In this document: positions 1-64,000 of the stretch, piece after piece | Position numbering within the stretch: the first letter of the stretch is position 1 | Layout of the letters: each line of letters opens with the position of its first letter | Assembly (NCBI GenBank): GCA_049521895.1 | Contig: JBEKOJ010000001.1 | Location: 631,114 to 695,113 of the forward strand | Direction: 5' to 3' | DNA from: Candidatus Saccharimonadales bacterium | GTDB lineage: Bacteria; Patescibacteriota; Saccharimonadia; Saccharimonadales; UBA10212 | DNA: 64,000 nucleotides | Made by a program: the position numbers and the translations under genes | The notes under the pieces: model-generated | Databases searched by the model: none | The model's input: the letters and a program-made list of their open reading frames with translations, nothing else | What the model was told of the DNA's origin: nothing

Positions 1-698
1 CAGGCGCCAAAGGCGTTACGGCCGTCCGGCTCACCGCTAAGTTTATGCCGGCGGTGCGAAAAATAGGTAGCATCGGCGCCGGTATCAATGTTTTCTACCT
101 CTATATTTTCAGCTAAAATCCCCGCAGCCTTCAACTCATCGAGCACGTAGCCAAACAGATTGATATGTATCCCATCGGGCTCGTTAGTAACGTAGCTGTT
201 CCAGCTTGCATCTAATTTTTTATCGCTTAAGTCTTGATCAACCAATCGGTAGGATTTTTGGCTGATAGACGGCCCAAAATAACAGGATATTTGTTCGGGA
301 GGGTAGCCAAGCGCATTGACTACTTTGGCTGGCAAATGCAATACCGCGCCGCTTGTGCCAACGTGGGCAAGAACCAAAATTTTTTGCCTGGGTACATAGC
401 AAACCAAGGGGATACAATCAGCAGCCCTAAGGGTTAAAAGGGCAGAGAAGCTTTTGGTGATCAGCGCATCGGCCTCCATTTGGAATAACCTTTCAGGGGT
501 CAGGGAGTCAACTTTTACGATGTTGTCTTTGCCGACTGCCGGCATATCATAGACCGTTTTGCCGGGGAATTTGGCCGTAAATTTGGCAAAGTTGGCATCG
601 GCGGTCGGGCCAAAGCTAGCCCGGGTATTACCCAGCGCCTTGCCGCTGTAGCCGACAATTACGCCGCCGCCAATTGTTTTTACAGTTACGGACTCCAT
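1..698 (-). CDS. pgeF: YfiH/PgeF family (DUF152, polyphenol-oxidase-like) protein, 3' end cut by window edge
   Basis: Absent from the ORF track because it runs off the window. The reverse-strand frame from the ATG at 698-696 reads MESVTVKTIGGGVIVGYSGKALGNTRASFGP..EADALITKSFSALLTLRAADCIPLVCY..LAHVGTSGAVLHL..TYFSHRRH. This carries the His/Cys/His pattern typical of YfiH/PgeF. Confidence 0.75.
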   Translation of the reverse strand, partial: MESVTVKTIGGGVIVGYSGKALGNTRASFGPTADANFAKFTAKFPGKTVYDMPAVGKDNIVKVDSLTPERLFQMEADALITKSFSALLTLRAADCIPLVCYVPRQKILVLAHVGTSGAVLHLPAKVVNALGYPPEQISCYFGPSISQKSYRLVDQDLSDKKLDASWNSYVTNEPDGIHINLFGYVLDELKAAGILAENIEVENIDTGADATYFSHRRHKLSGEPDGRNAFGA

Positions 699-781
699 AC
701 ATACATCCTACCACCCTATAAAGTAGGGCGCGGAAACGTACTTGCCGCTTTGGCTGCTCTTTTCCTAACTCGCAAAAATAG

Positions 782-789
782 TGGATAAT
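782..789 (+). promoter_or_regulatory. extended -10 promoter of polA (leaderless-type)
   Basis: TGGATAAT ends 7 nt before ATG 797, and there is no SD. Confidence 0.5.
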
Positions 790-796
790 AGTAGCA

Positions 797-3514
797 ATGG
801 TTGAGAGGCGCAAGAAACTAGCTATTATAGATGGAAAGTCAGTATTCTACCGAGGATACTATGCACTTCCAAATTTAAGCACTAAGGAGGGCGTGCCGAC
901 CGGCGGCGTCTATGGTTTTGCCACCATGGCGCTAGAACTTATCAAGCAGCTCAAGCCGGATTATGTTGCCGTAGCTTGGGACAAGCCCAAAACCAACATC
1001 CGCTCGCGCCTCAAGCTTTATCCGCAGTACAAAGCCGGCCGCAAACCGGCACCGCCGGATTTTTATACCCAAATCCCAGTCTTGCACGAACTACTAGAAG
1101 CCTTCGGCTGGCCCCTGTACGAACTGGATGATTACGAAGCCGACGATATCATGGGTACGCTAGCCGAGCAGGCGCGCAAAAAAGATATCGAAACTATGCT
1201 TATCACCTCTGATCTGGACGCTCTGCAGTTAGTCAATGGACACGTGAAGGTCTATGCGCTTAAACGCGGATTTTCTAATATCGAAGAATTCCATACGGAA
1301 AGTTTTGAGGCTAAATACGGCCTTAAGCCCGAGCAATTTTTGGACTTAAAAGCCCTAAAAGGCGATAACTCTGACAATATCCCCGGCGTGCCCGGTATCG
1401 GCGAAAAAACCGCCACCGAGCTGCTGAAGCAATACGACACGCTGGACGGCGTATATAAAAACCTGCCGGCAATTAAGGAAACTTTGCGCAAAAAACTAGA
1501 GGCAGGCAAAAAACTAGCTTACCTCAGTAAAAAACTGGCTACCATCTGGACGGATGCGCCACTGAAACTTAATTTAGCCGAGATGGACGGCACCAAAATC
1601 AACACCGAGCGGCTACGCGAGCTGCTGCAAAAGCTGGAATTCCGTACGCTGCTGGCCAACCTGCCGGCCAACATGCAAACCATCATTCCGCAAGAAGACA
1701 GAGTGGGCGGCGCCAAACTTAAAACCGGCAAAAATATCCTCATCGATTCCAATCAAAAATTGGCTGAGTTTTCCAAGGGTAATCCTTGGAAAAGGGACAT
1801 GGTTTTTGTCCACTCGCGCTCGGCAGGCAAGCACGGCCAGGATCCGCAGGTGTTGCTGCTCAGCGCAGATGACAAAACCGTCTACACCTTAGACCTAACC
1901 CAACTTTCCCCTGAGGCCGTCAAAAAATCTGTAACCTACAACCTACAACCTACAACCTCTCTAATTGGCTACGACATCAAATCTGATATAAAACTCCTCA
2001 AAAATCTGGGCATAGATGCCCAAAATGTTGGGCATGATGTGTTGGTAGGGGCATTCTTGATCAACCCACTAGTCCGCGCACAAAGTCTAACCGATCTGGC
2101 CATCGCCAACCTGGGCTACGAGGGCGCTTCGCTGGAAGATGTGCCAACGGATGATTTCATGGCTCGCGCGCCGGAATTTATTGCCGTTATCCAGCAGCTT
2201 TATAAAGAAGAAGTCAAAGCGCTGGATAAACTACCCAAGATAGCCAAACTGGCCAAAGACATTGAGTGGCCGCTCATCCCCGTGCTGGCCGATATGGAGA
2301 TGGCCGGTATAAAACTAGACACTGGCTACCTGAAGAAAATCTCCAAAGAACTTGATGGCGACATCAGCGACCTTGAGCAAAAAATTTATGGCCACGCCGA
2401 CCACGAGTTCAATATCAGCTCGCCGGCGCAGCTAGCGGACGTGCTTTTCGTTAAGCTCAACCTGCCCAAGGAGGGTATAAAAAAGACCAAAACCGGCTAT
2501 AGCACCGGCGCTGCGGAGCTGGAAAAACTGCGCGGCCTGCACCCGATTATTGATCTGATAACCCAGTACCGCGAGGCTACCAAACTCAAGAATACCTACG
2601 TTGACACACTGCCCGAACAGGTAGATAAAAACTCGCGCTTGCACACAACTTTTAACCTGACTATCGCCCAAACCGGCCGGCTTAGTTCCACCGATCCAAA
2701 TCTGCAGAATATTCCTGTTCGCACCGAGCTGGGCAAACGCATCCGCACGGCCTTTGTGGCAGAGAAGGGCAATGTGCTAATCAGCGCCGATTACTCCCAG
2801 TTTGAGCTGAGATTAGCCGCCGCGCTATCTGGTGATAAGGGCATGCTGGAAGCTTTTAACCGTGATGCCGACATCCATGTGGAAACCGCCGCCCAAATTT
2901 ATGGTATTCCGGCAGGAAAGGTTACTAAAGCCCAACGTAGCTCAGTCAAAGAAGTTAATTTTGGCATTATGTACGGCCTGGGCCCGCACGCCCTGAGTGT
3001 TAGCACCGGAATGAGCTTTGGTGAGGCCAAAAGATTTATAGACAAGTATTTTGAAATCCGCCCCAAGCTCAAACAATATATCGAACTGCAGCGTAAACTG
3101 GCGCTAGAACAGGGGTATGTAGAGACTTTGTTGGGCCGCCGCCGGCCGACGCCAGACGTAAAATCATCCAACTTCGTGGTGCGCGAGGCGGCTTATCGCG
3201 CGGCTGTGAATATGCCGCTGCAGGGTACGGCAGCCGACATTATGAAACTCGCAATGATTGAAGTCGATCAAAAACTACAATCATTCACCGAAACAAGAAA
3301 CAAGAAACAAGAAACAAGTCCAGTTCCCAGTTCCCAGTTCCATATTCCTCGCATCCTGTTACAAATTCACGACTCCTTAATACTGGAGTGTCCCGTGAAG
3401 GAGGCTAAGGAGATTGGAGAAATGGTAAAGGATGCGATGGAAAACGTTTACACCAAACTACCCGTCAAACTCAAAGCCGACATCTCGCACGGCGCTAACT
3501 GGGGAGAGCTTTGA
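797..3514 (+). CDS. polA: DNA polymerase I
   Basis: 905-aa ORF. N-terminal 5'-3' exonuclease motifs (GVPGIGEKTA). C-terminal family A polymerase motifs (DYSQFELRLAA, KEVNFGIMYG, QIHDSLILE). The extended -10 TGGATAAT ends 7 nt before the ATG. Confidence 0.95.
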   Translation: MVERRKKLAIIDGKSVFYRGYYALPNLSTKEGVPTGGVYGFATMALELIKQLKPDYVAVAWDKPKTNIRSRLKLYPQYKAGRKPAPPDFYTQIPVLHELLEAFGWPLYELDDYEADDIMGTLAEQARKKDIETMLITSDLDALQLVNGHVKVYALKRGFSNIEEFHTESFEAKYGLKPEQFLDLKALKGDNSDNIPGVPGIGEKTATELLKQYDTLDGVYKNLPAIKETLRKKLEAGKKLAYLSKKLATIWTDAPLKLNLAEMDGTKINTERLRELLQKLEFRTLLANLPANMQTIIPQEDRVGGAKLKTGKNILIDSNQKLAEFSKGNPWKRDMVFVHSRSAGKHGQDPQVLLLSADDKTVYTLDLTQLSPEAVKKSVTYNLQPTTSLIGYDIKSDIKLLKNLGIDAQNVGHDVLVGAFLINPLVRAQSLTDLAIANLGYEGASLEDVPTDDFMARAPEFIAVIQQLYKEEVKALDKLPKIAKLAKDIEWPLIPVLADMEMAGIKLDTGYLKKISKELDGDISDLEQKIYGHADHEFNISSPAQLADVLFVKLNLPKEGIKKTKTGYSTGAAELEKLRGLHPIIDLITQYREATKLKNTYVDTLPEQVDKNSRLHTTFNLTIAQTGRLSSTDPNLQNIPVRTELGKRIRTAFVAEKGNVLISADYSQFELRLAAALSGDKGMLEAFNRDADIHVETAAQIYGIPAGKVTKAQRSSVKEVNFGIMYGLGPHALSVSTGMSFGEAKRFIDKYFEIRPKLKQYIELQRKLALEQGYVETLLGRRRPTPDVKSSNFVVREAAYRAAVNMPLQGTAADIMKLAMIEVDQKLQSFTETRNKKQETSPVPSSQFHIPRILLQIHDSLILECPVKEAKEIGEMVKDAMENVYTKLPVKLKADISHGANWGEL

Positions 3515-4101
3515 AGTATCTTAAGGTCGGTTCGGAAGAGGAAATGGTGGCGATTTTCTTGAAAGCCGAATTAGACTCACCGCGTTTTAGTAAATTGATT
3601 AAGAAAAATTCTAAAAAATTTAATGTCCCTCTATCTGTTATTGAGCATCCAGATTTAAGAGATTCAAACCAAAATCAGCAAAGATCCAAGATACTTACAA
3701 GTTACCGTGGCTGGGGAACTAGAACTAAGATGTTTGAAAACTTCCCAAGCAAGCTACGTTGGGAATGGTGGGAGTTAAATAAATCAGATGTTTTAAATCT
3801 CTGCTACGTCGATTATTCATACTGGAACGAGCTGAGCAGAGGTAGCCATTTAGTAAAAGACGGGGTTCAGACAGTACGGGACGGTGTTGAAATTTATGGC
3901 GTTTCAAACCAGCAATATCTAGATTTGGCACAAAAGATAGACAAAAATGCCAGTTTGCCGCCACTAATTCTTGACCAGGCACGGTCCGAGGGACGATTAG
4001 AAATTATTGAAGGCCATGTCCGAGCTACTGCATTCGGTTTGTCCAAACAAAAGAACATTACAGTAAAAGCTCTAATTGGTAAGAACCGGGGCGAACTATG
4101 A
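3511..4101 (+). CDS. hypothetical protein (AT-rich accessory ORF; true start uncertain)
   Basis: 196-aa ORF overlapping the polA stop. No motif recognised with confidence. The LEIIEGHVRATAF segment is only vaguely ParB/Srx-like. Confidence 0.45.
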   Translation: MKYLKVGSEEEMVAIFLKAELDSPRFSKLIKKNSKKFNVPLSVIEHPDLRDSNQNQQRSKILTSYRGWGTRTKMFENFPSKLRWEWWELNKSDVLNLCYVDYSYWNELSRGSHLVKDGVQTVRDGVEIYGVSNQQYLDLAQKIDKNASLPPLILDQARSEGRLEIIEGHVRATAFGLSKQKNITVKALIGKNRGEL

Positions 4102-4113
4102 AAATAACACTTT

Positions 4114-4527
4114 ATGCGGCAGCAAATGATTAGGTTGGCGGGGTGCGTGATTACCGATGAGCGAGGCAGGGTTTTGCTACTGCACCGCAACAACGGTAAG
4201 CACACTCACTGGGAAATTCCTGGCGGCAAAATTGACCGTGGCGAATCGGCCGAAGAAGCGGCAATACGCGAAATCAAAGAAGAGCTAGATGTGGATGTGG
4301 TTATTGAGCGAAAATTTGGCGAGAAAGAATTTAAGATGGAAGACAGCACGCAGATGCACCATACCTGGTACTTGGCGCAGATAGTCAGCGGCAAGCCCAG
4401 AATTGCTGAACCGCAAACATTTGATGATTTACGCTACTTTTACATTGAAGAGTTAACCAAAATCCGCGATCAACTATCACATAGTGCAAAAAATTTCCTT
4501 GAAGTCTTTGAGCGCAGGTCAAAATGA
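4114..4527 (+). CDS. NUDIX hydrolase
   Basis: Nudix box GGKIDRGESAEEAAIREIKEELDV (GX5EX7REUXEEXGU). Confidence 0.85.
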   Translation: MRQQMIRLAGCVITDERGRVLLLHRNNGKHTHWEIPGGKIDRGESAEEAAIREIKEELDVDVVIERKFGEKEFKMEDSTQMHHTWYLAQIVSGKPRIAEPQTFDDLRYFYIEELTKIRDQLSHSAKNFLEVFERRSK

Positions 4528-4576
4528 TAAAAATTACACTATATGTAGCGGTATAATTAAAGTTCAGGAGGAAAGT

Positions 4577-5395
4577 ATGAAAATACCGAGTTTAGAGATG
4601 AATAATGGGCGGGAAATTCCGCAGATTGGCTTTGGGTTGTGGCGCAACACGGACGAAAAAGAATGCGTAGAATCAGTAAAGCTGGCGCTAAAAGCCGGCT
4701 ATCGCCACTTTGACGATGCCCAAGTTTATGAAAACGAGGAATATCTCGGCGAAGCACTAAAAGATAGCGACTTTAAGCGTGAGGAGCTATTTGTCACCAC
4801 CAAAATTGGCGTCAAAAACTTTGGCTATCATCGCGCATCAAAAAGTTTCAAAGTCTCGCTGGAAAAGCTACGGATGGAGTATGTAGACTTGCTGTTGCTG
4901 CACTTTCCGGTGCCGCTACTGCGTGGCAAATCTTGGAAAGCGCTGGAGGAAATCCACGCGGCGGGCCAGGCCAAAGCCATTGGCGTGAGTAATTACACTA
5001 TCCGCCACTTGGAAGAGTTGTTAAAGGACTGCAAAGTGCGGCCAGCCGTCAACCAGGTAGAGCTAAGCGTGGTTCTGCAACAGCCGGAACTAGTAGATTA
5101 CTGCAAAGAGCAAGGCATAATCGTAGAGGCTTACACACCTCTGGCAGAAGGCCACTTTTTCGATGACCCAACGCTCAAAGAAATCGCCAAAAAGCATGGC
5201 AAATCAGTGCCGCAAATAATGCTGCGCTGGTGCATAGATTACGGCGTGGTGGCGCTGACCAAATCCATCCACGAGGACCGCATCAAGAGTAATATCGACA
5301 TTTTCGACTTCAAATTAGATGACGCAGACATGAAAAAATTAAAAACACTGGACAAAAACTACCGCACCAACTGGGACCCCACCCACGTAGCATGA
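4577..5395 (+). CDS. aldo/keto reductase (2,5-diketo-D-gluconate reductase-like)
   Basis: ORF 4484..5395, with the start chosen at ATG 4577 after the AGGAGG RBS. AKR signatures present: GFGLW, AGYRHFDDAQVYENE, LLLHFP, IGVSNY. Confidence 0.85.
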   Translation: MKIPSLEMNNGREIPQIGFGLWRNTDEKECVESVKLALKAGYRHFDDAQVYENEEYLGEALKDSDFKREELFVTTKIGVKNFGYHRASKSFKVSLEKLRMEYVDLLLLHFPVPLLRGKSWKALEEIHAAGQAKAIGVSNYTIRHLEELLKDCKVRPAVNQVELSVVLQQPELVDYCKEQGIIVEAYTPLAEGHFFDDPTLKEIAKKHGKSVPQIMLRWCIDYGVVALTKSIHEDRIKSNIDIFDFKLDDADMKKLKTLDKNYRTNWDPTHVA

Positions 5396-5958
5396 AAGAA
5401 GAACCGGTAGACATCTTAGACGAGCAGATGAATACGACGGGTAAAACGATGCTGAAATCCGAGGCTCATAAAAAAAGTCTTCGTCATGGCGGCGCACATC
5501 TGTGGATCTACAATTCTAAGGGAGAAATTCTACTCCAACTCCGCCACCCCAGTAAAGTTATTCGTCCCAATGTTTGGGATGTTTCTGCAGCCGGGCATAT
5601 AAGCGCGGGGGATACCCCCGAAGAGACTGCAGTACGTGAAGCCGAAGAAGAGCTTGGCGTAAAGGTAGACCCAGATAAGTTTATTTTTATAGGGATTAAC
5701 AAGGTAGATGAACCTATGCCGGATGGTTGGACGCACCGGGGCTTCAATTGGTCATACGTGATAGAACTTGATTTGGATTTGAGCAAACTAAAGTTCCAAA
5801 AAGGCGAAGTCGCCGATATCCGCTGGGTTCCGCTGGACCAGTTCGAGGCCGAGATTAATGATCCCCAGCGATCTAAAAAATATACTCCTTCTCGCCTAGA
5901 GTTTTACCCAGTTATAATAGAAAGCATTCGGAAAGAATTAGGGCGACATCACAGGTGA
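5392..5958 (+). CDS. NUDIX hydrolase (Idi-like subgroup)
   Basis: Nudix box AGHISAGDTPEETAVREAEEELGV. ATGA overlap with the upstream gene. Confidence 0.8.
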   Translation: MKEEPVDILDEQMNTTGKTMLKSEAHKKSLRHGGAHLWIYNSKGEILLQLRHPSKVIRPNVWDVSAAGHISAGDTPEETAVREAEEELGVKVDPDKFIFIGINKVDEPMPDGWTHRGFNWSYVIELDLDLSKLKFQKGEVADIRWVPLDQFEAEINDPQRSKKYTPSRLEFYPVIIESIRKELGRHHR

Positions 5959-6503
5959 AAACACTCAAGATTTACGTAGCAGGGAAAATGTCCAAGCACT
6001 CCCATTTTGATTCGCATTACTGGCGCGACGATTTTTTGCAGCAGCTGGCAAAACTCACGGGCTTACGGTTTATTAGTTTTGATCCTACCAGCACCACCAA
6101 AGACTATACCTTTCCCGAATTGGTTTTTGGCAGCGACGTGCACATGATTTCACAAATTGATGTTCTGGTTGCTTACCTTAGTGATGACTTTAGTGTTGGT
6201 GGCTCGCAGGAGATCTTAATCGCCAAATATTATAAAAAGCCGGTTATTGCGCTGGCACCTTTTGGCGGTATATTCCATACCAAGAATAAGGAAGTTACCG
6301 GCCAGATCATTGAAGATTTTAAACATCCTTTTGTCTATTCCACCTGCGACGTTGTCTGCGAGACTGTAGGAGAAGTCGCCGAGGCGCTAAAAAACTTGGA
6401 CAAGATCAAACCCAAAACCCTGAAATTAATTGACGACGCCCACGCCAAATTCAACAAAAAACACCTAAAAACCAAAATGTACCAAGAACATCGTATTGGT
6501 TGA
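5955..6503 (+). CDS. nucleoside 2-deoxyribosyltransferase-like protein
   Basis: KIYVAGKM N-terminus and DVLVAYLSDDFSVGGSQEILIAKYYKKPVIAL fit the NDT-fold pattern. Called by motif only. Confidence 0.5.
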   Translation: MKTLKIYVAGKMSKHSHFDSHYWRDDFLQQLAKLTGLRFISFDPTSTTKDYTFPELVFGSDVHMISQIDVLVAYLSDDFSVGGSQEILIAKYYKKPVIALAPFGGIFHTKNKEVTGQIIEDFKHPFVYSTCDVVCETVGEVAEALKNLDKIKPKTLKLIDDAHAKFNKKHLKTKMYQEHRIG

Positions 6504-6516
6504 ATAAACCGATTGG

Positions 6517-7194
6517 TTAAGCGGCAAGGTCTTGGTAGGGCTTAGATGCAACAATTTTATGAAAGATTGGCTGCAAGCGGTTGACTCGATCGCCGGCTGA
6601 ACGGGGATGACCGCCATCTGGAATTTTTAATATTGGTAGGGAGCCTTCCTCATTTTGCCGCGCCGTATCCAGCCAAGATTTAGTCTCGGCAATAGCCAAT
6701 TCTGTCATGATTAGGCCGGCGTGCGTTAAGTTATCTCGTCTATCAATTTGACCTAGCATCGCGATATGCACCAGCCGGGCGCACACTTCGTAGGCTCTAT
6801 CCTCAGGAATTTTTATAACTATAACTTCGTTAGCAGCCACGCGACCCAATACTCTATCGATAGCCTTTGCTTGAACTTCCAACATATCGGCCGGGTGTTT
6901 TTCAATGGTCCCATCGGCCTCAGCCCTAAGTAATATTGCCGATGAAATTATCCCCGCAATATTTTTTCCCTGATTAAAAAAGGCCAAAGCGCTTACTTCT
7001 GGATCACCTTCAATATCGTATAAATTCCGTCTGGTAACATTACCATCATGCTGTGATACAGCTCGTCCATCCAACCAGCCGGCCAGCTGGCCTTTGTAGG
7101 GCGCCATTAACGAAGCCCAAAGCAGTTCTTTGCGCAACCACTCGCGGGGACTGAACTCGCCTTGGCCAGTAACTTCCACTCGGCTATCAGACAT
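6517..7194 (-). CDS. hypothetical protein
   Basis: 225-aa ORF with no recognisable motif. Lies downstream of the split phosphotransferase genes on the same strand. Confidence 0.6.
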   Translation of the reverse strand: MSDSRVEVTGQGEFSPREWLRKELLWASLMAPYKGQLAGWLDGRAVSQHDGNVTRRNLYDIEGDPEVSALAFFNQGKNIAGIISSAILLRAEADGTIEKHPADMLEVQAKAIDRVLGRVAANEVIVIKIPEDRAYEVCARLVHIAMLGQIDRRDNLTHAGLIMTELAIAETKSWLDTARQNEEGSLPILKIPDGGHPRSAGDRVNRLQPIFHKIVASKPYQDLAA

Positions 7195-7315
7195 AAGTCA
7201 CGATATTATAATATAAACACCAGTCCCTTACAAGATGTAGAACAGGCCAAGAGTTTATTAATGGCAGACATAATACTTAGACTGGCAACTTTGGCATCGT
7301 TTTATAATTAAAAAT

Positions 7316-8413
7316 TTAGGCTAGCTTAACAAGGCCAGCGTCGGCATCAACAGATACGATCTGGCCATTTTTGAGTACTTTGGTGGCATTGCCAGCGCCC
7401 ACAATGCAGGGCTTTTTAAGCTCGCGGGCTACAATCGCCGCATGCGACAAAATCCCGCCTTGGTCAGTTACGATCGCGGCAGCTTTTTGTATCAACGGTA
7501 CGTAATTTGGTGTCGTGACCTCACAAACTAGCACCGCGCCCTCCGGGAAATCTTCATCAACACCGTCCGCCTGGACAATTCTCACCGGGCCCTTGGCTTT
7601 ACCCGGGCTGCCAACCAGGCCATAAATAAGCGCGTTAGCATCTGTTTTTGGCTCCTCAATTATTATATTTGAATACATTTTTCCCAAGGCCGGGCTATAG
7701 TCTATAAACCATGTTCCAAGCGACGAATTGGTAGTTTCAAAATAACCCTCCAGATAATTATGTGTGAAGGTCGCCCTAAGCTTTTTGCTGAGCGTAGTTT
7801 GCTTGGTAGCGTCCGGAACATATAGGTAATCAGCCAAGGATTTTAGGTGTTCCAGAGCCTTTTTGTCGGCTGGCGCAACCATCCATTTTTTAAAATCGTA
7901 CCTAAAGACATGCGGCCGGTTTTTATCATGAAAGCCTTGAGTCAATTGATGATGTCCACCCCAGATTATCTCGCCTTGGATGCCATGTTTATTAACGATA
8001 AAAATGGTCGCCCAAGAATAGTCGGGTGGGTGGGGGATAAAATCCGCGCGGTATTTTGCCGGCTTAATGTCTTGCTCTAGGAACCACTTGTAGGCATTCT
8101 TTATAGATTTGCCGCGCATACGCAATTTCGGCAAATCATCTTCTTTGGGGATCAAACGCAGGGCACACAACTCATCACCATGTTTCCGCAAATATTTAAT
8201 GAAACCAGCTGTTTTATCAGCTAAATCCACTGCCTCAAACTGTGTCGGCTTATCAAATGGTAAGCCAATAACATCGTTGAGGATTTTTAATCGCTCACGC
8301 TTGTCGTTATCCTCGCGTCTGATCGCTTTGGCGTCTTTGTGTTTGATATCTTCCAACCACTCAGTCAGGGATTTCTGAGTTTTTAGCAGTTCGGCTAATT
8401 TCTCGTCCGCCAT
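7316..8413 (-). CDS. PEP-utilising enzyme, mobile (swivel His) domain protein with unknown N-terminal domain
   Basis: The C-terminus VTDQGGILSHAAIVARELKKPCIVG is the PEP-utilizers phosphohistidine motif. An AGGAGG RBS lies 9 nt upstream of the ATG. Confidence 0.8.
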   Translation of the reverse strand: MADEKLAELLKTQKSLTEWLEDIKHKDAKAIRREDNDKRERLKILNDVIGLPFDKPTQFEAVDLADKTAGFIKYLRKHGDELCALRLIPKEDDLPKLRMRGKSIKNAYKWFLEQDIKPAKYRADFIPHPPDYSWATIFIVNKHGIQGEIIWGGHHQLTQGFHDKNRPHVFRYDFKKWMVAPADKKALEHLKSLADYLYVPDATKQTTLSKKLRATFTHNYLEGYFETTNSSLGTWFIDYSPALGKMYSNIIIEEPKTDANALIYGLVGSPGKAKGPVRIVQADGVDEDFPEGAVLVCEVTTPNYVPLIQKAAAIVTDQGGILSHAAIVARELKKPCIVGAGNATKVLKNGQIVSVDADAGLVKLA

Positions 8414-8448
8414 AAGTTCAATCCTCCTAGAGTTTTTAGCATATCATC

Positions 8449-9180
8449 TCAACCGAGGGCAGTTACAGGGCGGCTCTGCAGAATATAAAGCTTGCCTTGG
8501 GCTATAGTCCACTCCACATCAACAGGGAAGGCAAAGTATTTTTCTAGCCGTTTTACCGCATCACTAACCTCTGTTATTTGCTTATCAGTAAGCATGTTTT
8601 TCTTGCCTTTGGTGTGTATTTCTATAACTTGGCCAGTTTTCTTATCAATAATGTAACTGTCCGGCGTTACCTCACCAGATACTAACGGTTCAGCCAATCC
8701 GCGGACGACCTCGATTATCATATGATTACGATTCTTGGTAACCGGATGCACGGAAAAGGCGACACCGCTAACTTCACTTGGAATCATAACCTGCACAACG
8801 ACTGCCACAGCGCCGGTTTGTAAGCCTTTTTGCTTGGCATAAGCCCTGGCTCGCGGAGAATTGGCAGAACCCCAGCATTTTTTAACTGCATCTAATAGAT
8901 GAGAACGATCTATACTCAAAAAAGTATCCAGCTGCCCGGCCCATGCCGCGCCTTTAGCATCTTCTGCTACAGCGCTTGAACGTACAGTTACCTGTCTGGC
9001 GCCCAGACTGTCGAAATCGTCCAAAATTGCTTTTTCCAGCTCGCGGCTCATTTTTTGGGAAGCCTCAGCGGTCACCACAAATCCTGGCGGTACGTCAAAC
9101 CCACTTTTTATGAGTTGGCTCAACGCTCGTGCTTTCCCGCCGACTAAAGAAATGTCTTCGACTTGCCCCAAGGGAACCAT
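8449..9180 (-). CDS. pyruvate phosphate dikinase-type ATP-grasp (PPDK_N) domain protein
   Basis: VGGKARALSQL..VTVRSSAVAEDAKGAAWAGQLDTFL..VAVVVQVMI..GVAFS is the PEP synthase/PPDK N-terminal nucleotide-binding domain. The ORF track starts at 9228. I prefer ATG 9180 (MVPLG) after GGAGGAG. Confidence 0.8.
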   Translation of the reverse strand: MVPLGQVEDISLVGGKARALSQLIKSGFDVPPGFVVTAEASQKMSRELEKAILDDFDSLGARQVTVRSSAVAEDAKGAAWAGQLDTFLSIDRSHLLDAVKKCWGSANSPRARAYAKQKGLQTGAVAVVVQVMIPSEVSGVAFSVHPVTKNRNHMIIEVVRGLAEPLVSGEVTPDSYIIDKKTGQVIEIHTKGKKNMLTDKQITEVSDAVKRLEKYFAFPVDVEWTIAQGKLYILQSRPVTALG

Positions 9181-9279
9181 CAATAACTCCTCCATATGGA
9201 TATCATACCAGCCCCCAAAAGGTTGCAAGCACGGAAATATTATTGTATTATAACCATCGTTAAGAGAGTTTTGTAAGGA

Positions 9280-9867
9280 ATGAACCGCGCCGTTTTTGGC
9301 TTTTTAGCTTTTATTATCTTGATCATACTGATCGTGGTCTTGATTTTTGGTGGTGGTAAAAAACCGGCAAATAATTCTGGTCCTTCTCTGATGCCGTTGC
9401 CAAACTACTCTACCACTGATGCTACTACCAGCATGACCATAGACGGGCAGGTAAACGGTGACGACATACACCGGGCTATCCGTATTACCGTTAGCCAAAA
9501 CCAGCGCGAGCTGGATATCATCGGCGGCTACAACGGCAACATTATAAGCAGCCAAACTTTTGGCAACAATCAGGCTGCTTATGCCGTCTTTCTGCGGGTT
9601 ATCAACAACTATGGCTTTTTGCAAAAGCTCAAGAACACCAAGGCGCCGGCTGATGAGCGCGGCCAATGTCCGCTAGGCAACCGTTATATCTTTGAGTTGG
9701 ACCAAAACGGCTCTACACTTTCGCGCCTGTGGGCTTCTGATTGCAGTACCACCGATGCCACTTTAGGCGGCAACTCCCAGACTCTACAAGCCCTGTTTGA
9801 GGGGCAAATCACCCAGTACCAAACCCTGACCGAGAACGTCAACCTCGGCTCCGACCAGCTGTTATAG
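9280..9867 (+). CDS. membrane-anchored hypothetical protein
   Basis: 195 aa with a single N-terminal TM helix (FGFLAFIILIILIVVLIF). Confidence 0.6.
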   Translation: MNRAVFGFLAFIILIILIVVLIFGGGKKPANNSGPSLMPLPNYSTTDATTSMTIDGQVNGDDIHRAIRITVSQNQRELDIIGGYNGNIISSQTFGNNQAAYAVFLRVINNYGFLQKLKNTKAPADERGQCPLGNRYIFELDQNGSTLSRLWASDCSTTDATLGGNSQTLQALFEGQITQYQTLTENVNLGSDQLL

Positions 9868-9874
9868 TGGAGGC

Positions 9875-10753
9875 GTGAGCAACACTCAAACAGCGGGCAA
9901 AATCCTGCAGGATGACGAAGATTTCCTAGTAGAAGTTATTGATTGGCAGGGACGTCTTGCGGTCAGAAAATCTGTAAAGACAACAACCCGCCCCGAGAGG
10001 CTAGAGCGGCTCAAAAACGAAGCTTATGGCCTGAAGTATTTTACAGATTTGGCAGCTAAGCATCCAGAAATAAACGTTTATGTACCAATACTCTACGAAG
10101 TTAAACCCGAGTTTATCGTTACCGAATATATAGAACAGCCATCGGTCGGTGATAAACCGCAAAATTTAAATAAACTGGCGCGTTTGCTGGCCCAAATCGA
10201 CCACATCGAGCCGTACGGCAAGGCCAAAATCCACCCTAGCTTTGATTACATGGATATTCGTAAAAGATTTCCGCTTTGGTATATGCCTACAATAAACTCA
10301 AAGCCAAAAAAACTACTTACTGATGCTCAGATTAGCAGAGTCAATAAAATTTTGGATAGATACCAGCCATATTTGACCCCGCGGATTGCCCATGGCGACT
10401 TGTCGCCGTATTTTCATGCCTTTATGATGCCAAATAACAAAATCGCTTTTGTTGATTTAGAAGTTTTTACGCCGCGCGGTGCGCGCTATTACGACGTCGC
10501 CCGCTGCTACACCCGCCTGTACGAAAAAGCCCCCTCAACAGATGCACCAAAGCAATTTTTATCGGCCTTTATGCAATATGCCGATGAGATACAACACCGG
10601 AATGAACAACTTATGGCCATCTTAATCCAGCGAACAGTCGGCATGCAACGTGACGCAGGCATTGATAAAACCAAGGGCAGAGATTACAGAAACCGCGCTG
10701 CCGAACTGCTAGACTTAGTCTTGCAAAACAAATTGGAGCTGTTGAAAGCATGA
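9875..10753 (+). CDS. aminoglycoside/choline-kinase-like phosphotransferase family protein
   Basis: Brenner-type motif IAHGDLSPYFHAF followed by FVDLE. GTG start. Confidence 0.6.
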   Translation: MSNTQTAGKILQDDEDFLVEVIDWQGRLAVRKSVKTTTRPERLERLKNEAYGLKYFTDLAAKHPEINVYVPILYEVKPEFIVTEYIEQPSVGDKPQNLNKLARLLAQIDHIEPYGKAKIHPSFDYMDIRKRFPLWYMPTINSKPKKLLTDAQISRVNKILDRYQPYLTPRIAHGDLSPYFHAFMMPNNKIAFVDLEVFTPRGARYYDVARCYTRLYEKAPSTDAPKQFLSAFMQYADEIQHRNEQLMAILIQRTVGMQRDAGIDKTKGRDYRNRAAELLDLVLQNKLELLKA

Positions 10754-11334
10754 TTAAAGCGATTATTTTCGATTGTTTTGGAGTTTTGAGCACTGAAGGC
10801 TTTGGGTCATTTCGAGATAAATACTTGGTGAATGATCCAGATAGGCGCCAGCAGGCAAATAAAACCATGGACGAGCTGAATGCCGGGCGGATACCATACG
10901 ACGAATTTGTTAAAGAACTGGCCAGGTTAGCTAATGTTAGCGAACAAACCGTTGGAGAATACCTAAGCGAGAATAAACCCAACGAGCCCCTCTTTGACTA
11001 TATACGTCAAAACCTCAAGCCCCATTACAAAATTGGCATGTTATCTAATGCAGGGGACAATTGGCTTGAAGAATTATTCGAACAAAGGGACATTAAGTTG
11101 TTTGATGATATCGTACTATCTTACAAATTTGGAATGATTAAGCCTCAGTCAGATATCTATACCCTAGCAGTCAAAAGGCTTGGTGTAGCGTCAAGTGAAT
11201 CCATATTTATTGATGATCAGGAAAAGCACTGCGAAGGGGCACGTGCAGCCGGCATACGAGCCATTTGGTACAAGGATTTTTCGCAGTTTAGGTTTGAGTT
11301 AGAAAAAATTCTAGCCCCCAGCGCGGATAACTAG
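10750..11334 (+). CDS. HAD-superfamily hydrolase (subfamily IA)
   Basis: Motif I IIFDCFGVL, motif II MLSNAG, motif IV FIDDQEKHCEGARAAG. Confidence 0.8.
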   Translation: MIKAIIFDCFGVLSTEGFGSFRDKYLVNDPDRRQQANKTMDELNAGRIPYDEFVKELARLANVSEQTVGEYLSENKPNEPLFDYIRQNLKPHYKIGMLSNAGDNWLEELFEQRDIKLFDDIVLSYKFGMIKPQSDIYTLAVKRLGVASSESIFIDDQEKHCEGARAAGIRAIWYKDFSQFRFELEKILAPSADN

Positions 11335-11550
11335 CCTCTGCTTTAAATCACAGGCTTCAATAAGATTCTGGCGCTCCAGCTGGAGAGTGGCCGCTAGGGC
11401 AGAGCCGCGTACACTAACGATCAACGCTCCGCGCTCCAGCTTAACGGTGCACGGTCGCTTGTAACGCCGCATCACATAGTCTTTAACCACTGTTATTTCA
11501 TCCGGCCGCGCGAAGTTTTTCTTGCTCAAAATATCCTGCAGACTGTCCAT
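11311..11550 (-). CDS. DUF721/DciA-like small protein
   Basis: The ORF track extends to 11622 through a heptad repeat array. I prefer the start at MDSLQDIL. The pattern LERGALIVSVRGSALAATLQLERQNLIEA resembles DUF721. Confidence 0.5.
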   Translation of the reverse strand: MDSLQDILSKKNFARPDEITVVKDYVMRRYKRPCTVKLERGALIVSVRGSALAATLQLERQNLIEACDLKQRLVIRAGG

Positions 11551-11569
11551 TACACACTTCCTACGGGGG

Positions 11570-11657
11570 CAATGGACAAATGGACTAATGAACGAATGGA
11601 CAATACATTGAACATTGAACATTGAACATTGAACATTTTGGACTCCATGAGTCCAAG
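11570..11657. repeat. heptad-periodic AT-rich intergenic repeat block
   Basis: CAATGGACAAATGGACTAATGAACGAATGGACAATA followed by (CATTGAA)x4 at 11605-11632 and the hairpin GGACTCcatGAGTCC. Confidence 0.8.
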
Positions 11658-11669
11658 TATAATGGAGGT

Positions 11670-11692
11670 ATGCCGGAGTTACCAGAAGTAGA
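11670..11692 (+). pseudogene. relic duplicate of the fpg start (MPELPEV) with its own -10 box
   Basis: ATGCCGGAGTTACCAGAAGTAGA, against the real start ATGCCCGAACTCCCAGAGGTTGA at 11883. All differences are synonymous. TATAAT at 11658-11663 ends 6 nt upstream. Confidence 0.7.
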
Positions 11693-11849
11693 CCCGGCAG
11701 TAGACTTTCGAGTCAGCTCGTCGTCAGATGAGATATTTATTCGATGTCAGCGCTTAATTAATTGCCTAGGACTTACAGCCACCGATATTCGTGCTGACGA
11801 GCTGAAACTTACATGCAAAGTCGAATAATCTCGAAAGCTCACTGCCGGG
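11693..11849. mobile_element. 157-bp palindromic MITE-like element (family 1, long form) behind a relic fpg start
   Basis: Termini are CCCGGCAGTAGACTTTCGAGTCAGCTCG ... AGTCGAATAATCTCGAAAGCTCACTGCCGGG. They are identical to the termini of the 18186-18342 copy in the opposite orientation. Flanked by TAGA/TAGA. Confidence 0.8.
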
Positions 11850-11864
11850 TAGAGACAGATGGCT

Positions 11865-11873
11865 TGATACAAT
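11865..11873 (+). promoter_or_regulatory. extended -10 promoter of fpg
   Basis: TGATACAAT ends 9 nt before ATG 11883. Confidence 0.5.
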
Positions 11874-11882
11874 ATAGAAACT

Positions 11883-12818
11883 ATGCCCGAACTCCCAGAG
11901 GTTGAAACTGTCAAACAAGGTCTGAGCAAATTTTTGCCCAAGCTTGTAATTAAAGATGTCTGGCACGACTGGCCAAAGGGTTTCCCAAACGCGCCAGCAG
12001 ACGTAGCACGCTTTATGGTGGGTGCATCAATCACAGATGTTAAACGGCGGGCAAAAGTCTTAATTATTGGCCTCTCGAGCGGCTACAGCTTGGTTATCCA
12101 TCTTAAAATGACCGGCCAGCTGGTTTTTGTCGGCTCCGCCGACAAGCTAAAAGCTAACAGCTCAAAGCTTAAAGCTGAAGAAAAGTTTGGTGGTGGTCAC
12201 CCTACAAGTTCATTAGTCAATGATTTACCGGATAAAAGTACAAGGGTAGTTATTGATTTCACCAACGGAGCCAAACTTTTCTTCAACGACCAGCGTAAAT
12301 TTGGCTGGATGCGCCTGCTACCTTCAGTGGAAGTGCCGGAGATTGATTTTATGAAAACCGTCGGTCCCGAACCGCTGGACGATGATTTTACAGCTGGTAA
12401 ATTCATAGAGTGCATCCGTGGTCGCAAAAACAGCCCTATCAAGGCAGTTTTGCTGGACCAAAAAGTCCTGGCTGGAATCGGTAATATTTACGCCGATGAG
12501 TCGCTATTTGCTGCTAAAATCCATCCGTTGACCAAAGCAAGTGCCATCTCTCGCACCAAGCTTGTAGCGTTGCATAATGATTTGCGGTCCATACTACGGA
12601 CAGCCATAAAAAAAGGCGGCAGTACAGATAGGAATTACGTTAACGCCGAGGGCAAAAAGGGCAGTTACATCCAGTTTGCACAGGTGTTTAGGCGGGAAGA
12701 ACAGCCGTGCCCACGCTGCGGTACCACCATCCAAAAAATAAGAGTGGCGGGTAGAGGAACGCATATATGTCCCCGATGTCAGAAAATCAGGGACCAGAAG
12801 ATAAGGGACAAAAAATGA
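11883..12818 (+). CDS. mutM: formamidopyrimidine-DNA glycosylase
   Basis: N-terminal MPELPEVETV with catalytic Pro2. H2TH region LLDQKVLAGIGNIYADESLF. C-terminal zinc finger CPRCGTTI..CPRCQ. Confidence 0.93.
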   Translation: MPELPEVETVKQGLSKFLPKLVIKDVWHDWPKGFPNAPADVARFMVGASITDVKRRAKVLIIGLSSGYSLVIHLKMTGQLVFVGSADKLKANSSKLKAEEKFGGGHPTSSLVNDLPDKSTRVVIDFTNGAKLFFNDQRKFGWMRLLPSVEVPEIDFMKTVGPEPLDDDFTAGKFIECIRGRKNSPIKAVLLDQKVLAGIGNIYADESLFAAKIHPLTKASAISRTKLVALHNDLRSILRTAIKKGGSTDRNYVNAEGKKGSYIQFAQVFRREEQPCPRCGTTIQKIRVAGRGTHICPRCQKIRDQKIRDKK

Positions 12819-13729
12819 TAGTAACTTTAGCGGGCAATAACAGCTATCTGTTGCGACGGCGGCTGGACGAATTAATCGCCGAGTTTGTTAACAAACAAGG
12901 CGAGCTGGCACTAGAGCGGATTGATGCGACAGAAACCGACTTGCAGGCCATTTTAGATGCCGTACAAAGCCTGCCATTTTTGTCAAAACGCAAAATGGTC
13001 GTGCTGCGCGACCTATCGGCCAATAAGCGTGCAGCGGAGGCCATTGAACAAATAATTAACTCAATTTCGGATACCACTGACGCAGTATTTTACGAGCCCG
13101 TAACAGATAAGCGGACGACTTTTTATAAAATCCTGAAACAAAAAACTAAATTCGAAGAGTTCGATGAACTGGCGCCGCGCGAACTGCCAAAATGGCTGGT
13201 GAATGAGGCCAAGAAAACCGGTGCGCAACTATCGCTTACTGAAGCCAATTACTTGGTGGAGAGACTTGGTCCGAACCAAACTATGTTGGCCAGCGAGCTG
13301 CAAAAATTAATAACTTATATCCCAGAAATTACACGCGAAAATATAGATTTGTTAACTGATCCCACGCCGCAGGGAAGAATTTTTGATCTGCTGGACGCAG
13401 CTTTCGGCGGTGATAAAAAACGTGCCCTAAAACTCTATGAAGAGCAACGTGCGCAGCGCGTGGAGCCGCAAGCAATCTTGGCGATGGTGGCCTGGCAACT
13501 GCAACTATTGGCTTTGGTAAAACACTCTGGCAACCGCCTGGCGGCGGACGTGGCCAGAGACGCAGGCCTTAATCCCTATCCTGTGACAAAGGCTAAAAAC
13601 CTGGCCGCAAAAATCACCGAGTCCGAGCTTAATAAGATGGTGGATGAGGCTCTGGATATAGATTGGCGCAGCAAAACCACGTCAATTGACCTGGACGAAG
13701 CCCTCAAAACTTACATAACGACCCTTTAA
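12815..13729 (+). CDS. holA: DNA polymerase III subunit delta
   Basis: The start at ATG 12815 forms an ATGA overlap with fpg. Length and pattern (LQAILDAVQSLPFLSKRKMVVL, ..LGPNQTMLASELQKL) are typical of HolA. Confidence 0.8.
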   Translation: MIVTLAGNNSYLLRRRLDELIAEFVNKQGELALERIDATETDLQAILDAVQSLPFLSKRKMVVLRDLSANKRAAEAIEQIINSISDTTDAVFYEPVTDKRTTFYKILKQKTKFEEFDELAPRELPKWLVNEAKKTGAQLSLTEANYLVERLGPNQTMLASELQKLITYIPEITRENIDLLTDPTPQGRIFDLLDAAFGGDKKRALKLYEEQRAQRVEPQAILAMVAWQLQLLALVKHSGNRLAADVARDAGLNPYPVTKAKNLAAKITESELNKMVDEALDIDWRSKTTSIDLDEALKTYITTL

Positions 13730-14031
13730 AAGGAAAAACCCGCCGCCAGCTTATGCTGGCGACGGGCGATGGAGTTGTTCCGGATGGTGGCGAGATCCTT
13801 GCGGAGCGCGACCAGGTAGTCGTAGAAGGGAATGAGGACATACCCCACTGCGAACCGGATCTTGCTCGGCGGTCTTCTGCGCCGCCGCTTGTGGGGGCAG
13901 ACCCCCAAGTTCATGCTGCAACCGAAGTGCTCGTCATCGAAGAGATCGAAATGCACGATCGTCCTTTCTGCCGGTGGACAACACCTCTGGGAAAACTCGG
14001 GAATCACCCCGAACCCCAGAGAAGTGAACAT
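13726..14031 (-). CDS. GC-rich orphan ORF (101 aa), possibly a captured foreign gene fragment
   Basis: Two sampled 60-nt lines are about 60-63% GC. There is a strong G/C preference at third codon positions in this frame only. No RBS. An intrinsic terminator follows. The product was not recognised. Confidence 0.35.
   Translation of the reverse strand: MFTSLGFGVIPEFSQRCCPPAERTIVHFDLFDDEHFGCSMNLGVCPHKRRRRRPPSKIRFAVGYVLIPFYDYLVALRKDLATIRNNSIARRQHKLAAGFSF
13729..13766 (-). terminator. intrinsic terminator (minus strand) after the rpsT/GC-rich ORF unit
   Basis: The reverse strand reads CCCGTCGCCAGC-ATAA-GCTGGCGGCGGG followed by TTTTTCCTTTT. Confidence 0.75.
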
Positions 14032-14073
14032 TGTAACATCTTATGCTTAAAAATGCAATAGGTTTCAGGATAA

Positions 14074-14448
14074 TTACTTATGGGTTTTGCCGGCAGATTT
14101 AGCGGGTTTCCCGGCAGTAGATCTTCGCGTGGCTTTGCCAGCATCCGCTTTGGCGGGTGGTCGCGAAGGCTCACTGCCGGGTTTGACACCCGCGGCTTTG
14201 GCTTCTCTGGCGATCCTTGATTTATAGCGTGCCGCTTTATTCTTATGGATCACAGCTTTTTTGGCGGCTATATCTATAGCTTTGACCGCTACTAGGGCGG
14301 TTTTGGCTATCTGGTCAGCCTTTTTGCCATCAACAGCTTTGGCAAAGGCCTTAAGCGCATTACGCAAGTCGCGTTTGGTGCGTGCATTGCGGGCACCAGC
14401 CTTGGCTGTCACCTTCACACGTTTTTTAGCAGATTTAATAATTGGCAC
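14074..14448 (-). CDS. rpsT: 30S ribosomal protein S20 carrying an in-frame 72-bp element insertion in its C-terminal tail
   Basis: MPIIKSAKKR..VIHKNKAARYKSR is canonical S20. The tail ..GVK-PGSEPSRPPAKADAGKATRRSTAG-KPAK.. is encoded by the palindromic element at 14110-14181. Confidence 0.93.
   Translation of the reverse strand: MPIIKSAKKRVKVTAKAGARNARTKRDLRNALKAFAKAVDGKKADQIAKTALVAVKAIDIAAKKAVIHKNKAARYKSRIAREAKAAGVKPGSEPSRPPAKADAGKATRRSTAGKPAKSAGKTHK
14110..14181. mobile_element. 72-bp palindromic MITE-like element (family 1, short form) in frame within rpsT
   Basis: CCCGGCAGTAGATCTTCGCG..CGCGAAGGCTCACTGCCGGG. 67/72 nt identical to the reverse complement of the 51908-51979 copy. Flanked by TTT/TTT. 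Confidence 0.85.
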
Positions 14449-14571
14449 GGTCGTTAACTATAACAGATAGGGAACTCTTTTGTCAAAACCTAAAGTTACC
14501 TCTTGCAACACGATAACGGTTATGTTACTCTGAGCGGCAGAAGTCACCTCACAAAAACTTCAGCCAAAATA

Positions 14572-14670
14572 AAAATGCTCAATGGACAAATGCTCTATGT
14601 TCAATGAATGGCCGATGAGGCGATGTAGCGATGCATTGCTTATTGTTCATTTGTCGCATTTGTCCATTGC
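14572..14670. repeat. heptad-periodic AT-rich intergenic hairpin
   Basis: Perfect 14-bp inverted repeat CAATGGACAAATGC (14580-14593) / GCATTTGTCCATTG (14656-14669). AATG/CATT recurs every 7 nt. CAATGGACAAATG also occurs at 11570. Confidence 0.8.
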
Positions 14671-14688
14671 CTCCGAAAGAGGTACCTA

Positions 14689-16269
14689 ATGGACGCTCCG
14701 GCCAAACAACAAGTAGTAGAGCGCGTTAAACAGGCCACCAATATTTTGGTGACTATTAGTACTGATCCGTCGGTGGACCAGCTAGCGGCTTGTATTGGTT
14801 TAACGCTATTGCTTAACCGCATGGAAAAACACGCCACAGCGGTGTTTTCTGGCCAAGTGCCATCCACGCTGGAGTTTTTGCAACCCGAAAAAACCATCGA
14901 GACCAATACCGACTCCTTGCGTGATTTTATAATTAGCCTGGACAAGAACAAGGCCGACAAGTTGCGCTATAAGGTCGAAGACCAAGTAGTGCGCATCTTT
15001 ATAACACCTTATAAAACGTCATTGAGTGAAAAAGACCTGGTTTTCAGCCAGGGTGACATTAACGTGGAAGTGGTCATGGCGCTGGGGATCAAAAACCGCA
15101 CGCATATAGATGCTGCCATTACCGCACACGGCCGTATTTTACACGACGCCACCGTAATTAACTTAATTGCTGGACCAGATAACCTGCCGCCGCTGGGCCA
15201 AATCAATTGGCAGGAGCCAGGCGCCAGCAGCTTATCGGAAATGCTGGTCAGTATCTCTGAAGCTTTTGGTCCTGGGTTGATAGATAACCAGATAGCTACG
15301 GCCTTTTTGACCGGTATCGTGGCTGAGACCCAGCGCTTTAGTAATACCAGGACTTCTCCCAAGACTATGACTATGGCCGCGCAACTAATGGCTGCCGGCG
15401 CTAACCAGCAGTTGATCGTCAGCAAACTGGAGCCGCCGCAAATGCCGCCGGCTGCCGGAAAACCGGCGCCAAAGCCCCAACCACCCAAACCGCCCATGCA
15501 ACCCAAAGACAAAGGCACCCTGAGCGTTTCGCATGATAAAGACAAAGGTGATAGCTCCGAAGTCGAAATCGCACCAGGCGAAATCCATATCGATGAAAAG
15601 GGCAACTTAACAACCACCAATCAGCTTGAGGACGAAGTTGAGCAACTACGAAAGCTGCGTCAACAGGAGGCATCGGTGCCTGAATCCGTTCCTTTGCCTT
15701 CACCACTGGCTCCGCTGGCAACTGCCGTACCCCCAGAAGCTCCCAAGCCACACGAGCTATTAGACCCCGTAGACCACAAACCGGCTTTTAACTCGCCATT
15801 TACTGCCGATACCCAAGCCGAGTGGATCGATCCTTATAACAGCGTGACAATTGACCCGCTGAGCGGCAATAGCGGCTCGGCGCCGGGCTCGCAAACAGAT
15901 GGTTTTATTGAACCCTCCAAAACAATACAACCCCCGGCTGAGCCGCCAAAAACACCGCTAACGGCGGCTGCTCTAGCAAACCCCGTGGCCGTTGGATCCG
16001 CGCCTGGTAACACTATGCCGGCGGTGGATAATGCCCGCAGCGCGGTAGAAAGCGCTATCGCCTCCAGCCCGTTTGACCCCGCTTTCGCGCCGCCTGTCAA
16101 TTCACTCAATGCTCAAACAATGGGCCCGGAATTGCATGGCTCCAGGAGCGCGAATATTACACCGAGTCTGCAGCTGCCTACTAATGGTGCTCCAGCGCCG
16201 GCTGCCGATATCGCCCCGCCAGCGCCGCCAACGGTACCGCCGCCGCTAGTACCAATAAACGGCCAATAA
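14689..16269 (+). CDS. DHH-family (NrnA-like) protein with degenerate catalytic motifs and a proline-rich C-terminal half
   Basis: The N-terminal 250 aa follow the NrnA layout, but the DHH/DxD positions are substituted (ILVTISTDPSVDQLAA). The C-terminal roughly 270 aa are low-complexity and P/A-rich. Confidence 0.5.
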   Translation: MDAPAKQQVVERVKQATNILVTISTDPSVDQLAACIGLTLLLNRMEKHATAVFSGQVPSTLEFLQPEKTIETNTDSLRDFIISLDKNKADKLRYKVEDQVVRIFITPYKTSLSEKDLVFSQGDINVEVVMALGIKNRTHIDAAITAHGRILHDATVINLIAGPDNLPPLGQINWQEPGASSLSEMLVSISEAFGPGLIDNQIATAFLTGIVAETQRFSNTRTSPKTMTMAAQLMAAGANQQLIVSKLEPPQMPPAAGKPAPKPQPPKPPMQPKDKGTLSVSHDKDKGDSSEVEIAPGEIHIDEKGNLTTTNQLEDEVEQLRKLRQQEASVPESVPLPSPLAPLATAVPPEAPKPHELLDPVDHKPAFNSPFTADTQAEWIDPYNSVTIDPLSGNSGSAPGSQTDGFIEPSKTIQPPAEPPKTPLTAAALANPVAVGSAPGNTMPAVDNARSAVESAIASSPFDPAFAPPVNSLNAQTMGPELHGSRSANITPSLQLPTNGAPAPAADIAPPAPPTVPPPLVPINGQ

Positions 16270-16285
16270 CTGGTCTAAACCAAAT

Positions 16286-16405
16286 TTGACATCTTACAAT
16301 TCACACTTAACATTTATTTAGCATTTGTCATTTCACAGGTGTTAATGCTACTTGAAAGATGTAAAATAAATGCTCAATGATAAATGAAAAGTGCTAAATG
16401 CTTAA
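16286..16405. repeat. heptad-periodic AT-rich intergenic hairpin
   Basis: The left arm is ..ACATTTATTTAGCATTTGTCATTTCACA. The right arm is AGATGTAAAATAAATGCTCAATGATAAATGAAAAGTGCTAAATG. It shares CATTTGTCATTTCACA with 18606 and AAATGCTCAATG with 14572. Confidence 0.8.
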
Positions 16406-17165
16406 GATGGACGGATTTTTATTAGTTGATAAGCCAGCTGGCATGACATCTCACGATGTTGTCGCAAAAGTGCGAAGCATTTTGCGACAAGTCCAGAGCT
16501 CAGAGCTAAGAGTCCACAGCAAAGACCAAGAACTCTCAGCTCTTGGTTCTCGGCTCTCAGCTCGCGCACCAAAGGTGCGCGTGGGCCATACTGGCACTCT
16601 GGATCCGGCGGCCACCGGCCTAATGATTTTAGTTTTAGGCAAATACACCAAGCGGGCGGGAGAATTCAGCAAGCTGGATAAGACTTATGAGGCGGAGATA
16701 ATTCTTGGAAAAGTTAGTTCAACTGGTGATAGTGAGGGCACGATTAGTAAAACGCAAAATGTAAAAAGCAAAAAGCCAACCGAAAAGGAAATTCAAAAAG
16801 TTTTGGGCACATTTTTGGGTGAGATCCAGCAGACGCCGCCAGCTTTCAGCGCCATAAAAGTAGACGGCCAGCGGGCTTATAGGCTGGCGCGGCAGGGGAA
16901 AGAAGTGAAACTCCAGCCGCGCAAGGTTACAGTGCACAGGTTACAGGTTACAGAATATGAATATCCGACCCTTAAATGCACAACGGAGGTTAGTAGCGGC
17001 ACATATATCCGTTCGCTGGCGACTGATATCGGCGCCAAACTCGGCACCGGCGGCTATTTATCCTCCCTCCGCCGCACCCAAGTCGGCAGTTTTCATCTGG
17101 AAAATGCCCTCAAAATCGACGACCTAACTCCTTCGAACATCGAAACCCGCCTTCGCCCCGCTTAA
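16398..17165 (+). CDS. truB: tRNA pseudouridine(55) synthase
   Basis: LLVDKPAGMTSHDVV..VGHTGTLDPAATG (catalytic Asp). It carries an insertion of about 26 aa (QSSELRVHSKDQELSALGSRLSARA) between these motifs. Confidence 0.9.
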   Translation: MLKMDGFLLVDKPAGMTSHDVVAKVRSILRQVQSSELRVHSKDQELSALGSRLSARAPKVRVGHTGTLDPAATGLMILVLGKYTKRAGEFSKLDKTYEAEIILGKVSSTGDSEGTISKTQNVKSKKPTEKEIQKVLGTFLGEIQQTPPAFSAIKVDGQRAYRLARQGKEVKLQPRKVTVHRLQVTEYEYPTLKCTTEVSSGTYIRSLATDIGAKLGTGGYLSSLRRTQVGSFHLENALKIDDLTPSNIETRLRPA

Positions 17166-17297
17166 AAGCCTGAGCGGAGCAGTCGGTAATCCCGCATATT
17201 TTCAGCTCTTTTCGCAATCTGATTGCTAGACTGCTCAAAACCAGGAAAATAAGCGGGACAGGTCAGATTATGGAGCATCAAGATTTTAGTGCTGGGG
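17156..17297. repeat. palindromic repeat family 2, long copy (overlaps the truB stop)
   Basis: CCCCGCTTAAAAGCCTGAGCGGAG ... GGAGCATCAAGATTTTAGTGCTGGGG. The core AATCTGATTGCTAGACTGCTC is shared with the copy at 35533. Confidence 0.65.
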
Positions 17298-17347
17298 TTG
17301 CAAAAATAGCCAAAGTGTGGTAATATTGGTAATATTAAAGAATTAAA

Positions 17348-18121
17348 ATGACTAAAACCGAATTGCCATATTTTGAACGACAACTTCCTATTCGGCCAGA
17401 AGGGCTAGTTAAAAACTACAAAGATGCAGTAAAAGAAAAAGATCGAGTTATTAAAATCGAAGATTTACTAAGGAGAGGCACTTGGCGTGGTGCGCTCGGT
17501 CGAGTGTTTCTTGGCTGGGGGAACGCTAATAGATATAACAATGCCATGGCAGGTCCCGACAGAGAAAGGTCTATTGCTAGGTCCCATGTTAATGCGTCTC
17601 TGGACCTTTATAAAGAACAAGCGAAAAATGAGGCTCGCGCAAAGGGCAAAAATATTGAATTGCTCGAGGATATGCCCCGTAGAAAACGTAAGTATATTGA
17701 ATATCAGCATATGCGCAACGAAGTGAGGGATTTATTGGCTCCACTTATGGACGAATATAATAAGGTTGCTGCTGAGAGTGATCCTTCGGATCATGTATAT
17801 TTCGAGTTCAGTCGTGAAGGTAATAATGAGCTTTCAGAGTTCCATATGTACACCATGCCTTTTACTGATAGCGATGATGGCAGACCCAGTTTTGAGGGCC
17901 GGTTTATAGAGAAGTGGCCACAGAACAAACCTCATAATGACCATGGCAGTTTCCATTACGCCAACTTCGTCCTTAGCGGTCTTGATAATTGGGAGCGTGA
18001 AGAACATGAATTCCGGGCTGCCGAGCGCGTAGTTGAAGCCCTAAAAGATGGGACTATTCATTTTGACGGTGTAGTTAAGCAATCTGACTTAACCCCCAAA
18101 ACTAAAGAAGTAAATCAATAA
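17348..18121 (+). CDS. hypothetical protein (AT-rich accessory ORF)
   Basis: 257-aa ORF with no recognisable motif. Confidence 0.6.
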   Translation: MTKTELPYFERQLPIRPEGLVKNYKDAVKEKDRVIKIEDLLRRGTWRGALGRVFLGWGNANRYNNAMAGPDRERSIARSHVNASLDLYKEQAKNEARAKGKNIELLEDMPRRKRKYIEYQHMRNEVRDLLAPLMDEYNKVAAESDPSDHVYFEFSREGNNELSEFHMYTMPFTDSDDGRPSFEGRFIEKWPQNKPHNDHGSFHYANFVLSGLDNWEREEHEFRAAERVVEALKDGTIHFDGVVKQSDLTPKTKEVNQ

Positions 18122-18144
18122 ACATTGCTAAATCACCTCTGATT

Positions 18145-18153
18145 TGCTATAAT
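18145..18153 (+). promoter_or_regulatory. extended -10 promoter of rpsO
   Basis: TTGCTA-N17-TATAAT with a TGC extension. ATG 18165 is 11 nt downstream. Confidence 0.6.
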
Positions 18154-18164
18154 TGGCCGCAAGA

Positions 18165-18185
18165 ATGATCACCAGTGAGAAGAAG
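18165..18185 (+). pseudogene. ancestral rpsO start (MITSEKK), now separated from the gene body by the element
   Basis: ATG ATC ACC AGT GAG AAG AAG lies directly after the extended -10 TGCTATAAT (18145-18153). This frame runs into TGA at 18294-18296 inside the element. Confidence 0.7.
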
Positions 18186-18342
18186 CCCGGCAGTGAGCTT
18201 TCGAGATTATTCGACTCATCCATGAGGCTTAGCTCGCTGGTGCACCAATCAATAGCAGTAAATCATACGGTCAAGGATGATGTTTATGTCGAATGATGTA
18301 GTTACAGGAGAAGGCGAGCTGACTCGAAAGTCTACTGCCGGG
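18186..18342. mobile_element. 157-bp palindromic MITE-like element (family 1, long form) splitting rpsO
   Basis: CCCGGCAGTGAGCTTTCGAGATTATTCGACT ... CGAGCTGACTCGAAAGTCTACTGCCGGG. Flanked by AAG/AAG. Same length as the 11693 copy, but the 98-bp core is diverged. Confidence 0.85.
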
Positions 18343-18591
18343 AAGGCCAGGATTATATCCGATCTTCAGGCTCACAAAACCGATACCGGTTCGTCCGCAG
18401 TGCAGGTCGGTATTATGACCGAGCGGATTGCCGAGTTGACGGCGCATATGAAGACGCACAAACACGATTTCGCCGCCCGCCGGTCATTGCTGCAACTGGT
18501 CGGCAAACGCAAACGGCTGCTCAAATATATCGCCGCCCAGAGCGGGGATGAGTACCTGGCTTTGATTAAAAAGCTCGGTATTAGACGCTAG
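18277..18591 (+). CDS. rpsO: 30S ribosomal protein S15; its N-terminus is encoded inside an inserted element
   Basis: ..KARIISDLQAHKTDTGSSAVQVGIMTERIAELTAHMKTHKHDFAARRSLL..LGIRR is canonical S15. The probable start is ATG 18286, 8 nt after AAGGA. The ancestral start at 18165 is separated by the 157-bp element. Confidence 0.9.
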   Translation: MMFMSNDVVTGEGELTRKSTAGKARIISDLQAHKTDTGSSAVQVGIMTERIAELTAHMKTHKHDFAARRSLLQLVGKRKRLLKYIAAQSGDEYLALIKKLGIRR

Positions 18592-18596
18592 CACCT

Positions 18597-18714
18597 TAAT
18601 TTTACATTTGTCATTTCACACTTATCATTTATTTATCAGGTGTCATTTCATCAATGATGAATGGTAAATGTCTAAATAAATGTGAAATGTAATCTGTAAA
18701 ATGTTAAATAATCG
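18597..18714. repeat. heptad-periodic AT-rich intergenic hairpin
   Basis: TACATTTGTCATTTCACACTTATCATTTATTTATC ... GGTAAATGTCTAAATAAATGTGAAATGTAATCTGTAAAATG. The left arm has xxCATTT heptads and the right arm has AAATGxx heptads. Confidence 0.8.
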
Positions 18715-18961
18715 TGGGTGATAGAGCACAGCTTTTCGCGAAAAAAGCGAATGGTTGGACCTTGTCACCCAAAGAAAGGCAAACAACAGATATGGCAGAG
18801 ACCAGTAGGCATAACAGTAACTTTTTTCGTATACGAGCGATTCGCTTGGGCGATGCATTGCAATTACCAGGCGAACAAGGTGTATCCAATGGATACATTG
18901 CGGAGCGGTGTGATTGCAATGCGCGTCCAAAGAATTGCGTAGTAGAAAAGGAGTTGCTGGT

Positions 18962-21097
18962 ATGACTACTATCAATCCGTTTGGCAAAAAAATAATTAAA
19001 GTCAGTACTGACTTTTGTGGCCAGGAGCTCAGCTTGGAAGTAGGGCGTGTAGGCTTTAGGACCAGCGCTTCGGTGGTTGCCCGTTATGGCGATACGGTGG
19101 TGCTAGGCACAGCCATGGTGAGCCCGGAAACTGTTCAGGGGCTGGATTATTTCCCGCTGAGCATTGATTACGAAGAAAAATTTTATGCCGCCGGTAAGAT
19201 TAGCGGCAGCCGGTTTATTAAGCGCGAGGGCCGCCCATCTGATGAAGCGATACTGATTGGCCGTTTGATTGACCGCCCGATACGGCCTCTATGGCCCAAG
19301 GGCTATAGGCACGAAGTACAGGGTGTGGCCACTGTTTTGAGCTTGGACCCGGCATTTAGGCCTGATTCCATAGCAATGATCGTTATGTCCGCCGCCTTTA
19401 TGCTAACCGGCGTACCATTTGAGGGCCCGGTAGCTGGTATACGGGTTGGTTTGGTGAATGGCAAACCCAAGGCTTTTGCCAGCGTAGAAGAATTGGAGCA
19501 AGGCGAACTAGACCTGGTGGTAGCCGGCACCAAAGACGGCGTGATGATGGTAGAAGCTGGCGCTCGCGGGGTCAGCGAGGACGCCGTAGTTGAAGCTATG
19601 GAATACGCCCATAAGGCTATTCAGCCAGCAATTGAACTGCAGAATGAGCTGGTAAAAAAGGTGGGAATAACACCTCAGGAATATAAGCTTATATTGCCCG
19701 ACGAAGATATCCAGAAGCAGGTCAATAAGTGGGTAGAAGGCAAAATGGGCAAAGCCCTGCGTGCCCCGTATCCCGAGCGTAATGATTTAGTCTCCGACCT
19801 GCGCCACAAAATGCACGAGCATTTCCGTAGCCAGCTTGGAGAAGAATATGACAAAGAAGTTAAGGCGGAATGGGATGAGGCCTTTGACATGGCCATCCAC
19901 AAGGACGTGCGGGATGGCATCTTAGATGAAAATATCCGGCCCGATGGCCGCAAATTAACGGAGATACGGCCGCTAAGTAGCGAGGTAGCCTTGCTGCCAA
20001 GGGCCCATGGTTCCAGCCTGTTTACCCGTGGTGTTACCCAGGCATTAAATATTGTTACGCTAGCGCCGCTTTCTTATGCACAAATGGTAGACACCATGGA
20101 ACGTGAAGGTGAACGCCGCTACATGCACCACTACAATGCTCCGGGTTACACCGTTGGCGAGGTGCGCCGTCTGGGAGCCCCAGGCCGGCGTGAAATTGGC
20201 CACGGTTATCTGGCAGAAAAGGCGCTGAGTACCGTTTTACCGACCGAAGCCGATTTTCCTTACACCATCCGCTCGGTTACTGAAATTATGAGCCAAAACG
20301 GCAGCACCTCGATGGCGGCAACTTGCTCCTCGTGCATGGCGTTAATGGACGCCGGTGTACCGCTAAGCGCGCCGGTCAGCGGCATTGCTATGGGCTTGAT
20401 GACCGACGGCACAAAAAATGTTATTTTGAGCGACATTGCCGATGCTGAAGATTTTGCCGGCGATATGGACTTTAAAGTAGCCGGTACTGCCAAAGGTGTT
20501 ACAGCCCTGCAGATGGATATGAAAGTCCACGGATTGTCAGTAGCAGTACTTAAAAAAGCCTTAGAGCAGAGCAGGACCGGCCGGGCGGAGATCCTGCAGC
20601 ACATGCTGTCGGTAATTCCTGAACCTAGAGCCGAGATGAGCCCGTACGCACCACGCGTTGAGGCCATTCAAATTAACCCAGAAAAGATCCGCGAGGTTAT
20701 TGGCAAGGGCGGCGAAACTATCAATAAAATAATTGCTGAAACCGGCGCTGAAATTGATATTAAAGACGACGGCACGGTGATGGTCGCCAGCCCTGATAAA
20801 ACCAGCATTGATGCCGCCATCAAATATATCCGCACGCTGACAGCCGAACCGGAAGTTGGTAAAATATATGAGAACTGCCGGGTCGTAAGCGTTTTAGACT
20901 TTGGCGCCTTTGTGGAAATTATGCCGGGCAAAGAGGGCCTGGTGCACGTCAGCGAGATGAAAGAAGAGCGGGTGGAAAAACCAAGCGATGTGGTCAAAGA
21001 GGGCGATCAAGTAACCGTTAAGCTGATAGCGATTGATGACCGTGGGCGTCTGCAGCTATCCATGAAAGCCGCACAGCGGGAGCTTGATAAGAAATAA
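18962..21097 (+). CDS. pnp: polynucleotide phosphorylase
   Basis: Start at ATG 18962 after AAAAGGAG. Two RNase PH domains, then KH (GKGGETINKI) and S1 (GKIYENCRVVSVLDFGAFVEI). Confidence 0.95.
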   Translation: MTTINPFGKKIIKVSTDFCGQELSLEVGRVGFRTSASVVARYGDTVVLGTAMVSPETVQGLDYFPLSIDYEEKFYAAGKISGSRFIKREGRPSDEAILIGRLIDRPIRPLWPKGYRHEVQGVATVLSLDPAFRPDSIAMIVMSAAFMLTGVPFEGPVAGIRVGLVNGKPKAFASVEELEQGELDLVVAGTKDGVMMVEAGARGVSEDAVVEAMEYAHKAIQPAIELQNELVKKVGITPQEYKLILPDEDIQKQVNKWVEGKMGKALRAPYPERNDLVSDLRHKMHEHFRSQLGEEYDKEVKAEWDEAFDMAIHKDVRDGILDENIRPDGRKLTEIRPLSSEVALLPRAHGSSLFTRGVTQALNIVTLAPLSYAQMVDTMEREGERRYMHHYNAPGYTVGEVRRLGAPGRREIGHGYLAEKALSTVLPTEADFPYTIRSVTEIMSQNGSTSMAATCSSCMALMDAGVPLSAPVSGIAMGLMTDGTKNVILSDIADAEDFAGDMDFKVAGTAKGVTALQMDMKVHGLSVAVLKKALEQSRTGRAEILQHMLSVIPEPRAEMSPYAPRVEAIQINPEKIREVIGKGGETINKIIAETGAEIDIKDDGTVMVASPDKTSIDAAIKYIRTLTAEPEVGKIYENCRVVSVLDFGAFVEIMPGKEGLVHVSEMKEERVEKPSDVVKEGDQVTVKLIAIDDRGRLQLSMKAAQRELDKK

Positions 21098-21098
21098 A

Positions 21099-21317
21099 AT
21101 GGCAAGACAAGATGCCAACCAAGTGAATATGCCGGCGTATCTGCAGTATTGGTGGGCCGGGCTGATTACGGTGATCATATTTCTGGTTATATCTTACGGT
21201 TTTGTGTCCTGGGCCATTAATTCGGGTAGTTTATGGCAGTATGTCTTGGCTATAGTGTTCTTTGTCTGGGCTGTCAAAGTATTCGTTCGGGCGGTGCGCC
21301 GGATTTTTAATCGTTAA
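21099..21317 (+). CDS. small membrane protein (two TM helices)
   Basis: 72 aa from ATG 21099. Hydrophobic segments WWAGLITVIIFLVISYGFV and VLAIVFFVWAVKVFV. Confidence 0.5.
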   Translation: MARQDANQVNMPAYLQYWWAGLITVIIFLVISYGFVSWAINSGSLWQYVLAIVFFVWAVKVFVRAVRRIFNR

Positions 21318-21329
21318 TGTTTTAAAAGT

Positions 21330-21977
21330 ATGACTAAACAATCAACTAACGCAGAGCTTCTTGAGAAGATTAAGGCCGATATTTTGGTCCAGAAAATCTG
21401 TCCAGAACTAGCCGCGGGCGCTACTCAGCTGGTATTTGCTGACGGCAATCCGAACGCGGAGGTGGTTTTTATCGGTGAAGCCCCTGGTAAAAGCGAAGAC
21501 GAACAAGGTTTGCCATTCGTTGGGGCGGCCGGTAAGTTTTTGGACGAACTGTTAGCCGGGATCGGCATGAAGCGCCCCGATGTTTACATTACCAATATCG
21601 TAAAATACCGTCCGCCCGAGAACCGCGACCCTTACCCAGATGAAAAAGTTGCCTTTTTGCCGTTTTTACGCCGCCAACTCGAGGTTATTAAGCCTAAATT
21701 GGTGGTGACGCTTGGCCGCCACAGTATGGACGCCTTCTTGCCGAGCCTGCAGATCAGCCAAGTCCACGGCCAACCCAAAAGGTACAAGGGGCAAGTTTAC
21801 CTACCACTGTTTCACCCTGCCGCCGCTCTTTACAATGGCGGTCTAAGGCAAACAATGGTAGACGATTTTTCACGGATCCCGCGCATTTTAACGCAAATTA
21901 CCCGCGTGCCATCCGCCAAGGCGGAGGTGCGAAGTTCTGCTTCCCAAAGTTCTAAAAAAGCCAACAAATTGCTGTAA
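21330..21977 (+). CDS. uracil-DNA glycosylase, family 4
   Basis: VVFIGEAPGKSEDEQGLPFVGAAGKFLDELL and HPAAALYN motifs. Confidence 0.88.
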   Translation: MTKQSTNAELLEKIKADILVQKICPELAAGATQLVFADGNPNAEVVFIGEAPGKSEDEQGLPFVGAAGKFLDELLAGIGMKRPDVYITNIVKYRPPENRDPYPDEKVAFLPFLRRQLEVIKPKLVVTLGRHSMDAFLPSLQISQVHGQPKRYKGQVYLPLFHPAAALYNGGLRQTMVDDFSRIPRILTQITRVPSAKAEVRSSASQSSKKANKLL

Positions 21978-22050
21978 ATAGTGGAAGCTCCAATTATTAA
22001 TGAAACCAAAGTTTTAATAACTAAATCTAAAAAGGAGAAAAATATTTAAA

Positions 22051-24141
22051 ATGAATCCAAAAAACAACAATCAATCAAGGCGTCCGCGCTCACAGCAGAC
22101 GAATAATTCCCGTAGGCGGAACCCCCAAAAAGATGGAGCAATCCGTAATGTCAGCAGGGGGGCGGCTATACGCGCCCAAAAAATGGCAGTCCAAGACGCC
22201 AACCGCGTAGCTAGCCAGTACTTGGACGCGGCTACTAAGCAAACTGACCAGCCCCGCCTGCCAGCCGGCAGGCCGGGGCGTGCCAATGTAGTGGATGACA
22301 GCCCGCGGCTTAGAATTACTGGCCTGGGTGGTATGGATGGCGGCGGCTCTAAAAACATGATAGTCATTGAATATAAAAACGATGCGATTGTCATCGACTG
22401 TGGCAATGATCTGGGCGTGGATTTGCCGGGCATTAATTATGGCATCGCCGACACTACTTATCTGGATCAAATCAAAAATAAAATTCGGGCTTTCGTAATT
22501 ACCCATGGCCACTTGGATCATATTGGCGGGCTACCACATATTTTGCCCAAGTACAACGTGCCAGTTTACGGTAGCCGCTTTACTATTGGCCGGGTGGAAG
22601 AAATTTTCGAAAATTTTGGGCTGCCAATGCCGGATGGCTTTGAGCTGAAAACAGTCATAATGAACGAAACTACGCACGAGCGTCTAAAAATCGGTGAATT
22701 TTTTGTGGAGTTAGTTAGGGTAACACACTCTATACCAGGTAGTACGGCAATAGTAATAGATACACCGCTGGGCAGAATCATAAATAGCGGCGATTTTCGC
22801 TTTGATTCCAATCCGTTAGACCACGAAAAGACTGACATGAACCGCTTTCAGGAACTAGCGCGCGATGGCGTATTAGTTCTGATGAGCGAATCCACTACTA
22901 CCGAGCGCCCGGGCCGGACGCCGTCTGAATCTACTATCGAGCAAAGTTTCATAGATATCATGAGCAATGCCGAGGGCCGTATCTTTGTCGGCCTGTTTTC
23001 CACCAACATGAACCGCGTGCAGATGATTATCAATGCTGCCGTTCACCATGGCAAAAAAGTAGCTATGGATGGCCGCAGCATGATCAGTACGTTGGAGATG
23101 GCGGTCAGGAACGGCTTCATGAAAATTCCCAAAGGTACATTTGTACCGATATCCAGTGTGGCTAATATGAAGGATGACCAAGTGGTGGTGGTCTGCACTG
23201 GTTCGCAGGGCGAGTCCAATTCGGCATTGGTGCGTATGGCCATGGGCGATCACAAGCACATCCAGCTGAAAGAGCAGGACACCGTGATTTTGTCCAGTAC
23301 GCCTATTCCATACAGTGGTAACGACGCTTTGATTCGTGCCATGACGGACGACATGTTACGCAAAGGCGTGCATGTTTACCGTCACGAAACGCATGACGTA
23401 GATAATGTCGGCCCGCTGCATGTCTCTGGCCACGGTAGCCAGGAAGAATACCGCGAGATGATCGAAATGCTAAAACCCAAGTTTTTCATTCCGGTTTATG
23501 GCGACTATACTGCTAAAAAATACCATATTGATTTGGCTATCCAGGCGGGTGTTCCGCGGGCTAACACGATCAATGCCGAGAACGGCGAAGTCATTAGCGT
23601 CAGCGGCTCTAAGATGGAAAAGGATGGCGAAGTACCGCACGGCACGATTCTAGTGGACCAAACCGGCGCCATCGTCAGCACCGTAGTGGTTAAAGACCGC
23701 GTACTGCTGGCCGAAGAGGGCTTGGTGGCAGTCGTTCTGACTGTCGATAAAAAAACCGGCTCGCTGCTCACCAGCCCGGACATCATCAGCCGCGGCTTCA
23801 TCTACATGAAAGATAACGAGGAGTTGATGAATGCCTTTAGGACAGAACTACGCCGTGCGGTGGTGCAGCGCTTCAAGCGGGTAGATTTGGACCGATTTAA
23901 AGCCGAGCTGCGTGATTACGTCACGCACTTTTTGTACGAGCAGACGCAGCGCAGCCCGATTGTCATTCCGGTGGTCAATGTCATTGGCGGCCGGGTAGAG
24001 AAGGGCAATAACGACCTGCATAAAACTGGTGCTAACGGCCAACCGGTGGCTAAAACACCAGAGGAAATTGCTCTTGAGCAGCAGCGACGCTTCGCGCAGA
24101 TGAGGCAACGTCTGCTGAACCAAGACGCCCGCGTCGACTAG
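22051..24141 (+). CDS. rnj: ribonuclease J with basic N-terminal extension
   Basis: Metallo-beta-lactamase motif ITHGHLDHIGG plus beta-CASP and C-terminal domain. About 80 aa of R/Q/N-rich N-terminal extension. Confidence 0.9.
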   Translation: MNPKNNNQSRRPRSQQTNNSRRRNPQKDGAIRNVSRGAAIRAQKMAVQDANRVASQYLDAATKQTDQPRLPAGRPGRANVVDDSPRLRITGLGGMDGGGSKNMIVIEYKNDAIVIDCGNDLGVDLPGINYGIADTTYLDQIKNKIRAFVITHGHLDHIGGLPHILPKYNVPVYGSRFTIGRVEEIFENFGLPMPDGFELKTVIMNETTHERLKIGEFFVELVRVTHSIPGSTAIVIDTPLGRIINSGDFRFDSNPLDHEKTDMNRFQELARDGVLVLMSESTTTERPGRTPSESTIEQSFIDIMSNAEGRIFVGLFSTNMNRVQMIINAAVHHGKKVAMDGRSMISTLEMAVRNGFMKIPKGTFVPISSVANMKDDQVVVVCTGSQGESNSALVRMAMGDHKHIQLKEQDTVILSSTPIPYSGNDALIRAMTDDMLRKGVHVYRHETHDVDNVGPLHVSGHGSQEEYREMIEMLKPKFFIPVYGDYTAKKYHIDLAIQAGVPRANTINAENGEVISVSGSKMEKDGEVPHGTILVDQTGAIVSTVVVKDRVLLAEEGLVAVVLTVDKKTGSLLTSPDIISRGFIYMKDNEELMNAFRTELRRAVVQRFKRVDLDRFKAELRDYVTHFLYEQTQRSPIVIPVVNVIGGRVEKGNNDLHKTGANGQPVAKTPEEIALEQQRRFAQMRQRLLNQDARVD

Positions 24142-24144
24142 GTT

Positions 24145-24223
24145 GAGGTCCGTCCTTGGAAAAGGATAGATAAAACTTTGTGGTTTTAATTTCTTAACTG
24201 TACCTTTTCCAAGGACGGACCTC
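24145..24223. repeat. perfect 21-bp inverted repeat with 37-nt spacer, downstream of rnj
   Basis: GAGGTCCGTCCTTGGAAAAGG (24145-24165) and CCTTTTCCAAGGACGGACCTC (24203-24223). Confidence 0.85.
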
Positions 24224-24239
24224 TTCACGCCTCAGCCGA

Positions 24240-24269
24240 TTGACAACTGAGGCGTGAATGTGTTATAAT
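24240..24269 (+). promoter_or_regulatory. sigma-70-type promoter of ftsK
   Basis: TTGACA (24240-24245), an 18-nt spacer, then TGTTATAAT (24261-24269). The -35 box lies in the loop of an 11-bp hairpin (24225-24257). Confidence 0.6.
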
Positions 24270-24336
24270 TACAACATTGTGCACGTTCTATTAATTTTCT
24301 TATAAACCTTATAGCTTAAGGTATAATCAATCTGTA

Positions 24337-26538
24337 ATGGCTAAAAAACGCAAACCTGGCCGACCCCCTAAAAAACATAGTGAGCTGGCAAAACCTTCGG
24401 CCAATTTTTGGCGCGGCGCTGGTGCCGTAGTGACTATAGTAGCTGGCGTCGTTTTAGCTTTTGGGGCGATTATTTCGGCGCCGCTGCCACACGATCTCTG
24501 GAATGGCGTGTGGTGGGCCTTTGGAGCAGCAACACTTATGGTGCCTTTGGCGCTAGTTTATCTGGGCGCCTTGAAATTTTTGAGCGAAGACCAACAGATA
24601 CCGCTGGCCAAACTGGCCGGCACCATCTGCCTGCTGGTATTTTCAGCCAGCTGGTTGCAGAGCGCTTTTCTGCAAACTGATGCCGCCACTGGTAACTCAA
24701 TTGGTGGTCACGGCGGCCACGTCGGCCAAGCGGTTGGCAATCTACTGGTAGGGGCGATGGGATGGTTTTTGGCCTCTTTAGTGTTCATTATTTTAACGTT
24801 ATTTGCGATTTTCTTTACCTTTGGTATCGAACCGCGGGTGTTGCTAAAACTGGGTAAATTATTTAGACGCGAAAAGCCCGAAGGCGGTGAAGAAGATCTT
24901 GCCGCCCTGAAAAGTAAGATGAATCCAGGTTTTCAGCTACACGAAGGCGTGCCGGTAGAGCACAGTACGCTAGCACGGGTTTCCTCGCTTCGTAACACTG
25001 CTCAAAGACTCGCGCCGGAAGCTGACCATGCAGCTCTGACTGCCGCCAGCGACCCCGATTGGCAATTTCCGTCGCTAGACTTGCTGAGCCAAAAGCAAGA
25101 TAAGGCCGACCCCGGCAATGTGCAGGAGAACGCTGAAACTATCAAAGAGACTTTTGCCAATTTCAACATCGACGTGGATGTGGAAGGCGCCAGTGTTGGC
25201 CCACGGGTTACACAATATACCATAAAGCCGCCAACAGGGGTAAAACTGACTAAACTAACGCAGCTGGAAGACAACCTCAAGTTAGACTTGGCTGCCCACA
25301 GTATCCGCATGGAGGCACCGATCCCCGGCAAACGCGCTGTGGGTGTGGAGGTGCCTAATGTTAAAGCATCAACCGTTACCATTCGTAGCCTGCTTTCCAG
25401 TCCGGAGTGGAGCGAGTCTCCAAGCAATTTAAGTTTTGCCGTGGGCAAAGACATAGTAGGTAACCCGGTAGTGGCAAATCTGGATACCATGCCTCATCTG
25501 CTGATTGCGGGGCAGACCGGTTCCGGCAAATCAGTCATGATTAATACCTTACTGACCAGCTTGCTATACCGCAATAGCCCGTCGGATATGAAGCTGATTT
25601 TGGTGGATCCTAAGCAGGTGGAAATGACCCTTTATAGAGATATTCCGCACCTGTTGGCGCCGGTTATAAATGAACCCGAAAGATGTATCAGTGCTTTTAA
25701 ATGGGCGATCGCCGAAATGGAGCGGCGCCTGAGAACTTTTGCTGAAGTGGGTACGCGCAACATCCACGAATACAACTCGGTGAAAAGAGAAGAAGGTATG
25801 CCTTACATAATCATTGTAGTGGATGAGCTGGCCGACCTGATGATGATGGCTGCCCGCGACGTGGAAGCCTTGGTGGTGCGCCTGGCAGCCAAGGCCCGGG
25901 CCGCTGGTATCCATCTGGTAATCGCCACCCAGCGCCCAAGCGTAGATGTTATAACTGGCCTGATTAAGGCCAATGTGCCAGCCCGGATCGCTTTTACCAC
26001 CGTGCAGCAGGTTGACAGCCGTACTATCATTGACCAAGCCGGCGCTGAAAAACTGCTGGGCACCGGCGACATGCTATTCTCTATCCCCGAATACGCTAAG
26101 CCCAAACGCTTGCAAGGCGCATTTATCAGTAATGCCGAGACCACTAAAGTTTGCGACTTTTTGCGTGCCCAACGCCCGCCGAGCTATAACGAAGAAGTAG
26201 TCAGCCAGCCGGTGCAGTTAACCGGCCGGGGCAGTATAGTGTCACAGATCGAAGGCGGCGCCGATGACGACATGTGGAAAGACGCCGTATCGGTGGTGGT
26301 CGCCAACCGTAAGGCCAGCACGTCTTTGCTGCAGCGCAAACTGCGCATCGGCTATGGCCGCGCCTCCCGCCTGATGGACATGATGGAAGAGCAGGGCATA
26401 ATCGGCCCGGCCGACGGCGCCAAGCCACGCGACGTGTTGGTCCATAGCGTGGATGAAGTCTTTGGCAGGGAAGAAGAAGAGCCCGCAGAACAGGCTAGAC
26501 ACGATGACGATATCTACGACGACATGCCGGACGAGTAG
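24337..26538 (+). CDS. ftsK: DNA translocase FtsK/SpoIIIE
   Basis: N-terminal TM helices. Walker A GQTGSGKS, Walker B IIVVDELADL. Gamma winged-helix domain LLQRKLRIGYGRASRLMDMMEEQGIIG. Confidence 0.95.
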   Translation: MAKKRKPGRPPKKHSELAKPSANFWRGAGAVVTIVAGVVLAFGAIISAPLPHDLWNGVWWAFGAATLMVPLALVYLGALKFLSEDQQIPLAKLAGTICLLVFSASWLQSAFLQTDAATGNSIGGHGGHVGQAVGNLLVGAMGWFLASLVFIILTLFAIFFTFGIEPRVLLKLGKLFRREKPEGGEEDLAALKSKMNPGFQLHEGVPVEHSTLARVSSLRNTAQRLAPEADHAALTAASDPDWQFPSLDLLSQKQDKADPGNVQENAETIKETFANFNIDVDVEGASVGPRVTQYTIKPPTGVKLTKLTQLEDNLKLDLAAHSIRMEAPIPGKRAVGVEVPNVKASTVTIRSLLSSPEWSESPSNLSFAVGKDIVGNPVVANLDTMPHLLIAGQTGSGKSVMINTLLTSLLYRNSPSDMKLILVDPKQVEMTLYRDIPHLLAPVINEPERCISAFKWAIAEMERRLRTFAEVGTRNIHEYNSVKREEGMPYIIIVVDELADLMMMAARDVEALVVRLAAKARAAGIHLVIATQRPSVDVITGLIKANVPARIAFTTVQQVDSRTIIDQAGAEKLLGTGDMLFSIPEYAKPKRLQGAFISNAETTKVCDFLRAQRPPSYNEEVVSQPVQLTGRGSIVSQIEGGADDDMWKDAVSVVVANRKASTSLLQRKLRIGYGRASRLMDMMEEQGIIGPADGAKPRDVLVHSVDEVFGREEEEPAEQARHDDDIYDDMPDE

Positions 26539-26557
26539 CCCTTAGGCGCAAGGAAAG

Positions 26558-26583
26558 ACGCGGTGAGAAACCGCGTAGTTTTT
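26558..26583 (+). terminator. intrinsic terminator after ftsK
   Basis: ACGCGGT-GAGAA-ACCGCGT followed by AGTTTTT. Confidence 0.7.
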
Positions 26584-26591
26584 CTCATACG

Positions 26592-27887
26592 CTAATAGCG
26601 GTAGAACTCGGGCTTAAATGGTCCGTCAGCCGAGACGTCGAGATATTTAGCTTGTGCAGGTGTAAGTTTGGTTATTTTGCCGCCCAACGCTTCTACGTGG
26701 AGTTTGGCAATTTTTTCATCTAGATGTTTAGGTAGCTGATGCACTCCCAAATCGTAATTTTTGGTAAATAACTCTATCTGGGCTAGCACCTGATTGCTAA
26801 AAGAATTGCTCATCACGAATGATGGATGGCCGGTGGCATTACCCAGATTTACTAGCCGGCCTTCGGCCAGCAGTATTATGCGGTGCCCGTCTGGGAAGCT
26901 ATATAGATCTACCTGCGGTTTGATTTCTTGCTTTTTAATCCCAGGCAGGCAGTTTAACTCAGCGACCTGAATTTCGGTATCAAAATGGCCGATATTGCAG
27001 ACAATGGCTGTATCTTTCATCAACTTCATGTGATCTATCGTAATGACATCATTGCAACCGGTGGCCGTTACAAATATGTCGGCTTCTTTTACCGCTTGTT
27101 CCATAGTTACGACCTCGTAACCTTCCATCAAGGCCTGCAAAGCGCAAATCGGGTCAATTTCTGTGATAAGCACACGGCAACCGTAAGAGGCCAGCGATTG
27201 GGCGCTGCCTTTACCCACGTCGCCGTAACCGGCGACTACGGCGACTTTTCCAGCCAGCATTACGTCAGTGGCACGCTTTATGCCGTCTACTAGTGACTCC
27301 CGGCAACCATACTTATTATCGAACTTACTTTTGGTGACAGAGTCGTTAACATTTATTGCCGGGACTTTAAGCTTGCCGACCTTCAACATCTGGTAGAGCT
27401 GGTGAACTCCAGTGGTAGTTTCTTCTGAGATGCCCTTAATTCCCGCCAGTAGTTTTGGATATTTGTCGTGCACCCACTTAGTTAAATCACCACCATCATC
27501 CAGTATCATGTTGGGGCCTTTTCCGCCCGCGAATTTTAGGGTTTGGTCAACGCACCACCAGTATTCTTTCTCCGTTTCACCCTTCCAGGCAAACACCGGT
27601 ACGCCGGTTGCAGCAATGGCCGCCGCCGCGTGGTCTTGGGTGCTAAAAATATTGCACGATGCCCAGCGAACTTCGGCTTCCAATTCTTTCAAAGTTTCAA
27701 TTAAAACAGCCGTTTGGATAGTCATATGCAAGCACCCGGCAATCCGAGCGCCTTTGAGGGGCTTTTTGGCTGCGTACTCCGCGCGGATACTCATTAAACC
27801 TGGCATCTCTTTTTCTGCCAGAATAATTTCCGTGCGGCCCCACTTGGCCAGGCTTATGTCCTTAACTTTATAATCAGTTTTTGGCAT
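26592..27887 (-). CDS. ahcY: adenosylhomocysteinase
   Basis: 431 aa. DDGGDLT, the NAD-binding motif GYGDVGKG and GHFDTEI motifs. Confidence 0.95.
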
Positions 27888-27904
27888 GACAACTCCTTTA
27901 TAGC

Positions 27905-28861
27905 TTATTTAGGTAACAGCTCTTTAAATTCTCGCTGGTAGCGTGAGGCTGCCTCATTCAAGTTAAACACATGATTTTGAGTACCGGGCTGTTCTATCGC
28001 ATAAGCTGCACAAATGGCACCTAGCCTTGCCGATATTTTTAAATCCCAGCCGCGGACGTAACCATGCAAAAAACCGGCTCTATAAGCGTCCCCGGCACCC
28101 GTAGGGTCAACTATCTTCTTGGGTTTACCAATACCAATGTGAATAGGTTTTGGCACGTTTTTACCTTCTACGACTGAACCTTGGCTGCCCAAGGTCGTTA
28201 TTACTATTGGTACGAGTGATTTTACTTCAGTTTCGGTCCTTCCGGTCTTTTGGCAAATAACGGACAGCTCGTAGTCGTTTACAATAAGCACCTCGGCCAC
28301 GCTTACCCCAGCTCGAATATCCTCACCACTAATATTAGTAACTTGCTGGCTAACATCATAAAAAAGCCGCAGTCCAAACTCTTTACACTGGGCAACCTGG
28401 TGATTCATTGCCTTAGGATCATGCGGCGCAATTACCATAAAGGCATCTTTATTTTTCCAAGGCGCAAAGCTGAGTTTGGCGCTATCAAACATGGCGCCGG
28501 GGTAAAAACCGCCAATCTGGCGGTTGCCGCCATCAGTGAATACGTTAAAACTGGCAGTGGGCAGTTGGCTTTTATGTACGTGCTTGGTGTTTATGCCTAA
28601 TTTGTCCAGATCTTGCATATATTCATCGGCCTCTCGTCCAACTGAGCCTAGGAGCACAGGCTGATTGCCAAGTAGTGCCATAGTGTAAGCAATGTTAGCG
28701 CCAATGCCGCCACGACTATCAGCCAAATTATCTAAGAATATAGAAATGGATAATGAATGAATCTTCTCAAACTTAATCAAATCCGTAAAATGCCCACCAA
28801 AATTCATAATGCGGTCAATGGCAATTGAGCCCGAGATGACAACTAACGGCAAATTTTGCAC
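27905..28861 (-). CDS. PfkB-family carbohydrate/nucleoside kinase (adenosine kinase candidate)
   Basis: The [14 protein letters not shown] motif is the PfkB signature. Directly upstream of ahcY. GTG start 7 nt after the extended -10 TGCTAAGAT. Confidence 0.8.
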
Positions 28862-28868
28862 TGAGGTA

Positions 28869-28877
28869 ATCTTAGCA
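28869..28877 (-). promoter_or_regulatory. extended -10 promoter of the PfkB kinase-ahcY operon (leaderless-type)
   Basis: The reverse strand reads TGCTAAGAT, ending 7 nt before GTG 28861. Confidence 0.5.
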
Positions 28878-28952
28878 GGGGCTTAAGGCCGTAAGCAAGT
28901 AATGGCTGATGGATATGATGGAAGAAAGCGGGATAAATTGCGAAATTATTAC

Positions 28953-28983
28953 AAAAAGCTTGCGTTAATCCAGCAAGCTTTTT
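28953..28983. terminator. bidirectional hairpin terminator
   Basis: AAAAAGCTTGC-GTTAATCCA-GCAAGCTTTTT, with an A-tract and a T-tract on either side. Confidence 0.6.
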
Positions 28984-29082
28984 ATTATAAGGCTAGAGGG
29001 TTAACAAAAATGGCAGGAATGAAACCATGCATCCGGGATTAAATGCCATCCCTGACTGTGTTTCGGGCAACCAAAGCCTATC

Positions 29083-29110
29083 CGCGCCTTTAAGCGCGGA
29101 TTTTTGTTTT
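29083..29110 (+). terminator. intrinsic terminator inside the leader of the 29124 ORF (possible attenuator)
   Basis: ATCCGCGC-CTTTAA-GCGCGGAT followed by TTTTTGTTTT. The AAGGAGG RBS follows immediately. Confidence 0.6.
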
Positions 29111-29123
29111 AAGGAGGGCTGGC

Positions 29124-29909
29124 GTGCCTGACCTAAGAGAAATGGCTCAAGCTGACAAGATAACTGGACTCCCCTATCATATATATTATGGCCCTGAGCA
29201 TCTTGGTCTAGCTTCTGACATTCATCATGGTAATCAGGGTAATATTCTGGTAAGGTCTGTATTCCCAAAAATCGTAGCTGATGCGTATCGAGCATCCCGG
29301 GTACATAGGGTGCCGATAGAATTTCATAGCGGCGGCTCCCCAATCGGCTTCCATAAAAAATACGCTAGTACTGATTTAGCCCTAGGCATTAGCGGCCCAA
29401 ATGAAAAAATATCTCTAGCCATTTCAGGCGTTGTGCCTCGCTGGGCTTATGATATGAGAAGCGGCGAAGGACTTCTAAAGTATTTAAGTGATGAAGAGCA
29501 CGAGTTTCTAACCAGCCCAGAAAGAACATTCGTCGAAGGAACTCACTCCAGACCCAGTAAAAGAGAGAGGCATCGCTTAGCTATAGGCCATTACTATGCC
29601 TACCAGGCTCTGCAGCAGTTGATGACACAAGACGAAGCAGCTAATAATATAGAGAAGATTCTTCTGAGCAGTGACGAAACAGTAATTCGCGCGCTAGGTA
29701 GTTTAATGTATGAACAATCGTTGGATATTTTAGATGATCTGCTACAGCCTACCATGACAATTTATGCAGAAGCTAAGAAACAAGGTATGGTACCTGCGTG
29801 GTCAAGAGAGCCCCATCTTGCTATGCGCGAGTATTTGCCAGCAGCCAGATTTGGCGAATATCTTCAGGCGGGCGGCGTAGCAGACGAATCAGAAAGTTTG
29901 GCAGCCTAA
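29124..29909 (+). CDS. hypothetical protein
   Basis: 261-aa ORF. GTG start 7 nt after a strong AAGGAGG RBS. No motif recognised. Confidence 0.6.
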   Translation: MPDLREMAQADKITGLPYHIYYGPEHLGLASDIHHGNQGNILVRSVFPKIVADAYRASRVHRVPIEFHSGGSPIGFHKKYASTDLALGISGPNEKISLAISGVVPRWAYDMRSGEGLLKYLSDEEHEFLTSPERTFVEGTHSRPSKRERHRLAIGHYYAYQALQQLMTQDEAANNIEKILLSSDETVIRALGSLMYEQSLDILDDLLQPTMTIYAEAKKQGMVPAWSREPHLAMREYLPAARFGEYLQAGGVADESESLAA

Positions 29910-30026
29910 ATGATAGCTTTACAAACAGGGGTGAGAGTGCTACCATTACAAGCGTAAACAACTAACTTCAGGTTGGGGCGACTCATATAGGCACCCAGCC
30001 CGAGACCAAAGGAAGGAGTGCGAGTT

Positions 30027-30413
30027 TTGAATCAGTACGAGATTGCGGTGCTTTATCACCCGGATCTAGAAATTGATTTGGCTAAGGCCGAGGACCGCGT
30101 TAAAAAAATCATCGCCGACAATGGCGGCGAAATCACCAAAACCGACAATTGGGGTAAGCGCAAGCTGGCTTATCCTATCAACAAACAGGAGCACGCCGTA
30201 TATGTTTTTTACGACGTATTAATGCCTGCCGAGAACGTCCAAAAAGCCGAACAGACCCTCAACATAACGGATGAGATCATTCGCTTTTTGATAACCAAAC
30301 CGGATCTGAAGGCCAAAGCCAAGGCAGAGGCGCTAAAGGCTGAAAAAGCCAAAAAAGCGGCCGAGAGCGACGACGAGGACGAAGAATCCACTGATGATAA
30401 AGAGGAAGAGTAG
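30027..30413 (+). CDS. rpsF: 30S ribosomal protein S6 with acidic C-terminal tail
   Basis: NQYEIAVLYHPDLE.. aligns with the S6 N-terminus. I prefer TTG 30027 (7 nt after GGAG) over the GTG 30018 used by the ORF track. Confidence 0.88.
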   Translation: MNQYEIAVLYHPDLEIDLAKAEDRVKKIIADNGGEITKTDNWGKRKLAYPINKQEHAVYVFYDVLMPAENVQKAEQTLNITDEIIRFLITKPDLKAKAKAEALKAEKAKKAAESDDEDEESTDDKEEE

Positions 30414-30442
30414 TAAAATTAGGTTAATAAGGAGATTTTGAG

Positions 30443-30934
30443 ATGGCAAGAAGTTTTAATCAAGCAACATTGATGGGTAACCTAACCCGCGATCCAGAGC
30501 TGCGCACTACGCCCAACGGCCAGAGCGTTTGCAATTTTGGGCTGGCGCTAAACCGCAGTTACAAGAGTGCCGACGGCGAGTGGGTAGAAGCCACAGATTT
30601 TGTCGACATCGTAGCTTGGGGGCCGCTGGGCGAACGGGTCGCGCAGTATCTAAGCAAGGGCCGTCCGGCACTAGTCAGCGGTAGGTTGCAGAGCCGCAGC
30701 TGGGAACAAGACGGCCAAAAACGCAACAAACTGGAAGTTGTGGCCCAAGACGTGACGTTTCTGGGCAGCCCGGGCGGAGCACCGTCCGGTGCAGTGCCAA
30801 AAGACGATGACCAGACCGCTGACGAACCAGCAGCCGCACCCGCCAAAAAAGCCGCCGGCAAGAAAAAAGATGAAGATGTAGTTATTGAGGATATCGGCGA
30901 CGAGCCTATCAACCTCGACGATATTCCTTTTTAG
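30443..30934 (+). CDS. ssb: single-stranded DNA-binding protein
   Basis: OB-fold N-terminus (ATLMGNLTRDPELRTTPNGQSVCNFGLA), a disordered linker and the acidic tip DDIPF. Confidence 0.93.
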   Translation: MARSFNQATLMGNLTRDPELRTTPNGQSVCNFGLALNRSYKSADGEWVEATDFVDIVAWGPLGERVAQYLSKGRPALVSGRLQSRSWEQDGQKRNKLEVVAQDVTFLGSPGGAPSGAVPKDDDQTADEPAAAPAKKAAGKKKDEDVVIEDIGDEPINLDDIPF

Positions 30935-30969
30935 GGAGTAGTGGGTAGAGAGTAGAGAATAGTAAGTCC
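30935..30969. repeat. short heptad tract (GTAG-type)
   Basis: GAGTAGT GGGTAGA GAGTAGA GAATAGT, between ssb and the extra ORF. Confidence 0.6.
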
Positions 30970-31272
30970 ATGCAAGAATTTTTAACAAGAGAGTCTGCAA
31001 AATGGGTAGAGCTGCCTTTGAATCCAGTTGACCGTCACAGACGCGTTCTAGAGTATCTTGGGGATCGAAGCTTTACAGGCGCACGAGTGATTCTTAACCC
31101 GACTGAACGACCGGATGTGAAAGAACTGGCTGACAAGGATCCTATGACTGTAATAGTTCATACTTTTAACCCAATCTACGGTAGATGGACATTGCGAAAG
31201 GTCGCAAAGACTTTAGAGGCAGTTGACCGAATGGTCAGTGACGAAATTATAGAAGGAGGTATTGAGAACTAA
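30970..31272 (+). CDS. hypothetical protein inserted between ssb and rpsR
   Basis: 100-aa ORF. Its stop TAA overlaps the rpsR ATG by 1 nt. Preceded by a heptad tract at 30935-30969. Confidence 0.5.
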   Translation: MQEFLTRESAKWVELPLNPVDRHRRVLEYLGDRSFTGARVILNPTERPDVKELADKDPMTVIVHTFNPIYGRWTLRKVAKTLEAVDRMVSDEIIEGGIEN

Positions 31273-31475
31273 TGGCAAAGATATTTAAACACCGGACGGA
31301 CGTAGCCTATTTTGACTACAAGGATTTTAAGACCTTGCAGCGCTACGTTAACCAGTACGGTCAGATAGAACAACGTAAAAAAACCGGTCTGACCGAGTCT
31401 AAGCAGCGTCAGCTGGCCCGGGCCATCAAGCGAGCCCGCCACATCGCTTTGCTACCATTTGTATCCAACGGCTAA
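31272..31475 (+). CDS. rpsR: 30S ribosomal protein S18
   Basis: DYKDFKTLQRYVNQYGQIEQRKKTGLTESKQRQLARAIKRARHIALLPF is canonical S18. Confidence 0.93.
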   Translation: MAKIFKHRTDVAYFDYKDFKTLQRYVNQYGQIEQRKKTGLTESKQRQLARAIKRARHIALLPFVSNG

Positions 31476-31618
31476 TAAAACTTTCGAGGCGGCGCACTGT
31501 GGCGTCAAAGCCTGCGCGCCTCACTCGAAGTATTGGCAAAATACATCTCTTTCCAGTGCTCGGCTCTTCCTTACATTGCATTCACCTAGAAAGTTTTAGA
31601 AAATGAACAAGGATTTAT

Positions 31619-32188
31619 ATGGCTTTATCAATTACTAATCTTAAAAAAGGGACGATTTTTGCGCTGGACGACGTGCCATACCGGGTGCTGGAGTATAGCC
31701 ATAAAGTTATGGGCCGCGGTGGTTCAACCGTAAATGTTAAGATCAAAAGCCTGATAGATGGTAGAGTGCTGGCCAAAACTTTTCATGGTAGTGACCAAGT
31801 TGATGGCGCCGATGTGGCCAACCGGCCGATGCAATACCTGTATGCCGACGGAACAAAATTTTATTTCATGGATCCGGTGAGCTTTGACCAATTTGAATTG
31901 CCTGCCGGGCTATTGGAAGACAAAGCCGGCTTCATGCGCGAGGGCGACGAAATTACCGCCCAGTTTTTTGATGGCCGCATTATTAATATCGAACTGCCCA
32001 AAAACCTGTCGCTAAAAGTTACTTATACCGAAAATGCTGTGAAAGGCGACACATCCAGCGCCATCACCAAAGACGCAACACTCGAGACCGGCATGACCAT
32101 CAAAGTACCGGCTTTTATTAACCAAGGCGACGTTATCAGCGTGGATACGCTGACGGGGACTTACCGTGAACGAAAAAAAGACCAATGA
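31619..32188 (+). CDS. efp: elongation factor P
   Basis: 189 aa. NLKKGTIFALDDVPYRVLEYSHKVMGRGGSTVNVKIK (KOW-like domain I) and OB domains II/III. Confidence 0.93.
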   Translation: MALSITNLKKGTIFALDDVPYRVLEYSHKVMGRGGSTVNVKIKSLIDGRVLAKTFHGSDQVDGADVANRPMQYLYADGTKFYFMDPVSFDQFELPAGLLEDKAGFMREGDEITAQFFDGRIINIELPKNLSLKVTYTENAVKGDTSSAITKDATLETGMTIKVPAFINQGDVISVDTLTGTYRERKKDQ

Positions 32189-32706
32189 TTACTACCTATG
32201 ACAACTTACCTCTGGTACGACAAGAAGCAGAAGAACCGCCAATCTTTTTAAAAACCGGATCTTTTGATCTTTTTCATGAAGGGCACATAGATATACTGAA
32301 GTTCTTGAAATCCCTGGGCGGCATTTCGGTTGTCGGTGTCTCGCCGGATAGTCGAGTTAGGCAGAGAAAGGGACCCGGCAGACCAGTCAAAAATGAAAAT
32401 GCTGGAGTTCAGGACGTCGAAGATAGCGGTTTAGTTAATTACGTGTTTGTTATGCCTGAGGGAGTACTTGGCGTACCCAAATCTATCAATAGATTAAGGC
32501 CTGATGCATTCGTTGAACACCGGTCAGATTCTATAGGAGTGGGAATCACAAAAGCCTTATTGGGATTAATAAGAGTTAAATACGTAGTTTGCGACGACCC
32601 AAGAATTTGCTCCACGACAGAGATTATTGAAAGTAAAACAAGATTAGCCGTCGAAACATCTGTCCTTACTAAACAGGGCGATATCATTGGCGAAAGGGTA
32701 AAGTAA
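32185..32706 (+). CDS. cytidylyltransferase-like nucleotidyltransferase
   Basis: HxGH motif in GSFDLFHEGHIDIL. ATGA overlap with efp. Confidence 0.65.
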   Translation: MITTYDNLPLVRQEAEEPPIFLKTGSFDLFHEGHIDILKFLKSLGGISVVGVSPDSRVRQRKGPGRPVKNENAGVQDVEDSGLVNYVFVMPEGVLGVPKSINRLRPDAFVEHRSDSIGVGITKALLGLIRVKYVVCDDPRICSTTEIIESKTRLAVETSVLTKQGDIIGERVK

Positions 32707-33201
32707 ATGGCCGGGCGGAATGAGCATTTGGTCGTGATAATGCTTGAGCCAATGCCGATGGGTGAGGAATTCGAAATCTGGCCGCCACATATCACTTTGG
32801 TGCCGTGGTTCCCGTGCGATGATGGCCAGCGTCTGGATGAAACTTTAGTCAAGGTCGCCAGCCGGCACAAAAACTTTGTAGTAGAAGCAGGCAAGGTGGA
32901 AACATGGGGAGGAAAAAAGAAATATGAGGCCCAAAAAATAAATGACGGCGGCGAACTAGGCCGGCTGCACTGGGATATCTTTCATAGCCTGGAGAAAAAC
33001 GGCTTCCCGCTGCACCAAAAAGATTTTTTGGGCGAACGCTATACGCCGCACATCGCCTTGCGCAACCGCCTGCAAAAAGGCCAGGCGCTGGAACGCGGCC
33101 GGGAAATAGCAATAGCGAAATTTACGTTGGTCAAACAGCTAAGGTTGAAAGACTCTGGACGGATGATAAAATCACCAGTGAAAGACTATGAACTCAGCTG
33201 A
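32707..33201 (+). CDS. 2H phosphoesterase superfamily (LigT-like) protein
   Basis: Two HxT/S-type motifs: PHITLVPW and TPHIALRN. Confidence 0.6.
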   Translation: MAGRNEHLVVIMLEPMPMGEEFEIWPPHITLVPWFPCDDGQRLDETLVKVASRHKNFVVEAGKVETWGGKKKYEAQKINDGGELGRLHWDIFHSLEKNGFPLHQKDFLGERYTPHIALRNRLQKGQALERGREIAIAKFTLVKQLRLKDSGRMIKSPVKDYELS

Positions 33202-33772
33202 AAACCCGCGCTATGTTAGCCGTGCCGCACTTAAGCTGGCTGGTGCTTCTGCCAATTTTGGATTAGATTTCACGGATAAAACAGTGCTGGATGTGGGCAG
33301 CAGCACCGGTGGTTTCACCGATTTTGCCTTAAAAAATGGCGCCCAAAAAGTCATTGCCGTGGATGTCGGCACTGATCAGATGCATTCCAGCCTGCGCCAT
33401 GATCCGCGGGTTGAACTGCATGAAAAAACCGACATCAGGGACTTTAAACTGGACGCTAAACCAGACCTCATCTTAATAGACGTGAGTTTTATTTCGCTGC
33501 ATGAAGTTCTGCCGGCGGTGGTCAGATTATCATCAAAAAATACCCAAATCGTGGCTATGTGCAAACCACAATTTGAAGCCAGTGCTAAAGATTTGAACAG
33601 GGGAGTGATAAAAAATGACACGCTGCGGCGAAGAATTCTAAAGGATTTTGAGGCTTGGGCAAAAGATCTGTTCATAATTGAAGCCAAAACTGACAGTGAA
33701 ATAGCTGGCAGTAGGGGTAATGTAGAGCGTTTTTATTTGCTCAAGATCAAAGCCCCGAGGCCTAAACATTAA
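33188..33772 (+). CDS. tlyA: TlyA-like rRNA 2'-O-methyltransferase (FtsJ domain, no S4 domain)
   Basis: YVSRAALKLAGA..VLDVGSSTGGFTDFALKNGAQKVIAVDVG..DVSFISL. Confidence 0.8.
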   Translation: MNSAENPRYVSRAALKLAGASANFGLDFTDKTVLDVGSSTGGFTDFALKNGAQKVIAVDVGTDQMHSSLRHDPRVELHEKTDIRDFKLDAKPDLILIDVSFISLHEVLPAVVRLSSKNTQIVAMCKPQFEASAKDLNRGVIKNDTLRRRILKDFEAWAKDLFIIEAKTDSEIAGSRGNVERFYLLKIKAPRPKH

Positions 33773-33789
33773 ATCTGAACTCAACAACG
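33764..33789. repeat. direct repeat copy 1 (tlyA stop / ancestral ychF 3' end)
   Basis: AAACATTAAATCTGAACTCAACAACG, against AGACATTAAATCTGAACTCAACTACG at 33872-33897 (24/26 identical). Confidence 0.85.
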
Positions 33790-33796
33790 AAATATG

Positions 33797-33819
33797 AGGA
33801 ACCCCACGCGGGTTCCTCA
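33797..33819. terminator. hairpin between convergent tlyA and ychF
   Basis: GAGGAACCC-CACGC-GGGTTCCTC. The T-rich tract is on the minus-strand side only. Confidence 0.55.
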
Positions 33820-33869
33820 CCTGAGCCGGGCACGAAATAAATTCGACGTTCGGGCTGCTCTTCCTGTAG

Positions 33870-34955
33870 CTAGACATTAAATCTGAACTCAACTACGTCG
33901 TCGGGTCGCATAACGTAGGTTTTGCCCTCGGTGCGGACTTTGCCGGCGGCCCGGACGGCAGCCTCTGAACCAGCGTTAATTAAATCGTTATAGTCAATAA
34001 CCTGGGCGGCAATAAAACCCCTTTCAAAATCAGTATGAATGACTCCGGCAGCTTGCGGAGCAGTGGCACCCTTAGCGATAGTCCAGGCCCGCACTTCTTT
34101 TTCGCCGGCAGTCAGAAAGCTTTGTAGACCAAGTGTGTCATACGCAGCATGAATTAGCTGGATGAGACCGCTTTCTTTTTGGCCGTAACTGGCCAGCAAC
34201 TCCTGCCTGTCTGGCTCATCGAGCCCGCGCAGTTCGCTTTCTAACTTGGCGCAGATAAAAAGCGCCGGGGCAGGCGCGACCAACTCACGCAGTTTTTGCC
34301 TACGCGCTTTGTCGTTTAAATCTGACTCGTCAATATTGAATACATAAATAACAGGCTTTGCCGTTAATAACTGCGAATCCTGTAGTAGTTGGTAATTGGT
34401 AGTTAGTAGTTCGGGATTAGAAAAAATTGGTTTATTTTGATTTAAAGATTCTTGTATCTTCAGCAGGGCATCGAACTCGGATTTTAGTTTGGGGTCGGCT
34501 TTAGCCGCTTTTTCCAGGCGGGGCAGACGGTTATTAACAGTCTGCAGATCGGCCAGGACAAGCTCGGTGTTAATTACCTCGATATCTTTTTTGGGATCGT
34601 GCTGGTTGTCGACACGCTGCACATTAGGGTCTTCAAATGCCCGCACCACTTGGCAAATAGCGTTGCAGCTGCGGATATGGCTTAAAAACTGATTGCCCAA
34701 ACCTTCGCCTTGGCTGGCGCCAGCCACCAAACCGGCAATATCCACAAACTGCACTGTAGCGGGAACAATCTTTTGAGTTTTATAAAGCTCCGCCAGCTTT
34801 TGCAGGCGCGGATCAGGCACTGGCACGATGCCGGTATTGGGCTCAATCGTAGCAAAAGGATAATTAGCCACCAGCGCGTTTGCGTCTGTCAGCGCGTTAA
34901 ATAAGGTAGACTTGCCGACGTTCGGGAGGCCTACAATCCCAATAGATAAACTCAC
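33870..34955 (-). CDS. ychF: redox-regulated ATPase YchF
   Basis: GTG start. G1 motif GIVGLPNVGKSTLFNAL. The C-terminal TGS-like domain ends in ..VEFRFNV. Confidence 0.95.
   Translation of the reverse strand: MSLSIGIVGLPNVGKSTLFNALTDANALVANYPFATIEPNTGIVPVPDPRLQKLAELYKTQKIVPATVQFVDIAGLVAGASQGEGLGNQFLSHIRSCNAICQVVRAFEDPNVQRVDNQHDPKKDIEVINTELVLADLQTVNNRLPRLEKAAKADPKLKSEFDALLKIQESLNQNKPIFSNPELLTTNYQLLQDSQLLTAKPVIYVFNIDESDLNDKARRQKLRELVAPAPALFICAKLESELRGLDEPDRQELLASYGQKESGLIQLIHAAYDTLGLQSFLTAGEKEVRAWTIAKGATAPQAAGVIHTDFERGFIAAQVIDYNDLINAGSEAAVRAAGKVRTEGKTYVMRPDDVVEFRFNV
33872..33897. repeat. direct repeat copy 2 (current ychF 3' end)
   Basis: See copy 1. The repeat period is 108 bp. Confidence 0.85.
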
Positions 34956-34962
34956 AAGCCTA

Positions 34963-34971
34963 TTCTAACAG
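34963..34971 (-). promoter_or_regulatory. extended -10 promoter of ychF (leaderless-type)
   Basis: The reverse strand reads TGTTAGAAT, ending 7 nt before GTG 34955. The same 12-mer ATCTGTTAGAAT recurs at 35631-35642 and 63839-63850. Confidence 0.55.
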
Positions 34972-35014
34972 ATTAGTATCTTGCAAAGAAAGAGATAATG
35001 TGGTAGCATAGGGT

Positions 35015-35422
35015 ATGACTAGAAATAAAACAGAATCGCAACTACGACCATCTGATCAAGCAATAGAAGAAATTTTGGGGAGGGCAAGTGCCTTAATGGT
35101 CGGATCTGCGTTAACAAAAAAGACTGGTTATTTTGATAGTGAAGATCCAATGACCGGCGATAGAGTGTCTGTAAGTTTTAATGAAGACGACTCCCTCCAG
35201 GGTGTACAAGTGACACTGCGAGAAGCTAAAAGACGCCTCGGATTTACACCGGACGGTGAAGTCAAAATGCTCTTCAGAAAAGGCTCGAAGAGCATATACA
35301 ACTTAGGTCACGGAGTAAATTCAGAACTTAGTCCTAAAGTTCAAAGACAAACAGTAGGTTATATAGCTTTATCGCGTGAAGTATTTGAATCGTTAGTCGA
35401 AGAGCCTAAACAGTTGCAATAG
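35015..35422 (+). CDS. hypothetical protein (cassette ORF between the two copies of the ychF 5' end)
   Basis: 135-aa AT-rich ORF with no recognisable motif. Confidence 0.5.
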   Translation: MTRNKTESQLRPSDQAIEEILGRASALMVGSALTKKTGYFDSEDPMTGDRVSVSFNEDDSLQGVQVTLREAKRRLGFTPDGEVKMLFRKGSKSIYNLGHGVNSELSPKVQRQTVGYIALSREVFESLVEEPKQLQ

Positions 35423-35431
35423 ACTTAATCT

Positions 35432-35509
35432 TTAGTTGTAGATCACTGCATTAAATAAAGTGGATTTGCCGACATTCGGGAGCCCAATGATTGCAATCGG
35501 AAGACTCAT
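35432..35509 (-). pseudogene. relic duplicate of the ychF 5' end (first 22 codons, then stop)
   Basis: The reverse strand reads ATG AGT CTT CCG ATT GCA ATC ATT GGG CTC CCG AAT GTC GGC AAA TCC ACT TTA TTT AAT GCA = MSLPIAIIGLPNVGKSTLFNA.., against the real MSLSIGIVGLPNVGKSTLFNA. Identity is about 75% at the nucleotide level. A GGTGGAG RBS lies upstream. Confidence 0.8.
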
Positions 35510-35532
35510 TCGGCTCCACCAATCTTTTCCCA

Positions 35533-35599
35533 CCCCGCACTAAAACTCGAAGTTACGTAATCTGATTGCAGACTACTCCACTCGGGTTTTAGGGCGGGG
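35533..35599. repeat. palindromic repeat family 2 copy
   Basis: CCCCGCACTAAAACTCGAAG..AATCTGATTGCAGACTACTCC..CTCGGGTTTTAGGGCGGGG. Confidence 0.65.
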
Positions 35600-35726
35600 C
35601 AAGCAATCCCGATACTCAAGGCCATAGAGTTATTCTAACAGATAAGAGTTGGTTATAAGTACCTTAGCTATTGCCGTTGAGAGGCATTATAGTTATGCTT
35701 AAACCAAGAATTAACGAGAGGTAGGT

Positions 35727-36293
35727 ATGAAATCCAAAGATCAACAAGGCTTCGCGGTACTGGAATGGGTACTGATTTTAGTAATCATAGGTATCTTAGC
35801 TGGCACCGGCTGGTACGTTTACCAAGCCAGGGGTAATGCCAACGACAACCTAAACCTAGCTGCTGGAACCAGTGTGGCGGTTAAAGGCACGCCCAAGAAG
35901 ACTACGGCCAAGACAACTACGCCCGTAATTTCCGCGTCGCTCAAAGAAAATACCGCAGCCGCTATCAGCTCTGGCAATACCGCTGCGCTGGAAGGTTACA
36001 TGGCCAGCTCGGTCAATGTGGTGATTGCCGGGTCGGAAAAATCCGGCGCCGAAACAGCCGCCCAGGCAGTCAGCGATCTTAGCTATTTAAATGCAGGCAC
36101 TGCGCCCTGGAATTTCTCAGTGCCAGCCGCCACACTAACAACCTGGCAAAACGGGTCCTACAAACAGTACTTCGGGGCTAATACCACCATTGTTGGCGAG
36201 TCAGCCAACAGCTATGTGGTTTCATTCGGCGTTAACACTAGTGGCAAAATAGACACCGTCTTTATGTCCGCCAGCGCCGACCAGCTCCAGTAA
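35727..36293 (+). CDS. type IV pilin-like protein (prepilin-type N-terminus)
   Basis: The leader MKSKDQQG is followed by FAVLEWVLILVIIGILAG, with Glu at +5 after Gly-Phe. Confidence 0.65.
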   Translation: MKSKDQQGFAVLEWVLILVIIGILAGTGWYVYQARGNANDNLNLAAGTSVAVKGTPKKTTAKTTTPVISASLKENTAAAISSGNTAALEGYMASSVNVVIAGSEKSGAETAAQAVSDLSYLNAGTAPWNFSVPAATLTTWQNGSYKQYFGANTTIVGESANSYVVSFGVNTSGKIDTVFMSASADQLQ

Positions 36294-36294
36294 G

Positions 36295-38796
36295 CTAATC
36301 CCTTGCCGCGTAGGCTAAGACAACGGTGGTTGTCATAGCAATGCTGAAACCTATTACGTATATATCAGGCACCCGCAGATCCTGGTCGGCAGCAGTATTG
36401 GTTATTGAATGGCCCGCTGTTTTGCTGGTACCGGAAGCCAGAACCATGGGCGTGGAGGTGCTAGACTGGCCCGTAGTTTGACTTTGAGCAGGGGTGCTGG
36501 ATTCTGTTCTGTTACTTTCGGCATTGTTATCGTTCAGATTGCTGGAGACATCAGCCACATACACTGTTTTGTAAATATCAACTGGCTGGCCCGTGATATC
36601 CGTGCCGTAAAAATGCAGGCTATGATAGCCGGCAGAGACACCATCCGAAATAGTTATTTGTGCCGAGAGATTACCCATGGAGTCGGTGGTAAAGTTACCG
36701 AGTGCAACCGGCTCAGAATGAATGACAGCCGTCAGCTCACTTAATGGCTGCAGAGAATGGCTCAAGCCATTGATAGTTACGCTGGTAAGCGTGCCCTTGT
36801 AGAAGGTGTCATCAGATATATCAGGGTCATATTGCGCGACGTTTATGGCACGGTTGCTTTTAGAGATATTCAGTATGGCCAGACCTGATTCATCGGGCGG
36901 CATGGCACTCGGATTAGCTGTTGGCATTGGTTGGTTAAGATTTTGCGTGGCTGCCACTACTGCTTGTGCTAGCAGCTGGTGGCCGAGGTAATTTGGGTGG
37001 TAGCTTTCGTCACCGATGGGTCCGCCCAGCGAGCTAGGCCGGTCATTACCGGCAGTTAGGCCGTTGACGGCTACAGAGTAGCTGTTAGTTTCGCAGAGCA
37101 TGTGGCCATCCAGGGCGTGCTGCGTATCAACATAAATTACGCCGGCCCTGTTAGCTGCCGTCTGAACTACACTGTCCAAATAAGAAATTAGCCGAGCCGC
37201 AAAGTCTATCTCTTGGGCGTCCAAATGGACATTGTCAGCGCAGTCGCCGCTGGGTTTGACAATTTGCGGATAGCCGATAACATAAATGCGCGCGTCTGGC
37301 GCCCCGGCATTTTTAGCGCGCTGATAAGTATCCACTAACTTTGGAAAAACCGAGCTGTTGATTTGCCGCACCAGCTCTAAGCGGTCTTCGTAGGTGTTAT
37401 AACAGGTTCCCGGCATAACACAGTCTTTGAGGATCGAAGAAAAACCTATGTCATTGCCACCAGCCGATATGGTAATAATTTTCGGCTGATAGCGGGCGAT
37501 GAAACTATTTTGGTAGATATACCCGGGCAGAAAACTGGATAATATTGCGGCTAGTTGGTCTTTAGTCCGTGAGCCTTGCTTGATTTTTGGCCGAGCCTGG
37601 CCCATATAGTCCGCTCTAGAATTATTTATATCATTGGTTGTGGCACCCGAGCAGGCCACCGAGCGGTAGGAATCATAGCCCAGGTTGTAACCGAGCAAAT
37701 AGGGGTACGAAATTACAGAAATGTGGCATTTATTATCGCTGGTATCCGTGCCGGCCAGATAATTAAAAGCACCCTCGCCGGAAATATAAGAATCACCCAG
37801 TGTCAAATAATCCAGTTGGTGCAGGCCACCACCAGCAGTGCTCAGTATGTATTTAGACGTTGTTTGCATGGCGTCCAGGACGGCAGAAGCGTATAGGCCT
37901 AAAGTGTCATCATCAATGAATCTGATATTGCTGGCCCTAGTAAAACCAGCGACCTGGTCTTCCATGAAACTTTTGAGGTCGCGCGACTGGCAAGCAACCG
38001 GGCCGGTGATGTGAAATGGCACTGGGCCGCAGGTGCTAAGGTCGTAAATCTTAAAAAAATAGAAGTTTTTCGAGGCGACTACCGCATAGCGGCCGTCGTT
38101 GGTAATAGCTGTTTGCAAAGTGGGGTCAAGGCCGATTGTGTAATCAAAACCAACGGCAAACGGGGTAACCTCAAAAGTATTCAAATTGACACGCAGCAGG
38201 GCGCCATTGGGCTCCGATGCTACCATCCACTGGCCGTTGCTGGAAAAACTCATAGAATCGTAATCCACAGCTAACAAATGTCCGCTTTGGTCAGCCAGCT
38301 TGCCATCCGGTGGGCGGTTTATATCATATTTATATTCCCAATCTACCCCATTAAAGTATCTATTAAAATCAATCGAGCTGTTAAAGTTGCGGTTGAAATA
38401 GTAGTAAGCACCGTACGGTGGCTCTAGTGTATAGGTGAGGACAGTGTTGGAGCCGGGGATGGCTTGAAAGTACTGTTGGTTATCCAGGTAGCTATACACT
38501 GGGTAGTATCTCGTAGTTCCGTTTAGCAAAACCCGGCCGTTGGAGCTGGCCATGCCGTAAGCAGTTGGTATGTCGCAATATGTTTCGTATGTTTGCTGGC
38601 AATCAATGTTGCCATTGAGAGAGTAGGGAATAAATGAGAGGCTAGTCTCGCCTTGCAGGTGCAGAAGCGAGTTATTGAGCCACCCTGAGGGATTGTCGGC
38701 ACTACTCGTCAGGACAAGAACACTTAGTAGCAAGACCGCGGTAACGGATAAGGCTCCACCCAGACAAAGGCCAAAAGCCCATCGGGATTTAAACAT
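36295..38796 (-). CDS. secreted SGNH/GDSL-family esterase/lipase with large N-terminal and C-terminal accessory domains and a C-terminal TM anchor
   Basis: Signal peptide. Block I LTLGDSYISGEG, block III ITISAGGNDIGF, block V DESYHPNYLGH. C-terminal hydrophobic tail IGFSIAMTTTVVLAYAA. Confidence 0.8.
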   Translation of the reverse strand: MFKSRWAFGLCLGGALSVTAVLLLSVLVLTSSADNPSGWLNNSLLHLQGETSLSFIPYSLNGNIDCQQTYETYCDIPTAYGMASSNGRVLLNGTTRYYPVYSYLDNQQYFQAIPGSNTVLTYTLEPPYGAYYYFNRNFNSSIDFNRYFNGVDWEYKYDINRPPDGKLADQSGHLLAVDYDSMSFSSNGQWMVASEPNGALLRVNLNTFEVTPFAVGFDYTIGLDPTLQTAITNDGRYAVVASKNFYFFKIYDLSTCGPVPFHITGPVACQSRDLKSFMEDQVAGFTRASNIRFIDDDTLGLYASAVLDAMQTTSKYILSTAGGGLHQLDYLTLGDSYISGEGAFNYLAGTDTSDNKCHISVISYPYLLGYNLGYDSYRSVACSGATTNDINNSRADYMGQARPKIKQGSRTKDQLAAILSSFLPGYIYQNSFIARYQPKIITISAGGNDIGFSSILKDCVMPGTCYNTYEDRLELVRQINSSVFPKLVDTYQRAKNAGAPDARIYVIGYPQIVKPSGDCADNVHLDAQEIDFAARLISYLDSVVQTAANRAGVIYVDTQHALDGHMLCETNSYSVAVNGLTAGNDRPSSLGGPIGDESYHPNYLGHQLLAQAVVAATQNLNQPMPTANPSAMPPDESGLAILNISKSNRAINVAQYDPDISDDTFYKGTLTSVTINGLSHSLQPLSELTAVIHSEPVALGNFTTDSMGNLSAQITISDGVSAGYHSLHFYGTDITGQPVDIYKTVYVADVSSNLNDNNAESNRTESSTPAQSQTTGQSSTSTPMVLASGTSKTAGHSITNTAADQDLRVPDIYVIGFSIAMTTTVVLAYAARD

Positions 38797-38919
38797 AAGC
38801 TTATAATTGACAATCAGTCAAATAATAGCATATTCTAAGCTAATTCCCAGCCAACGGACCCAGAAACTTGCAAAAACACAAGAAGTATGCTAATGTAACA
38901 GAGTAAATTAAAAACAAAA

Positions 38920-40134
38920 ATGCCCACCGATAACTCACAACCTACCGTTGAGACTAAACCCGGACGCCGGGGTGCCGGTTTGAAGAGAACAGTCGCCGGA
39001 ATAGTAGGGGCTGCAGCTTTTGGAGGTTTGGGTGTTGCCTCTGCCAACGCTCAGACCGAAGGGCATTCATTAAAAGCGCACGAGGCTAACAGGGCGGAGC
39101 TGGTGACGCCCAACAAATTGCCGGGGTATGGCATAGAAGTCAACCCTGCGACCATAGAGCAGCTAGAACAATCAACGGTCGAAGTAATGACCAGCTCAGG
39201 ATCCCCAGGTTGTACCGGCGCCAAAATAGACTTTAACGGCGAGAAGTTTGTCGTAACGGCTGCCCATTGCGAGGCTGGTCTGACGGGTGTAGCCGACGGG
39301 GCGTTCCATTTGCCGGATGCAAGCGTTAAAGCCAAAGACTATATTAAACTATCCAACCTTAATTATGTCATTGGTGACCCAATGGTACCAACCAGCGAAC
39401 GCTGGCAACAACCCTCCGGTTTCGTAACAGGCATATCTGTATCTACCGCGGATCAAGATATAGCTCTGCTTCAGGTCGGGGGCAACGGCTTCAAACCGGG
39501 AGCCGTTACCGCCGGCTCTCAGCATCAACCGGATGCTCCGGACCGTGCCCAGCCAACAGTCCGGAGGGGTTTCGATCAGATAAACTACATGGACTATTCG
39601 AAAGAAGATCAGCCAGGTTATGAACCGATCCCCGGGCAAGAGGTTGCAGTGTTTGGTGTGCCGCAGGCAGCTAATTTTGAGCCGGTGATGGGCAAAGGGG
39701 TATATCTGGGCAGGTTTACCTATCGAAACAAAAATGGCTCCACGCGTCTGATGGATTATGCAGCGCTCAATACGCAGGGCATTAACTATGATGCCTGCAA
39801 TTTCGGGGCCAGTGGTTCGGTTTTCGCTGCCAACATCAACGGCGGTAAAGAAGTTTTTACCTCTGGTCCGCTGAGCGTAAGATACAACGTCCGCTATGAT
39901 CCCTATAACACTGCTTACATCCCTCCGCCGGAAGGAAGCGGTATCCAACCTGGCGTTGCCTACAATCTGGAGGTCGAGAGGGAGTGGTGGAGCTACCTAC
40001 AGACCACGACCGGGATCAATCTTAGCTCATTTGATACAGTATGCGGCTATACGGTAGTTGAGGACTTACTGCCAGGTCTTGTAGCTGGTATCGGTCAGTA
40101 TGCCGGCCCCGAAGACCTTGCCAACTCCGGATAA
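38920..40134 (+). CDS. secreted trypsin-like (S1 family) serine protease
   Basis: N-terminal RR-containing signal. Catalytic triad context: VVTAAHC (His), DIALLQV (Asp), CNFGASGSVF (Ser). Confidence 0.7.
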   Translation: MPTDNSQPTVETKPGRRGAGLKRTVAGIVGAAAFGGLGVASANAQTEGHSLKAHEANRAELVTPNKLPGYGIEVNPATIEQLEQSTVEVMTSSGSPGCTGAKIDFNGEKFVVTAAHCEAGLTGVADGAFHLPDASVKAKDYIKLSNLNYVIGDPMVPTSERWQQPSGFVTGISVSTADQDIALLQVGGNGFKPGAVTAGSQHQPDAPDRAQPTVRRGFDQINYMDYSKEDQPGYEPIPGQEVAVFGVPQAANFEPVMGKGVYLGRFTYRNKNGSTRLMDYAALNTQGINYDACNFGASGSVFAANINGGKEVFTSGPLSVRYNVRYDPYNTAYIPPPEGSGIQPGVAYNLEVEREWWSYLQTTTGINLSSFDTVCGYTVVEDLLPGLVAGIGQYAGPEDLANSG

Positions 40135-40192
40135 GTAGCTAGAAGATCAAGCGCGGGGCAACTATAGATGCAGGCTGAAGCTCGAAGAGTGA

Positions 40193-40222
40193 AATACTTA
40201 ACTTGTTAAGTATTTTTGGTAT
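40193..40222 (+). terminator. intrinsic terminator after the trypsin-like protease gene
   Basis: AATACTTAAC-TTG-TTAAGTATT followed by TTTGG. Coordinates are approximate to within a few nt. Confidence 0.6.
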
Positions 40223-40442
40223 GGGTCTGGGCATAAGGAGTCAACCTGAGTAGATGTTGTTAAAACCAGGCGGCCTTGGGTGCTAAAGCATGTCCGACGA
40301 AGTCAAATAGTTAGGGACTATTTGACGAGGAGTTCTTTAGCAAGCCTAGTTTTAATTCAACAGCTACATCAAGTTGGCAACGCGCCCAGCAGCTTTGCTA
40401 CTTTGGGTGGCCAAAGTAGAAAATGTTATATACTGCTTATGT

Positions 40443-41498
40443 ATGATGAAAATCGCGGCAGTGAAAAAACGCTTTGCATCGGTTGGCGTAGTCGTGGTCG
40501 CGGCATTTTTTGCGCTGGCCCCGGCGGTTTATGCCGATACCTTCCCATATCTTAAAGCGTTTGGTGGCGATAGCTGGGCTGGCGGCGCATACGTGAGCAA
40601 TGGCGGTTGTAGCACCTCGGGCGCCTATCAAGATCCGGCCAACGGCGGCAATAAGGACTCCGGTGGCATTTTGACTTATGCTAATAGCTCCGGCGGTGGC
40701 TCTTCTGATGAATTCGGAGCGCTGTCACTGGGCGTGATAGACAATAGCGCTACTAACTATGGCTTTTACAGCGATGGCCATGATGCTTCGTCCAGCCCTA
40801 AATTAAGTTTCGCTAATACTAACGGCGGCTTGGGCGGGCAATTTGAAGGCACTACCCAACAAGCGCACTGCATACCCAATTATTACGATAGCAAAATTCA
40901 GGGGACACCGGTGGCCTTTGGCGGTAACTACAGTGCCTCAGGCCAGTTTCAAGTCGTCCCAGCCGCCACCTTGAGCGGTGGAACAGTATCGGCCGGCACG
41001 GACCTGACACTGTTTGTTAACGGCAATGTTTATATTGGTGGCAACGTAACATATGGCAGTTATACTGAGGCCAGCGTGCCCAAGTTTGCGTTGGTAGTAA
41101 AAGGTAACATTTACATTGCTCCGTCGGTTACTCAACTGGACGGCGTCTACATTGCCCAGCCTACCAGCGGCACGACTGCGGGGGTTATTTGGACCTGCTA
41201 CGACACGACACCCTCGGCCTCTAATTCTACTTACGGTCCCTGGATACACGATAACTGCCAGCAGAAACTGACCGTTAACGGCGCGTTGATTGCCCAGCAG
41301 GTTAATTTCTTACGGGTGCCTGCCAATAGTAACGTCAGTGCAGTATCCCCCAGCGCCAGCGAGAGCGCTACCAGTAATAACGCCGCGGAAGTCATCAACT
41401 ACACGCCCAGCATGGTCATTGGCGGACCCTTCTTTAACCCTCCCGCGTCATCCAGTTTGAAGATAGAGAGTTTAGTAAGCTTGCCGCCGCTGTATTAG
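40443..41498 (+). CDS. secreted hypothetical protein (Gly/Asn/Ser-rich, beta-rich)
   Basis: Start at ATG 40443, 8 nt after the -10 TATACT. Signal peptide MMKIAAVKKRFASVGVVVVAAFFALAPAVYA. Confidence 0.6.
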   Translation: MMKIAAVKKRFASVGVVVVAAFFALAPAVYADTFPYLKAFGGDSWAGGAYVSNGGCSTSGAYQDPANGGNKDSGGILTYANSSGGGSSDEFGALSLGVIDNSATNYGFYSDGHDASSSPKLSFANTNGGLGGQFEGTTQQAHCIPNYYDSKIQGTPVAFGGNYSASGQFQVVPAATLSGGTVSAGTDLTLFVNGNVYIGGNVTYGSYTEASVPKFALVVKGNIYIAPSVTQLDGVYIAQPTSGTTAGVIWTCYDTTPSASNSTYGPWIHDNCQQKLTVNGALIAQQVNFLRVPANSNVSAVSPSASESATSNNAAEVINYTPSMVIGGPFFNPPASSSLKIESLVSLPPLY

Positions 41499-41499
41499 T

Positions 41500-41534
41500 G
41501 CTCAATGTTCAAGTGCCAATATTCAATGATTTTG
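41500..41534. repeat. short heptad tract
   Basis: GCTCAAT GTTCAAG TGCCAAT ATTCAAT GATTTTG, immediately after the stop of the 40443-41498 gene. Confidence 0.6.
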
Positions 41535-41554
41535 GTTTTACCTCATTACCCTTA

Positions 41555-41565
41555 TGCTATATAAT
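41555..41565 (+). promoter_or_regulatory. extended -10 promoter of the pilMNO operon
   Basis: TGCTATATAAT in the shared context CCCTTATGCTATA. Confidence 0.55.
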
Positions 41566-41581
41566 CGGAACTGATTATGAG

Positions 41582-41721
41582 TCCCGTTAGACCTTACTTA
41601 AGCTACCAAAGTTTCTTTGAAATTCTAGGTGGGTTAACTTCCGTATCAGCCAGAAAGACTAAACTTGTGGGTATAGCCCGACATATAAAGCACCGTAAGC
41701 TTTCTGGAGTCTAACGGAATG
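41582..41721 (+). promoter_or_regulatory. conserved structured 5' leader of pilM
   Basis: The 5' segment TCCCGTTAGACCTTACTTAAGCTACCA is homologous to 44604-44630. CCGTTAGAC (41584-41592) is complementary to GTCTAACGG (41709-41717), which abuts the ATG. Confidence 0.5.
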
Positions 41722-42762
41722 AGTTTACTGAGTGGGATATCTGATTTCTTCGGACTGGACATCGGTACGACGGCTCTACGCGTAGTGGAGCTAAAGGGTT
41801 CAGGACCGGTTAAAACGCTGCAGCATTATGGCCAGACTGCACTGGAGGGAACTTTGGCCATTAGCGACGCCAAGGTTGACCGCCAAAAGGTAGCCCTGGA
41901 AATCCATAATTTGGTGAAAAAAGTTGGTATAACCACTAGTAATGTAGCCGTAAACCTACCTTCCAGCCGAGTCTTTACGGCCGTAGTGGACCTAAACAAA
42001 ATGCCCGCTGCCGAACTGGCAAAAACTATCCGTTATCAGGCGCAAACTTTTATTCCAACTCCTTTAGCGCAGTCTAAAATCGACTGGGCAGTCATTGGCC
42101 CTTCGCCAAAAAACGCCAGCAAAATGGAAATACTGCTTTCCAGCGTATCGAATGATCTTATAGAACCACGCCTGGATATGCTGGAAGCCGCCGGGCTAAA
42201 TGTAGTGGCTTTTGAACCGGACAGCATGGCGCTGGCGCGGGCAATGATCCCGGCTGACGCCACTACCCCGGAAATGGTGCTGGACGTCGGTGCTAGCTCT
42301 ACCGATTTGGTGATTACCTTGGCTGGCACACCCAGACTCACCAGGGCAATTCCCATTGGCTCACAGGCGATTATTCGCTCCGCCGTACAATCATTGGGAG
42401 TAGAGCCGGCGCAGGCCGAACAGTTCGTTTTCAAGTTCGGTCTGGGCAAGGATAAGCTGGAAGGCCAAGTCTATAACGCCATTATTGGCACTATAGACTC
42501 TTTGGTCAACGAAATCGAAAAATCCATTGCGTTTTTCCAGGAACGTTACACTAATATGCGTCTGGATAGGATTATTGTGACTGGTGGAGCCTCGGCGCTG
42601 CCGGAATTTCCGTTATATATTGCCAACAAGTTCGGTTTGAATGTTGAGATTGGCAACGCTTGGCGGAATGTCAGTTTTCCGTCGGCGCGTCAGAACGAAC
42701 TGCTAAGCGTATCCAACCATTTCGCGGTCGCCGTAGGGCTGGCAGAGAGGACTGGGCCATGA
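41719..42762 (+). CDS. pilM: type IV pilus assembly protein PilM (actin-like ATPase fold)
   Basis: FGLDIGTTALRVVELK.. N-terminus and ..IIVTGGASALPEFPLYI. Followed by pilN/pilO-like genes. Confidence 0.88.
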   Translation: MSLLSGISDFFGLDIGTTALRVVELKGSGPVKTLQHYGQTALEGTLAISDAKVDRQKVALEIHNLVKKVGITTSNVAVNLPSSRVFTAVVDLNKMPAAELAKTIRYQAQTFIPTPLAQSKIDWAVIGPSPKNASKMEILLSSVSNDLIEPRLDMLEAAGLNVVAFEPDSMALARAMIPADATTPEMVLDVGASSTDLVITLAGTPRLTRAIPIGSQAIIRSAVQSLGVEPAQAEQFVFKFGLGKDKLEGQVYNAIIGTIDSLVNEIEKSIAFFQERYTNMRLDRIIVTGGASALPEFPLYIANKFGLNVEIGNAWRNVSFPSARQNELLSVSNHFAVAVGLAERTGP

Positions 42763-43463
42763 GTGCCGTACAATTCAACCTGCTGCCCGACGTCAAACTG
42801 GAATACATAAAGGCCCAGACCAGCCGTAGTTTGGCTACCAGCATTGCTGTTTTAGCCACTGCCGTGGCTATCGCCATCTTGATAATTATGCTTTTCACGG
42901 CTGAGGTGATACAGAAAAAACAGCTGAGTGACGCCGAAACCAGCGTGACCACAGCCAGCAAGCAACTGACCGGTATCACTGGTCTGGGCCAGGTACTAAC
43001 AGTACAGAACCAATTGGCTACATTATCTAAACTACACGCCAACAAGCATATAACTTCGCGCATCTTCACTTATCTGCCGGAAATAACTCCCAGTAATGTC
43101 CAAATCACCGAGGCTAATCTTGATCTTACTAGCAACAGCCTCACCGTTTCCGGTATGGCGGCTAGCCAACTGGCGGTCAACACTTTCATCGACACGCTGG
43201 AGTTTACAAACTACAAGGCTAATGCCCAGAACAGCGAACACCCGGCTTTCACTAGTGTGATAGAAAGTGCGTTTGCATTGACCGATAACGGTGCTACCTA
43301 TACCATAACCGCCCAGTTCGATCCGGCTCTGTTCGCCAACTCCAACCAGCAAACACCGCAAATAATTTTGCATAACCAGGTAACTACGCGCTCGGTTCTG
43401 AATGACCCTAGTAACGTATTGTTCAGTGGCCAGACTAATTCGACCAAGTCGGGGGGACAGTAA
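42759..43463 (+). CDS. pilN: PilN-like pilus assembly protein
   Basis: ATGA overlap with pilM. N-terminal FNLLPDVKLE motif followed by a single TM helix. Confidence 0.65.
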   Translation: MSAVQFNLLPDVKLEYIKAQTSRSLATSIAVLATAVAIAILIIMLFTAEVIQKKQLSDAETSVTTASKQLTGITGLGQVLTVQNQLATLSKLHANKHITSRIFTYLPEITPSNVQITEANLDLTSNSLTVSGMAASQLAVNTFIDTLEFTNYKANAQNSEHPAFTSVIESAFALTDNGATYTITAQFDPALFANSNQQTPQIILHNQVTTRSVLNDPSNVLFSGQTNSTKSGGQ

Positions 43464-44149
43464 TGCCCAAGCTGGAAATCTCGAGCAAATACAAGCAGAT
43501 TAATAAGGCGCAGTCGGCTATGCTGGCTACCGTAACTATTGCCAGCGTGGTGATCATTTTCTGTCTGATGAGTGCCAAAGCTTTGCTTTCGCAAGCCGCC
43601 TACCAGCGCAACGTCATCAATGCCAACCATGTTGCCGTCAAACAGTTGCAAACTAACGTATCAGCTGCCAAGCAGCTGGTTAACCAGTATAACTCGGTAT
43701 TTGAAGGCAGCAGTACTACCAATGTCATCGGCGGCAAGAACGATACCAGCGCCAACGCCGTGCCGCCCAATGGCGACAACGGCCGTATCGTGCTGGATGC
43801 GCTGCCCAGCAATTATGATTTTCCGGCCTTGCTTAGTAGCGTCAGTAAAATTTTAAGTAATGATGGTGTCGCTAACTCTTCGGTCGGCGGCACGGATCAA
43901 TCGGCTACTATTGACAATAACCCCACGGCTAATCCGCAACCGATACAGATACAGCTGACAGTCGCTGGCACCAGTAGCTATAGCGGCGTGCAGAGCTTTA
44001 TAAAGGATCTGGAGCGCTCTATCCGACCTTTTGACGTTACTGCTTTGCAGCTTTCTGGGCCGCAGGGTCAGTTAACTTTTACGCTTACTGTCAACAGCTA
44101 TTTCCAGCCGGCCAAATCACTATCTCTAACAACTAAGGTAATACACTGA
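43463..44149 (+). CDS. pilO: PilO-like pilus assembly protein
   Basis: Single N-terminal TM plus a coiled-coil segment. Position after pilN. Called from architecture only. Confidence 0.5.
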   Translation: MPKLEISSKYKQINKAQSAMLATVTIASVVIIFCLMSAKALLSQAAYQRNVINANHVAVKQLQTNVSAAKQLVNQYNSVFEGSSTTNVIGGKNDTSANAVPPNGDNGRIVLDALPSNYDFPALLSSVSKILSNDGVANSSVGGTDQSATIDNNPTANPQPIQIQLTVAGTSSYSGVQSFIKDLERSIRPFDVTALQLSGPQGQLTFTLTVNSYFQPAKSLSLTTKVIH

Positions 44150-44150
44150 T

Positions 44151-44414
44151 ATGAAACGCGATGACATCATCAAAATAGCGCTAGTCGCCGGCTTTTCGGC
44201 GATCATTTCGTTTGTCATAGCCGGGGCGATCTTTAACTCGCCGGCTAAGCACGACCAGAAAGTACCGGTAGTACAGTCCATTAATTCCAGCTTTCCCGAT
44301 GTCGCTAATGACCCATCGTATAATGTTATCTTTAATAGCAATGCTCTGGATCCGACGCAGACTGTACAAATAGGTAATTCACAAAACACGGCACCTTTTA
44401 CCGGATCACGGTAG
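44151..44414 (+). CDS. small membrane protein of the pilMNO operon
   Basis: 87 aa with one TM helix (IALVAGFSAIISFVIAGAIF). Confidence 0.5.
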   Translation: MKRDDIIKIALVAGFSAIISFVIAGAIFNSPAKHDQKVPVVQSINSSFPDVANDPSYNVIFNSNALDPTQTVQIGNSQNTAPFTGSR

Positions 44415-44461
44415 GGGGAGGGGACAGATACGTATCCATGAATCCCATCAGACCCCAAAAA

Positions 44462-44580
44462 ACAATGGATTTCATGTTTAACAGTTTGTATTTAACATTT
44501 ATTGATCATTCTTTACTTAGTCATTGGAAATTAGCAATTGCTAAATTAATGGCAAATAGTAAACGGCAAATAGTAAACGC
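44462..44580. repeat. heptad-periodic AT-rich intergenic hairpin
   Basis: Centre palindrome TTAGCAATTGCTAA. 14-mer GGCAAATAGTAAAC x2 (44551-44578). TTTAACA heptads on the left arm. Confidence 0.75.
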
Positions 44581-44603
44581 CGCCGGAGGTGGCCGGCTGT
44601 GAA

Positions 44604-44710
44604 TCCCGTTAGAATCTCACTTAACTTCCAGCCCATAGATAGCGTCTTAAATCGCTTGCATACTTCGTCGCATCAACTAACCTTGATAGTCTTTGAGGTC
44701 TAACGGGATG
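44604..44710 (+). promoter_or_regulatory. conserved structured 5' leader of pilB
   Basis: TCCCGTTAGA (44604-44613) is complementary to TCTAACGGGA (44699-44708), which overlaps the ATG. It is homologous to the pilM leader. Confidence 0.5.
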
Positions 44711-46513
44711 AATATCTTATTGCCCACAGTTCAACAACAAGTCGAAGAAGTACTGGTATCTGATGGCTTACTCACTGATACCCAACTGGAGAAACTTAAG
44801 GATAAGGCCGCGCGCAGCCACCAACCATTGTTCGGCTTGTTGCTCAAAGAGGGTCATATTAATGACGAACAATTGACCAAAACTTTGGCCGTGGTTAGCA
44901 AGGTGCCTTATGTCAACCTATCACAGACGCGCATTGATTCTAAGATGCTAGCGCTGCTGCCGCGTGACGTGGCTGAACAGTATATGGCCGTGCCTATAGG
45001 TGAAATGCAGCACCGCCTGGTGGTTGCTATGCTGGACGCCGACAATGTGCAAGCCGTAGACTTTCTGAGCAATAAGATCAACCGCCCCTTGAAAGTTTAT
45101 GCCGCCAGCGAATCGGGTATCAAGCACATTCTTAAGCAGTACGATCAGAGTATTAATGCCGGTGATTCGAACATTGATTTCAGCACGCTGGGCGGCGAGG
45201 TAGAGGGCGAGAGCCCCTCGTCAGCTTTCGCTCCAGTAGGTACAGCCGAGCGTAAAGTGCAGACCATCGTACAAGATTCCCCGGTCAGCAGGGCTCTAAG
45301 CGCCATCATGGATTACGCCGCCAAAAACCGTGCCTCTGACGTGCATATCGAGTCACTGGAAAAAGGGCTTAAGATACGCTGCCGTATCGACGGCGTGCTG
45401 CGCGAAGTCATGAGGCTGCCCAAAAACGCCGAAGCGCCGCTGGTCAGCCGCATCAAGATCCTGTCCAATCTGAAAATCGACGAACACCGTATACCGCAGG
45501 ACGGCCAATTTACCATCATTGCCGACGGTCGCCCTGTAGATATCCGTGTGGCCATCAGCCCGGTGATCTGGGGCGAGCAAGTAATTCTGCGCTTGCTGGA
45601 CAAAACTGGCACTAGCCTGAAATTGGAAGACTTGGGCTACATAGGCCGGGCGCTGCGTGAAATCAGAAAAGGTCTGACCCGCCCACATGGCATGGTACTA
45701 ACCTCCGGCCCCACGGGTTCCGGAAAAAGCACCAGCATGTACGCCATGATCCAGGAAATCAAGACCGACTCCATTAATATCGTCACCTTGGAAGACCCGG
45801 TAGAATACAAAATCGAGAGCGTTAACCAAATTCAGGTCAACCCCGATGTTGGACTGACTTTCGCTACCGGGCTGCGTTCTATACTGCGCCAGGATCCGGA
45901 CGTAGTGATGGTAGGCGAGATCCGTGACAGAGAAACCGCCAACCTGGCAGTCCAGGCGGCGCTGACTGGTCACTTGGTTTTTAGTACGCTGCATACTAAT
46001 TCTGCGGCCGGTATTCTGCCGCGTCTGCTGGACATGGGCATTGAACCTTTTCTAATCGCCAGTACCGTGCACACTGTTATTGGCCAACGGTTGGTACGCC
46101 GGGTAGTGCCAGGCGGTGAAAGCTATCAATCTACCAAAGCCGAAACCGAGGCTATCCATCAGACGATCGGTATGTTGCTGCCCAAAACTGGGACCGATGA
46201 GCCTAAGGTGGCGCAGGATCTGGGCTATTCCAACTTGCCTCTGTCTGCCCAAAACGCTTATACTTTGGTTAAGGGGAAAGAATCACCCGAAAATCCAACC
46301 GGTTATGTCGGTCGCATGGGGCTTTATGAGGTGTTTGAAGTTACCGAGGCCATCCAGGATTTAATCATCAAACATGCGCCGAGCTCCACAATTCAGAGGG
46401 CAGCTCAGGCCCAAGGCATGATTAGCATGCGCCAGGACGGCTATCTAAAAGCTCTGGCTGGTCTGACCACATTGGCCGAAGTCAATCGGGTAGCGGCCAT
46501 GGACGATAGTTAA
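44708..46513 (+). CDS. pilB: type IV pilus assembly ATPase PilB (GspE family)
   Basis: N-terminal GspII_E domain, Walker A SGPTGSGKSTS, Asp box, Walker B VVMVGEIRD, His box. Confidence 0.93.
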   Translation: MNILLPTVQQQVEEVLVSDGLLTDTQLEKLKDKAARSHQPLFGLLLKEGHINDEQLTKTLAVVSKVPYVNLSQTRIDSKMLALLPRDVAEQYMAVPIGEMQHRLVVAMLDADNVQAVDFLSNKINRPLKVYAASESGIKHILKQYDQSINAGDSNIDFSTLGGEVEGESPSSAFAPVGTAERKVQTIVQDSPVSRALSAIMDYAAKNRASDVHIESLEKGLKIRCRIDGVLREVMRLPKNAEAPLVSRIKILSNLKIDEHRIPQDGQFTIIADGRPVDIRVAISPVIWGEQVILRLLDKTGTSLKLEDLGYIGRALREIRKGLTRPHGMVLTSGPTGSGKSTSMYAMIQEIKTDSINIVTLEDPVEYKIESVNQIQVNPDVGLTFATGLRSILRQDPDVVMVGEIRDRETANLAVQAALTGHLVFSTLHTNSAAGILPRLLDMGIEPFLIASTVHTVIGQRLVRRVVPGGESYQSTKAETEAIHQTIGMLLPKTGTDEPKVAQDLGYSNLPLSAQNAYTLVKGKESPENPTGYVGRMGLYEVFEVTEAIQDLIIKHAPSSTIQRAAQAQGMISMRQDGYLKALAGLTTLAEVNRVAAMDDS

Positions 46514-46530
46514 AGAATAAGGGTAGGGAA

Positions 46531-47598
46531 ATGCAACAAACCTCAAAGATAGAAATACTCCTCGAAACAGTCGTGAAGCGCAAAGCCTCCGACCTGCATC
46601 TGCAAGTTGGCTTACCACCGATACTCAGAATTGATGGTTCTCTGACACCAACCCAGGGCGAGCCTAAACTTAGTGAGGAAACTGTCGAGAATTTGGTATT
46701 CAGTTTGTTGGACGAAGACCAGAAACAGATTTTGCTGCGTGACAAGGAGTTTGATTTTTCTTTCGCTTTTGGTGATTTGGGACGCTTCAGAGTTAACGCC
46801 TTTCACGAACGCGGCAACCTGGCCGCGGCCATGCGCCTGATTCCTAACCAAATCAGGACAATTGAACAACTGGGCTTACCATTGGTACTTAATAAATTTA
46901 CCGACTACCCGCGCGGTCTGGTGCTAATTACTGGGCCGACCGGTTCCGGCAAATCCACCACACTGGCAGCCTTGGTCAACAAGATTAATGAAGAACGCGC
47001 AGCGCATATAATTACCGTAGAAGACCCTATAGAATACACCCACCAATCCAAAAAATCTGTGGTAGTTCAGCGCGAAGTGCACTACGACACTTATAGTTTC
47101 TCTACGGCCTTGCGTTCGGTGTTACGCGAAGATCCGGACGTAGTACTGATCGGCGAGATGCGCGATCTGGAAACCATCGCTGCGGCCGTAACAATCGCCG
47201 AAACCGGGCACTTAGTATTCGCCACTTTGCACACCAACAACGCCAGCCAATCCATTGACCGCATGGTAGATGTTTTTCCGCCGCACCAACAGCCGCAGGT
47301 CAGAGCACAGTTGGGAAATATATTGACCGCCATCTGCTCCCAGCGGCTTATTCCGGCATTAGGCGGTGGCCGAGTGGCTGCGGCCGAAATCCTGGTAGCT
47401 ACTTCGGCTGTGCGCAATATTGTCCGCGAAGGCAAGAACTATCAACTGGAAGCCGTCATCCAGACCGGCGCGCAATATGGTATGCAGAGTATGGACCGCA
47501 CGCTGGTCAATCTTATCCACAACGGCATTATTAGCTACGATGAGGCCCGCAATTACGCCGTCGATGTTGAAGAACTTGACCGCTTAATGAGAGGCTAA
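46531..47598 (+). CDS. pilT: twitching motility (retraction) ATPase PilT
   Basis: ASDLHL.., Walker A TGPTGSGKSTT, DVVLIGEMRD, GHLVFATLHT. Confidence 0.93.
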   Translation: MQQTSKIEILLETVVKRKASDLHLQVGLPPILRIDGSLTPTQGEPKLSEETVENLVFSLLDEDQKQILLRDKEFDFSFAFGDLGRFRVNAFHERGNLAAAMRLIPNQIRTIEQLGLPLVLNKFTDYPRGLVLITGPTGSGKSTTLAALVNKINEERAAHIITVEDPIEYTHQSKKSVVVQREVHYDTYSFSTALRSVLREDPDVVLIGEMRDLETIAAAVTIAETGHLVFATLHTNNASQSIDRMVDVFPPHQQPQVRAQLGNILTAICSQRLIPALGGGRVAAAEILVATSAVRNIVREGKNYQLEAVIQTGAQYGMQSMDRTLVNLIHNGIISYDEARNYAVDVEELDRLMRG

Positions 47599-47617
47599 GT
47601 CGTGATTGCATCACTCC

Positions 47618-47727
47618 AATTCACATTTAACAATTCACATTTAACAATTATTGATTATTTTTCATTTCATCAATGCCAAATGCCAAATGCCAAATTAATG
47701 GTAAATGGTAAATGGCTAATGGTAAAT
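47618..47727. repeat. heptad-periodic AT-rich intergenic repeat block upstream of pilC
   Basis: AATTCACATTTAAC x2 (47618-47645), (AATGCCA)x3 (47672-47692), and GGTAAAT GGTAAAT GGCTAAT GGTAAAT (47700-47727). Confidence 0.85.
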
Positions 47728-47747
47728 GCATCGGGAGGAGTGTCCTG

Positions 47748-48971
47748 ATGCTGACATACACTTATACGGCTCGTAATACCAGCACCGGCGAAACCGTTAA
47801 GGCTGAAATCGAGGCCGCTGACGAGCAATCAGCCGCCAAGACCCTGATTGACCGTGGCCTGGCACCCGTAGATATCAAGCTCAAGAAAGAACAGACCGGT
47901 TTCTTGAGTGATTTGCGCAACCGTATTAAAACTAAGCAAAAGGTAATCTTTTCGCGCCAGCTGGCGACTATGGTTAATGCCGGCTTGCCACTAGCACAAA
48001 GCCTCAACACTGTACGGGGCCAGACTAACAGCAAGCCACTAAAAGACGTGATTAGCTCAGTGATCGTTGATGTGGAGTCCGGTTCCAGTTTTGCCGATGC
48101 GCTCTCCCGTCATCCCAAAGTATTCAACAGTGTTTATATCAGCCTGGTAGCTGCCGGTGAAGCCTCTGGCACGCTAGATACCTCCTTGGGGCGTCTGGCT
48201 AACCAACAGGAAAAAGACGCCGAAATTGTTTCTAAAGTGCGCGGCGCCATGATTTACCCGATTATAGTAATATTGGTGCTTATCGCCGTAGTGGTCTTTA
48301 TGATGACTACGGTTCTGCCGGAGGTACAAAGCCTCTACAAAGGTATTCCTGGCGCTAAACTGCCGTTTGTAACGGTGATACTGCTTGGTGTGGCGCACTT
48401 TATCATCAATTTTTGGTGGCTAGTGATACTAATTCTGGCATTAGGCGGCTTTTTGCTGACACGCTGGGCGCATACCGGTAGGGGAATAGAGGTAATAGAT
48501 GGTCTTAAGCTCAGAGTCTGGCCAGTAGGCCCGCTGTTTAGCAAGCTGTACATGGCGCGTTTTGCCCGCACCGGTGCTATTTTGGCGGCCAGCGGCGTGC
48601 CGATGATTAAAATGCTCAATACTACTGCCGATGCCGTAGACAACACTCACGTGGCTGAATCTATCCACAAGGCCACGGAACAGGTCAAGGGCGGTAAAGC
48701 CTTATCCGATAGCCTAAAAGGCGATCCCAACTTTTTGGAGCTGGTACCGGACATGATCCATATCGGCGAGCAATCGGGCGCCTTGCAGGACATGCTTAGT
48801 AAAGTGGCCGACTACTACGAGAAAGAGGTTGATGAACAAATTCAAGCTGTCTCTACCATTATTGAGCCGGCGCTAATGATCATTGTGGGCATCATCGCGC
48901 TGACCATCGTGGCGGCGGTATTGCTGCCAATCTATAGTTTGGCGGGCAAGAACTTAACCTCTGGCCTGTAA
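47748..48971 (+). CDS. pilC: type IV pilus platform protein PilC (GspF family)
   Basis: Start at ATG 47748 after GGGAGGAG. Duplicated GspF domain with three TM segments. Confidence 0.9.
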   Translation: MLTYTYTARNTSTGETVKAEIEAADEQSAAKTLIDRGLAPVDIKLKKEQTGFLSDLRNRIKTKQKVIFSRQLATMVNAGLPLAQSLNTVRGQTNSKPLKDVISSVIVDVESGSSFADALSRHPKVFNSVYISLVAAGEASGTLDTSLGRLANQQEKDAEIVSKVRGAMIYPIIVILVLIAVVVFMMTTVLPEVQSLYKGIPGAKLPFVTVILLGVAHFIINFWWLVILILALGGFLLTRWAHTGRGIEVIDGLKLRVWPVGPLFSKLYMARFARTGAILAASGVPMIKMLNTTADAVDNTHVAESIHKATEQVKGGKALSDSLKGDPNFLELVPDMIHIGEQSGALQDMLSKVADYYEKEVDEQIQAVSTIIEPALMIIVGIIALTIVAAVLLPIYSLAGKNLTSGL

Positions 48972-49065
48972 TTCTGCCTAAAAGGCATTGCTTTTTTGAC
49001 CGCCTATGCCTAGTATGTAAGCATAACTGCTTCAACATAATTCCTAAAAGGGTGGGAATAGCAAC

Positions 49066-49566
49066 ATGAAACTAAAACCGACTAAGCAAAATCATGGTTT
49101 TACCATAATTGAGATTATGATCGTGCTGGCCATTGCTGGGCTTATCATGGCAATCGTCTTCTTGGCCGTACCAGCCTTGCGACGCAGCGCTAATAATACT
49201 CAGCGTAAAAATGATGCCGCCAACATACTTGCTCTAGTCAATGAATATGCCAGCAATCAGGGTGGCGCCATACCAACCGAAATATGCTATACCGCTGGCC
49301 CCCCTAGTACTGTGAGTGTTGGAGGAGGAGCTAGCTGTCCCGCTTCAAATGCTGTAAGCACCAATGTCAGCGGACAAATTACCACTGTCAATATTGCCGC
49401 AACAGTACCCGCAACTTTGCCCACGTTGAATACTTCAACTCTATGGATTTTCGGAACAGCTACGTGCAGCAATGCTAACACTGTTGCCGCTGGCTCGTCG
49501 AGTCGCTCGGTGGCGGCTTATTATGGGATAGAACCGGCCACAGTTAACCTATGTCAGGGGTCTTAG
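49066..49566 (+). CDS. pilA: type IV major pilin candidate
   Basis: The leader MKLKPTKQNHG is followed by FTIIEIMIVLAIAGLIMAIVF (Glu+5). A strong intrinsic terminator follows. Confidence 0.88.
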   Translation: MKLKPTKQNHGFTIIEIMIVLAIAGLIMAIVFLAVPALRRSANNTQRKNDAANILALVNEYASNQGGAIPTEICYTAGPPSTVSVGGGASCPASNAVSTNVSGQITTVNIAATVPATLPTLNTSTLWIFGTATCSNANTVAAGSSSRSVAAYYGIEPATVNLCQGS

Positions 49567-49595
49567 GACCAAACAGAATATTACAGAACTATGCG

Positions 49596-49625
49596 GACGA
49601 GCCCTAAACAGGGCTCGTTTTTTAT
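49596..49625 (+). terminator. strong intrinsic terminator after the major pilin gene
   Basis: ACGAGCCC-TAAACA-GGGCTCGT followed by TTTTTAT. Confidence 0.8.
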
Positions 49626-49640
49626 GTTAGGATACCGCTA

Positions 49641-50501
49641 ATGATCGCCATCATTTTGATTGTTCTCGGCCTATGCCTGGGCAGCTTTGTTAATGCCCTG
49701 GTCTGGCGCCTCCATAAGCAGTTGATAGTTGATAGTGAGAAGTTTATAGATAAGAAAACTACAAACTACAAACTACAAACTACTAACTACTCTGTTTTGC
49801 ACGGGCACTCTATGTGTCCCAACTGCGGCCATGAACTGGCGCCGCGCGACCTGGTGCCGGTTTTTAGCTGGTTATTCTTGCGTCGTCGCTGCCGTTACTG
49901 CGGCCTACCAATTTCCTGGCAATATCCACTGGTTGAGGCGGCCACGGCGGGTGTGTTTGTAGTTTCTTACTACTATTGGCCAGGCGGTCTAGTAGGAGCA
50001 GGGCAGTGGCTGCTATTCATAACTTGGCTAGCAACGTCCGTAGGCTTGATGGCGTTGTTGATATCTGATTTACGCTATATGCTGTTGCCCAGTAAAATTC
50101 TTTATCCAGCGTTCATTATTGCCGCCGCTGGCCGCTTGGGCTATATCTTGTTCTTCTCCAACAACATAGCTCACAGCTCTGAGCTCTTAGCTCTCAGCTT
50201 GTTGGTCGCCAGCGGGGTGTTTCTACTGCTGTTCTATGTCTCTTCCGGCCGCTGGATCGGCTTTGGCGATGTGCGCCTGGGGCTAATTACCGGTATATTA
50301 CTGGCCACCCCGGCCAAGAGTTTTTTGATGGTTTTTTTGGCCTCAGTACTAGGTACTCTATTCGTGCTGCCGGCTGTTGCCAGTGGCCGTACTAAGATGA
50401 CTAGCCGCATAGCGTACGGCCCGTTTTTAGTTGTTGCTACCGGTATCGTGCTGCTGTTTGGCCAATCATTTATTACTTGGTACCAAAACCACCTCTTCTA
50501 G
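49641..50501 (+). CDS. pilD: prepilin peptidase (A24 family)
   Basis: Cys motifs CPNCGH..CRYCG. Polytopic, with the GFGDVRLG catalytic Asp motif. Confidence 0.9.
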   Translation: MIAIILIVLGLCLGSFVNALVWRLHKQLIVDSEKFIDKKTTNYKLQTTNYSVLHGHSMCPNCGHELAPRDLVPVFSWLFLRRRCRYCGLPISWQYPLVEAATAGVFVVSYYYWPGGLVGAGQWLLFITWLATSVGLMALLISDLRYMLLPSKILYPAFIIAAAGRLGYILFFSNNIAHSSELLALSLLVASGVFLLLFYVSSGRWIGFGDVRLGLITGILLATPAKSFLMVFLASVLGTLFVLPAVASGRTKMTSRIAYGPFLVVATGIVLLFGQSFITWYQNHLF

Positions 50502-50571
50502 CTCTGCCAAACCCTACAGGTTGTCCCCGTAAAAGAGCCTAGGTTACTTTTACCAGTCGTCAAACCCCTTA

Positions 50572-50580
50572 TGCTATACT
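50572..50580 (+). promoter_or_regulatory. extended -10 promoter of the minor pilin operon (leaderless-type)
   Basis: TGCTATACT ends 7 nt before ATG 50588. The upstream context CCCTTATGCTATA is shared with the pilM promoter at 41548-41565. Confidence 0.55.
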
Positions 50581-50587
50581 TTTAGCT

Positions 50588-51445
50588 ATGGAACGTGTCG
50601 CCTGGGGCTACACCATCATTGAGGTGATGATCGTGCTGTCTATTACGGCGGTACTTTTTGCTAGCGCTATGTTGGTTTTTAGCGGCCAGCGCAGCTCAAC
50701 GGGTTTTTCGCAGGCCATGCAAAGCGTCAATTCTAAAATCCAGGAATATGCCAATCGGGTAGTAACTGGCTCTTATCCCGGCAGCAGCAACTATAGTTGT
50801 AGTGTAAGTAGTACAACTGGCCGGGCAATGCTTAGCAGTCCGCCGACTGGTAGTGGCTTGACGTGCCTGTTTTTGGGTCTGGCCATCCAAGCCCTGCCGG
50901 CGCAATCGTCGCTCCAAGCTTACACTGTCCTGGGCGACAAAGATATTTACAGTGGCCCCCAAGACACTCTTAGCCCGGTTCTAACTATTGATAGCGCCCA
51001 GCCTGAACCGGCGATTACTACTATTTCCGGCAACCAGACTTATGTGCTAACAGATAACTTTACTCTTGATGCCGGTACTACTGTGCTATCCTCCAACGCC
51101 ATAACAACCCTTGGCGCTACGTTGCCCAATAATAGTTACGATTTAGTCGGCTTTTATAACGGCTTGCCAGGTGATAGTGCCGCATCTTCCAGTGGAACTG
51201 GTGCGCTGGTGCTCAAGGCCTACGCCTGCAATTCAGGTAATGGCTGCAGCTCCCAGCCGCCGCAACAATCCCCTCAACTTAAAACTTGCATTGAAGAGTC
51301 AAACTCAACCGTCTGCGCCAATAGCAATATCAAACAATGGAACGTCTGTTTTAAGGATGGCGGCAGTAGCAATACCGCGCTCTTGAAGGTCAAAAGTGCC
51401 CCCGGCGGTATTACCACCCAACTAAATTTCGTGGGATGTAGCTAA
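50588..51445 (+). CDS. minor pilin / pseudopilin
   Basis: MERVAWG then YTIIEVMIVLSITAVLF (Glu+5). The extended -10 TGCTATACT ends 7 nt before the ATG. Confidence 0.75.
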   Translation: MERVAWGYTIIEVMIVLSITAVLFASAMLVFSGQRSSTGFSQAMQSVNSKIQEYANRVVTGSYPGSSNYSCSVSSTTGRAMLSSPPTGSGLTCLFLGLAIQALPAQSSLQAYTVLGDKDIYSGPQDTLSPVLTIDSAQPEPAITTISGNQTYVLTDNFTLDAGTTVLSSNAITTLGATLPNNSYDLVGFYNGLPGDSAASSSGTGALVLKAYACNSGNGCSSQPPQQSPQLKTCIEESNSTVCANSNIKQWNVCFKDGGSSNTALLKVKSAPGGITTQLNFVGCS

Positions 51446-51446
51446 T

Positions 51447-51863
51447 ATGAAAATATTTGCCAAAACCGGCGTAGGTCAGCGTGGCGACACCATTATAGAG
51501 GTGTTAATAAGTATGAGTATCCTGGCGCTAGTGTTGACCGGTGCTTATGTATCCACCAGCCGCAGCTTACAAGACGGCACGGATTCGTCTGACCGCCAGC
51601 AAGCCTTGGCGCTGGCCGAGCAACAAATAGAATTTATTAAAAGCAACCCATCCGCTTACCAACCGCCAACCAATTCGAAAACTAATAGTTTCTGTATTGG
51701 TAACGATAGTAGCATACAAACCGGCGCGAGTTGTACGTTCAACAGCCAGTACACCATGACAGATACTTACAGCGGCGGCCTATTTACTATTGTGGCTACT
51801 TGGCCCAGCGCTGTAGGGTCCGGCGGCCAAAGCCAACTAACACTTTATTACCGCGCCCTATGA
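51447..51863 (+). CDS. minor pilin / pseudopilin
   Basis: ..GQRG then DTIIEVLISMSILALVL (Glu+5). Confidence 0.7.
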   Translation: MKIFAKTGVGQRGDTIIEVLISMSILALVLTGAYVSTSRSLQDGTDSSDRQQALALAEQQIEFIKSNPSAYQPPTNSKTNSFCIGNDSSIQTGASCTFNSQYTMTDTYSGGLFTIVATWPSAVGSGGQSQLTLYYRAL

Positions 51864-52642
51864 AAAACACCCACTCTCCACTCTCCACTCTTCACCTAAG
51901 AGGCTTCCCCGGCAGTGAGCCTTCGCGACCATCCACCTTAGTGGATGCTGGCAAAGCCACGCGAAGATCTACTGCCGGGTTCACCATAGTTGAGCTGCTG
52001 CTGGCTACCTCTGTTTTCTCGATAATTTTGCTGGCAGCTTTAGCCAGCTTTTTGCAGGTGGGCCGGCTATTTTATAAAGGCGTATCATTGACCAACACTC
52101 AGAATACCGCTACCCAAGTACTTAATGATGTCGCTCACAGTCTACAGACTTCCAGCACACTTTCTCTGCCAACCACTGCCAATGGCTACACCTATACATG
52201 CATTGGAAACGCCCGTTATACCTACACTACCACTAATATCAGTGGCCAGCAGGTAGCGGTGGCGGCTAACCTGTCGGATTCACCCAACTATGGTAGTGGA
52301 GCCAACGGCGGCAACTTTGGCCTGCTTAAAGATACCTTACCAGGCAGCTCCGGCTGCGCGGTCCCATGCTGGCCCGCCAGCAGCTGTAGCAACGGCCAAG
52401 TAGTGTTTAGTAATCCGGTAGAGATGCTGGGCGACCAAATGCGCGTGGCGACTTTTAGCATAAGTAGTGTATCTGGCGTCCAAAACCTCTATAATATCAA
52501 AATGGTAGTGGCTTATGGGGATAGTTCGGTTATGAGCTTTAGTAATCCCGGGCAACCTGTGTGCATAGGCAATTCGCAAAACCAGGCATTTTGCTCGGTT
52601 GTCAACCTCTCTACTACTGTTTTTCAGGGGGTGCGTTCATGA
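51860..52642 (+). CDS. minor pilin / pseudopilin with repeat-expanded leader peptide
   Basis: The ATG at 51860 forms an ATGA overlap. Leader MKNTHSPLSTLHLRGF-[PGSEPSRPSTLVDAGKATRRSTAG]-FTIVELLLATSVF. The bracketed residues are encoded by the 72-bp element. Confidence 0.8.
   Translation: MKNTHSPLSTLHLRGFPGSEPSRPSTLVDAGKATRRSTAGFTIVELLLATSVFSIILLAALASFLQVGRLFYKGVSLTNTQNTATQVLNDVAHSLQTSSTLSLPTTANGYTYTCIGNARYTYTTTNISGQQVAVAANLSDSPNYGSGANGGNFGLLKDTLPGSSGCAVPCWPASSCSNGQVVFSNPVEMLGDQMRVATFSISSVSGVQNLYNIKMVVAYGDSSVMSFSNPGQPVCIGNSQNQAFCSVVNLSTTVFQGVRS
51908..51979. mobile_element. 72-bp palindromic MITE-like element (family 1, short form) in frame in a pseudopilin leader
   Basis: CCCGGCAGTGAGCCTTCGCGACCATCCACCTTAGTGGATGCTGGCAAAGCCACGCGAAGATCTACTGCCGGG. 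Flanked by TTC/TTC. Confidence 0.85.
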
Positions 52643-55542
52643 TATGGTTACGGCCTCGCACTACTAAATTGACCACCAAAACCGACCAGAAGGGTATGGC
52701 CTCGATTGTCATTGTCGCTGTACTAATAGTTCTTCTTACCCTGATTAGCATTGGTTTTAGCCGCTTGATGAACCGTGCCATCAATAATTCTACCGACAAA
52801 GAACTCGGCGCCGCCGCTTCTTACGCCTCGCAGTCCGGCATCAACGATGCTGCTTCTTATCTGCAAAAAAATTATAACCCCGCCGCCCCTAGTTCTTTGC
52901 TGACCCCCAGCTGTAGCAGCCTCATAAGCGGTAGTGGCGCCCCAATCAATCCGAATTTATCCGGCGACAGTAATGTTAAATATAGCTGCCTGACTATCAA
53001 CCCAGAGCCCACCGACCTGGTCTTTGGCGGCCAGGATCCGGCACCGTCTTATAAATCGCAGGTTATCAAGGTGACCACCGATGCCTCAACAGGTTCGCTA
53101 AGCAGCTTGATGCTTTCCTGGAGCTCCGGTAACGGCAATAATAGTACCGTAAGCGGTACCAGCCTGTATGATGAGACTACGTGGTCCGCTAAACAGCTAG
53201 CGCCACTGATGCGCTTAACACTTTATCCAATAGCTAGTTCTAGCACCGCGATAGACAACAGCTCCATACAAAACGCCTCGCGCACTTTCTTCTTCTATCC
53301 TAATCCGGGTAACAGCGGTCAGAACATCAGCTCCTTTGATTACAACTCAACCGCGCCGTCGTTACGGGGTATTCAGTGCGGTAATACCGGCACCAACGGC
53401 TTTAACATGGGGAGCGACAGCCCATCCGATTATGCCTGCAACGCTATTATTACTGGCATGCCCAGCACCGGTTTCTACTATGCCCGCATAACTCCATTTT
53501 ATGATTCCACTAATTTTCGCATAGAAGGCAATAATGCGTCCGGCAATCTGATCAAATTCGAAGGCATACAGGCCATCATTGATTCTACGGCCCAGGCCAA
53601 TACTTCCTCTAAGCGCCTGCAAGCAAGGATAGATCTAAGCAGCCTTACCAGTGGCAGCAGCAGTGACAACATAACACCTGCCGATGACGCTATGCCCGAA
53701 TTTGCCATAGATTCAGCCAACGCCATCTGTAAACGTTTAGACGTCAAAAACCTTACTGTTTCTGTCACAGACCCCTACTGTATGAACCAAACAGCGGTTA
53801 CCCAACCGGTTCTAAGCATAGGGCTTTGTGCAGCCAATGGCGGCAGTTCTTGCGATCCATCCTCGGGCTCCACAGTCACTATTAGCGCCGGCGGCACCGT
53901 TACACTGGATTATAGTGTAAAAAACTCCATACCCGGCAGCTGCAGCCTCAACAACGGTGGTCGATCCGGGTTTGGCGACGGCACAGGCAATTACCCAACC
54001 GGTGCCCTATTCGCCAATACTAAATACACTTTGACATGTACGGACTACAGCGATGCGCTGCAGAACACGTCCGTAACCGTTACTGTCAACCCCGTCTTAT
54101 CCTTTTACACCGACAATGGCTCAAACTCCATCACCATACCGTATAACAGCTCAACGAATTTGCACTGGCGTATAACTGGTCAAGCCGACTGGTGCTGGGC
54201 CAGCGGCGCTTGGAGCAGCTGGGTGAATCCTCCTAGCGGTGGCAGCGCTGGCACAGGCCCTCTCACTGGCACTCAGACCTACCATCTCTACTGCGGCTAT
54301 AGCGTCACTGGCTACCAAACGCCAACCCAAAATGTGGCGATTACAGTCAGCCCACCACCACCACCAACGGTGAACATTAGCGCTTCGCCGCCTTCTATAA
54401 CTAAGGGGGGTACTAGTACCATTACTTGGAACAGTGCTGGCGTTGTTACAGGCTGTACGGTTCCGAGTGGCAGCAGCTGGGCGGCTGGTAGCCGCAATGC
54501 CAGCGGCGCATCTGGCACTGGTCCTCTTAACGGCGTCGGTACCTACACCTACTCAATTTATTGCTCTGGGCCCGGCGGAAACTCTCCGACTCAAAGCGCC
54601 ACTGTAACTGTTAACTCGCCGCCTCCCCAGAAAGTCTATATCGACCAACTAGACATTACGGCCATCAGCGGCACATGGAGCGCGCATATTCAAGACAATG
54701 GCGATGGCACTACCTTTTCTAGCTGCGTCTTTAGTGGCGCAGTAAATAAGACTCTTGGTGCCTGGGGCCAATTCAATAGGTCTGGCGTAGAAGGCTGGTC
54801 TATCTCTGGCGGCGCTTCGGTTACTCTCACTTGTTACGCCCTCGATGGCGCCTCGGGCTCCAAAACCGCCACCGTCCCCACTCCAACTATTACCATAAAC
54901 GCCTCTTGTGCCAGCGGAGGTTGTATGCACGGCTACGCCACTCCATACGGTGTTGCTACCTGCCATGACGGCTTTCATGATTACATAATGTGTATCAGTT
55001 GGAACGCCAGTCAAAGTGGCGGCACTATAGATTCCTGCAGCGCCAGCGCTAATGATCAATCCTACAGTAATACGTACCCTGTCTCTAGTGGGTATGGTTA
55101 CAGCGGCTATGGTTCTGGACCGGCACCACCCAATAACTGGTGGAACGTAACATTTGGCTTCCAAAATTACCCGGGACCGGTTAGTACTACCATATACATA
55201 AGGTGCCACAGCAGCACGTTCGGTAACTATGGTTATGCGACCATTTCGGCCACATGGCCGCAATGTAGTGATAGCGGTCAGACGGGGGTATGGCCCAACT
55301 GCCAACAACAGCAACCCGGTGGCGGCAGCGGCGGCGGCCACGGCGGTGGACCGCCACCCACTCAAACTTGTACCCACGGCGGTACCGTAAATGTGCCACC
55401 CGGGTGTTCCGGCTGTTGGGATGGTAGTACGGCTACGAGCCTTAGTCAGTGTCCGCCTCAGCCAGTTTGCCGTACAAGATGTGCAGTTTTTATTCCTGGT
55501 AAAAGCGCTCTAGCTGATATATTTACTTGGAGAAGGGCATGA
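52639..55542 (+). CDS. large PilX-like pilus-associated protein (putative tip adhesin), 967 aa
   Basis: The ATG at 52639 forms an ATGA overlap. PilX_N-like hydrophobic N-terminus GMASIVIVAVLIVLLTLISIGF. Three tandem modules of about 90 aa, ending ..TVTVNP / ..ITVSPPPPP / ..TVTVNSPPP. Cys- and Gly-rich C-terminus. Confidence 0.7.
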   Translation: MIWLRPRTTKLTTKTDQKGMASIVIVAVLIVLLTLISIGFSRLMNRAINNSTDKELGAAASYASQSGINDAASYLQKNYNPAAPSSLLTPSCSSLISGSGAPINPNLSGDSNVKYSCLTINPEPTDLVFGGQDPAPSYKSQVIKVTTDASTGSLSSLMLSWSSGNGNNSTVSGTSLYDETTWSAKQLAPLMRLTLYPIASSSTAIDNSSIQNASRTFFFYPNPGNSGQNISSFDYNSTAPSLRGIQCGNTGTNGFNMGSDSPSDYACNAIITGMPSTGFYYARITPFYDSTNFRIEGNNASGNLIKFEGIQAIIDSTAQANTSSKRLQARIDLSSLTSGSSSDNITPADDAMPEFAIDSANAICKRLDVKNLTVSVTDPYCMNQTAVTQPVLSIGLCAANGGSSCDPSSGSTVTISAGGTVTLDYSVKNSIPGSCSLNNGGRSGFGDGTGNYPTGALFANTKYTLTCTDYSDALQNTSVTVTVNPVLSFYTDNGSNSITIPYNSSTNLHWRITGQADWCWASGAWSSWVNPPSGGSAGTGPLTGTQTYHLYCGYSVTGYQTPTQNVAITVSPPPPPTVNISASPPSITKGGTSTITWNSAGVVTGCTVPSGSSWAAGSRNASGASGTGPLNGVGTYTYSIYCSGPGGNSPTQSATVTVNSPPPQKVYIDQLDITAISGTWSAHIQDNGDGTTFSSCVFSGAVNKTLGAWGQFNRSGVEGWSISGGASVTLTCYALDGASGSKTATVPTPTITINASCASGGCMHGYATPYGVATCHDGFHDYIMCISWNASQSGGTIDSCSASANDQSYSNTYPVSSGYGYSGYGSGPAPPNNWWNVTFGFQNYPGPVSTTIYIRCHSSTFGNYGYATISATWPQCSDSGQTGVWPNCQQQQPGGGSGGGHGGGPPPTQTCTHGGTVNVPPGCSGCWDGSTATSLSQCPPQPVCRTRCAVFIPGKSALADIFTWRRA

Positions 55543-56255
55543 GAAAACCGCTAACAATAAAGCTTGCGCTAAGTGTTATTTTAGCCTTAATCATCATTGG
55601 ATCGCTTGGCTCATATCTGTATGTACATAACAGAAATACTTCTTCTTACTCCCACCCCTATACTTACCACAAGCTTATTAATACTTCTTTGACTGGTAAC
55701 GGCGCGTCTAATGGCTTTGTTTTTGACAGGCCCGCCGAGTTTACAGCGATTGCACCTGAAGGCAAGCCAAACATTGCTAACTTCGCCCAAGATATAAGCA
55801 GTAAAGGTATTAGTAATACTCTGGGCGGTGAGGCGGCCTTTACGGCTGTCGCGCCCGCTGACTACAGTTCAATAATAGATAAAGACTTTAGTTTGCAGAC
55901 TACCTCTAGCGATTACCGAAGTGCTATAACTCCTGTCCACAACTTCCTAATGTCGGAAATTCCCTATATTTTCTTCTTTGATGACAAAAATGCCAAATTG
56001 GATCTAAGCTTAGCCAAGCCCTATCAAATTTATACGAATAACCTGAACCGTGATGCATGGATTTTTAACTTTATGGCTACCAATACCAATCTTAAAAACA
56101 GCAAACAGAAGGTCTCTATCATACAAGGGAAACTGGCTTTGGTCGTCGGTAAAACCGATTATTATTACTTGCTCCTCGGTACAACGTCATCTAACTGGAA
56201 TGTTAATAGTTCAACGTGGGAAAGTATTCTTCTGAGCTTGAAAATAGACCAATGA
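55539..56255 (+). CDS. membrane-anchored hypothetical protein, last gene of the pilus operon
   Basis: The ATG at 55539 forms an ATGA overlap. A single N-terminal TM helix. Confidence 0.55.
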   Translation: MRKPLTIKLALSVILALIIIGSLGSYLYVHNRNTSSYSHPYTYHKLINTSLTGNGASNGFVFDRPAEFTAIAPEGKPNIANFAQDISSKGISNTLGGEAAFTAVAPADYSSIIDKDFSLQTTSSDYRSAITPVHNFLMSEIPYIFFFDDKNAKLDLSLAKPYQIYTNNLNRDAWIFNFMATNTNLKNSKQKVSIIQGKLALVVGKTDYYYLLLGTTSSNWNVNSSTWESILLSLKIDQ

Positions 56256-56268
56256 ATCGCCAGCTCTC

Positions 56269-56297
56269 TTGATATAGTGCTCATGTTATGATATAAT
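56269..56297 (+). promoter_or_regulatory. sigma-70-type promoter of the GC-rich secreted protein gene
   Basis: TTGATA-N17-TATAAT. Confidence 0.55.
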
Positions 56298-56374
56298 CTG
56301 GCTGTCCTAGCAACTCCAGGACGCGAGCTTAGTGCTATGTAGGACATGGCGCGTTTCCGAAAGGAAGTAAAGCA

Positions 56375-57334
56375 ATGCGTAAGTGGATTTTGTTGCTCGC
56401 CGCCGCCTGCATCGCACAAGCGGCAGGTGGTGCAGCAGCACAAGCCAAGGCCAAGCCGCAACCAAAGGCGGCGTGTACTGCTTCGGCGGTGCCCGGCCAG
56501 AAGGGGCAGGTCAGCTTCAGTGGCGGCTGCAAGGTGAACGGCCGGGTCATTCCGGTTGTCGCCCATCGCAGCTACACGGTTGTTGATCAGTCCAAGAAGT
56601 ACGTCTGCAACTCGGTTTCTGGTGTCGTCTCGGGCAAGACCTTCGCGGTCTTGCCGGCGGATGGCTACCAAGCGACCGGTAGGATCTGGTACACGCCCAA
56701 GAACAAGGCCATCAAGGTCGAGAGCAACAAGACTGCGACCTTCAACTTGGTTCTCGGTGGTGCCGACATGTGCGGCAAGCCGCCGATTCCGGCGCTGTCC
56801 CCGTCTGCAGTATGCGACTGGGGCATGCTGGTCGGTCAACCCGATCCGCAGTACTCGTACTGCGGCGTGGTCTACTGGAAAGTGGCCAAGCCCCCTGTGC
56901 CAGTAGTCACCTGGGCAACCAGGGCGACCGTGGCGGCCGGCAACGTGGTGTCGATAGGCCACCTTGTGAGCCCGTCCGGCATCTGCCGGGCGACCCCGTA
57001 CGGCGGCGCTCAACCCACGGCCTCATGGTTTACCGTGCTCCAATTCAGTTATTGGCAGTGCGGGCAAATCAAAGCCCGAATCTCCATCATCGATGCTTGG
57101 TTGTTCAACTCGGAGGGCAAAGTCTGTCATCTCCCGGGTTACCCGGAAGGGACGAACAAGATCCAACTCCCGTCCGACTGGGATGACGTGCTGCAAATCG
57201 CATACACTGTGGATACCTTCACCGGTCCACAGAACGTTTGGAACTGGCAGGCCTATGAAAATAGTACTGCCTATCTCCAGCTCTCGGGCGGCACGGTGGA
57301 TGGCTGTGCGGCCCTCGGGCTGCCAGTCAGCTAG
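56375..57334 (+). CDS. GC-rich secreted Cys-containing protein, probable horizontal acquisition
   Basis: Signal peptide MRKWILLLAAACIAQAAG. Sampled lines are about 65-70% GC, against about 40% in the preceding gene. Strong GC3 skew in this frame. It has its own TTGATA-N17-TATAAT promoter. Confidence 0.7.
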   Translation: MRKWILLLAAACIAQAAGGAAAQAKAKPQPKAACTASAVPGQKGQVSFSGGCKVNGRVIPVVAHRSYTVVDQSKKYVCNSVSGVVSGKTFAVLPADGYQATGRIWYTPKNKAIKVESNKTATFNLVLGGADMCGKPPIPALSPSAVCDWGMLVGQPDPQYSYCGVVYWKVAKPPVPVVTWATRATVAAGNVVSIGHLVSPSGICRATPYGGAQPTASWFTVLQFSYWQCGQIKARISIIDAWLFNSEGKVCHLPGYPEGTNKIQLPSDWDDVLQIAYTVDTFTGPQNVWNWQAYENSTAYLQLSGGTVDGCAALGLPVS

Positions 57335-57345
57335 GACTACAAGGG

Positions 57346-57375
57346 CCCCCGGCCGAGCTAACTGCTCGGTCGGGG
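57346..57375. terminator. GC-rich hairpin between the GC-rich gene and xer
   Basis: CCCCGGCCGAGC-TAACT-GCTCGGTCGGGG (one G-T pair) with no U-tract. Coordinates are approximate. Confidence 0.45.
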
Positions 57376-57391
57376 TGCCCGGAACAATGCT

Positions 57392-58309
57392 CTAATGACC
57401 TTTATGTCTATGGAACCGCTCATGCACTTCTTTTAGGTGAGGGTCGGTAACATGGGTGTAAATCTGGGTGGTGGCGATGTTGGAGTGGCCCAACATTGCC
57501 TGGACCGAGCGTAAATCAGCCCCATTCATCAATAAATCGGTGGCAAAACTATGCCTTAAAGTATGCGGACTGACATGTTTGGTTATGCCGGCTAGCCGGG
57601 CGTAGCGGCCAATCATGCGCTGAACAGAGCGCGCCGTTAAACGGGTAAAATTACCCGATAAATCGACCTTTTTACTACCGCTGTATCTGATAAATAGCGG
57701 TTTGGTATTATCCTGGCGCTTATCTAAATATTGCTTTATCCAATCAGCGGCTGTTGGGCTGATAAAAATTGGCCGGTCTTTTTGGCCTTTGCCACGCACC
57801 ATGAATTCACGCCGGCCCAAATTGATGTGGTCACGGTCCAGACCCACCAGCTCGGATACACGCAAACCGCTGCTGAATAGCAGTTCAATAATGGCCCGAT
57901 CACGCAGGCCGGTCAGGATAGAGGTGTTGGGCTGGCTGCCCAGGCGGTCTATCTCTTCTGGCGTTAAAAATGTCACTTGCGGCCGGCGGGTACGCGCCAG
58001 CTCGACTCTATCAGCCACCATGGCATCGTAACCGCGCTTCGCACAATATTTTAAAAACGAGCGCAGTGCGATTAGGTGATAGTTCTGAGTCGTTTTAGAT
58101 AGTTCATCAGAGGTGTTAGTGCCCAGGCGGTTAAGCCACAAGCGCCATTTGCGGATAAGCTCGTCGTTGATGTCGGCAAGCTTAATATCACCGGCGAAAT
58201 CCGACAAGCGGGTAAGATAATGGCTGTAATTTTGGATAGTTTTGGCTGAGCGGTTTTGTTCCAACTCTAAATACTCCAGAAAATCGCTTACCGCTTCATC
58301 GTAACTCAT
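57392..58309 (-). CDS. tyrosine site-specific recombinase (XerC/XerD-like)
   Basis: SAM-like N-terminal domain. Catalytic residues in context: ..GLRVSEL.. (Arg), HTLRHSFAT (His-x-x-Arg), LGHSNIATTQIYTHV (His, Tyr). Confidence 0.9.
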   Translation of the reverse strand: MSYDEAVSDFLEYLELEQNRSAKTIQNYSHYLTRLSDFAGDIKLADINDELIRKWRLWLNRLGTNTSDELSKTTQNYHLIALRSFLKYCAKRGYDAMVADRVELARTRRPQVTFLTPEEIDRLGSQPNTSILTGLRDRAIIELLFSSGLRVSELVGLDRDHINLGRREFMVRGKGQKDRPIFISPTAADWIKQYLDKRQDNTKPLFIRYSGSKKVDLSGNFTRLTARSVQRMIGRYARLAGITKHVSPHTLRHSFATDLLMNGADLRSVQAMLGHSNIATTQIYTHVTDPHLKEVHERFHRHKGH

Positions 58310-58329
58310 AATTTAGTCCGTGTCGCTTG

Positions 58330-58402
58330 CCCCGCACTAAATCCTGAGCGGAGAAGAGAGGAAATACCTCTATTTCGGAGCATCAAGATTTTAGTGCCGG
58401 GG
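58330..58402. repeat. palindromic repeat family 2 copy
   Basis: CCCCGCACTAAATCCTGAGCGGAG..GGAGCATCAAGATTTTAGTGCCGGGG. Its arms match the 17156 copy. Confidence 0.65.
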
Positions 58403-58518
58403 TACAACATAAGCATATTATATAGCGGGCAGGGAATAGTAGATAGAGTTTGGCTTGTTGAGCAAAAAACGTATTCAATTTGCATCCAGTCGTTACATCT
58501 GTTACAATCCTTGATAAC

Positions 58519-59100
58519 ATGGAAAGAACGTTAGTATTGCTCAAACCCGATGCGGTGCAGCGCGGTATCATTGGCGAAATTATCTCGCGCTTTGAAAAGT
58601 CCGGCCTTAAACTTATCGCCACCAAAATGGTAAGGGCTAACGAAGATTTGGCCAAAAAACACTACCCTAGCGACCGGCGAGAATTTATAGAAGGTATGGG
58701 CCGTAAGACGTTGGGCAGCTACAAAGAACAGGGGCTTAACGCTAATGAGGCCTTTGGTACTGAAGATCCGCACGCCATAGGCCTGCAGGTGCAACAGTGG
58801 TTGGTGGACTCGCTGACTTCGAGCCCGATTATTGCGCTGGTACTAGAGGGGCCGCACGCCGTAGAGTTGGTACGTAAAATCTGTGGCAATACTCTACCTA
58901 TTAAGGCTAACCCGGGTACCATCAGGGGGGACTATTCCTTTGATTCGCCAGCTTTAGCTAACAGCGAAAAGCGCGCCATCCGCAACTTGGTGCACGCCTC
59001 CGGTGATAAAGCTGAGGCCGATTTTGAGATCAAACTGTGGTTTACGGAGTCTGAACTGCATAGCTATGACTCAGCCCACCAAAAACACATGACCGGCTAG
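58519..59100 (+). CDS. ndk: nucleoside diphosphate kinase (long form with internal insertion)
   Basis: MERTLVLLKPDAVQRGIIGEIISRFE..NLVHASGD (active-site His). The extended -10 TGTTACAAT ends 10 nt before the ATG. Confidence 0.88.
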   Translation: MERTLVLLKPDAVQRGIIGEIISRFEKSGLKLIATKMVRANEDLAKKHYPSDRREFIEGMGRKTLGSYKEQGLNANEAFGTEDPHAIGLQVQQWLVDSLTSSPIIALVLEGPHAVELVRKICGNTLPIKANPGTIRGDYSFDSPALANSEKRAIRNLVHASGDKAEADFEIKLWFTESELHSYDSAHQKHMTG

Positions 59101-59119
59101 AAGCTACACGGGCGTGCGG

Positions 59120-59461
59120 CTACTTTTTTGGCTTGATCTTAACGGCGGTGCCGTAAGCTGCGACCTCGCTCATTACGCCGCCCAGTTCACTGGTGTCAAA
59201 ATTCATACCAATGATAGCGTTGGCACCTTTGGCCTTAGCCTCTTGGCGCATCCTGTCTACTGCTTCCTCGCGTGTTCGCCCCAGCAGTTTGGTGTAACCA
59301 CCGACTTCGCCGCCAAAAATCGTTCTAAAGCCGGCGCCGATGTTGCTGAATAGGTTGCGGCTACGCACAATCAACCCGAAGACCTCGCCGTAAACTTCCA
59401 CCACCTCGTAACCAGGCACGTCGTTAGTGGTCGTAGTGACTACTAAAATATTATTGTCCAT
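59120..59461 (-). CDS. ybjQ: YbjQ/UPF0145 family protein
   Basis: GYEVVEVYGEVFGLIVRSRN..GGEVGGYTKLL..EAKAKGANAIIGMNFD is the typical YbjQ pattern. Confidence 0.85.
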   Translation of the reverse strand: MDNNILVVTTTTNDVPGYEVVEVYGEVFGLIVRSRNLFSNIGAGFRTIFGGEVGGYTKLLGRTREEAVDRMRQEAKAKGANAIIGMNFDTSELGGVMSEVAAYGTAVKIKPKK

Positions 59462-59478
59462 ATAACCTCCTTTTTAAT

Positions 59479-59554
59479 TGGTACCCTGGGCAGGATTCGA
59501 ACCTGCGACGCCCGCCTTAGGACGGCGGCGCTCTATCCACTGAGCTACCAGGGC
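59479..59554 (-). tRNA. tRNA-Arg (anticodon CCT), CCA encoded
   Basis: Reverse complement: GCCCTGG-TA-GCTC-AGTGGATA-GAGC-G-CCGCC-GTCCTAA-GGCGG-GCGTC-GCAGG-TTCGAAT-CCTGC-CCAGGGT-A-CCA. Folded by hand into a cloverleaf. Confidence 0.9.
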
Positions 59555-59620
59555 GTTACTCTAAATTGTAGCATTGCTTAACCCCTATACCCTAAAGCCC
59601 ATCACCTATATAATGTAGCC

Positions 59621-60229
59621 ATGAGCGCCAAGCCAGAAAAGTCTGACTCCGAAGATGTCGACGATATCGAAGAGCCGGCAGAGCAAAAACCCAAACACTT
59701 CAAAGAGCAGTTCGAGGACGAAGAAACACTGCTGGTCTTCCGTAAACATCCAATAGTCATGCGCCGCGGCCTCGTCTACTGCATGTTGGCTATTTTATTG
59801 GGGACTATTCCGGCGTTCGTCAAACCGCAGTACAGCTACTTTTTTGGCGGCCTGGCGGCCGGTTTTATCTTAGGTATTATCCTAATTTTTCCGTTCTGGG
59901 TACGCTGGTATTTTAGTGTTTACATCATGACCGACAAAAGATTTATCCAGCAGACCCGCTCGCTACTGCAAGTCAATGTCGTAGATATCGGCTTGGAACA
60001 GATACAGATGATCAATTATCAGATCTCCGGCCTAGAGGAGACAGTGCTTAACTTTGGTACAATAGTGGTGCAAACGTACGTGGGTGACTTGGTAATCCGC
60101 GATGTGCACCACCCGGCCCGTATCCAAAAGAAGATGGTGCATATCTTACGTGATCTAGGGATCCATCCCACTCAGCGCCCGTTTGCCGGTGGCGACGATG
60201 ACCAGCACAAGACTTTAGGTGATGATTAA
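59621..60229 (+). CDS. membrane protein with bacterial PH (YdbS/DUF304-like) domain
   Basis: Acidic N-terminus, two TM helices, then a ..YIMTDKRFIQQ.. beta-rich domain. Confidence 0.5.
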   Translation: MSAKPEKSDSEDVDDIEEPAEQKPKHFKEQFEDEETLLVFRKHPIVMRRGLVYCMLAILLGTIPAFVKPQYSYFFGGLAAGFILGIILIFPFWVRWYFSVYIMTDKRFIQQTRSLLQVNVVDIGLEQIQMINYQISGLEETVLNFGTIVVQTYVGDLVIRDVHHPARIQKKMVHILRDLGIHPTQRPFAGGDDDQHKTLGDD

Positions 60230-61343
60230 AAAATTTCGTAAAAAGTTGAGTAAGAAAGCCAACCGCCAGGCCAAGAAGGTCAGGGGGTTGGTTCCCGATT
60301 CTGTGGTCGAAAAAGCCTCCCAGCTCAACCCGCTGGCGCCCCCGCCCGAGCCGACCGTGGTCAGTTCGGTGCCGCAGATTACCACTGAAACCATCGCTGA
60401 GCACCGTGAGCAGGTACTGTCCGGCGCCCGTAAGTATATTTATCCATTGCAGCACTCTAAACACCGTATTATCACTATCACCGGTAGCATTGTAGCGGCG
60501 GCCGTTGCCGGATTGCTTATCTATTGCTCCATCGGCCTCTATAAGCTCTACCAATACAATACTTTCATATACCGCATCACGCAGGTGGTGCCGTTTCCTA
60601 TCGCCCGCGTCGGCGGTACCTATGTAGATTACGAAAACTACCTGTTTGAATTGCGCCACTACGTCCACTACTACCAGACCCAGCTGGGCCGTGATTTTTC
60701 TGGCGAGGATTACCAGCAGCTGGTGTCATTCCGTAAACAAGCCTTGCAGGATAGCATTAATAACGCTTACATCAAGATCTTGGCGCAAAAAAACCACGTT
60801 GGCGTGTCTAACGCCGAGGTCAACGACCGTATAGCTGAAGTCCGCGACCAAAACCGCTTGGGCGATAATAATAAGGTCTTTGATGATGTTCTGCGCGATT
60901 ATTGGGGCTGGTCAGTTAATGATTTTAAGCGGGCTCTTAAGCAGGAAATCCTATCCGAAAAAGTCGTTGCTAAGCTGGATACAACCGATATGGCGCGTGC
61001 CAACGCTGCGCTGGCCCAGCTCAAAGCCGGCGCCGATTTCCAAACTTTGGCCAAGCAAGTTTCGGACGCGCCGGATAAAGCCAACGGCGGTGATTATGGT
61101 TTTAACATTACGCGCTCTAACCCCAATGTACCGCCACAAGTAGTAGGGGCTATATTCAAACTTAAAGCTGGCCAAATATCCGGCGTGATTGACGCTGGCC
61201 AAACCCTGGAAATCGTTCAGGTGGTCAGCAATGACGGCACTAACATTACTGCCCGCCACATATCTTTTAATTTACAGAACACCTCGGTTTATATCAAGCC
61301 GCTGCAAACTAAGTACCCGACCCATGAATACGTACATTTTTAA
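60219..61343 (+). CDS. membrane-anchored parvulin-type peptidyl-prolyl isomerase (SurA/PrsA-like)
   Basis: N-terminal TM. PpiC domain near ALAQLKAGADFQTLAKQVSDAPDKANGGDYGF. Confidence 0.75.
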   Translation: MMIKKFRKKLSKKANRQAKKVRGLVPDSVVEKASQLNPLAPPPEPTVVSSVPQITTETIAEHREQVLSGARKYIYPLQHSKHRIITITGSIVAAAVAGLLIYCSIGLYKLYQYNTFIYRITQVVPFPIARVGGTYVDYENYLFELRHYVHYYQTQLGRDFSGEDYQQLVSFRKQALQDSINNAYIKILAQKNHVGVSNAEVNDRIAEVRDQNRLGDNNKVFDDVLRDYWGWSVNDFKRALKQEILSEKVVAKLDTTDMARANAALAQLKAGADFQTLAKQVSDAPDKANGGDYGFNITRSNPNVPPQVVGAIFKLKAGQISGVIDAGQTLEIVQVVSNDGTNITARHISFNLQNTSVYIKPLQTKYPTHEYVHF

Positions 61344-61367
61344 GCCAAGTGCTCAAGCTAACCCATT

Positions 61368-62225
61368 ATGATAATTGAAATGCGCCGTAAGGCACGTAAT
61401 TTTGTAAGACAAAGACGCAAGGTCTTAACGCCGGCGCTGATTTGTTTGTTGGTGGTCGAATCACTGCTTGTGGGCGGCTACTTACTAATCAATATAGGCC
61501 GGAATGACAAAGTGGTGCCGTCGTCGGTCGCTGTTTCTACCCGCGTTATAGCCAAGACCAAGCCACCAAAACCAACCGTCCAAGCCATAACGCCCATACC
61601 AGCCAATGATTACACTATTCCAGCCATCAGCAATGGCCTGGCCCCAGTGCTAAGTCGGATACCAACCGCCGAACCAGTGGTCTTTCTAGGCATTGACGAC
61701 GGTATTTATCAAGAGCCAACCGCAGCGGCGCTTATGAAGGCCAATAACGTTAAGGCCTCCTTGTTTCTTGTCTACCGCTTTATCAAAACTAATCCATCGT
61801 ATTTCGCTGATTTGAGCGCCCGGACCGGTTCAATGATCGAAAACCACACCTATGACCACTCATGGTTGACCAGTCTCAACTACGACCAGCAAAAACAGGA
61901 AATCTGTAGCAATGCCGACATATTCACCCAGTGGTTTGGCAGGCGGCCAATTATTATGCGGCCGCCAGGCGGCTATTATAATGCAACGACTCAGGCAGCC
62001 GCTGCCACCTGCGGTATGCAGGCAGTTATTATGTGGGACGCAACGGTTAATAATGGCAGCTTGCAGTATCAGGTGGGGCACGGCTTACGACCGGGCGATA
62101 TCGTGCTGATGCACTTTCGCACCACATTCGTTGAGGACATGCAGGCTTTTATTAATGCCGAAAAAGCCGCCGGCTTGCACACCGATTTGCTAGAAAACTG
62201 GCTGCCAAACAGCGCCACAGACTAA
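61368..62225 (+). CDS. polysaccharide deacetylase (NodB domain) with N-terminal TM
   Basis: NodB motifs VFLGIDDG, ENHTYDH, MRPPGG, IVLMH. Confidence 0.8.
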   Translation: MIIEMRRKARNFVRQRRKVLTPALICLLVVESLLVGGYLLINIGRNDKVVPSSVAVSTRVIAKTKPPKPTVQAITPIPANDYTIPAISNGLAPVLSRIPTAEPVVFLGIDDGIYQEPTAAALMKANNVKASLFLVYRFIKTNPSYFADLSARTGSMIENHTYDHSWLTSLNYDQQKQEICSNADIFTQWFGRRPIIMRPPGGYYNATTQAAAATCGMQAVIMWDATVNNGSLQYQVGHGLRPGDIVLMHFRTTFVEDMQAFINAEKAAGLHTDLLENWLPNSATD

Positions 62226-62235
62226 GCAGCCTAGT

Positions 62236-63675
62236 TTAAACCCAGCTAGTTTCCAGGGCCATACCTTCCCGGTAACCGGCGTCTGATTGGATACCAACCA
62301 CCGCTTTTTGATAAAACTCTTCCAGGTTACTAGCACCAATGTAAGTCATTGAACTACGCAGGCCGGCAACTAGCCAATCGATTATATCTTCGGCGCCCGG
62401 CCGGTCACTATTTAGATAAGCTTTACTGCTACTGATTCCTTCTTCGAAAAACTCTTTTTTGGCCTGTTCAAAGAGTGAATCGGTTTGGTTACGGCCTTTT
62501 ATGGCGCGTTTACTAGCCATGCCGAAATTTTCTTTATAAAGTTTACCATTACTATCAATTATCGTATCGGCTGCGCTTTCATAGGTACCGGCCCAAAGTG
62601 AGCCGAAGAGCACATTGCTGGCGCCGGCCGCCAACGCCAACGCCACATCGCGCGGGTAACGGATGCCACCGTCGGCCCAAATGTGCGCGTCCATTTGCCT
62701 GGCGGCCGCGGCACATTCCAAAACGGCGCTAAACTGCGGCCGCCCAACGCCAGTCATCATACGCGTAGTACACATGGCACCCGGGCCAACGCCAACCTTA
62801 ATAATATCCGCGCCGGCTTCAATCAGTTCCTTAGTCGCATCGGCCGTAGCGACATTTCCAGCTACCAGGGGTGTTTTCTTAGCTACCGAGCGGGCAGCTT
62901 TTATGGCGCGGATCATTTTTGCCTGGTGGCCATGCGCGGTATCCAGCACGATTATATCGGCGCCCAAGGCAAGTATTTGGCTGACCTTGTCGGCCAAATT
63001 GCCATTAATGCCCACTGCAACGGCTACAGCTAACCACCCATGCCTATCCGTTGCCGGAGTATAAATAGTTGAGCGCAGCGAACCTTTTTGAGTTACCACG
63101 CCAATGACCTTTTGCTTGGATATAACCGGTGCTACTGTAACCCGTTTTTTGCGTAAAAGCTCAAATATTTTTCTGGGCTCCAAGCCATCAGGGACGCTGA
63201 CTATCTCGTTTTTCATCACCGAGGCCAATGGGGTGAACCTATCATAACCCACGCCATCTTTCTCCTTAAATATACCTACCAGCCGGTTTTTAGCGTCCAC
63301 CACAATTACCGACTCGTGTGAGCGTTTATGAATGATATTTAGGGCATCGGCGATGGTATTAGTAGGCTCCAAAAGTAGCGGTGTTTCATAGACAAGATGG
63401 CGTGATTTGATGTAGCTAATGGTGTCTTTAAGCACAGGGAGCGGTATGTCTTGGGGCAAAACCGTCAGAGCGCCCCGGCGGGCCACAGTTTCAGCCATGC
63501 GCTTACCAGCCACGGCGTTCATGTTGGCGACTATAAGCGGCAGAGTCGCACCCGTATTATCATGCGGCTTTAAATCAACCGCAAAACGCGACTCAGCATC
63601 GCTTTTACCGGGCACCAAAAACACATCGCTGTACGTTAAATCGTAGGCCGGGCGCCGGTTGTTTATAAACCTCAT
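62236..63675 (-). CDS. guaB: IMP dehydrogenase
   Basis: 479 aa. CBS pair, catalytic loop VGVGPGAMCTTR, GGIRYPRDVALALAAGA. Confidence 0.95.
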   Translation of the reverse strand: MRFINNRRPAYDLTYSDVFLVPGKSDAESRFAVDLKPHDNTGATLPLIVANMNAVAGKRMAETVARRGALTVLPQDIPLPVLKDTISYIKSRHLVYETPLLLEPTNTIADALNIIHKRSHESVIVVDAKNRLVGIFKEKDGVGYDRFTPLASVMKNEIVSVPDGLEPRKIFELLRKKRVTVAPVISKQKVIGVVTQKGSLRSTIYTPATDRHGWLAVAVAVGINGNLADKVSQILALGADIIVLDTAHGHQAKMIRAIKAARSVAKKTPLVAGNVATADATKELIEAGADIIKVGVGPGAMCTTRMMTGVGRPQFSAVLECAAAARQMDAHIWADGGIRYPRDVALALAAGASNVLFGSLWAGTYESAADTIIDSNGKLYKENFGMASKRAIKGRNQTDSLFEQAKKEFFEEGISSSKAYLNSDRPGAEDIIDWLVAGLRSSMTYIGASNLEEFYQKAVVGIQSDAGYREGMALETSWV

Positions 63676-63742
63676 GCAAATTTTATTCTAGGCCAGATAT
63701 AGGAATAATCAATATACCATTAACTAATAAAAACCCTAAACT

Positions 63743-63819
63743 TGGCGGGCCCGACCGGATTTGAACCGGCGATCTCCTCCGTGACAGGGAGGCGTGTTAG
63801 GCCGCTACACTACGAGCCC
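63743..63819 (-). tRNA. tRNA-Asp (anticodon GTC), CCA encoded
   Basis: Reverse complement: GGGCTCG-TA-GTGT-AGCGGCCTA-ACAC-G-CCTCC-CTGTCAC-GGAGG-AGATC-GCCGG-TTCAAAT-CCGGT-CGGGCCC-G-CCA. Folded by hand. Confidence 0.9.
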
Positions 63820-63867
63820 TCGGCCCAAGAACAGATGTATTCTAACAGATACGGGGATCAAAATAAA

Positions 63868-63912
63868 GCCCGTCTGCCCCGCCAGAATCTGCTATACTAC
63901 AATTTTAGTGGA
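63868..63912. repeat. possible degenerate family 2 copy
   Basis: CCCCGCCAGAATCTGCTATACTACAATTTTAGTGGACGGGG shares the AATCTG..TA.ACT core and the TTTTAGTG..GGGG arm. Confidence 0.4.
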
Positions 63913-63951
63913 CGGGGCAAACTCTGGAGCAGAACTAGAAGCCCAAATTGA

Positions 63952-63979
63952 AACCTTAGCCTGGGAGGCTGAGGTTTTT
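63952..63979 (+). terminator. intrinsic terminator of a short promoter-proximal transcript
   Basis: AACCTTAGCCT-GGG-AGGCTGAGGTT followed by TTTTAAT. Confidence 0.55.
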
Positions 63980-64000
63980 AATATACCCCCTGTACATATC

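Follow-up and report, generated by a model that had tools for sequence, protein, structure and literature searches.

A palindromic repeat element splits rpsO in a Saccharibacteria genome and probably supplies the start site and N-terminus of ribosomal protein S15

In the stretch of Saccharibacteria DNA analysed here (64,000 nucleotides, hereafter the window), the gene for ribosomal protein S15, rpsO, lies between truB and pnp and is interrupted after codon 7 by a MITE-like palindromic element with a 3-bp AAG duplication (Table 1). A preliminary description of this DNA had reported an extended -10 (TGCTATAAT, 18145-18153) ahead of an ATG at 18165 that opens MITSEKK, a 157-bp element at 18186-18342 flanked by AAG/AAG, an old reading frame ending after 43 codons at TGA 18294-18296, and an S15 body in frame with ATG 18277/18286 near an AAGGA. 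All of these features were found at exactly these positions, with the AAGGA occupying 18273-18277.

Table 1. Positions of the rpsO element, its surroundings and the other copies of the repeat in the window
Feature	Position	Strand	Remarks
Gene order truB, rpsO, pnp	truB 16398-17165; rpsO 18286-18591; pnp ~18962-21097		Same order in relatives
Native rpsO promoter-like site, TTGCTA-17 nt-extended -10 TGCTATAAT	18125..18153	+	10/12 matches, upstream TG
Upstream ORF, MITSEKK plus 36 element codons, stop TGA 18294-18296	18165..18296	+	43 codons
Left target-site duplication copy, AAG (Lys codon 7)	18183..18185	+	Empty sites have one AAG fewer
MITE-like palindromic element, long form, rpsO subtype	18186..18342	+	157 bp
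Left terminal inverted repeat CCCGGCAGTGAGCTTTCGAG	18186..18205	+	Almost invariant in 10 copies
Inner helix, left arm TTAGCTCGCT	18229..18238	+	Pairs with 18313-18322 in the consensus fold
Shine-Dalgarno-like AAGGA	18273..18277	+	8 nt before ATG 18286
S15 CDS as predicted to be expressed, ATG 18286 being the likeliest start	18286..18591	+	101 aa plus stop
Inner helix, right arm GGCGAGCTGA	18313..18322	+	Consensus fold and compensatory changes
Right terminal inverted repeat CTCGAAAGTCTACTGCCGGG	18323..18342	+	Codes ...TRKSTAG of the predicted new S15 N-terminus
Right target-site duplication copy, AAG	18343..18345	+	First host-derived codon of the S15 predicted to be expressed
Second 157-bp copy, same ends, different interior	11693..11849	-	Split the ancestral fpg start after codon 7/8
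Short form of the family, 72 bp, read in frame within the C-terminal tail of ribosomal protein S20	14110..14181	-	Codes PGSEPSRPPAKADAGKATRRSTAG
Short form of the family, 72 bp, read in frame within the leader peptide of a prepilin-like protein	51908..51979	+	Codes PGSEPSRPSTLVDAGKATRRSTAG

Relatives had been predicted to carry an empty site, and such sites, with the expected junction, are present in L007 (GAGAAGAAGGCTAAGG) and L023 (GAGAAGAAGGCCAAG). The exact predicted sequence, GAGAAGAAGGC, occurs in relatives in which S15 is an 88-aa protein beginning MITSEKKAK. Removal of the element and one AAG from the window rpsO gives MITSEKKARIISDLQAHKTDTGS, which agrees with the 88-aa S15 of relatives (MITSEKKAKVTSDLQAHKTDTGS...) and bears out the resemblance to an S15 N-terminus that had been proposed for the element-free sequence. 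Among the 120 best S15 homologues, 113 have 88 aa and a native-type N-terminus (MITSEKK in 55, MITGEKK in 21). A homologous element occupies the same spot of rpsO in five diverged lineages, namely that of the window, L001, L004, L005 and L022; in at least five lineages the insertion has either persisted or recurred. Comparison of the element phylogeny with that of the hosts yielded too few informative sites, 1-3 per split and in conflict, and triplet counts of 11/5/4, which are unpolarised. In each of the filled lineages, the codons ahead of the element still read as a native S15 N-terminus, all changes being synonymous or native-type. AAG/AAG likewise flanks the element in all five, and nearby Lys codons alternate between AAA and AAG; identical flanks are produced automatically by target duplication. 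ENA, JGI and Logan together provided 8 contigs, originating from different samples, with the same filled locus, and the window differs from the three contigs compared with it by one substitution in 455 nt.

The two 20-nt arms of the inverted repeat in the rpsO element show 85% complementarity, and the predicted fold of its RNA has an energy of -56.8 kcal/mol (z = -3.7). Across 10 copies, 98.6% of the pair cells of the consensus stem are paired and compensatory changes are present, with compensatory double changes in 4 of the 10 pairs of the inner helix. The stem of 19 + 10 pairs (29 bp) surrounds the start region, and in the consensus fold the Shine-Dalgarno (SD) motif and the restart codon are found in the interior, which is unpaired. 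Rfam covariance models, including those for S15 leader RNAs, did not match the element, and at the gathering score the whole window returned two tRNAs only. As a separate observation, an invariant G.U/C-G step of the stem resembles the motif that S15 recognises in its mRNA operators.

The termini of the element recur elsewhere in the genome; their absence there had been named as a finding against an insertion. The 20-nt terminus is found at 6 sites in the window with at most 3 mismatches, compared to 0.01 expected by chance, and all six correspond to ends of the four complete copies present in 64 kb; no terminus pairs spaced more than 157 bp apart were found in the window. Copies of the family measure 72 or 155-160 bp and are flanked by duplications of 3-4 bp at the four window copies and 4-5 bp at other loci (AAG, TTC, AAA, TCTA, CAGA, TAAG and TATAA), a variation in length that is unusual for a MITE. 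Several features of a MITE are present, with terminal inverted repeats, target duplications accompanied by empty sites (found in relatives for S20 and fpg as well as for rpsO), and copies that are small, multiple in the genome and without a transposase gene. Relatives with an extended S15 N-terminus do carry the inverted-repeat termini, the lack of which had been named as a finding that would speak against an insertion. The element-encoded peptides have no Pfam match. An open reading frame at the exit end was considered as a trait specific to rpsO and rejected, all long copies having at least 18 open codons there.

The exact 20-nt terminus has 4 matches in 185,579 species genomes, all in unrelated high-GC phyla, none in Saccharibacteria and none with a second end; by our estimate about 4 chance matches are expected in this collection, from which the window's own genome is absent. 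In JGI metagenomes, the exact terminus identified 8 genuine contigs, and a scan of viral contigs for both termini gave no matches. A search with the 48-aa concatenated short-form peptides returned 3 word-sharing candidates, none of them scoring, and HMMER, run exhaustively with the tail of S20 as query, returned nothing at E ≤ 0.001; both searches have little power for a 24-aa signal and are no sign that in-frame copies are rare. The family looks small, rare and restricted to Saccharibacteria. At fpg, a contrasting rescue is seen, in which the gene was hit after codon 7/8 and its N-terminus was regenerated; the pair of cases fits the idea that the N-terminal needs of a protein dictate the route of rescue.

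The native promoter-like site is the sole plus-strand sigma-70-like site 5' of S15 in the window. An equivalent site is present at the filled loci of L001 and L004, and the TGnTAnAAT-11 nt-ATG spacing is also found upstream of the empty loci of L007 and L023. Because the site ends 11 nt before ATG 18165, the rpsO mRNA is predicted to be near-leaderless. Within the element itself, scanned in the window, L001 and L004, no plus-strand sigma-70-like promoter was detected. The upstream ORF, annotated by some gene callers as a 43-aa gene, has no Pfam match. Among the filled lineages it comprises 37-43 codons and its stop is never more than 10 nt away from the restart codon, lying 5 nt before the start in L001, L004 and L005 and 8 nt after it in the window and L022.

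The proposal of a restart inside the element is backed by comparison of the copies. In all five filled lineages, AAGG(A/T) is followed at 8-9 nt by an ATG or GTG that is in frame with S15 and located at element position 101-104, and these start codons occupy identical alignment columns, whereas both the motif and the in-frame start are absent from the five long copies outside rpsO. The background rate of an SD-like motif at comparable spacing is ~2%. The element subtype with SD and start is known from rpsO only, where an rpsO-specific adaptation and a feature of the subtype look alike. In the same genome pnp carries AAAGGAG-8-ATG, and SD dependence of the host appears to be partial, since an SD-like motif precedes only about one quarter of the long ORFs in the window. 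Three ATGs of the window element are in the S15 frame (18277, 18280 and 18286), and homology with relatives together with the SD spacing makes ATG 18286 the likeliest start. Of the ~17-20 element-encoded residues first proposed, the estimate holds for ATG 18286, which would give 19, and fails for ATG 18277, which would give 22.

The predicted restart product, with the N-terminus M(S)NDVVTGEGELTRKSTAGKAR..., consists of 19 element-encoded residues, the duplicated Lys and the S15 body. The Pfam Ribosomal_S15 profile (PF00312), for which the cut-off is 31 bits, matches it with a score of 99.7 bits, positions 1-81 of 81 aligning with residues 20-100, and in an AF2 model the four-helix fold is intact and residues 1-17 form a low-confidence coil. 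The product is probably an S15 with a complete S15 domain and an element-encoded N-terminus of ~19 residues that is predicted to be disordered. No stops or frameshifts were found in the S15 bodies of the filled lineages, and dN/dS among them is 0.065-0.15 wherever dS is measurable (dS 0.58 and omega 0.087 for the close filled pair L022-L004), pointing to strong purifying selection on the S15 body.

Based on these comparisons, we consider it likely that S15 is made from a ribosome-binding site and a start carried by the element, and that the native start yields a short peptide only. The native promoter would still drive transcription and the near-leaderless ATG 18165 would still be used, its translation giving only the 43-codon peptide that terminates within the element. 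S15 initiation would take place at the element start, most likely ATG 18286, by way of the AAGGA in the weakly structured hairpin interior, and the first 6-7 native residues would be swapped for ~19 element-encoded and probably disordered ones. Because the upstream ORF ends at most 10 nt from the restart in every lineage, termination-reinitiation probably contributes to S15 initiation, the translating ribosomes at the same time opening the 29-bp stem. We infer such a coupling of the restart to upstream translation, as well as the choice of start and the order of events, from sequence. The likely order is that an in-frame-readable 156-bp element came first and that the restart and frame-breaking indels arose afterwards, a route suggested by the L019 copy, which has 156 bp and is open throughout in the PGSE...STAG frame, and by the 72-bp copies, which are read in frame. 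Against an internal restart it may be said that the stem of 19 + 10 pairs is a possible RNase III substrate, for which a cut would fall in the new coding region; RNase III cleavage has been reported for Correia elements (PMC10969869). Moreover, the native codons kept ahead of the element in all five lineages would fit a pure restart only if the insertions are young.

Several other readings of the locus were weighed against an element-borne restart. The internal start might operate independently of the upstream ORF, through a promoter in the element or direct 30S binding, the upstream ORF being a relic. Promoters borne by MITEs such as Correia elements are documented (PMC10969869), the unpaired SD and start in the consensus fold would permit direct binding, and GGATAAT lies immediately 5' of the GTG in relatives. 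The lack of a sigma-70-like site on the plus strand of the elements scanned weakens the case for a promoter, however, and the start of the upstream ORF, its promoter spacing and the placement of its stop beside the restart are conserved throughout the five lineages, with two different frames in use, so that we regard independent initiation as unlikely. Native S15 (MITSEKK-ARIIS...) could alternatively still be made by a ribosome hop from AAG 18183 to AAG 18343 or by precise RNA excision. This would agree with the matched AAG/AAG of all five lineages amid varying Lys codons, with pre-element codons that change as if still under S15 selection, and with a strong hairpin directly after the take-off codon. 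The gap, however, spans 157-160 nt and opens with the codon CCC, the chain at take-off would be just 7 residues long, matches to intron-like RNA families are lacking, the conserved SD and in-frame start would be left without explanation, and young insertions account equally well for the codon pattern; we consider this highly improbable. The wider idea, that native S15 arises by skipping or RNA processing of the 157-160-nt hairpin or that the hairpin is kept as a regulatory leader of the natively leaderless rpsO, is very unlikely as well, its leader variant being raised by the invariant stem step together with start access that would be gated by the upstream ORF.

A fusion of the upstream ORF to S15 by programmed frameshifting within the element, with an insert of ~50 residues, could draw on the overlap of the two frames at 18262-18296 in the window. 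Depending on the lineage, however, element plus duplication measures 160 or 163 nt (remainder 1) or 161 nt (remainder 2), the frame offset not being conserved because element length varies (157, 158 or 160 bp). In L005 the stop of the upstream ORF, at position 94, precedes the opening of the S15 frame with the GTG at position 102 (TGA-GTG), which excludes a fusion there, and reading of the sequence revealed no slippery motif at the stop, leaving this explanation with next to no probability. That rpsO is a tolerated pseudogene gains some plausibility from the viability of E. coli rpsO deletion strains, which are cold-sensitive and in view of which the earlier label of S15 as essential was an overstatement (PMC10931766); the low dN/dS and intact S15 bodies in filled lineages speak against it. 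The further suspicion of an assembly artefact is contradicted by the occurrence of the same locus in 8 independent contigs and in five diverged lineages, and we hold a pseudogene or an artefact to be extremely improbable.

With an element-borne restart as the preferred reading, the rpsO locus would offer a natural example of a selfish insertion in a highly expressed core gene that was tolerated and then incorporated. Judged by the literature searched, the repeat family is new for the Candidate Phyla Radiation (CPR); no paper was found there that ties either palindromic elements or MITEs to Saccharibacteria or CPR, nor one that ties MITEs to reinitiation in bacteria. The locus also carries a warning for annotation, in that gene callers give an "extended" S15 of 101-104 aa and the element goes unmentioned.

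With translational bypassing (T4 gene 60 and the mitochondrial byp elements), the locus shares identical flanking codons and a take-off hairpin. It differs in having no stop codon after take-off and a nascent chain of only 7 residues, while in gene 60 take-off is directly followed by a stop codon and a signal in the nascent peptide takes part. Known bypass gaps span ~27-55 nt and the rpsO gap is about three times longer; bypassing is moreover unnecessary here because a conserved internal start exists. The arrangement also resembles translational coupling by termination-reinitiation, in that the upstream ORF stops close to the downstream start (5 nt ahead of it or 8 nt past it) and an SD-like motif lies upstream, but differs from its usual form in that both "cistrons" are halves of one ancestral gene and their junction comes from a mobile element.

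Correia, ERIC and other MITEs have terminal inverted repeats, short duplications and hairpin transcripts, and affect adjacent genes (PMC10969869). The rpsO element resembles Correia and ERIC in its terminal inverted repeats, short target duplications and hairpin. Their effects concern promoters, IHF sites and RNase III/RNase E processing in untranslated regions, whereas the rpsO element, in which no internal promoter was detected, appears to give a ribosomal protein its ribosome-binding site, start codon and N-terminal residues. Mobile palindromic repeats within genes have hitherto been known mainly as the in-frame "passenger peptides" of Rickettsia, whose palindromic elements are short mobile repeats that are read in frame and add a conserved peptide (PMC10969869). 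The open 156-bp copy of L019 and the two 72-bp copies, that of S20 and that of the prepilin-like protein, behave likewise in being read in frame. The host phylum is another one, Saccharibacteria, as judged by the source names of S15 and Fpg homologues. Different from the Rickettsia elements, the rpsO copy is out of frame (157 + 3 nt) and splits a core ribosomal gene, which probably remains functional because the repeat itself brings a ribosome-binding site, a new start and an N-terminus.

The rpsO gene, which encodes ribosomal protein S15, opens in the window with an ATG at 18165 and the codons MITSEKK, 11 nt past an extended -10 box; the promoter-like site that includes this box has no counterpart upstream of S15 on the + strand. 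The frame then runs into a palindromic element whose 20-nt terminal arms, CCCGGCAGTGAGCTTTCGAG and CTCGAAAGTCTACTGCCGGG, are 85% complementary and whose RNA was predicted by folding to form a long hairpin (-56.8 kcal/mol, z = -3.7). After 43 codons the old S15 frame ends at TGA 18294-18296, and three ATG codons within the element (18277, 18280 and 18286) are in frame with the S15 body. The promoter box, the old ATG, the element, the frames and the internal ATGs reported in the preliminary description were all borne out on the sequence. As for the surroundings of rpsO, a 257-aa ORF (17348-18121) in the truB-rpsO interval is without a Pfam match, as are the ORFs at the same place in the relatives L023 (202 aa) and L007 (326 aa); the 370-nt rpsO-pnp spacer contains AT-rich 'cattt/aaatg' repeats (18600-18710), followed by a GGGTGA...TCACCC hairpin before pnp.

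Features of the rpsO and fpg loci, copies of the element in the window, and rpsO elements of the related filled loci
Feature	Position	Strand	Length	Remarks
Extended -10 box of rpsO, TGCTATAAT	18145-18153	+		part of promoter-like site TTGCTA-17-TATAAT
Element in rpsO	18186-18342		157 bp	AAG at either flank; junction EKK/E/KAR
fpg region	11622-11890			stub ATG 11670; real fpg ATG 11883
Element at fpg	11693-11849		157 bp	orientation opposite to the rpsO copy
rpsT (S20)	14074-14448	-		
Element in rpsT	14110-14181		72 bp	
Prepilin-like ORF	51860-52642			
Element in prepilin-like ORF	51908-51979		72 bp	
rpsO element, L004			158 bp	junction EKK/E/KAK
rpsO element, L005			158 bp	junction EKK/E/KAK
rpsO element, L001 (identical in L002, L003, L012, L021)			158 bp	junction EK/E/KKAQ
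rpsO element, L022			160 bp	junction EK/E/KKAK

With ≤3 mismatches allowed, six matches to the 20-nt terminus of the element were counted in the window, where 0.01 would be expected, indicating that it is not a chance palindrome; its termini recur elsewhere in the genome, as the idea of an inserted element had implied. Four complete copies in two size classes share their outer termini, and the two 157-bp copies are alike over about 30 nt at both ends and different in their interiors. Flanking duplications measure 3-5 bp (AAG, TTC, AAA and TCTA in the window; CAGA, TAAG and TATAA on other contigs). When 10 distinct long copies from the window and metagenome contigs were aligned, the ends were nearly invariant, and the consensus hairpin comprised 29 pairs, with 98.6% of cells paired versus 29-42% with the partner slid, compensatory double changes in five pairs and a covariation score reached by none of 500 shuffles. 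No Rfam match was obtained on the element, and no autonomous partner was seen in the available sequence. The element is MITE-like, being short, bounded by inverted repeats and target duplications, present several times per genome and matched by empty sites in relatives. Our literature search found no paper tying Saccharibacteria or CPR bacteria to such repeats.

Two G.U pairs of the stem, formed in the sense-strand RNA only, are invariant in all 10 long copies. The G.U/C-G positions are columns 10/152, 12/150 and 13/149 of alignment A1 (18195, 18197 and 18198 with 18333, 18331 and 18330 in the window). One invariant G.U pair adjoins a C-G pair and resembles the U-G/C-G motif recognised by S15 in its mRNA operators (PMC10931766); being family-wide and not specific to rpsO, this feature is only a lead.

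Going by the source names of its close S15 and Fpg homologues, the host is a member of Candidatus Saccharibacteria. Among the best 120 homologues, 113 S15 proteins are 88 aa long with native-type N-termini (MITSEKK in 55, MITGEKK in 21). The uninterrupted site that the preliminary description had predicted for relatives was found in L007 and L023, which read GAGAAGAAGGCTAAGG and GAGAAGAAGGCCAAG, respectively, across the predicted junction, and L023 shares without change all 21 nt that precede the window's element. The extended form of S15 makes up seven protein clusters, whose loci represent five lineages, all with a homologous element in rpsO. The same arrangement as in the window is present on eight contigs, drawn from different samples and from ENA, JGI and Logan, which rules out an assembly artefact; three contigs compared with the window gave a single substitution in 455 nt.

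In the filled lineages, the S15 body carries neither stops nor frameshifts, and its dN/dS is 0.065-0.15 wherever dS is measurable; for the close pair L022-L004, both filled, dS is 0.58 and omega 0.087. These selection data rule out a dead gene, and S15 is evidently still made in these lineages. In the product starting at ATG 18286, residues 20-100 match the Pfam S15 profile over its full length (1-81/81, 99.7 bits), and the AlphaFold2 model of this product keeps the four-helix fold, with residues 1-17 as coil (pLDDT ~44). To call S15 essential, as had been done earlier, is nevertheless too strong, since E. coli rpsO deletions are viable, though cold-sensitive (PMC10931766).

Each of the five rpsO copies has an AAGG(A/T) motif and, 8-9 nt further on, an S15-frame ATG or GTG; this start occupies element position 101-104 and the same alignment columns throughout, and corresponds to ATG 18286 in the window. 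Both the motif and the in-frame start are missing from the five long copies outside rpsO, as is the 2-nt indel that places GTG in the exit frame. An SD-like motif at that spacing is found at ~2% of random positions, and pnp in the same genome starts with AAAGGAG-8-ATG. In the consensus fold, the SD and the start fall in the part of the hairpin without conserved pairing. Within the element, the + strand of the window, L001 and L004 showed no promoter-like site, and the filled loci retain the native promoter with its 11-nt spacing to the old ATG. Since the element plus its duplication amounts to 160, 161 or 163 nt, the frame relation between S15 and the upstream ORF (uORF) opened by the old ATG is not conserved. 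The uORF end adjoins the restart codon in both frame classes, with TAA 5 nt before it (L001, L004, L005) or TGA/TAA 8 nt after it (window, L022). The shared SD and start, the variable frame offset, the lack of an internal promoter and the uORF ending beside the restart together suggest that S15 is probably expressed from the element-internal start.

Ribosomes would initiate at the near-leaderless old ATG, hold the 29-bp stem open by translating into the element's left arm, and terminate beside the new start, where S15 would be initiated. Whether the restart is coupled to the uORF in this way is close to an even call; the protein would be no different if SD-led initiation on that mRNA took place independently of the uORF. 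Programmed frameshifting would instead fuse the two frames, but it is excluded as a general mechanism by the offset of 160, 161 or 163 nt and by L005, whose uORF terminates at position 94 and whose S15 frame is not open until a GTG immediately past a TGA; the defining features of a frameshift site, like those of a bypass site, were looked for at the rpsO element and found lacking. That native S15 is still produced, whether by bypass or by excision from the RNA, or that the hairpin is now a regulatory leader, is very improbable. Initiation inside the element, as proposed in the preliminary description, is supported, with corrections concerning essentiality, the likeliest start and the in-frame nature of the family.

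All rpsO copies share derived characters absent from other copies, which is evidence that they form one element lineage. Protein comparison also gives evidence that filled lineages are scattered over the host tree: the window PNPase is 89-95% identical to that of empty L007 and 84-87% to that of empty L023, but only 75-82% to those of filled L001 and L022. The empty relatives showed no family termini over 4-9 kb, S20 site included. The elements look younger than their host genes: the four non-window rpsO copies are 79-89% identical in their interiors (63-72% to the window's copy) and 93-98% at their ends, whereas rpsO third-codon positions are 41-51% identical in the same comparisons, except in the close L022-L004 pair (74%), and the orthologous fpg-adjacent copy gives the same contrast (87% and 98% versus 46%). 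The insertion points form two groups one AAG apart, among which are the closely related hosts L004 and L022, and the seven pre-element codons encode common native N-termini in each filled lineage, with synonymous or native-type changes only. Insertions postdating the host splits would fit, either as recurrent insertion or as lateral spread of a subtype already carrying the restart module; so would a single old insertion, strongly constrained and precisely lost many times, the informative sites separating the two being too few to decide. Over ~1.7 kb, L001 and L021 differ only in a 330-nt patch with 40-70% mismatches that covers the rpsO 3' end and the rpsO-pnp spacer (aligned columns 700-1050), reflecting either recombination of diverged Saccharibacteria lineages at the locus or a chimeric assembly. 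Plausibly, a 156-bp copy readable in frame would first have given a tolerated S15 with an insert, after which the SD and in-frame start would have taken over; frame-breaking indels would then have been neutral, from which lengths of 157, 158 and 160 bp would follow.

Both 72-bp copies lie in frame within genes and encode nearly the same peptide. In S20 the copy encodes PGSEPSRPPAKADAGKATRRSTAG and lies past the end of the Pfam S20 domain, in a C-terminal tail rich in Lys and Ala that is uninterrupted in the relatives L002 and L027. In the prepilin-like protein it encodes PGSEPSRPSTLVDAGKATRRSTAG in the leader peptide, and the element's terminal ...AG and duplicated Phe restore the G/F junction that immediately precedes the N-methylation motif; on removal of the leader peptide, the insert would presumably be lost with it. 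An intergenic long copy in L019 (409-564, - strand) is exactly 156 bp, or 52 codons, and open throughout in the PGSE...STAG frame, indicating that the long form too can be read through in frame. On its coding pattern, the element family is built for read-through.

At fpg, the second 157-bp copy follows the stub TATAAT-GGAGGT-ATG CCG GAG TTA CCA GAA GTA GA. The true fpg start of the empty-site relative L030 reads TATAAT, 6 nt, ATG CCG GAG TTA CCT GAA GTT GAA ACA, that of L031 is similar (both around 1501), and empty-site relatives have a stub-type fpg start only, indicating that the window stub is the ancestral fpg start, cut after codon 7/8. On the 3' side of the element, the full Fpg is preceded by an extended -10 box, TGATACAAT, and by a new and complete N-terminus, MPELPEVETV, which lies 33 nt past the element and whose codons differ from the stub at synonymous sites. 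L013 (3145-3530) has the same arrangement with a 78% identical Fpg, and the 20 nt of the stub are identical there although fpg third-codon positions are just 46% identical. The catalytic nucleophile of Fpg is its N-terminal proline, and an N-terminal extension would not be tolerated, which may be why fpg was rescued by a regenerated N-terminus and not by a restart with an extension. A tandem CATTGAA heptamer (~4 copies, 11622-11655) lies upstream of the stub.

At rpsO and fpg (18125-18167 and 11860-11885 in the window; L007, L023, L030 and L031), the ATG is preceded at 6-11 nt by a -10 box, which is often an extended one (TGnTAnAAT), and has no SD. An SD-like motif accompanies only about a quarter of the window's long ORFs, and near-leaderless mRNAs may be common in the host organism.

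Correia-type effects arise via promoters, IHF sites or RNase III in untranslated regions (PMC10969869), from which the rpsO element differs. The 2024 review of prokaryotic MITEs (PMC10969869) makes no mention of a start codon, translation initiation, ribosome binding or a ribosomal protein, and our literature search turned up no earlier case of a bacterial MITE associated with reinitiation. Rickettsia palindromic elements (RPEs) add peptides in frame to host proteins (PMC10969869), and the in-frame copies of the present family work like them. Different from RPEs, the rpsO copy is out of frame and its host is not Rickettsia, and it is not a member of the RPE family; the rpsO arrangement would combine the action of an RPE-type repeat in a coding region with translational coupling of the ordinary bacterial kind.

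Follow-up and report, generated by a model that had tools for sequence, protein, structure and literature searches.

Why does a bacterium with a tiny genome carry, between its genes, long AT-rich blocks in which the core CATTT or AAATG returns every 7 nt? The host of these blocks is a Saccharimonadales bacterium (Saccharibacteria, TM7), and the analysis covered a 64-kb stretch of its DNA (the window, or WIN) together with ~20-kb loci of related genomes, which carry L numbers. An earlier note, made from the letters of the window, described such blocks at no fewer than seven intergenic sites, beginning at 11570, 14572, 16286, 18597, 41500, 44462 and 47618. Blocks were present at all seven (Table 1), although that at 41500 is only an imperfect 14-mer in two copies, and all seven lie in spacers between genes, next to stop codons or start regions as had been described.

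Among short periods, period 7 alone is over-represented in the window. When 56-nt windows with at least 60% self-match were counted for periods 2-15, period 7 gave 131, period 3 gave 1 and the others 0, and 35-nt windows defined 18 period-7 blocks, while 20 first-order Markov simulations yielded 0-3 each, so that at the scale of the window the signal exceeds that of simulated sequence. CATT recurred six times at a spacing of 7 nt, compared with 0-2 times at other distances from 4 to 11, while for AATG the corresponding numbers were 13 and 0-5. This is a head-to-tail 7-nt unit in excess over other periods, as in heptanucleotide SSR arrays generally. Since the signal is local, bulk autocorrelation over the 6.9 kb of non-coding DNA was modest (lag-7 z = 2.8, lag-14 z = 2.4, lag-21 z = 4.1). 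The sub-blocks reported to be common to several loci proved to be exact copies in all three pairs, namely CAATGGACAAATG at 11570 and 14580, CATTTGTCATTTCACA at 16322 and 18605, and AAATGCTCAATG at 14573 and 16368. TRF confirmed the perfect short arrays as well (ACATTGA x4.7, AATGCCA x3.4 and 14-mers x2.4 and x2.1); (AATGCCA)x3.4 and (CAATTCACATTTAA)x2.4 are the two perfect arrays of the element at 47616, and the 14-mer x2.1 lies in the 3' arm of that at 44466. The AT-rich composition and the modest lag-7 value are what chance low-complexity sequence or an assembly artefact might give, but this explanation is refuted by the simulations, by the agreement in sequence of independent assemblies from JGI and ENA and by the homologues in other species, and its probability is negligible. 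It is true, as had been pointed out, that 7 nt does not match the helical repeat; this carries limited weight, since 3 x 7 = 21 is close to two turns.

Table 1. Heptamer-periodic elements and arrays of the window, with fold z-scores relative to shuffled sequence and covariance model (CM) scores for model R1
Feature	Coordinates	Strand	Context and evidence
polA in-frame perfect (AACCTAC)x3.7	1933..1958	+	TRF, 100% match; translation
polA in-frame perfect (GAAACAA)x4.1 and (CCAGTTC)x3.1	3270..3350	+	TRF
Class II, (AATGGACn)x4 then perfect (ACATTGA)x4.7	11570..11640		HAD-fpg spacer; TRF; fold z -4.0, small hairpin TTGGACTCCATGAGTCCAAG included
fpg in-frame AAGCTnA array	12128..12189	+	TRF
Class II	14572..14670		Divergent rpsT/orf14689 spacer; fold -38.4 kcal/mol, z -5.3
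Class I, CATTTnn arm / loop with CAGGTGT / nnAAATG arm	16284..16405	+	orf14689-truB spacer; CM 103 bits; fold -26.7 kcal/mol, z -2.8
truB in-frame hairpin, CAGAGCT... / ...CTCTCAG	16490..16566	+	Loop lengthened by 23 residues
Class I	18597..18714	+	rpsO-pnp spacer; CM 105.9 bits; fold -30.6 kcal/mol, z -5.2
Weak member, imperfect 14-mer x2.1	41497..41534		Directly past orf40374 stop; TRF score 46; fold z +0.6
Class I	44466..44580	+	Upstream of pilB; CM 102.8 bits; fold weak, z -1.6
Class I	47616..47729	+	pilT-pilC spacer; CM 111.6 bits; fold weak, z -1.3
pilD in-frame hairpin, TAGTTGA... / AAACTAC x5	49716..49795	+	Between two Cys pairs; TRF; fold z -2.5
Second pilD in-frame array, AGCTCnn, AGCT core self-complementary	50160..50205	+	TRF; fold z -2.2

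Four of the sites (16284, 18597, 44466 and 47616) are full-length homologues of one element of ~115-117 nt, termed class I, with the layout 5'-(nCATTTn)x~8, loop, (nAAATGn)x~8-3'. Their pairwise identity of 0.59-0.79 compares with a maximum of 0.63 after shuffling of heptamer blocks, and the 47616 element is 73% identical to the copy at 18601 across 92 nt. The four matches of covariance model R1 in the window are these four copies, at ~103-112 bits on the + strand and 58-66 bits on the - strand (59.7 for 16284), and all four are oriented like the flanking genes. The 16284 element occupies its whole spacer, so that its 3' arm reaches the truB start, while that at 18597 begins 6 nt past the rpsO stop, has 44-nt arms that are 73% complementary and is followed by a conserved pnp leader. 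Class II, with the opposite arm order, has two copies in the window (11570 and 14572). The first is followed directly, at 11638-11657, by the separate small hairpin TTGGACTCCATGAGTCCAAG, and its units and their order are those of the pilT-pilC element of L209, to which it is 85% identical against a block-shuffle maximum of 83%. The second ends ~6 nt short of the ribosome-binding site of orf14689. The weak member at 41497 forms no hairpin and has no R1 match. A different element, with terminal repeats and an ATGAAT direct repeat, is found at the pilB start (44599-44707).

The earlier note held that the blocks can usually fold as long imperfect hairpins. Relative to shuffled sequence this was strongly so at 14572, 18597 and 11570 and moderately at 16286; it was weak at 44462 and 47618 and absent at 41500, and inverted arm pairing was seen in about two-thirds of the blocks folded. 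Since the arms are periodic, RNAalifold applied to eight family members picked a slipped register; the in-register structure was imposed and the pairs were counted there. In this register the class I hairpin is 87.8% paired, a value that drops to 31-46% if the 3' partner is shifted by 1-3 columns. Both partners have changed in eight pairs, whereas shuffles gave 2.5 +/- 1.3 such pairs and none of the 500 reached eight. Compensatory changes from C-G to U-A occur, for instance, at three pairs of the 44466 element. The complementarity of the arms has been preserved by such changes and therefore the hairpin itself is what is maintained in the class I elements. Mismatches showed no significant strand bias (G-U 15, A-C 10, p = 0.42) and so do not point to the sense strand, and a structure at the RNA level is no more than putative. 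The comparison of + and - strand folding element by element was inconsistent, and GC skew did not separate the orientation of transcription from that of replication.

Hairpins placed just past stop codons bring to mind intrinsic (Rho-independent) transcription terminators. A GC-rich stem followed by a U-tract was, however, not found in the elements, and the canonical intrinsic terminator was rejected: the stems are AU-rich (GC 0.24-0.30), ~40-50 bp long and broken every 7 nt, no U-tract lies 3' of them, and the elements are located inside operons, immediately 5' of the ribosome-binding site of the next gene. A terminator scan had a single match inside a block (14618-14641), which is confined to the apical stem of the 14572 element; downstream of rpsT the same scan did pick up a canonical terminator, with a GC-rich stem and a T-run. 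Termination of this type is therefore a very unlikely role. A promoter scan revealed TTGACA/TTTACA ... TAACAT/TATCAT pairs inside the elements at 16286 and 18601; promoter-like sites in the scanned region numbered 14 compared with 10.7 +/- 3.1 in shuffles, which is no excess, and no promoter is claimed.

Beyond the window, R1 copies were found in L016, L014 (two), L003, L026 and L140, and other species carry members of the class I and class II families at gene junctions that are in part orthologous and in part not. The copy 3' of rpsO is common to WIN, L016 and L026, the L016 ortholog (9797-9915) being 79% identical to 18597 with a compensatory A>G / U>C change, and the copy 5' of truB is common to WIN and L014 (8256-8382). 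At other junctions the elements have been exchanged or are missing. L003 has a class I-like element at the rpsT/orf14689 junction, where the window has class II. The pilT-pilC spacer, with class I in WIN, contains class II next to the same left flank in L209, a TTTACAG/CTGTnTA hairpin in L212 and only 3-4 nt in L210, L211 and L213, while the spacer upstream of pilB is reduced to 21-24 nt in L209, L210, L211 and L213. Five different states of the rpsO 3' site were observed among the relatives. The junctions of close relatives are either empty (3-24 nt) or occupied by hairpins of different 7-mers, and in 1.47 Mb of related genomes there were 118 heptamer arrays with 93 different units. A metagenome scan with a 16-mer of the pnp leader, for which 80 of 119 matching stretches were checked, returned 5 true rpsO-pnp spacers and contributed L102, L122 and L140 but little else. 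In a PNPase neighbour-joining tree, which as a single gene is too weak to tell gains from losses, the heptamer-rich lineages are scattered.

Part of this distribution would be expected if the host had selected the elements as cis-regulatory RNA hairpins that set differential expression within operons, whether by blocking PNPase/RNase J at the 3' end, by providing an RNase III site or by partial attenuation, with the periodicity a side effect of stem elongation. Most copies begin 0-18 nt past the upstream stop and end just before the next Shine-Dalgarno, all copies have one orientation relative to transcription, and distant species have kept them at orthologous junctions while accumulating compensatory changes. 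The E. coli rpsO gene has a terminator hairpin at the corresponding 3' position, and some hairpin is present there in most relatives. The sense strand of the 14572 element also folds 10 kcal/mol better than the other strand (-27.8 kcal/mol) and includes 7 G-U pairs. Against this, the same junctions are empty in close relatives with PilT 88-92% identical, L005, L013 and L102 have no element at the rpsO site, and units are freely exchanged between lineages. Furthermore, sister arrays are found inside open reading frames where such a role is implausible, a G-U bias is absent overall and half of the class I copies of the window fold weakly. We consider host-selected regulation to be a serious possibility but an unlikely one.

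The class I consensus and its loop motif CAGGTGT / CCAGGT are kept across species at non-orthologous sites (L014 19470 compared with W18597 and W47616), and within each unit the CATTT/AAATG core has varied far less than the other two positions. Both would fit a protein, perhaps of the nucleoid, partition or RNA-chaperone type, that reads the core on DNA or RNA in a 7-nt register, the arrays being its binding sites. The conserved positions are, however, exactly those that base-pair, so that the hairpin alone explains them, and with 93 units in 118 arrays no single recognition sequence would suffice. This makes a periodic RNA-binding protein, one of the suggestions in the earlier note, unlikely as a general explanation, and with no candidate protein at hand we regard binding-site arrays of any such kind as quite improbable.

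Heptamer arrays with other units, which the earlier note overlooked, lie inside genes. They are in frame, usually form inverted pairs and were found in polA, fpg, truB and pilD. The truB insert is located in the loop after VRSILRQ, which measures 21-26 aa in most of the compared loci (21, the basal length, in the closest relatives of the window) and 30-44 aa in WIN, L003, L007, L014, L016 and L071, with different units in each. These inserts fold with z-scores of -3.2 to -4.7, that of L014 being weaker at -1.4; the WIN and L014 inserts are homologous, and by eye G>A changes in one arm appear to be matched by C>U changes in the other. In polA the arrays at 3270 pair on the antisense strand only (-22.5 kcal/mol, against -1.3 on the + strand), and the Pfam DNA_pol_A match of the window gene exceeds the profile by 15 residues. 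The N-terminal domain of fpg has 26 residues beyond its profile, and the AAGCTnA unit family of its array recurs in L003 and L014. The pilD loop is short in L213 and L210. The intergenic blocks are the AT-rich, mostly stop-rich subset of a wider heptamer-array phenomenon that is genome-wide and lineage-restricted, and this composition is consistent with their restriction to spacers.

The earlier note suggested that heptamer copy number upstream of pilC could tune expression in the manner of the Haemophilus HMW adhesins. Perfect 7-mer runs of 3-5 copies do adjoin pilB and pilC and occur inside pilD, and one pilD segment differs between strains, as might be expected of contingency (phase-variable) repeats that switch or tune these genes. 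However, the intergenic blocks were identical in the five assemblies covering 13 kb and the six covering 21 kb, which represent two strain lineages, and the length comparison proposed in the earlier note gave no copy-number difference at any of them at the level of consensus sequence, even though the lineages are 125 substitutions apart in the truB region. The absence of length polymorphism between lineages means that slippage is slow or that variation is hidden by the assemblies. The difference in pilD is a complete replacement and not a change in copy number, since in lineage B the cassette is wholly replaced by an AGAGCTn/CTCTCAG hairpin (+24 nt) between identical flanks. Most arrays, moreover, adjoin housekeeping genes (rpsO, truB, fpg, polA), and phase variation has little to commend it, being hardly probable even for the pilus genes. 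Since the two lineages show mosaic SNP clusters, the pilD swap could be an ordinary short recombination import.

The repeats combine two known bacterial kinds in a phylum where neither has apparently been described before, and a search of the literature for heptamer or palindromic repeats in Saccharibacteria found nothing. They are like the STRR of heterocystous cyanobacteria, the GGGAATC / GGGGA(C/T)T repeats of Xanthomonas/Nostoc (PMC4692102) and the TAACTGA repeats of Beggiatoaceae (PMC4679880) in having a 7-nt unit in 2-6 imperfect copies, mostly intergenic near gene ends, sometimes in inverted pairs, and with a patchy, lineage-restricted distribution. The cause of those repeats is unexplained, with polymerase slippage proposed, and the same applies here; over-representation of heptamers and a hypothesis of slippage set by the polymerase footprint are on record (PMC4692102). 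Unlike them, the units here are AT-rich, of 93 kinds, and have no dominant motif and no G-runs, inverted pairing is common instead of occasional, the paired arrays form homologous dispersed elements and also occur in frame in conserved genes, and the host is a CPR bacterium. Cyanobacterial STRR units are CCCCAGT, TTGGTCA and CAACAGT. None of the STRR, GGGAATC or TAACTGA units was among the 40 commonest units of the census, and a search for TAACTGA x2 with <=2 mismatches gave 0 matches.

The resemblance to ERIC, Correia (CREE) and BOX-RUP repeats and to MITEs (PMC10969869, PMC2649163, PMC3184786) lies in a length of ~100-150 nt, a palindrome that is imperfect throughout, an intergenic position with co-transcription in operons, presence or absence at orthologous junctions and an expected folding of the mRNA; homologous imperfect palindromes of this size were found at unlinked loci. 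The differences are the 7-nt periodicity of the arms and the age of the copies (59-79% identical). Correia elements are processed by RNase III, ERIC elements have effects on mRNA and Rickettsia palindromic elements (RPE) insert in frame (PMC10969869). Filled and empty sites, as would be seen with MITEs, were found, but neither a target duplication nor discrete ends could be made out in classes I and II. With no transposase domain among the 20 ORFs scanned in the window, and with neither a signature of terminal repeats plus target duplication nor recent near-identical copies in the two classes, mobility is deduced from distribution alone. The in-gene arrays, and not the seven intergenic blocks, are in-frame hairpins in conserved genes that are missing from orthologues. 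They recall RPE (PMC10969869), which are hairpin repeats that add peptide segments to tolerated loops of unrelated housekeeping genes in a reduced genome; in contrast to RPE families of ~150 bp and conserved sequence, the inserts here are 27-70 nt, their units differ by lineage at the same site, and one of them (in pilD) has been exchanged between strains. REP, BIME and REPIN are likewise extragenic palindromes in operons and can stabilise upstream mRNA, a possible mode here, but the features of REP (20-40 bp, GC-rich stem, GTAG or CGTC tag, RAYT transposases) were not seen, the elements being 71-122 nt with a GC of 0.24-0.41. At the gathering threshold Rfam matched only 2 tRNAs in the whole window, and at E<=1 nothing in 11300-19100.

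On balance, we think it probable that the elements are dispersed palindromic repeats of the ERIC/Correia/RPE type whose arms grow by 7-nt slippage, and that they are primarily selfish or neutral with secondary regulatory effects. Two origins suggested in the earlier note come together here: the arrays look generated by slippage, with perfect 7-mer and 14-mer runs, and the four full-length homologues, the copies in other species and the filled and empty sites bear out a REP-like dispersed family. Replication slippage would extend and remodel the arms in steps of 7 or 14 nt, which presumably reflects the bias of bacterial repeats towards heptamers, known but so far unexplained, while compensatory changes keep the arms complementary as seen in class I. 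The pattern among relatives is that whole elements arise, vanish and swap at stop-to-start operon junctions and in surface loops, the few places that a streamlined genome tolerates. Since the elements are co-transcribed in operons, they would be expected to form, in the mRNA, long AU-rich stems of 4-6 bp helices with 2x2 internal loops every 7 nt. Like ERIC, Correia and REP, such stems may serve as sites of processing or 3'-end stabilisation through which adjacent cistrons are uncoupled, and we infer that an effect of the elements on RNA is likely. Several observations go against a selfish origin or slippage. Orthologous retention across species with 78% PNPase identity fits a host-selected function better than junk DNA, as does the uniform orientation (~6 independent copies, p ~0.03), and the elements at 44466 and 47616 fold no better than shuffled sequence.

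A doubtful, though not negligible, alternative to passive slippage is that some Saccharimonadales have an active mechanism that writes or exchanges heptamer inverted-array cassettes at defined sites, among them stop-start junctions and certain protein loops (that of truB after VRSILRQ and that of pilD, for instance), which would constitute a new, very small mobile or templated element. Different cassettes are found at exactly the same site in different lineages, the pilD cassette is completely swapped between near-identical strains, and the heptamer-rich genomes are dispersed over the PNPase tree. Genes of the PF05635 family (23S rRNA IVS protein / Avd-like), which in two of the four loci richest in arrays have inverted heptamer arrays on either side, could be connected with it; copies of these genes were absent from the window and from the compared loci other than L014 and L071.

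The genomes of Saccharibacteria rank among the smallest and most streamlined in bacteria, and yet this one gives much of its scarce non-coding DNA to heptamer hairpins and accommodates heptamer arrays even in loops of polA, truB, fpg and pilD. An over-representation of 7-nt repeats was already known from certain bacteria in 2007 and is still unexplained. Since array-rich and array-free close relatives occur side by side, a comparison of gene content could identify the responsible factor, perhaps a polymerase or a function in repair or in mobile elements. In practical terms, the elements cause gene callers to predict false upstream starts at pilC, truB and rpsT, and they mark operon junctions at which expression is possibly uncoupled. 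Finally, the pilus-processing enzyme PilD carries strain-specific peptide cassettes, in an organism that relies on type IV pili for its epibiotic life.

The dispersed heptamer-periodic blocks that the earlier note described at seven sites of the window are confirmed. CATT(T) or (A)AATG blocks can be read directly in the sequence at all seven, Tandem Repeats Finder recovered the perfect arrays listed there (see table), and three sub-blocks said to be common to paired sites proved exact and correctly placed. Period 7 is unique among periods 2-15 in the window: when 56-nt windows were scanned for self-match, 131 reached the cut-off of at least 60% at period 7, one at period 3 and none at any other period. 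It also exceeds chance, with 18 blocks (35-nt windows) where 20 Markov simulations gave 0-3 each. CATT is repeated 6 times and AATG 13 times at intervals of exactly 7 nt, compared with 0-5 times at neighbouring spacings. Since pooled autocorrelation over 6.9 kb of non-coding DNA gave z values of only 2.8, 2.4 and 4.1 at lags 7, 14 and 21, the signal is strongly local, not diffuse.

All seven blocks lie in spacers, mostly between co-directional genes according to Pfam matches and to genes called on near-identical contigs (HAD-fpg, rpsT(-)/orf14689, orf14689-truB, rpsO-pnp, after orf40374, between an 87-aa gene and pilB, and pilT-pilC). Typically they start 0-18 nt past the stop codon of the preceding gene and run to within a few bases of the next Shine-Dalgarno sequence. 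Stop codons occur in most reading frames of the CATTT/AAATG elements, consistent with the restriction of that family to spacers. The ATG codons of AATG arrays, together with ORF extensions through the repeats, produce false upstream starts in mechanical ORF calls, and gene callers differ among assemblies (e.g. pilC at 407 versus 419 aa).

Four of the blocks (16284, 18597, 44466 and 47616) can be aligned end to end over ~117 nt and form class I, with the consensus (nCATTTn) x~8, a loop often containing CAGGTGT, and (nAAATGn) x~8. With the repeat finder their left arms are in register at 71-79% identity, and the copies at 18601 and 47620 align over 92 nt at 73%. Among eight members, four from the window and four from other species, pairwise identity is 0.59-0.79, whereas whole-heptamer shuffles average 0.56 and reach at most 0.63. 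A covariance model built from five members matched these four copies and no others in the window, scoring 103-112 bits on the plus strand versus 58-66 on the minus strand; the copies therefore lack perfect symmetry and all point the same way. The blocks at 11570 and 14572 carry the AATG arm first, in reverse arm order (class II), and do not match the class I model. Site 41500 is merely an imperfect 14-mer duplication.

The proposal that the blocks fold as hairpins held in part. When single sequences were folded and scored against dinucleotide shuffles, it stood clearly for 14572 (z -5.3), 18597 (z -5.2) and 11570 (z -4.0) and moderately for 16286 (z -2.8), but 44462 (z -1.6), 47618 (z -1.3) and 41500 (z +0.6) folded no better than the shuffles. 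In the eight-member alignment the in-register class I hairpin has 36 pairs, in helices of 4-6 bp separated by 2x2 internal loops, which fall on each heptamer's two variable positions. Pairing occurs in 87.8% of cells, a share that drops to 31-46% if the 3' partner is shifted by 1-3 columns. Changes on both sides were seen in eight pairs, compared with 2.5 +/- 1.3 in shuffles, and none of 500 shuffles reached eight; the orthologous rpsO-pnp copies, for example, have UUUCACA...UGUGAAA in the window and UUUCGCA...UGCGAAA in L016 (L numbers denote related loci). The hairpin complementarity of these repeats is maintained. Slipped registers also pair because the arms are periodic, RNAalifold picked one such register for the eight sequences, and this makes the stems tolerant of one-unit changes. 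The sense strand was not favoured by G-U over A-C mismatches (15 versus 10, p = 0.42), and these data therefore cannot tell RNA from DNA as the level where pairing matters.

In a species-representative genome collection, all PNPase relatives came from Saccharibacteria / Saccharimonadales metagenome-assembled genomes (best match 86% amino-acid identity), and the gene order fpg-holA-rpsT-orf14689-truB-rpsO-pnp is kept in most of 80 loci. Downstream of rpsO the CATTT/AAATG hairpin is present in the window, L016 and L026, with outer ends conserved between the first two. The same place holds a CTAG/TTAG-heptamer hairpin (...AATCTAGAATCTAAATTCTAG) in L001, L004, L012, L032, L041, L043, L122 and L140, an expanded GATTTTA/AATCTAG version in L003 and a TTCGAAA version in L007, and is empty in L005, L013 and L102. 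At the orf14689-truB junction L014 has an orthologue of the window copy at 16284, hairpins built from different units (AACAGTn/TTGTTnT, TTCATTG, GTTGTAG) occupy it in L003, L004 and L005, and most other relatives have a short plain spacer. For the pil operon, five further loci were obtained through PilT homologues. Between pilT and pilC, L210, L211 and L213 have 3-4 nt, and L212 has a TTTACAG/CTGTnTA hairpin. In L209 (PilT 92% identical) the window's left flank GTCGTGAYTRCRTCACTCC recurs and leads into a class II element 85% identical to that at 11570, where block shuffles reached at most 83%. Upstream of pilB, four relatives have 21-24 nt versus 293 nt in the window. The class I model also found copies at non-orthologous places in L014 and L003. 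Retention, empty sites, replacements and non-orthologous copies together indicate that the families are old, cross species and are present or absent at particular junctions, a pattern that would be expected of a dispersed repeat that was at some time mobile. Separately, a 257-aa ORF between truB and rpsO lacks a Pfam match and any tblastn match in the 80 loci, and therefore represents a lineage-specific insertion where the gene order is otherwise conserved.

Five metagenome assemblies supplied near-identical contigs, which group into two strain lineages, A and B. Over 20.8 kb of the truB region these differ at 125 substitution sites and 6 indels, none inside the four elements, although with ~2.6 expected by chance this zero is not significant on its own. 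Over 13 kb of the pil region they differ by two substitutions and one complete replacement, in which an in-frame pilD hairpin is swapped for AGAGCTn.../...CTCTCAG (+24 nt) between identical flanks. The PilD loop between two Cys pairs is a strain-specific cassette (window versus L083 / L084), with lineage A having 22 extra residues and lineage B 30 of unrelated sequence; L213 and L210 have a short loop. Heptamer copy number did not vary anywhere in these consensus assemblies of two lineages, which leaves the suggested tuning of pilC by copy number unsupported and counters phase variation; it also means that slippage is slow, or else that such assemblies hide it. SNPs between the window and L087 / L089 are strongly clustered (~6% within fpg, zero over long stretches elsewhere), a mosaic of the kind that frequent homologous recombination would produce. 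Imports by recombination are therefore common, and the pilD swap could have arisen from one.

Period-7 arrays are not limited to spacers or to CATT units, as perfect or near-perfect arrays run in frame in polA, fpg, truB and pilD, where Pfam alignments place extra residues. The TruB loop after VRSILRQ has 21-26 residues in most loci compared (21 in the window's closest relatives) and 30-44 in the window, L003, L007, L014, L016 and L071. Each long insert is a heptamer hairpin whose unit differs from insert to insert; those of the window and L014 are homologous, and by eye, from sequences and folds, a left-arm CAGAGC>CAAAGC change is apparently matched by GCUCUC>GCUUUC in the right arm. In three species a GGTTACA array covers TruB sequence that is conserved and not inserted (KVTVHRLQVTE), and heptamer periodicity can therefore coexist with conserved coding. 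Arrays are richest in L003, L007, L014 and L071, with the window and L016 ranking next, and are nearly absent from most relatives; the rich lineages are scattered on the PNPase tree. In 1.47 Mb of these related genomes, 118 arrays comprised 93 distinct units, which argues for a generic 7-nt step process over a single recognised motif. A 120-aa gene of PF05635, the 23S rRNA intervening-sequence protein family, occurs between fpg and holA in two of the four richest loci and in no other, the window included; its flanking inverted heptamer arrays (CAATTTA x3-4 ... TGTGAAT x2-3) recall rRNA IVS stems.

Coordinates of repeats and associated features (window positions unless a locus is named)
Feature	Position	Detail
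ACATTGA array	11605	x4.7
AATGCCA array	47672	x3.4
14-mer array	47617	x2.4
14-mer array	44551	x2.1
Non-orthologous class I copies	L014 19470; L003 6350
False ORF starts (pilC, truB, rpsT, pilB)	47712, 16398, 14448, 44693
257-aa ORF	17348-18121
SNP clusters	9599-9856, 11877-12755, 14155-14534, 15179-15688	window vs L087 / L089
PilD cassette	49708-49803
polA in-frame arrays		AACCTAC x3.7, GAAACAA x4.1, CCAGTTC x3.1
fpg in-frame array		AAGCTnA
truB in-frame array		CAGAGCT.../...CTCTCAG
pilD in-frame arrays		TAGTTGA.../AAACTAC x5; AGCTCnn
GGTTACA array	16924-16953; L003 8555-8606; L014 8700-8799	truB
PF05635 gene	L014 3560-3928; L071 3881-4240	E = 3e-17; 6.5e-17
pnp leader motif	18715-18771
Lineage-B hairpin	18768	45 nt
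GC-rich inverted repeats	11692-11850, 14110-14181, 18186-18342, 51908-51979	also L016 rpsT-orf14689 spacer
MITE-like insertion	44599-44707	remnant 44437-44456
21-bp inverted repeat	24145-24223	37-nt loop
32-nt direct repeat	17267-17298, 58372-58403	91% identity

The window holds further repeats and motifs. Just downstream of the rpsO-pnp hairpin is a leader motif, TGGGTGATAGAGCACAG-[short GC hairpin]-TTGGACCTTGTCACCCA, which has no Rfam match, is common to many Saccharimonadales (L001, L003, L004, L005, L007, L016 and others) and may correspond to the leader through which RNase III and PNPase autoregulate E. coli pnp. The window and L003 have in common another ~200 nt of conserved leader ahead of the pnp start. 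Lineage B (L087, L089) has a GC-rich hairpin (CCATCGGCCGCACAAATTTCG...GAAATTTCGGCGG) inserted in this leader that lineage A lacks, with a homologue at the same place in L003 and L005. A second, GC-rich dispersed inverted-repeat family has 20-21-nt arms (CCCGGCAGTGAGCTTTCGAG / CTCGAAAGCTCACTGCCGGG) 32 or 117 nt apart; 14098-14195 (-) is similar to 51896-51993 (+), and those at 14110 and 18323 reach into the annotated rpsT 3' end and rpsO 5' end. At the pilB start codon, and upstream of pilB in L212, is a MITE-like insertion of ~110 nt. It has inverted repeats at its ends (CCCGTTAGAaTC ... GAgGTCTAACGGG), and the start region is directly repeated (G/ATGAAT) in a way that resembles a target-site duplication; L209, L210, L211 and L213 lack the insertion. 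A perfect inverted repeat (GAGGTCCGTCCTTGGAAAAGG ... CCTTTTCCAAGGACGGACCTC) directly follows the RNase J gene, and a direct repeat (ATT.CGGAGCATCAAGATTTTAGTGC.GGGGT) that precedes both orf17348 and the ORF with its start at 58480 may be a promoter or leader motif common to the two.

The elements match no Rfam family. Canonical terminators, one of which is present elsewhere in the region, are ruled out by AU-rich stems without a U-tract; the REP features of 20-40 bp and GC-richness are missing, and no target-site duplication could be defined for classes I and II. Heptameric repeats are over-represented in some bacteria, for which a polymerase footprint has been proposed as cause, and Xanthomonas and Nostoc have intergenic GGGAATC arrays, at times inverted (PMC4692102). 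TAACTGA arrays, described in Beggiatoaceae (PMC4679880), were not found here. Correia elements are cut by RNase III, ERIC elements affect mRNA decay and Rickettsia has in-frame RPE insertions (review PMC10969869; see also PMC2649163). The present elements join these themes in a CPR genome, with heptamer arrays as the paired arms of a dispersed palindrome, plus in-frame relatives. Our search found no literature on heptamer or palindromic repeats of this sort in Saccharibacteria.

The earlier interpretation was thus partly right, in that a slippage-built, REP-like family is supported and the tuning of pilC is not. Most likely, these palindromic repeats built from heptamers form a family, selfish or neutral, that occupies operon junctions and tolerated protein loops. 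Effects on mRNA processing and stability are probable but unproven, and the repeats are of value mainly for comparative study of the unexplained heptamer bias.
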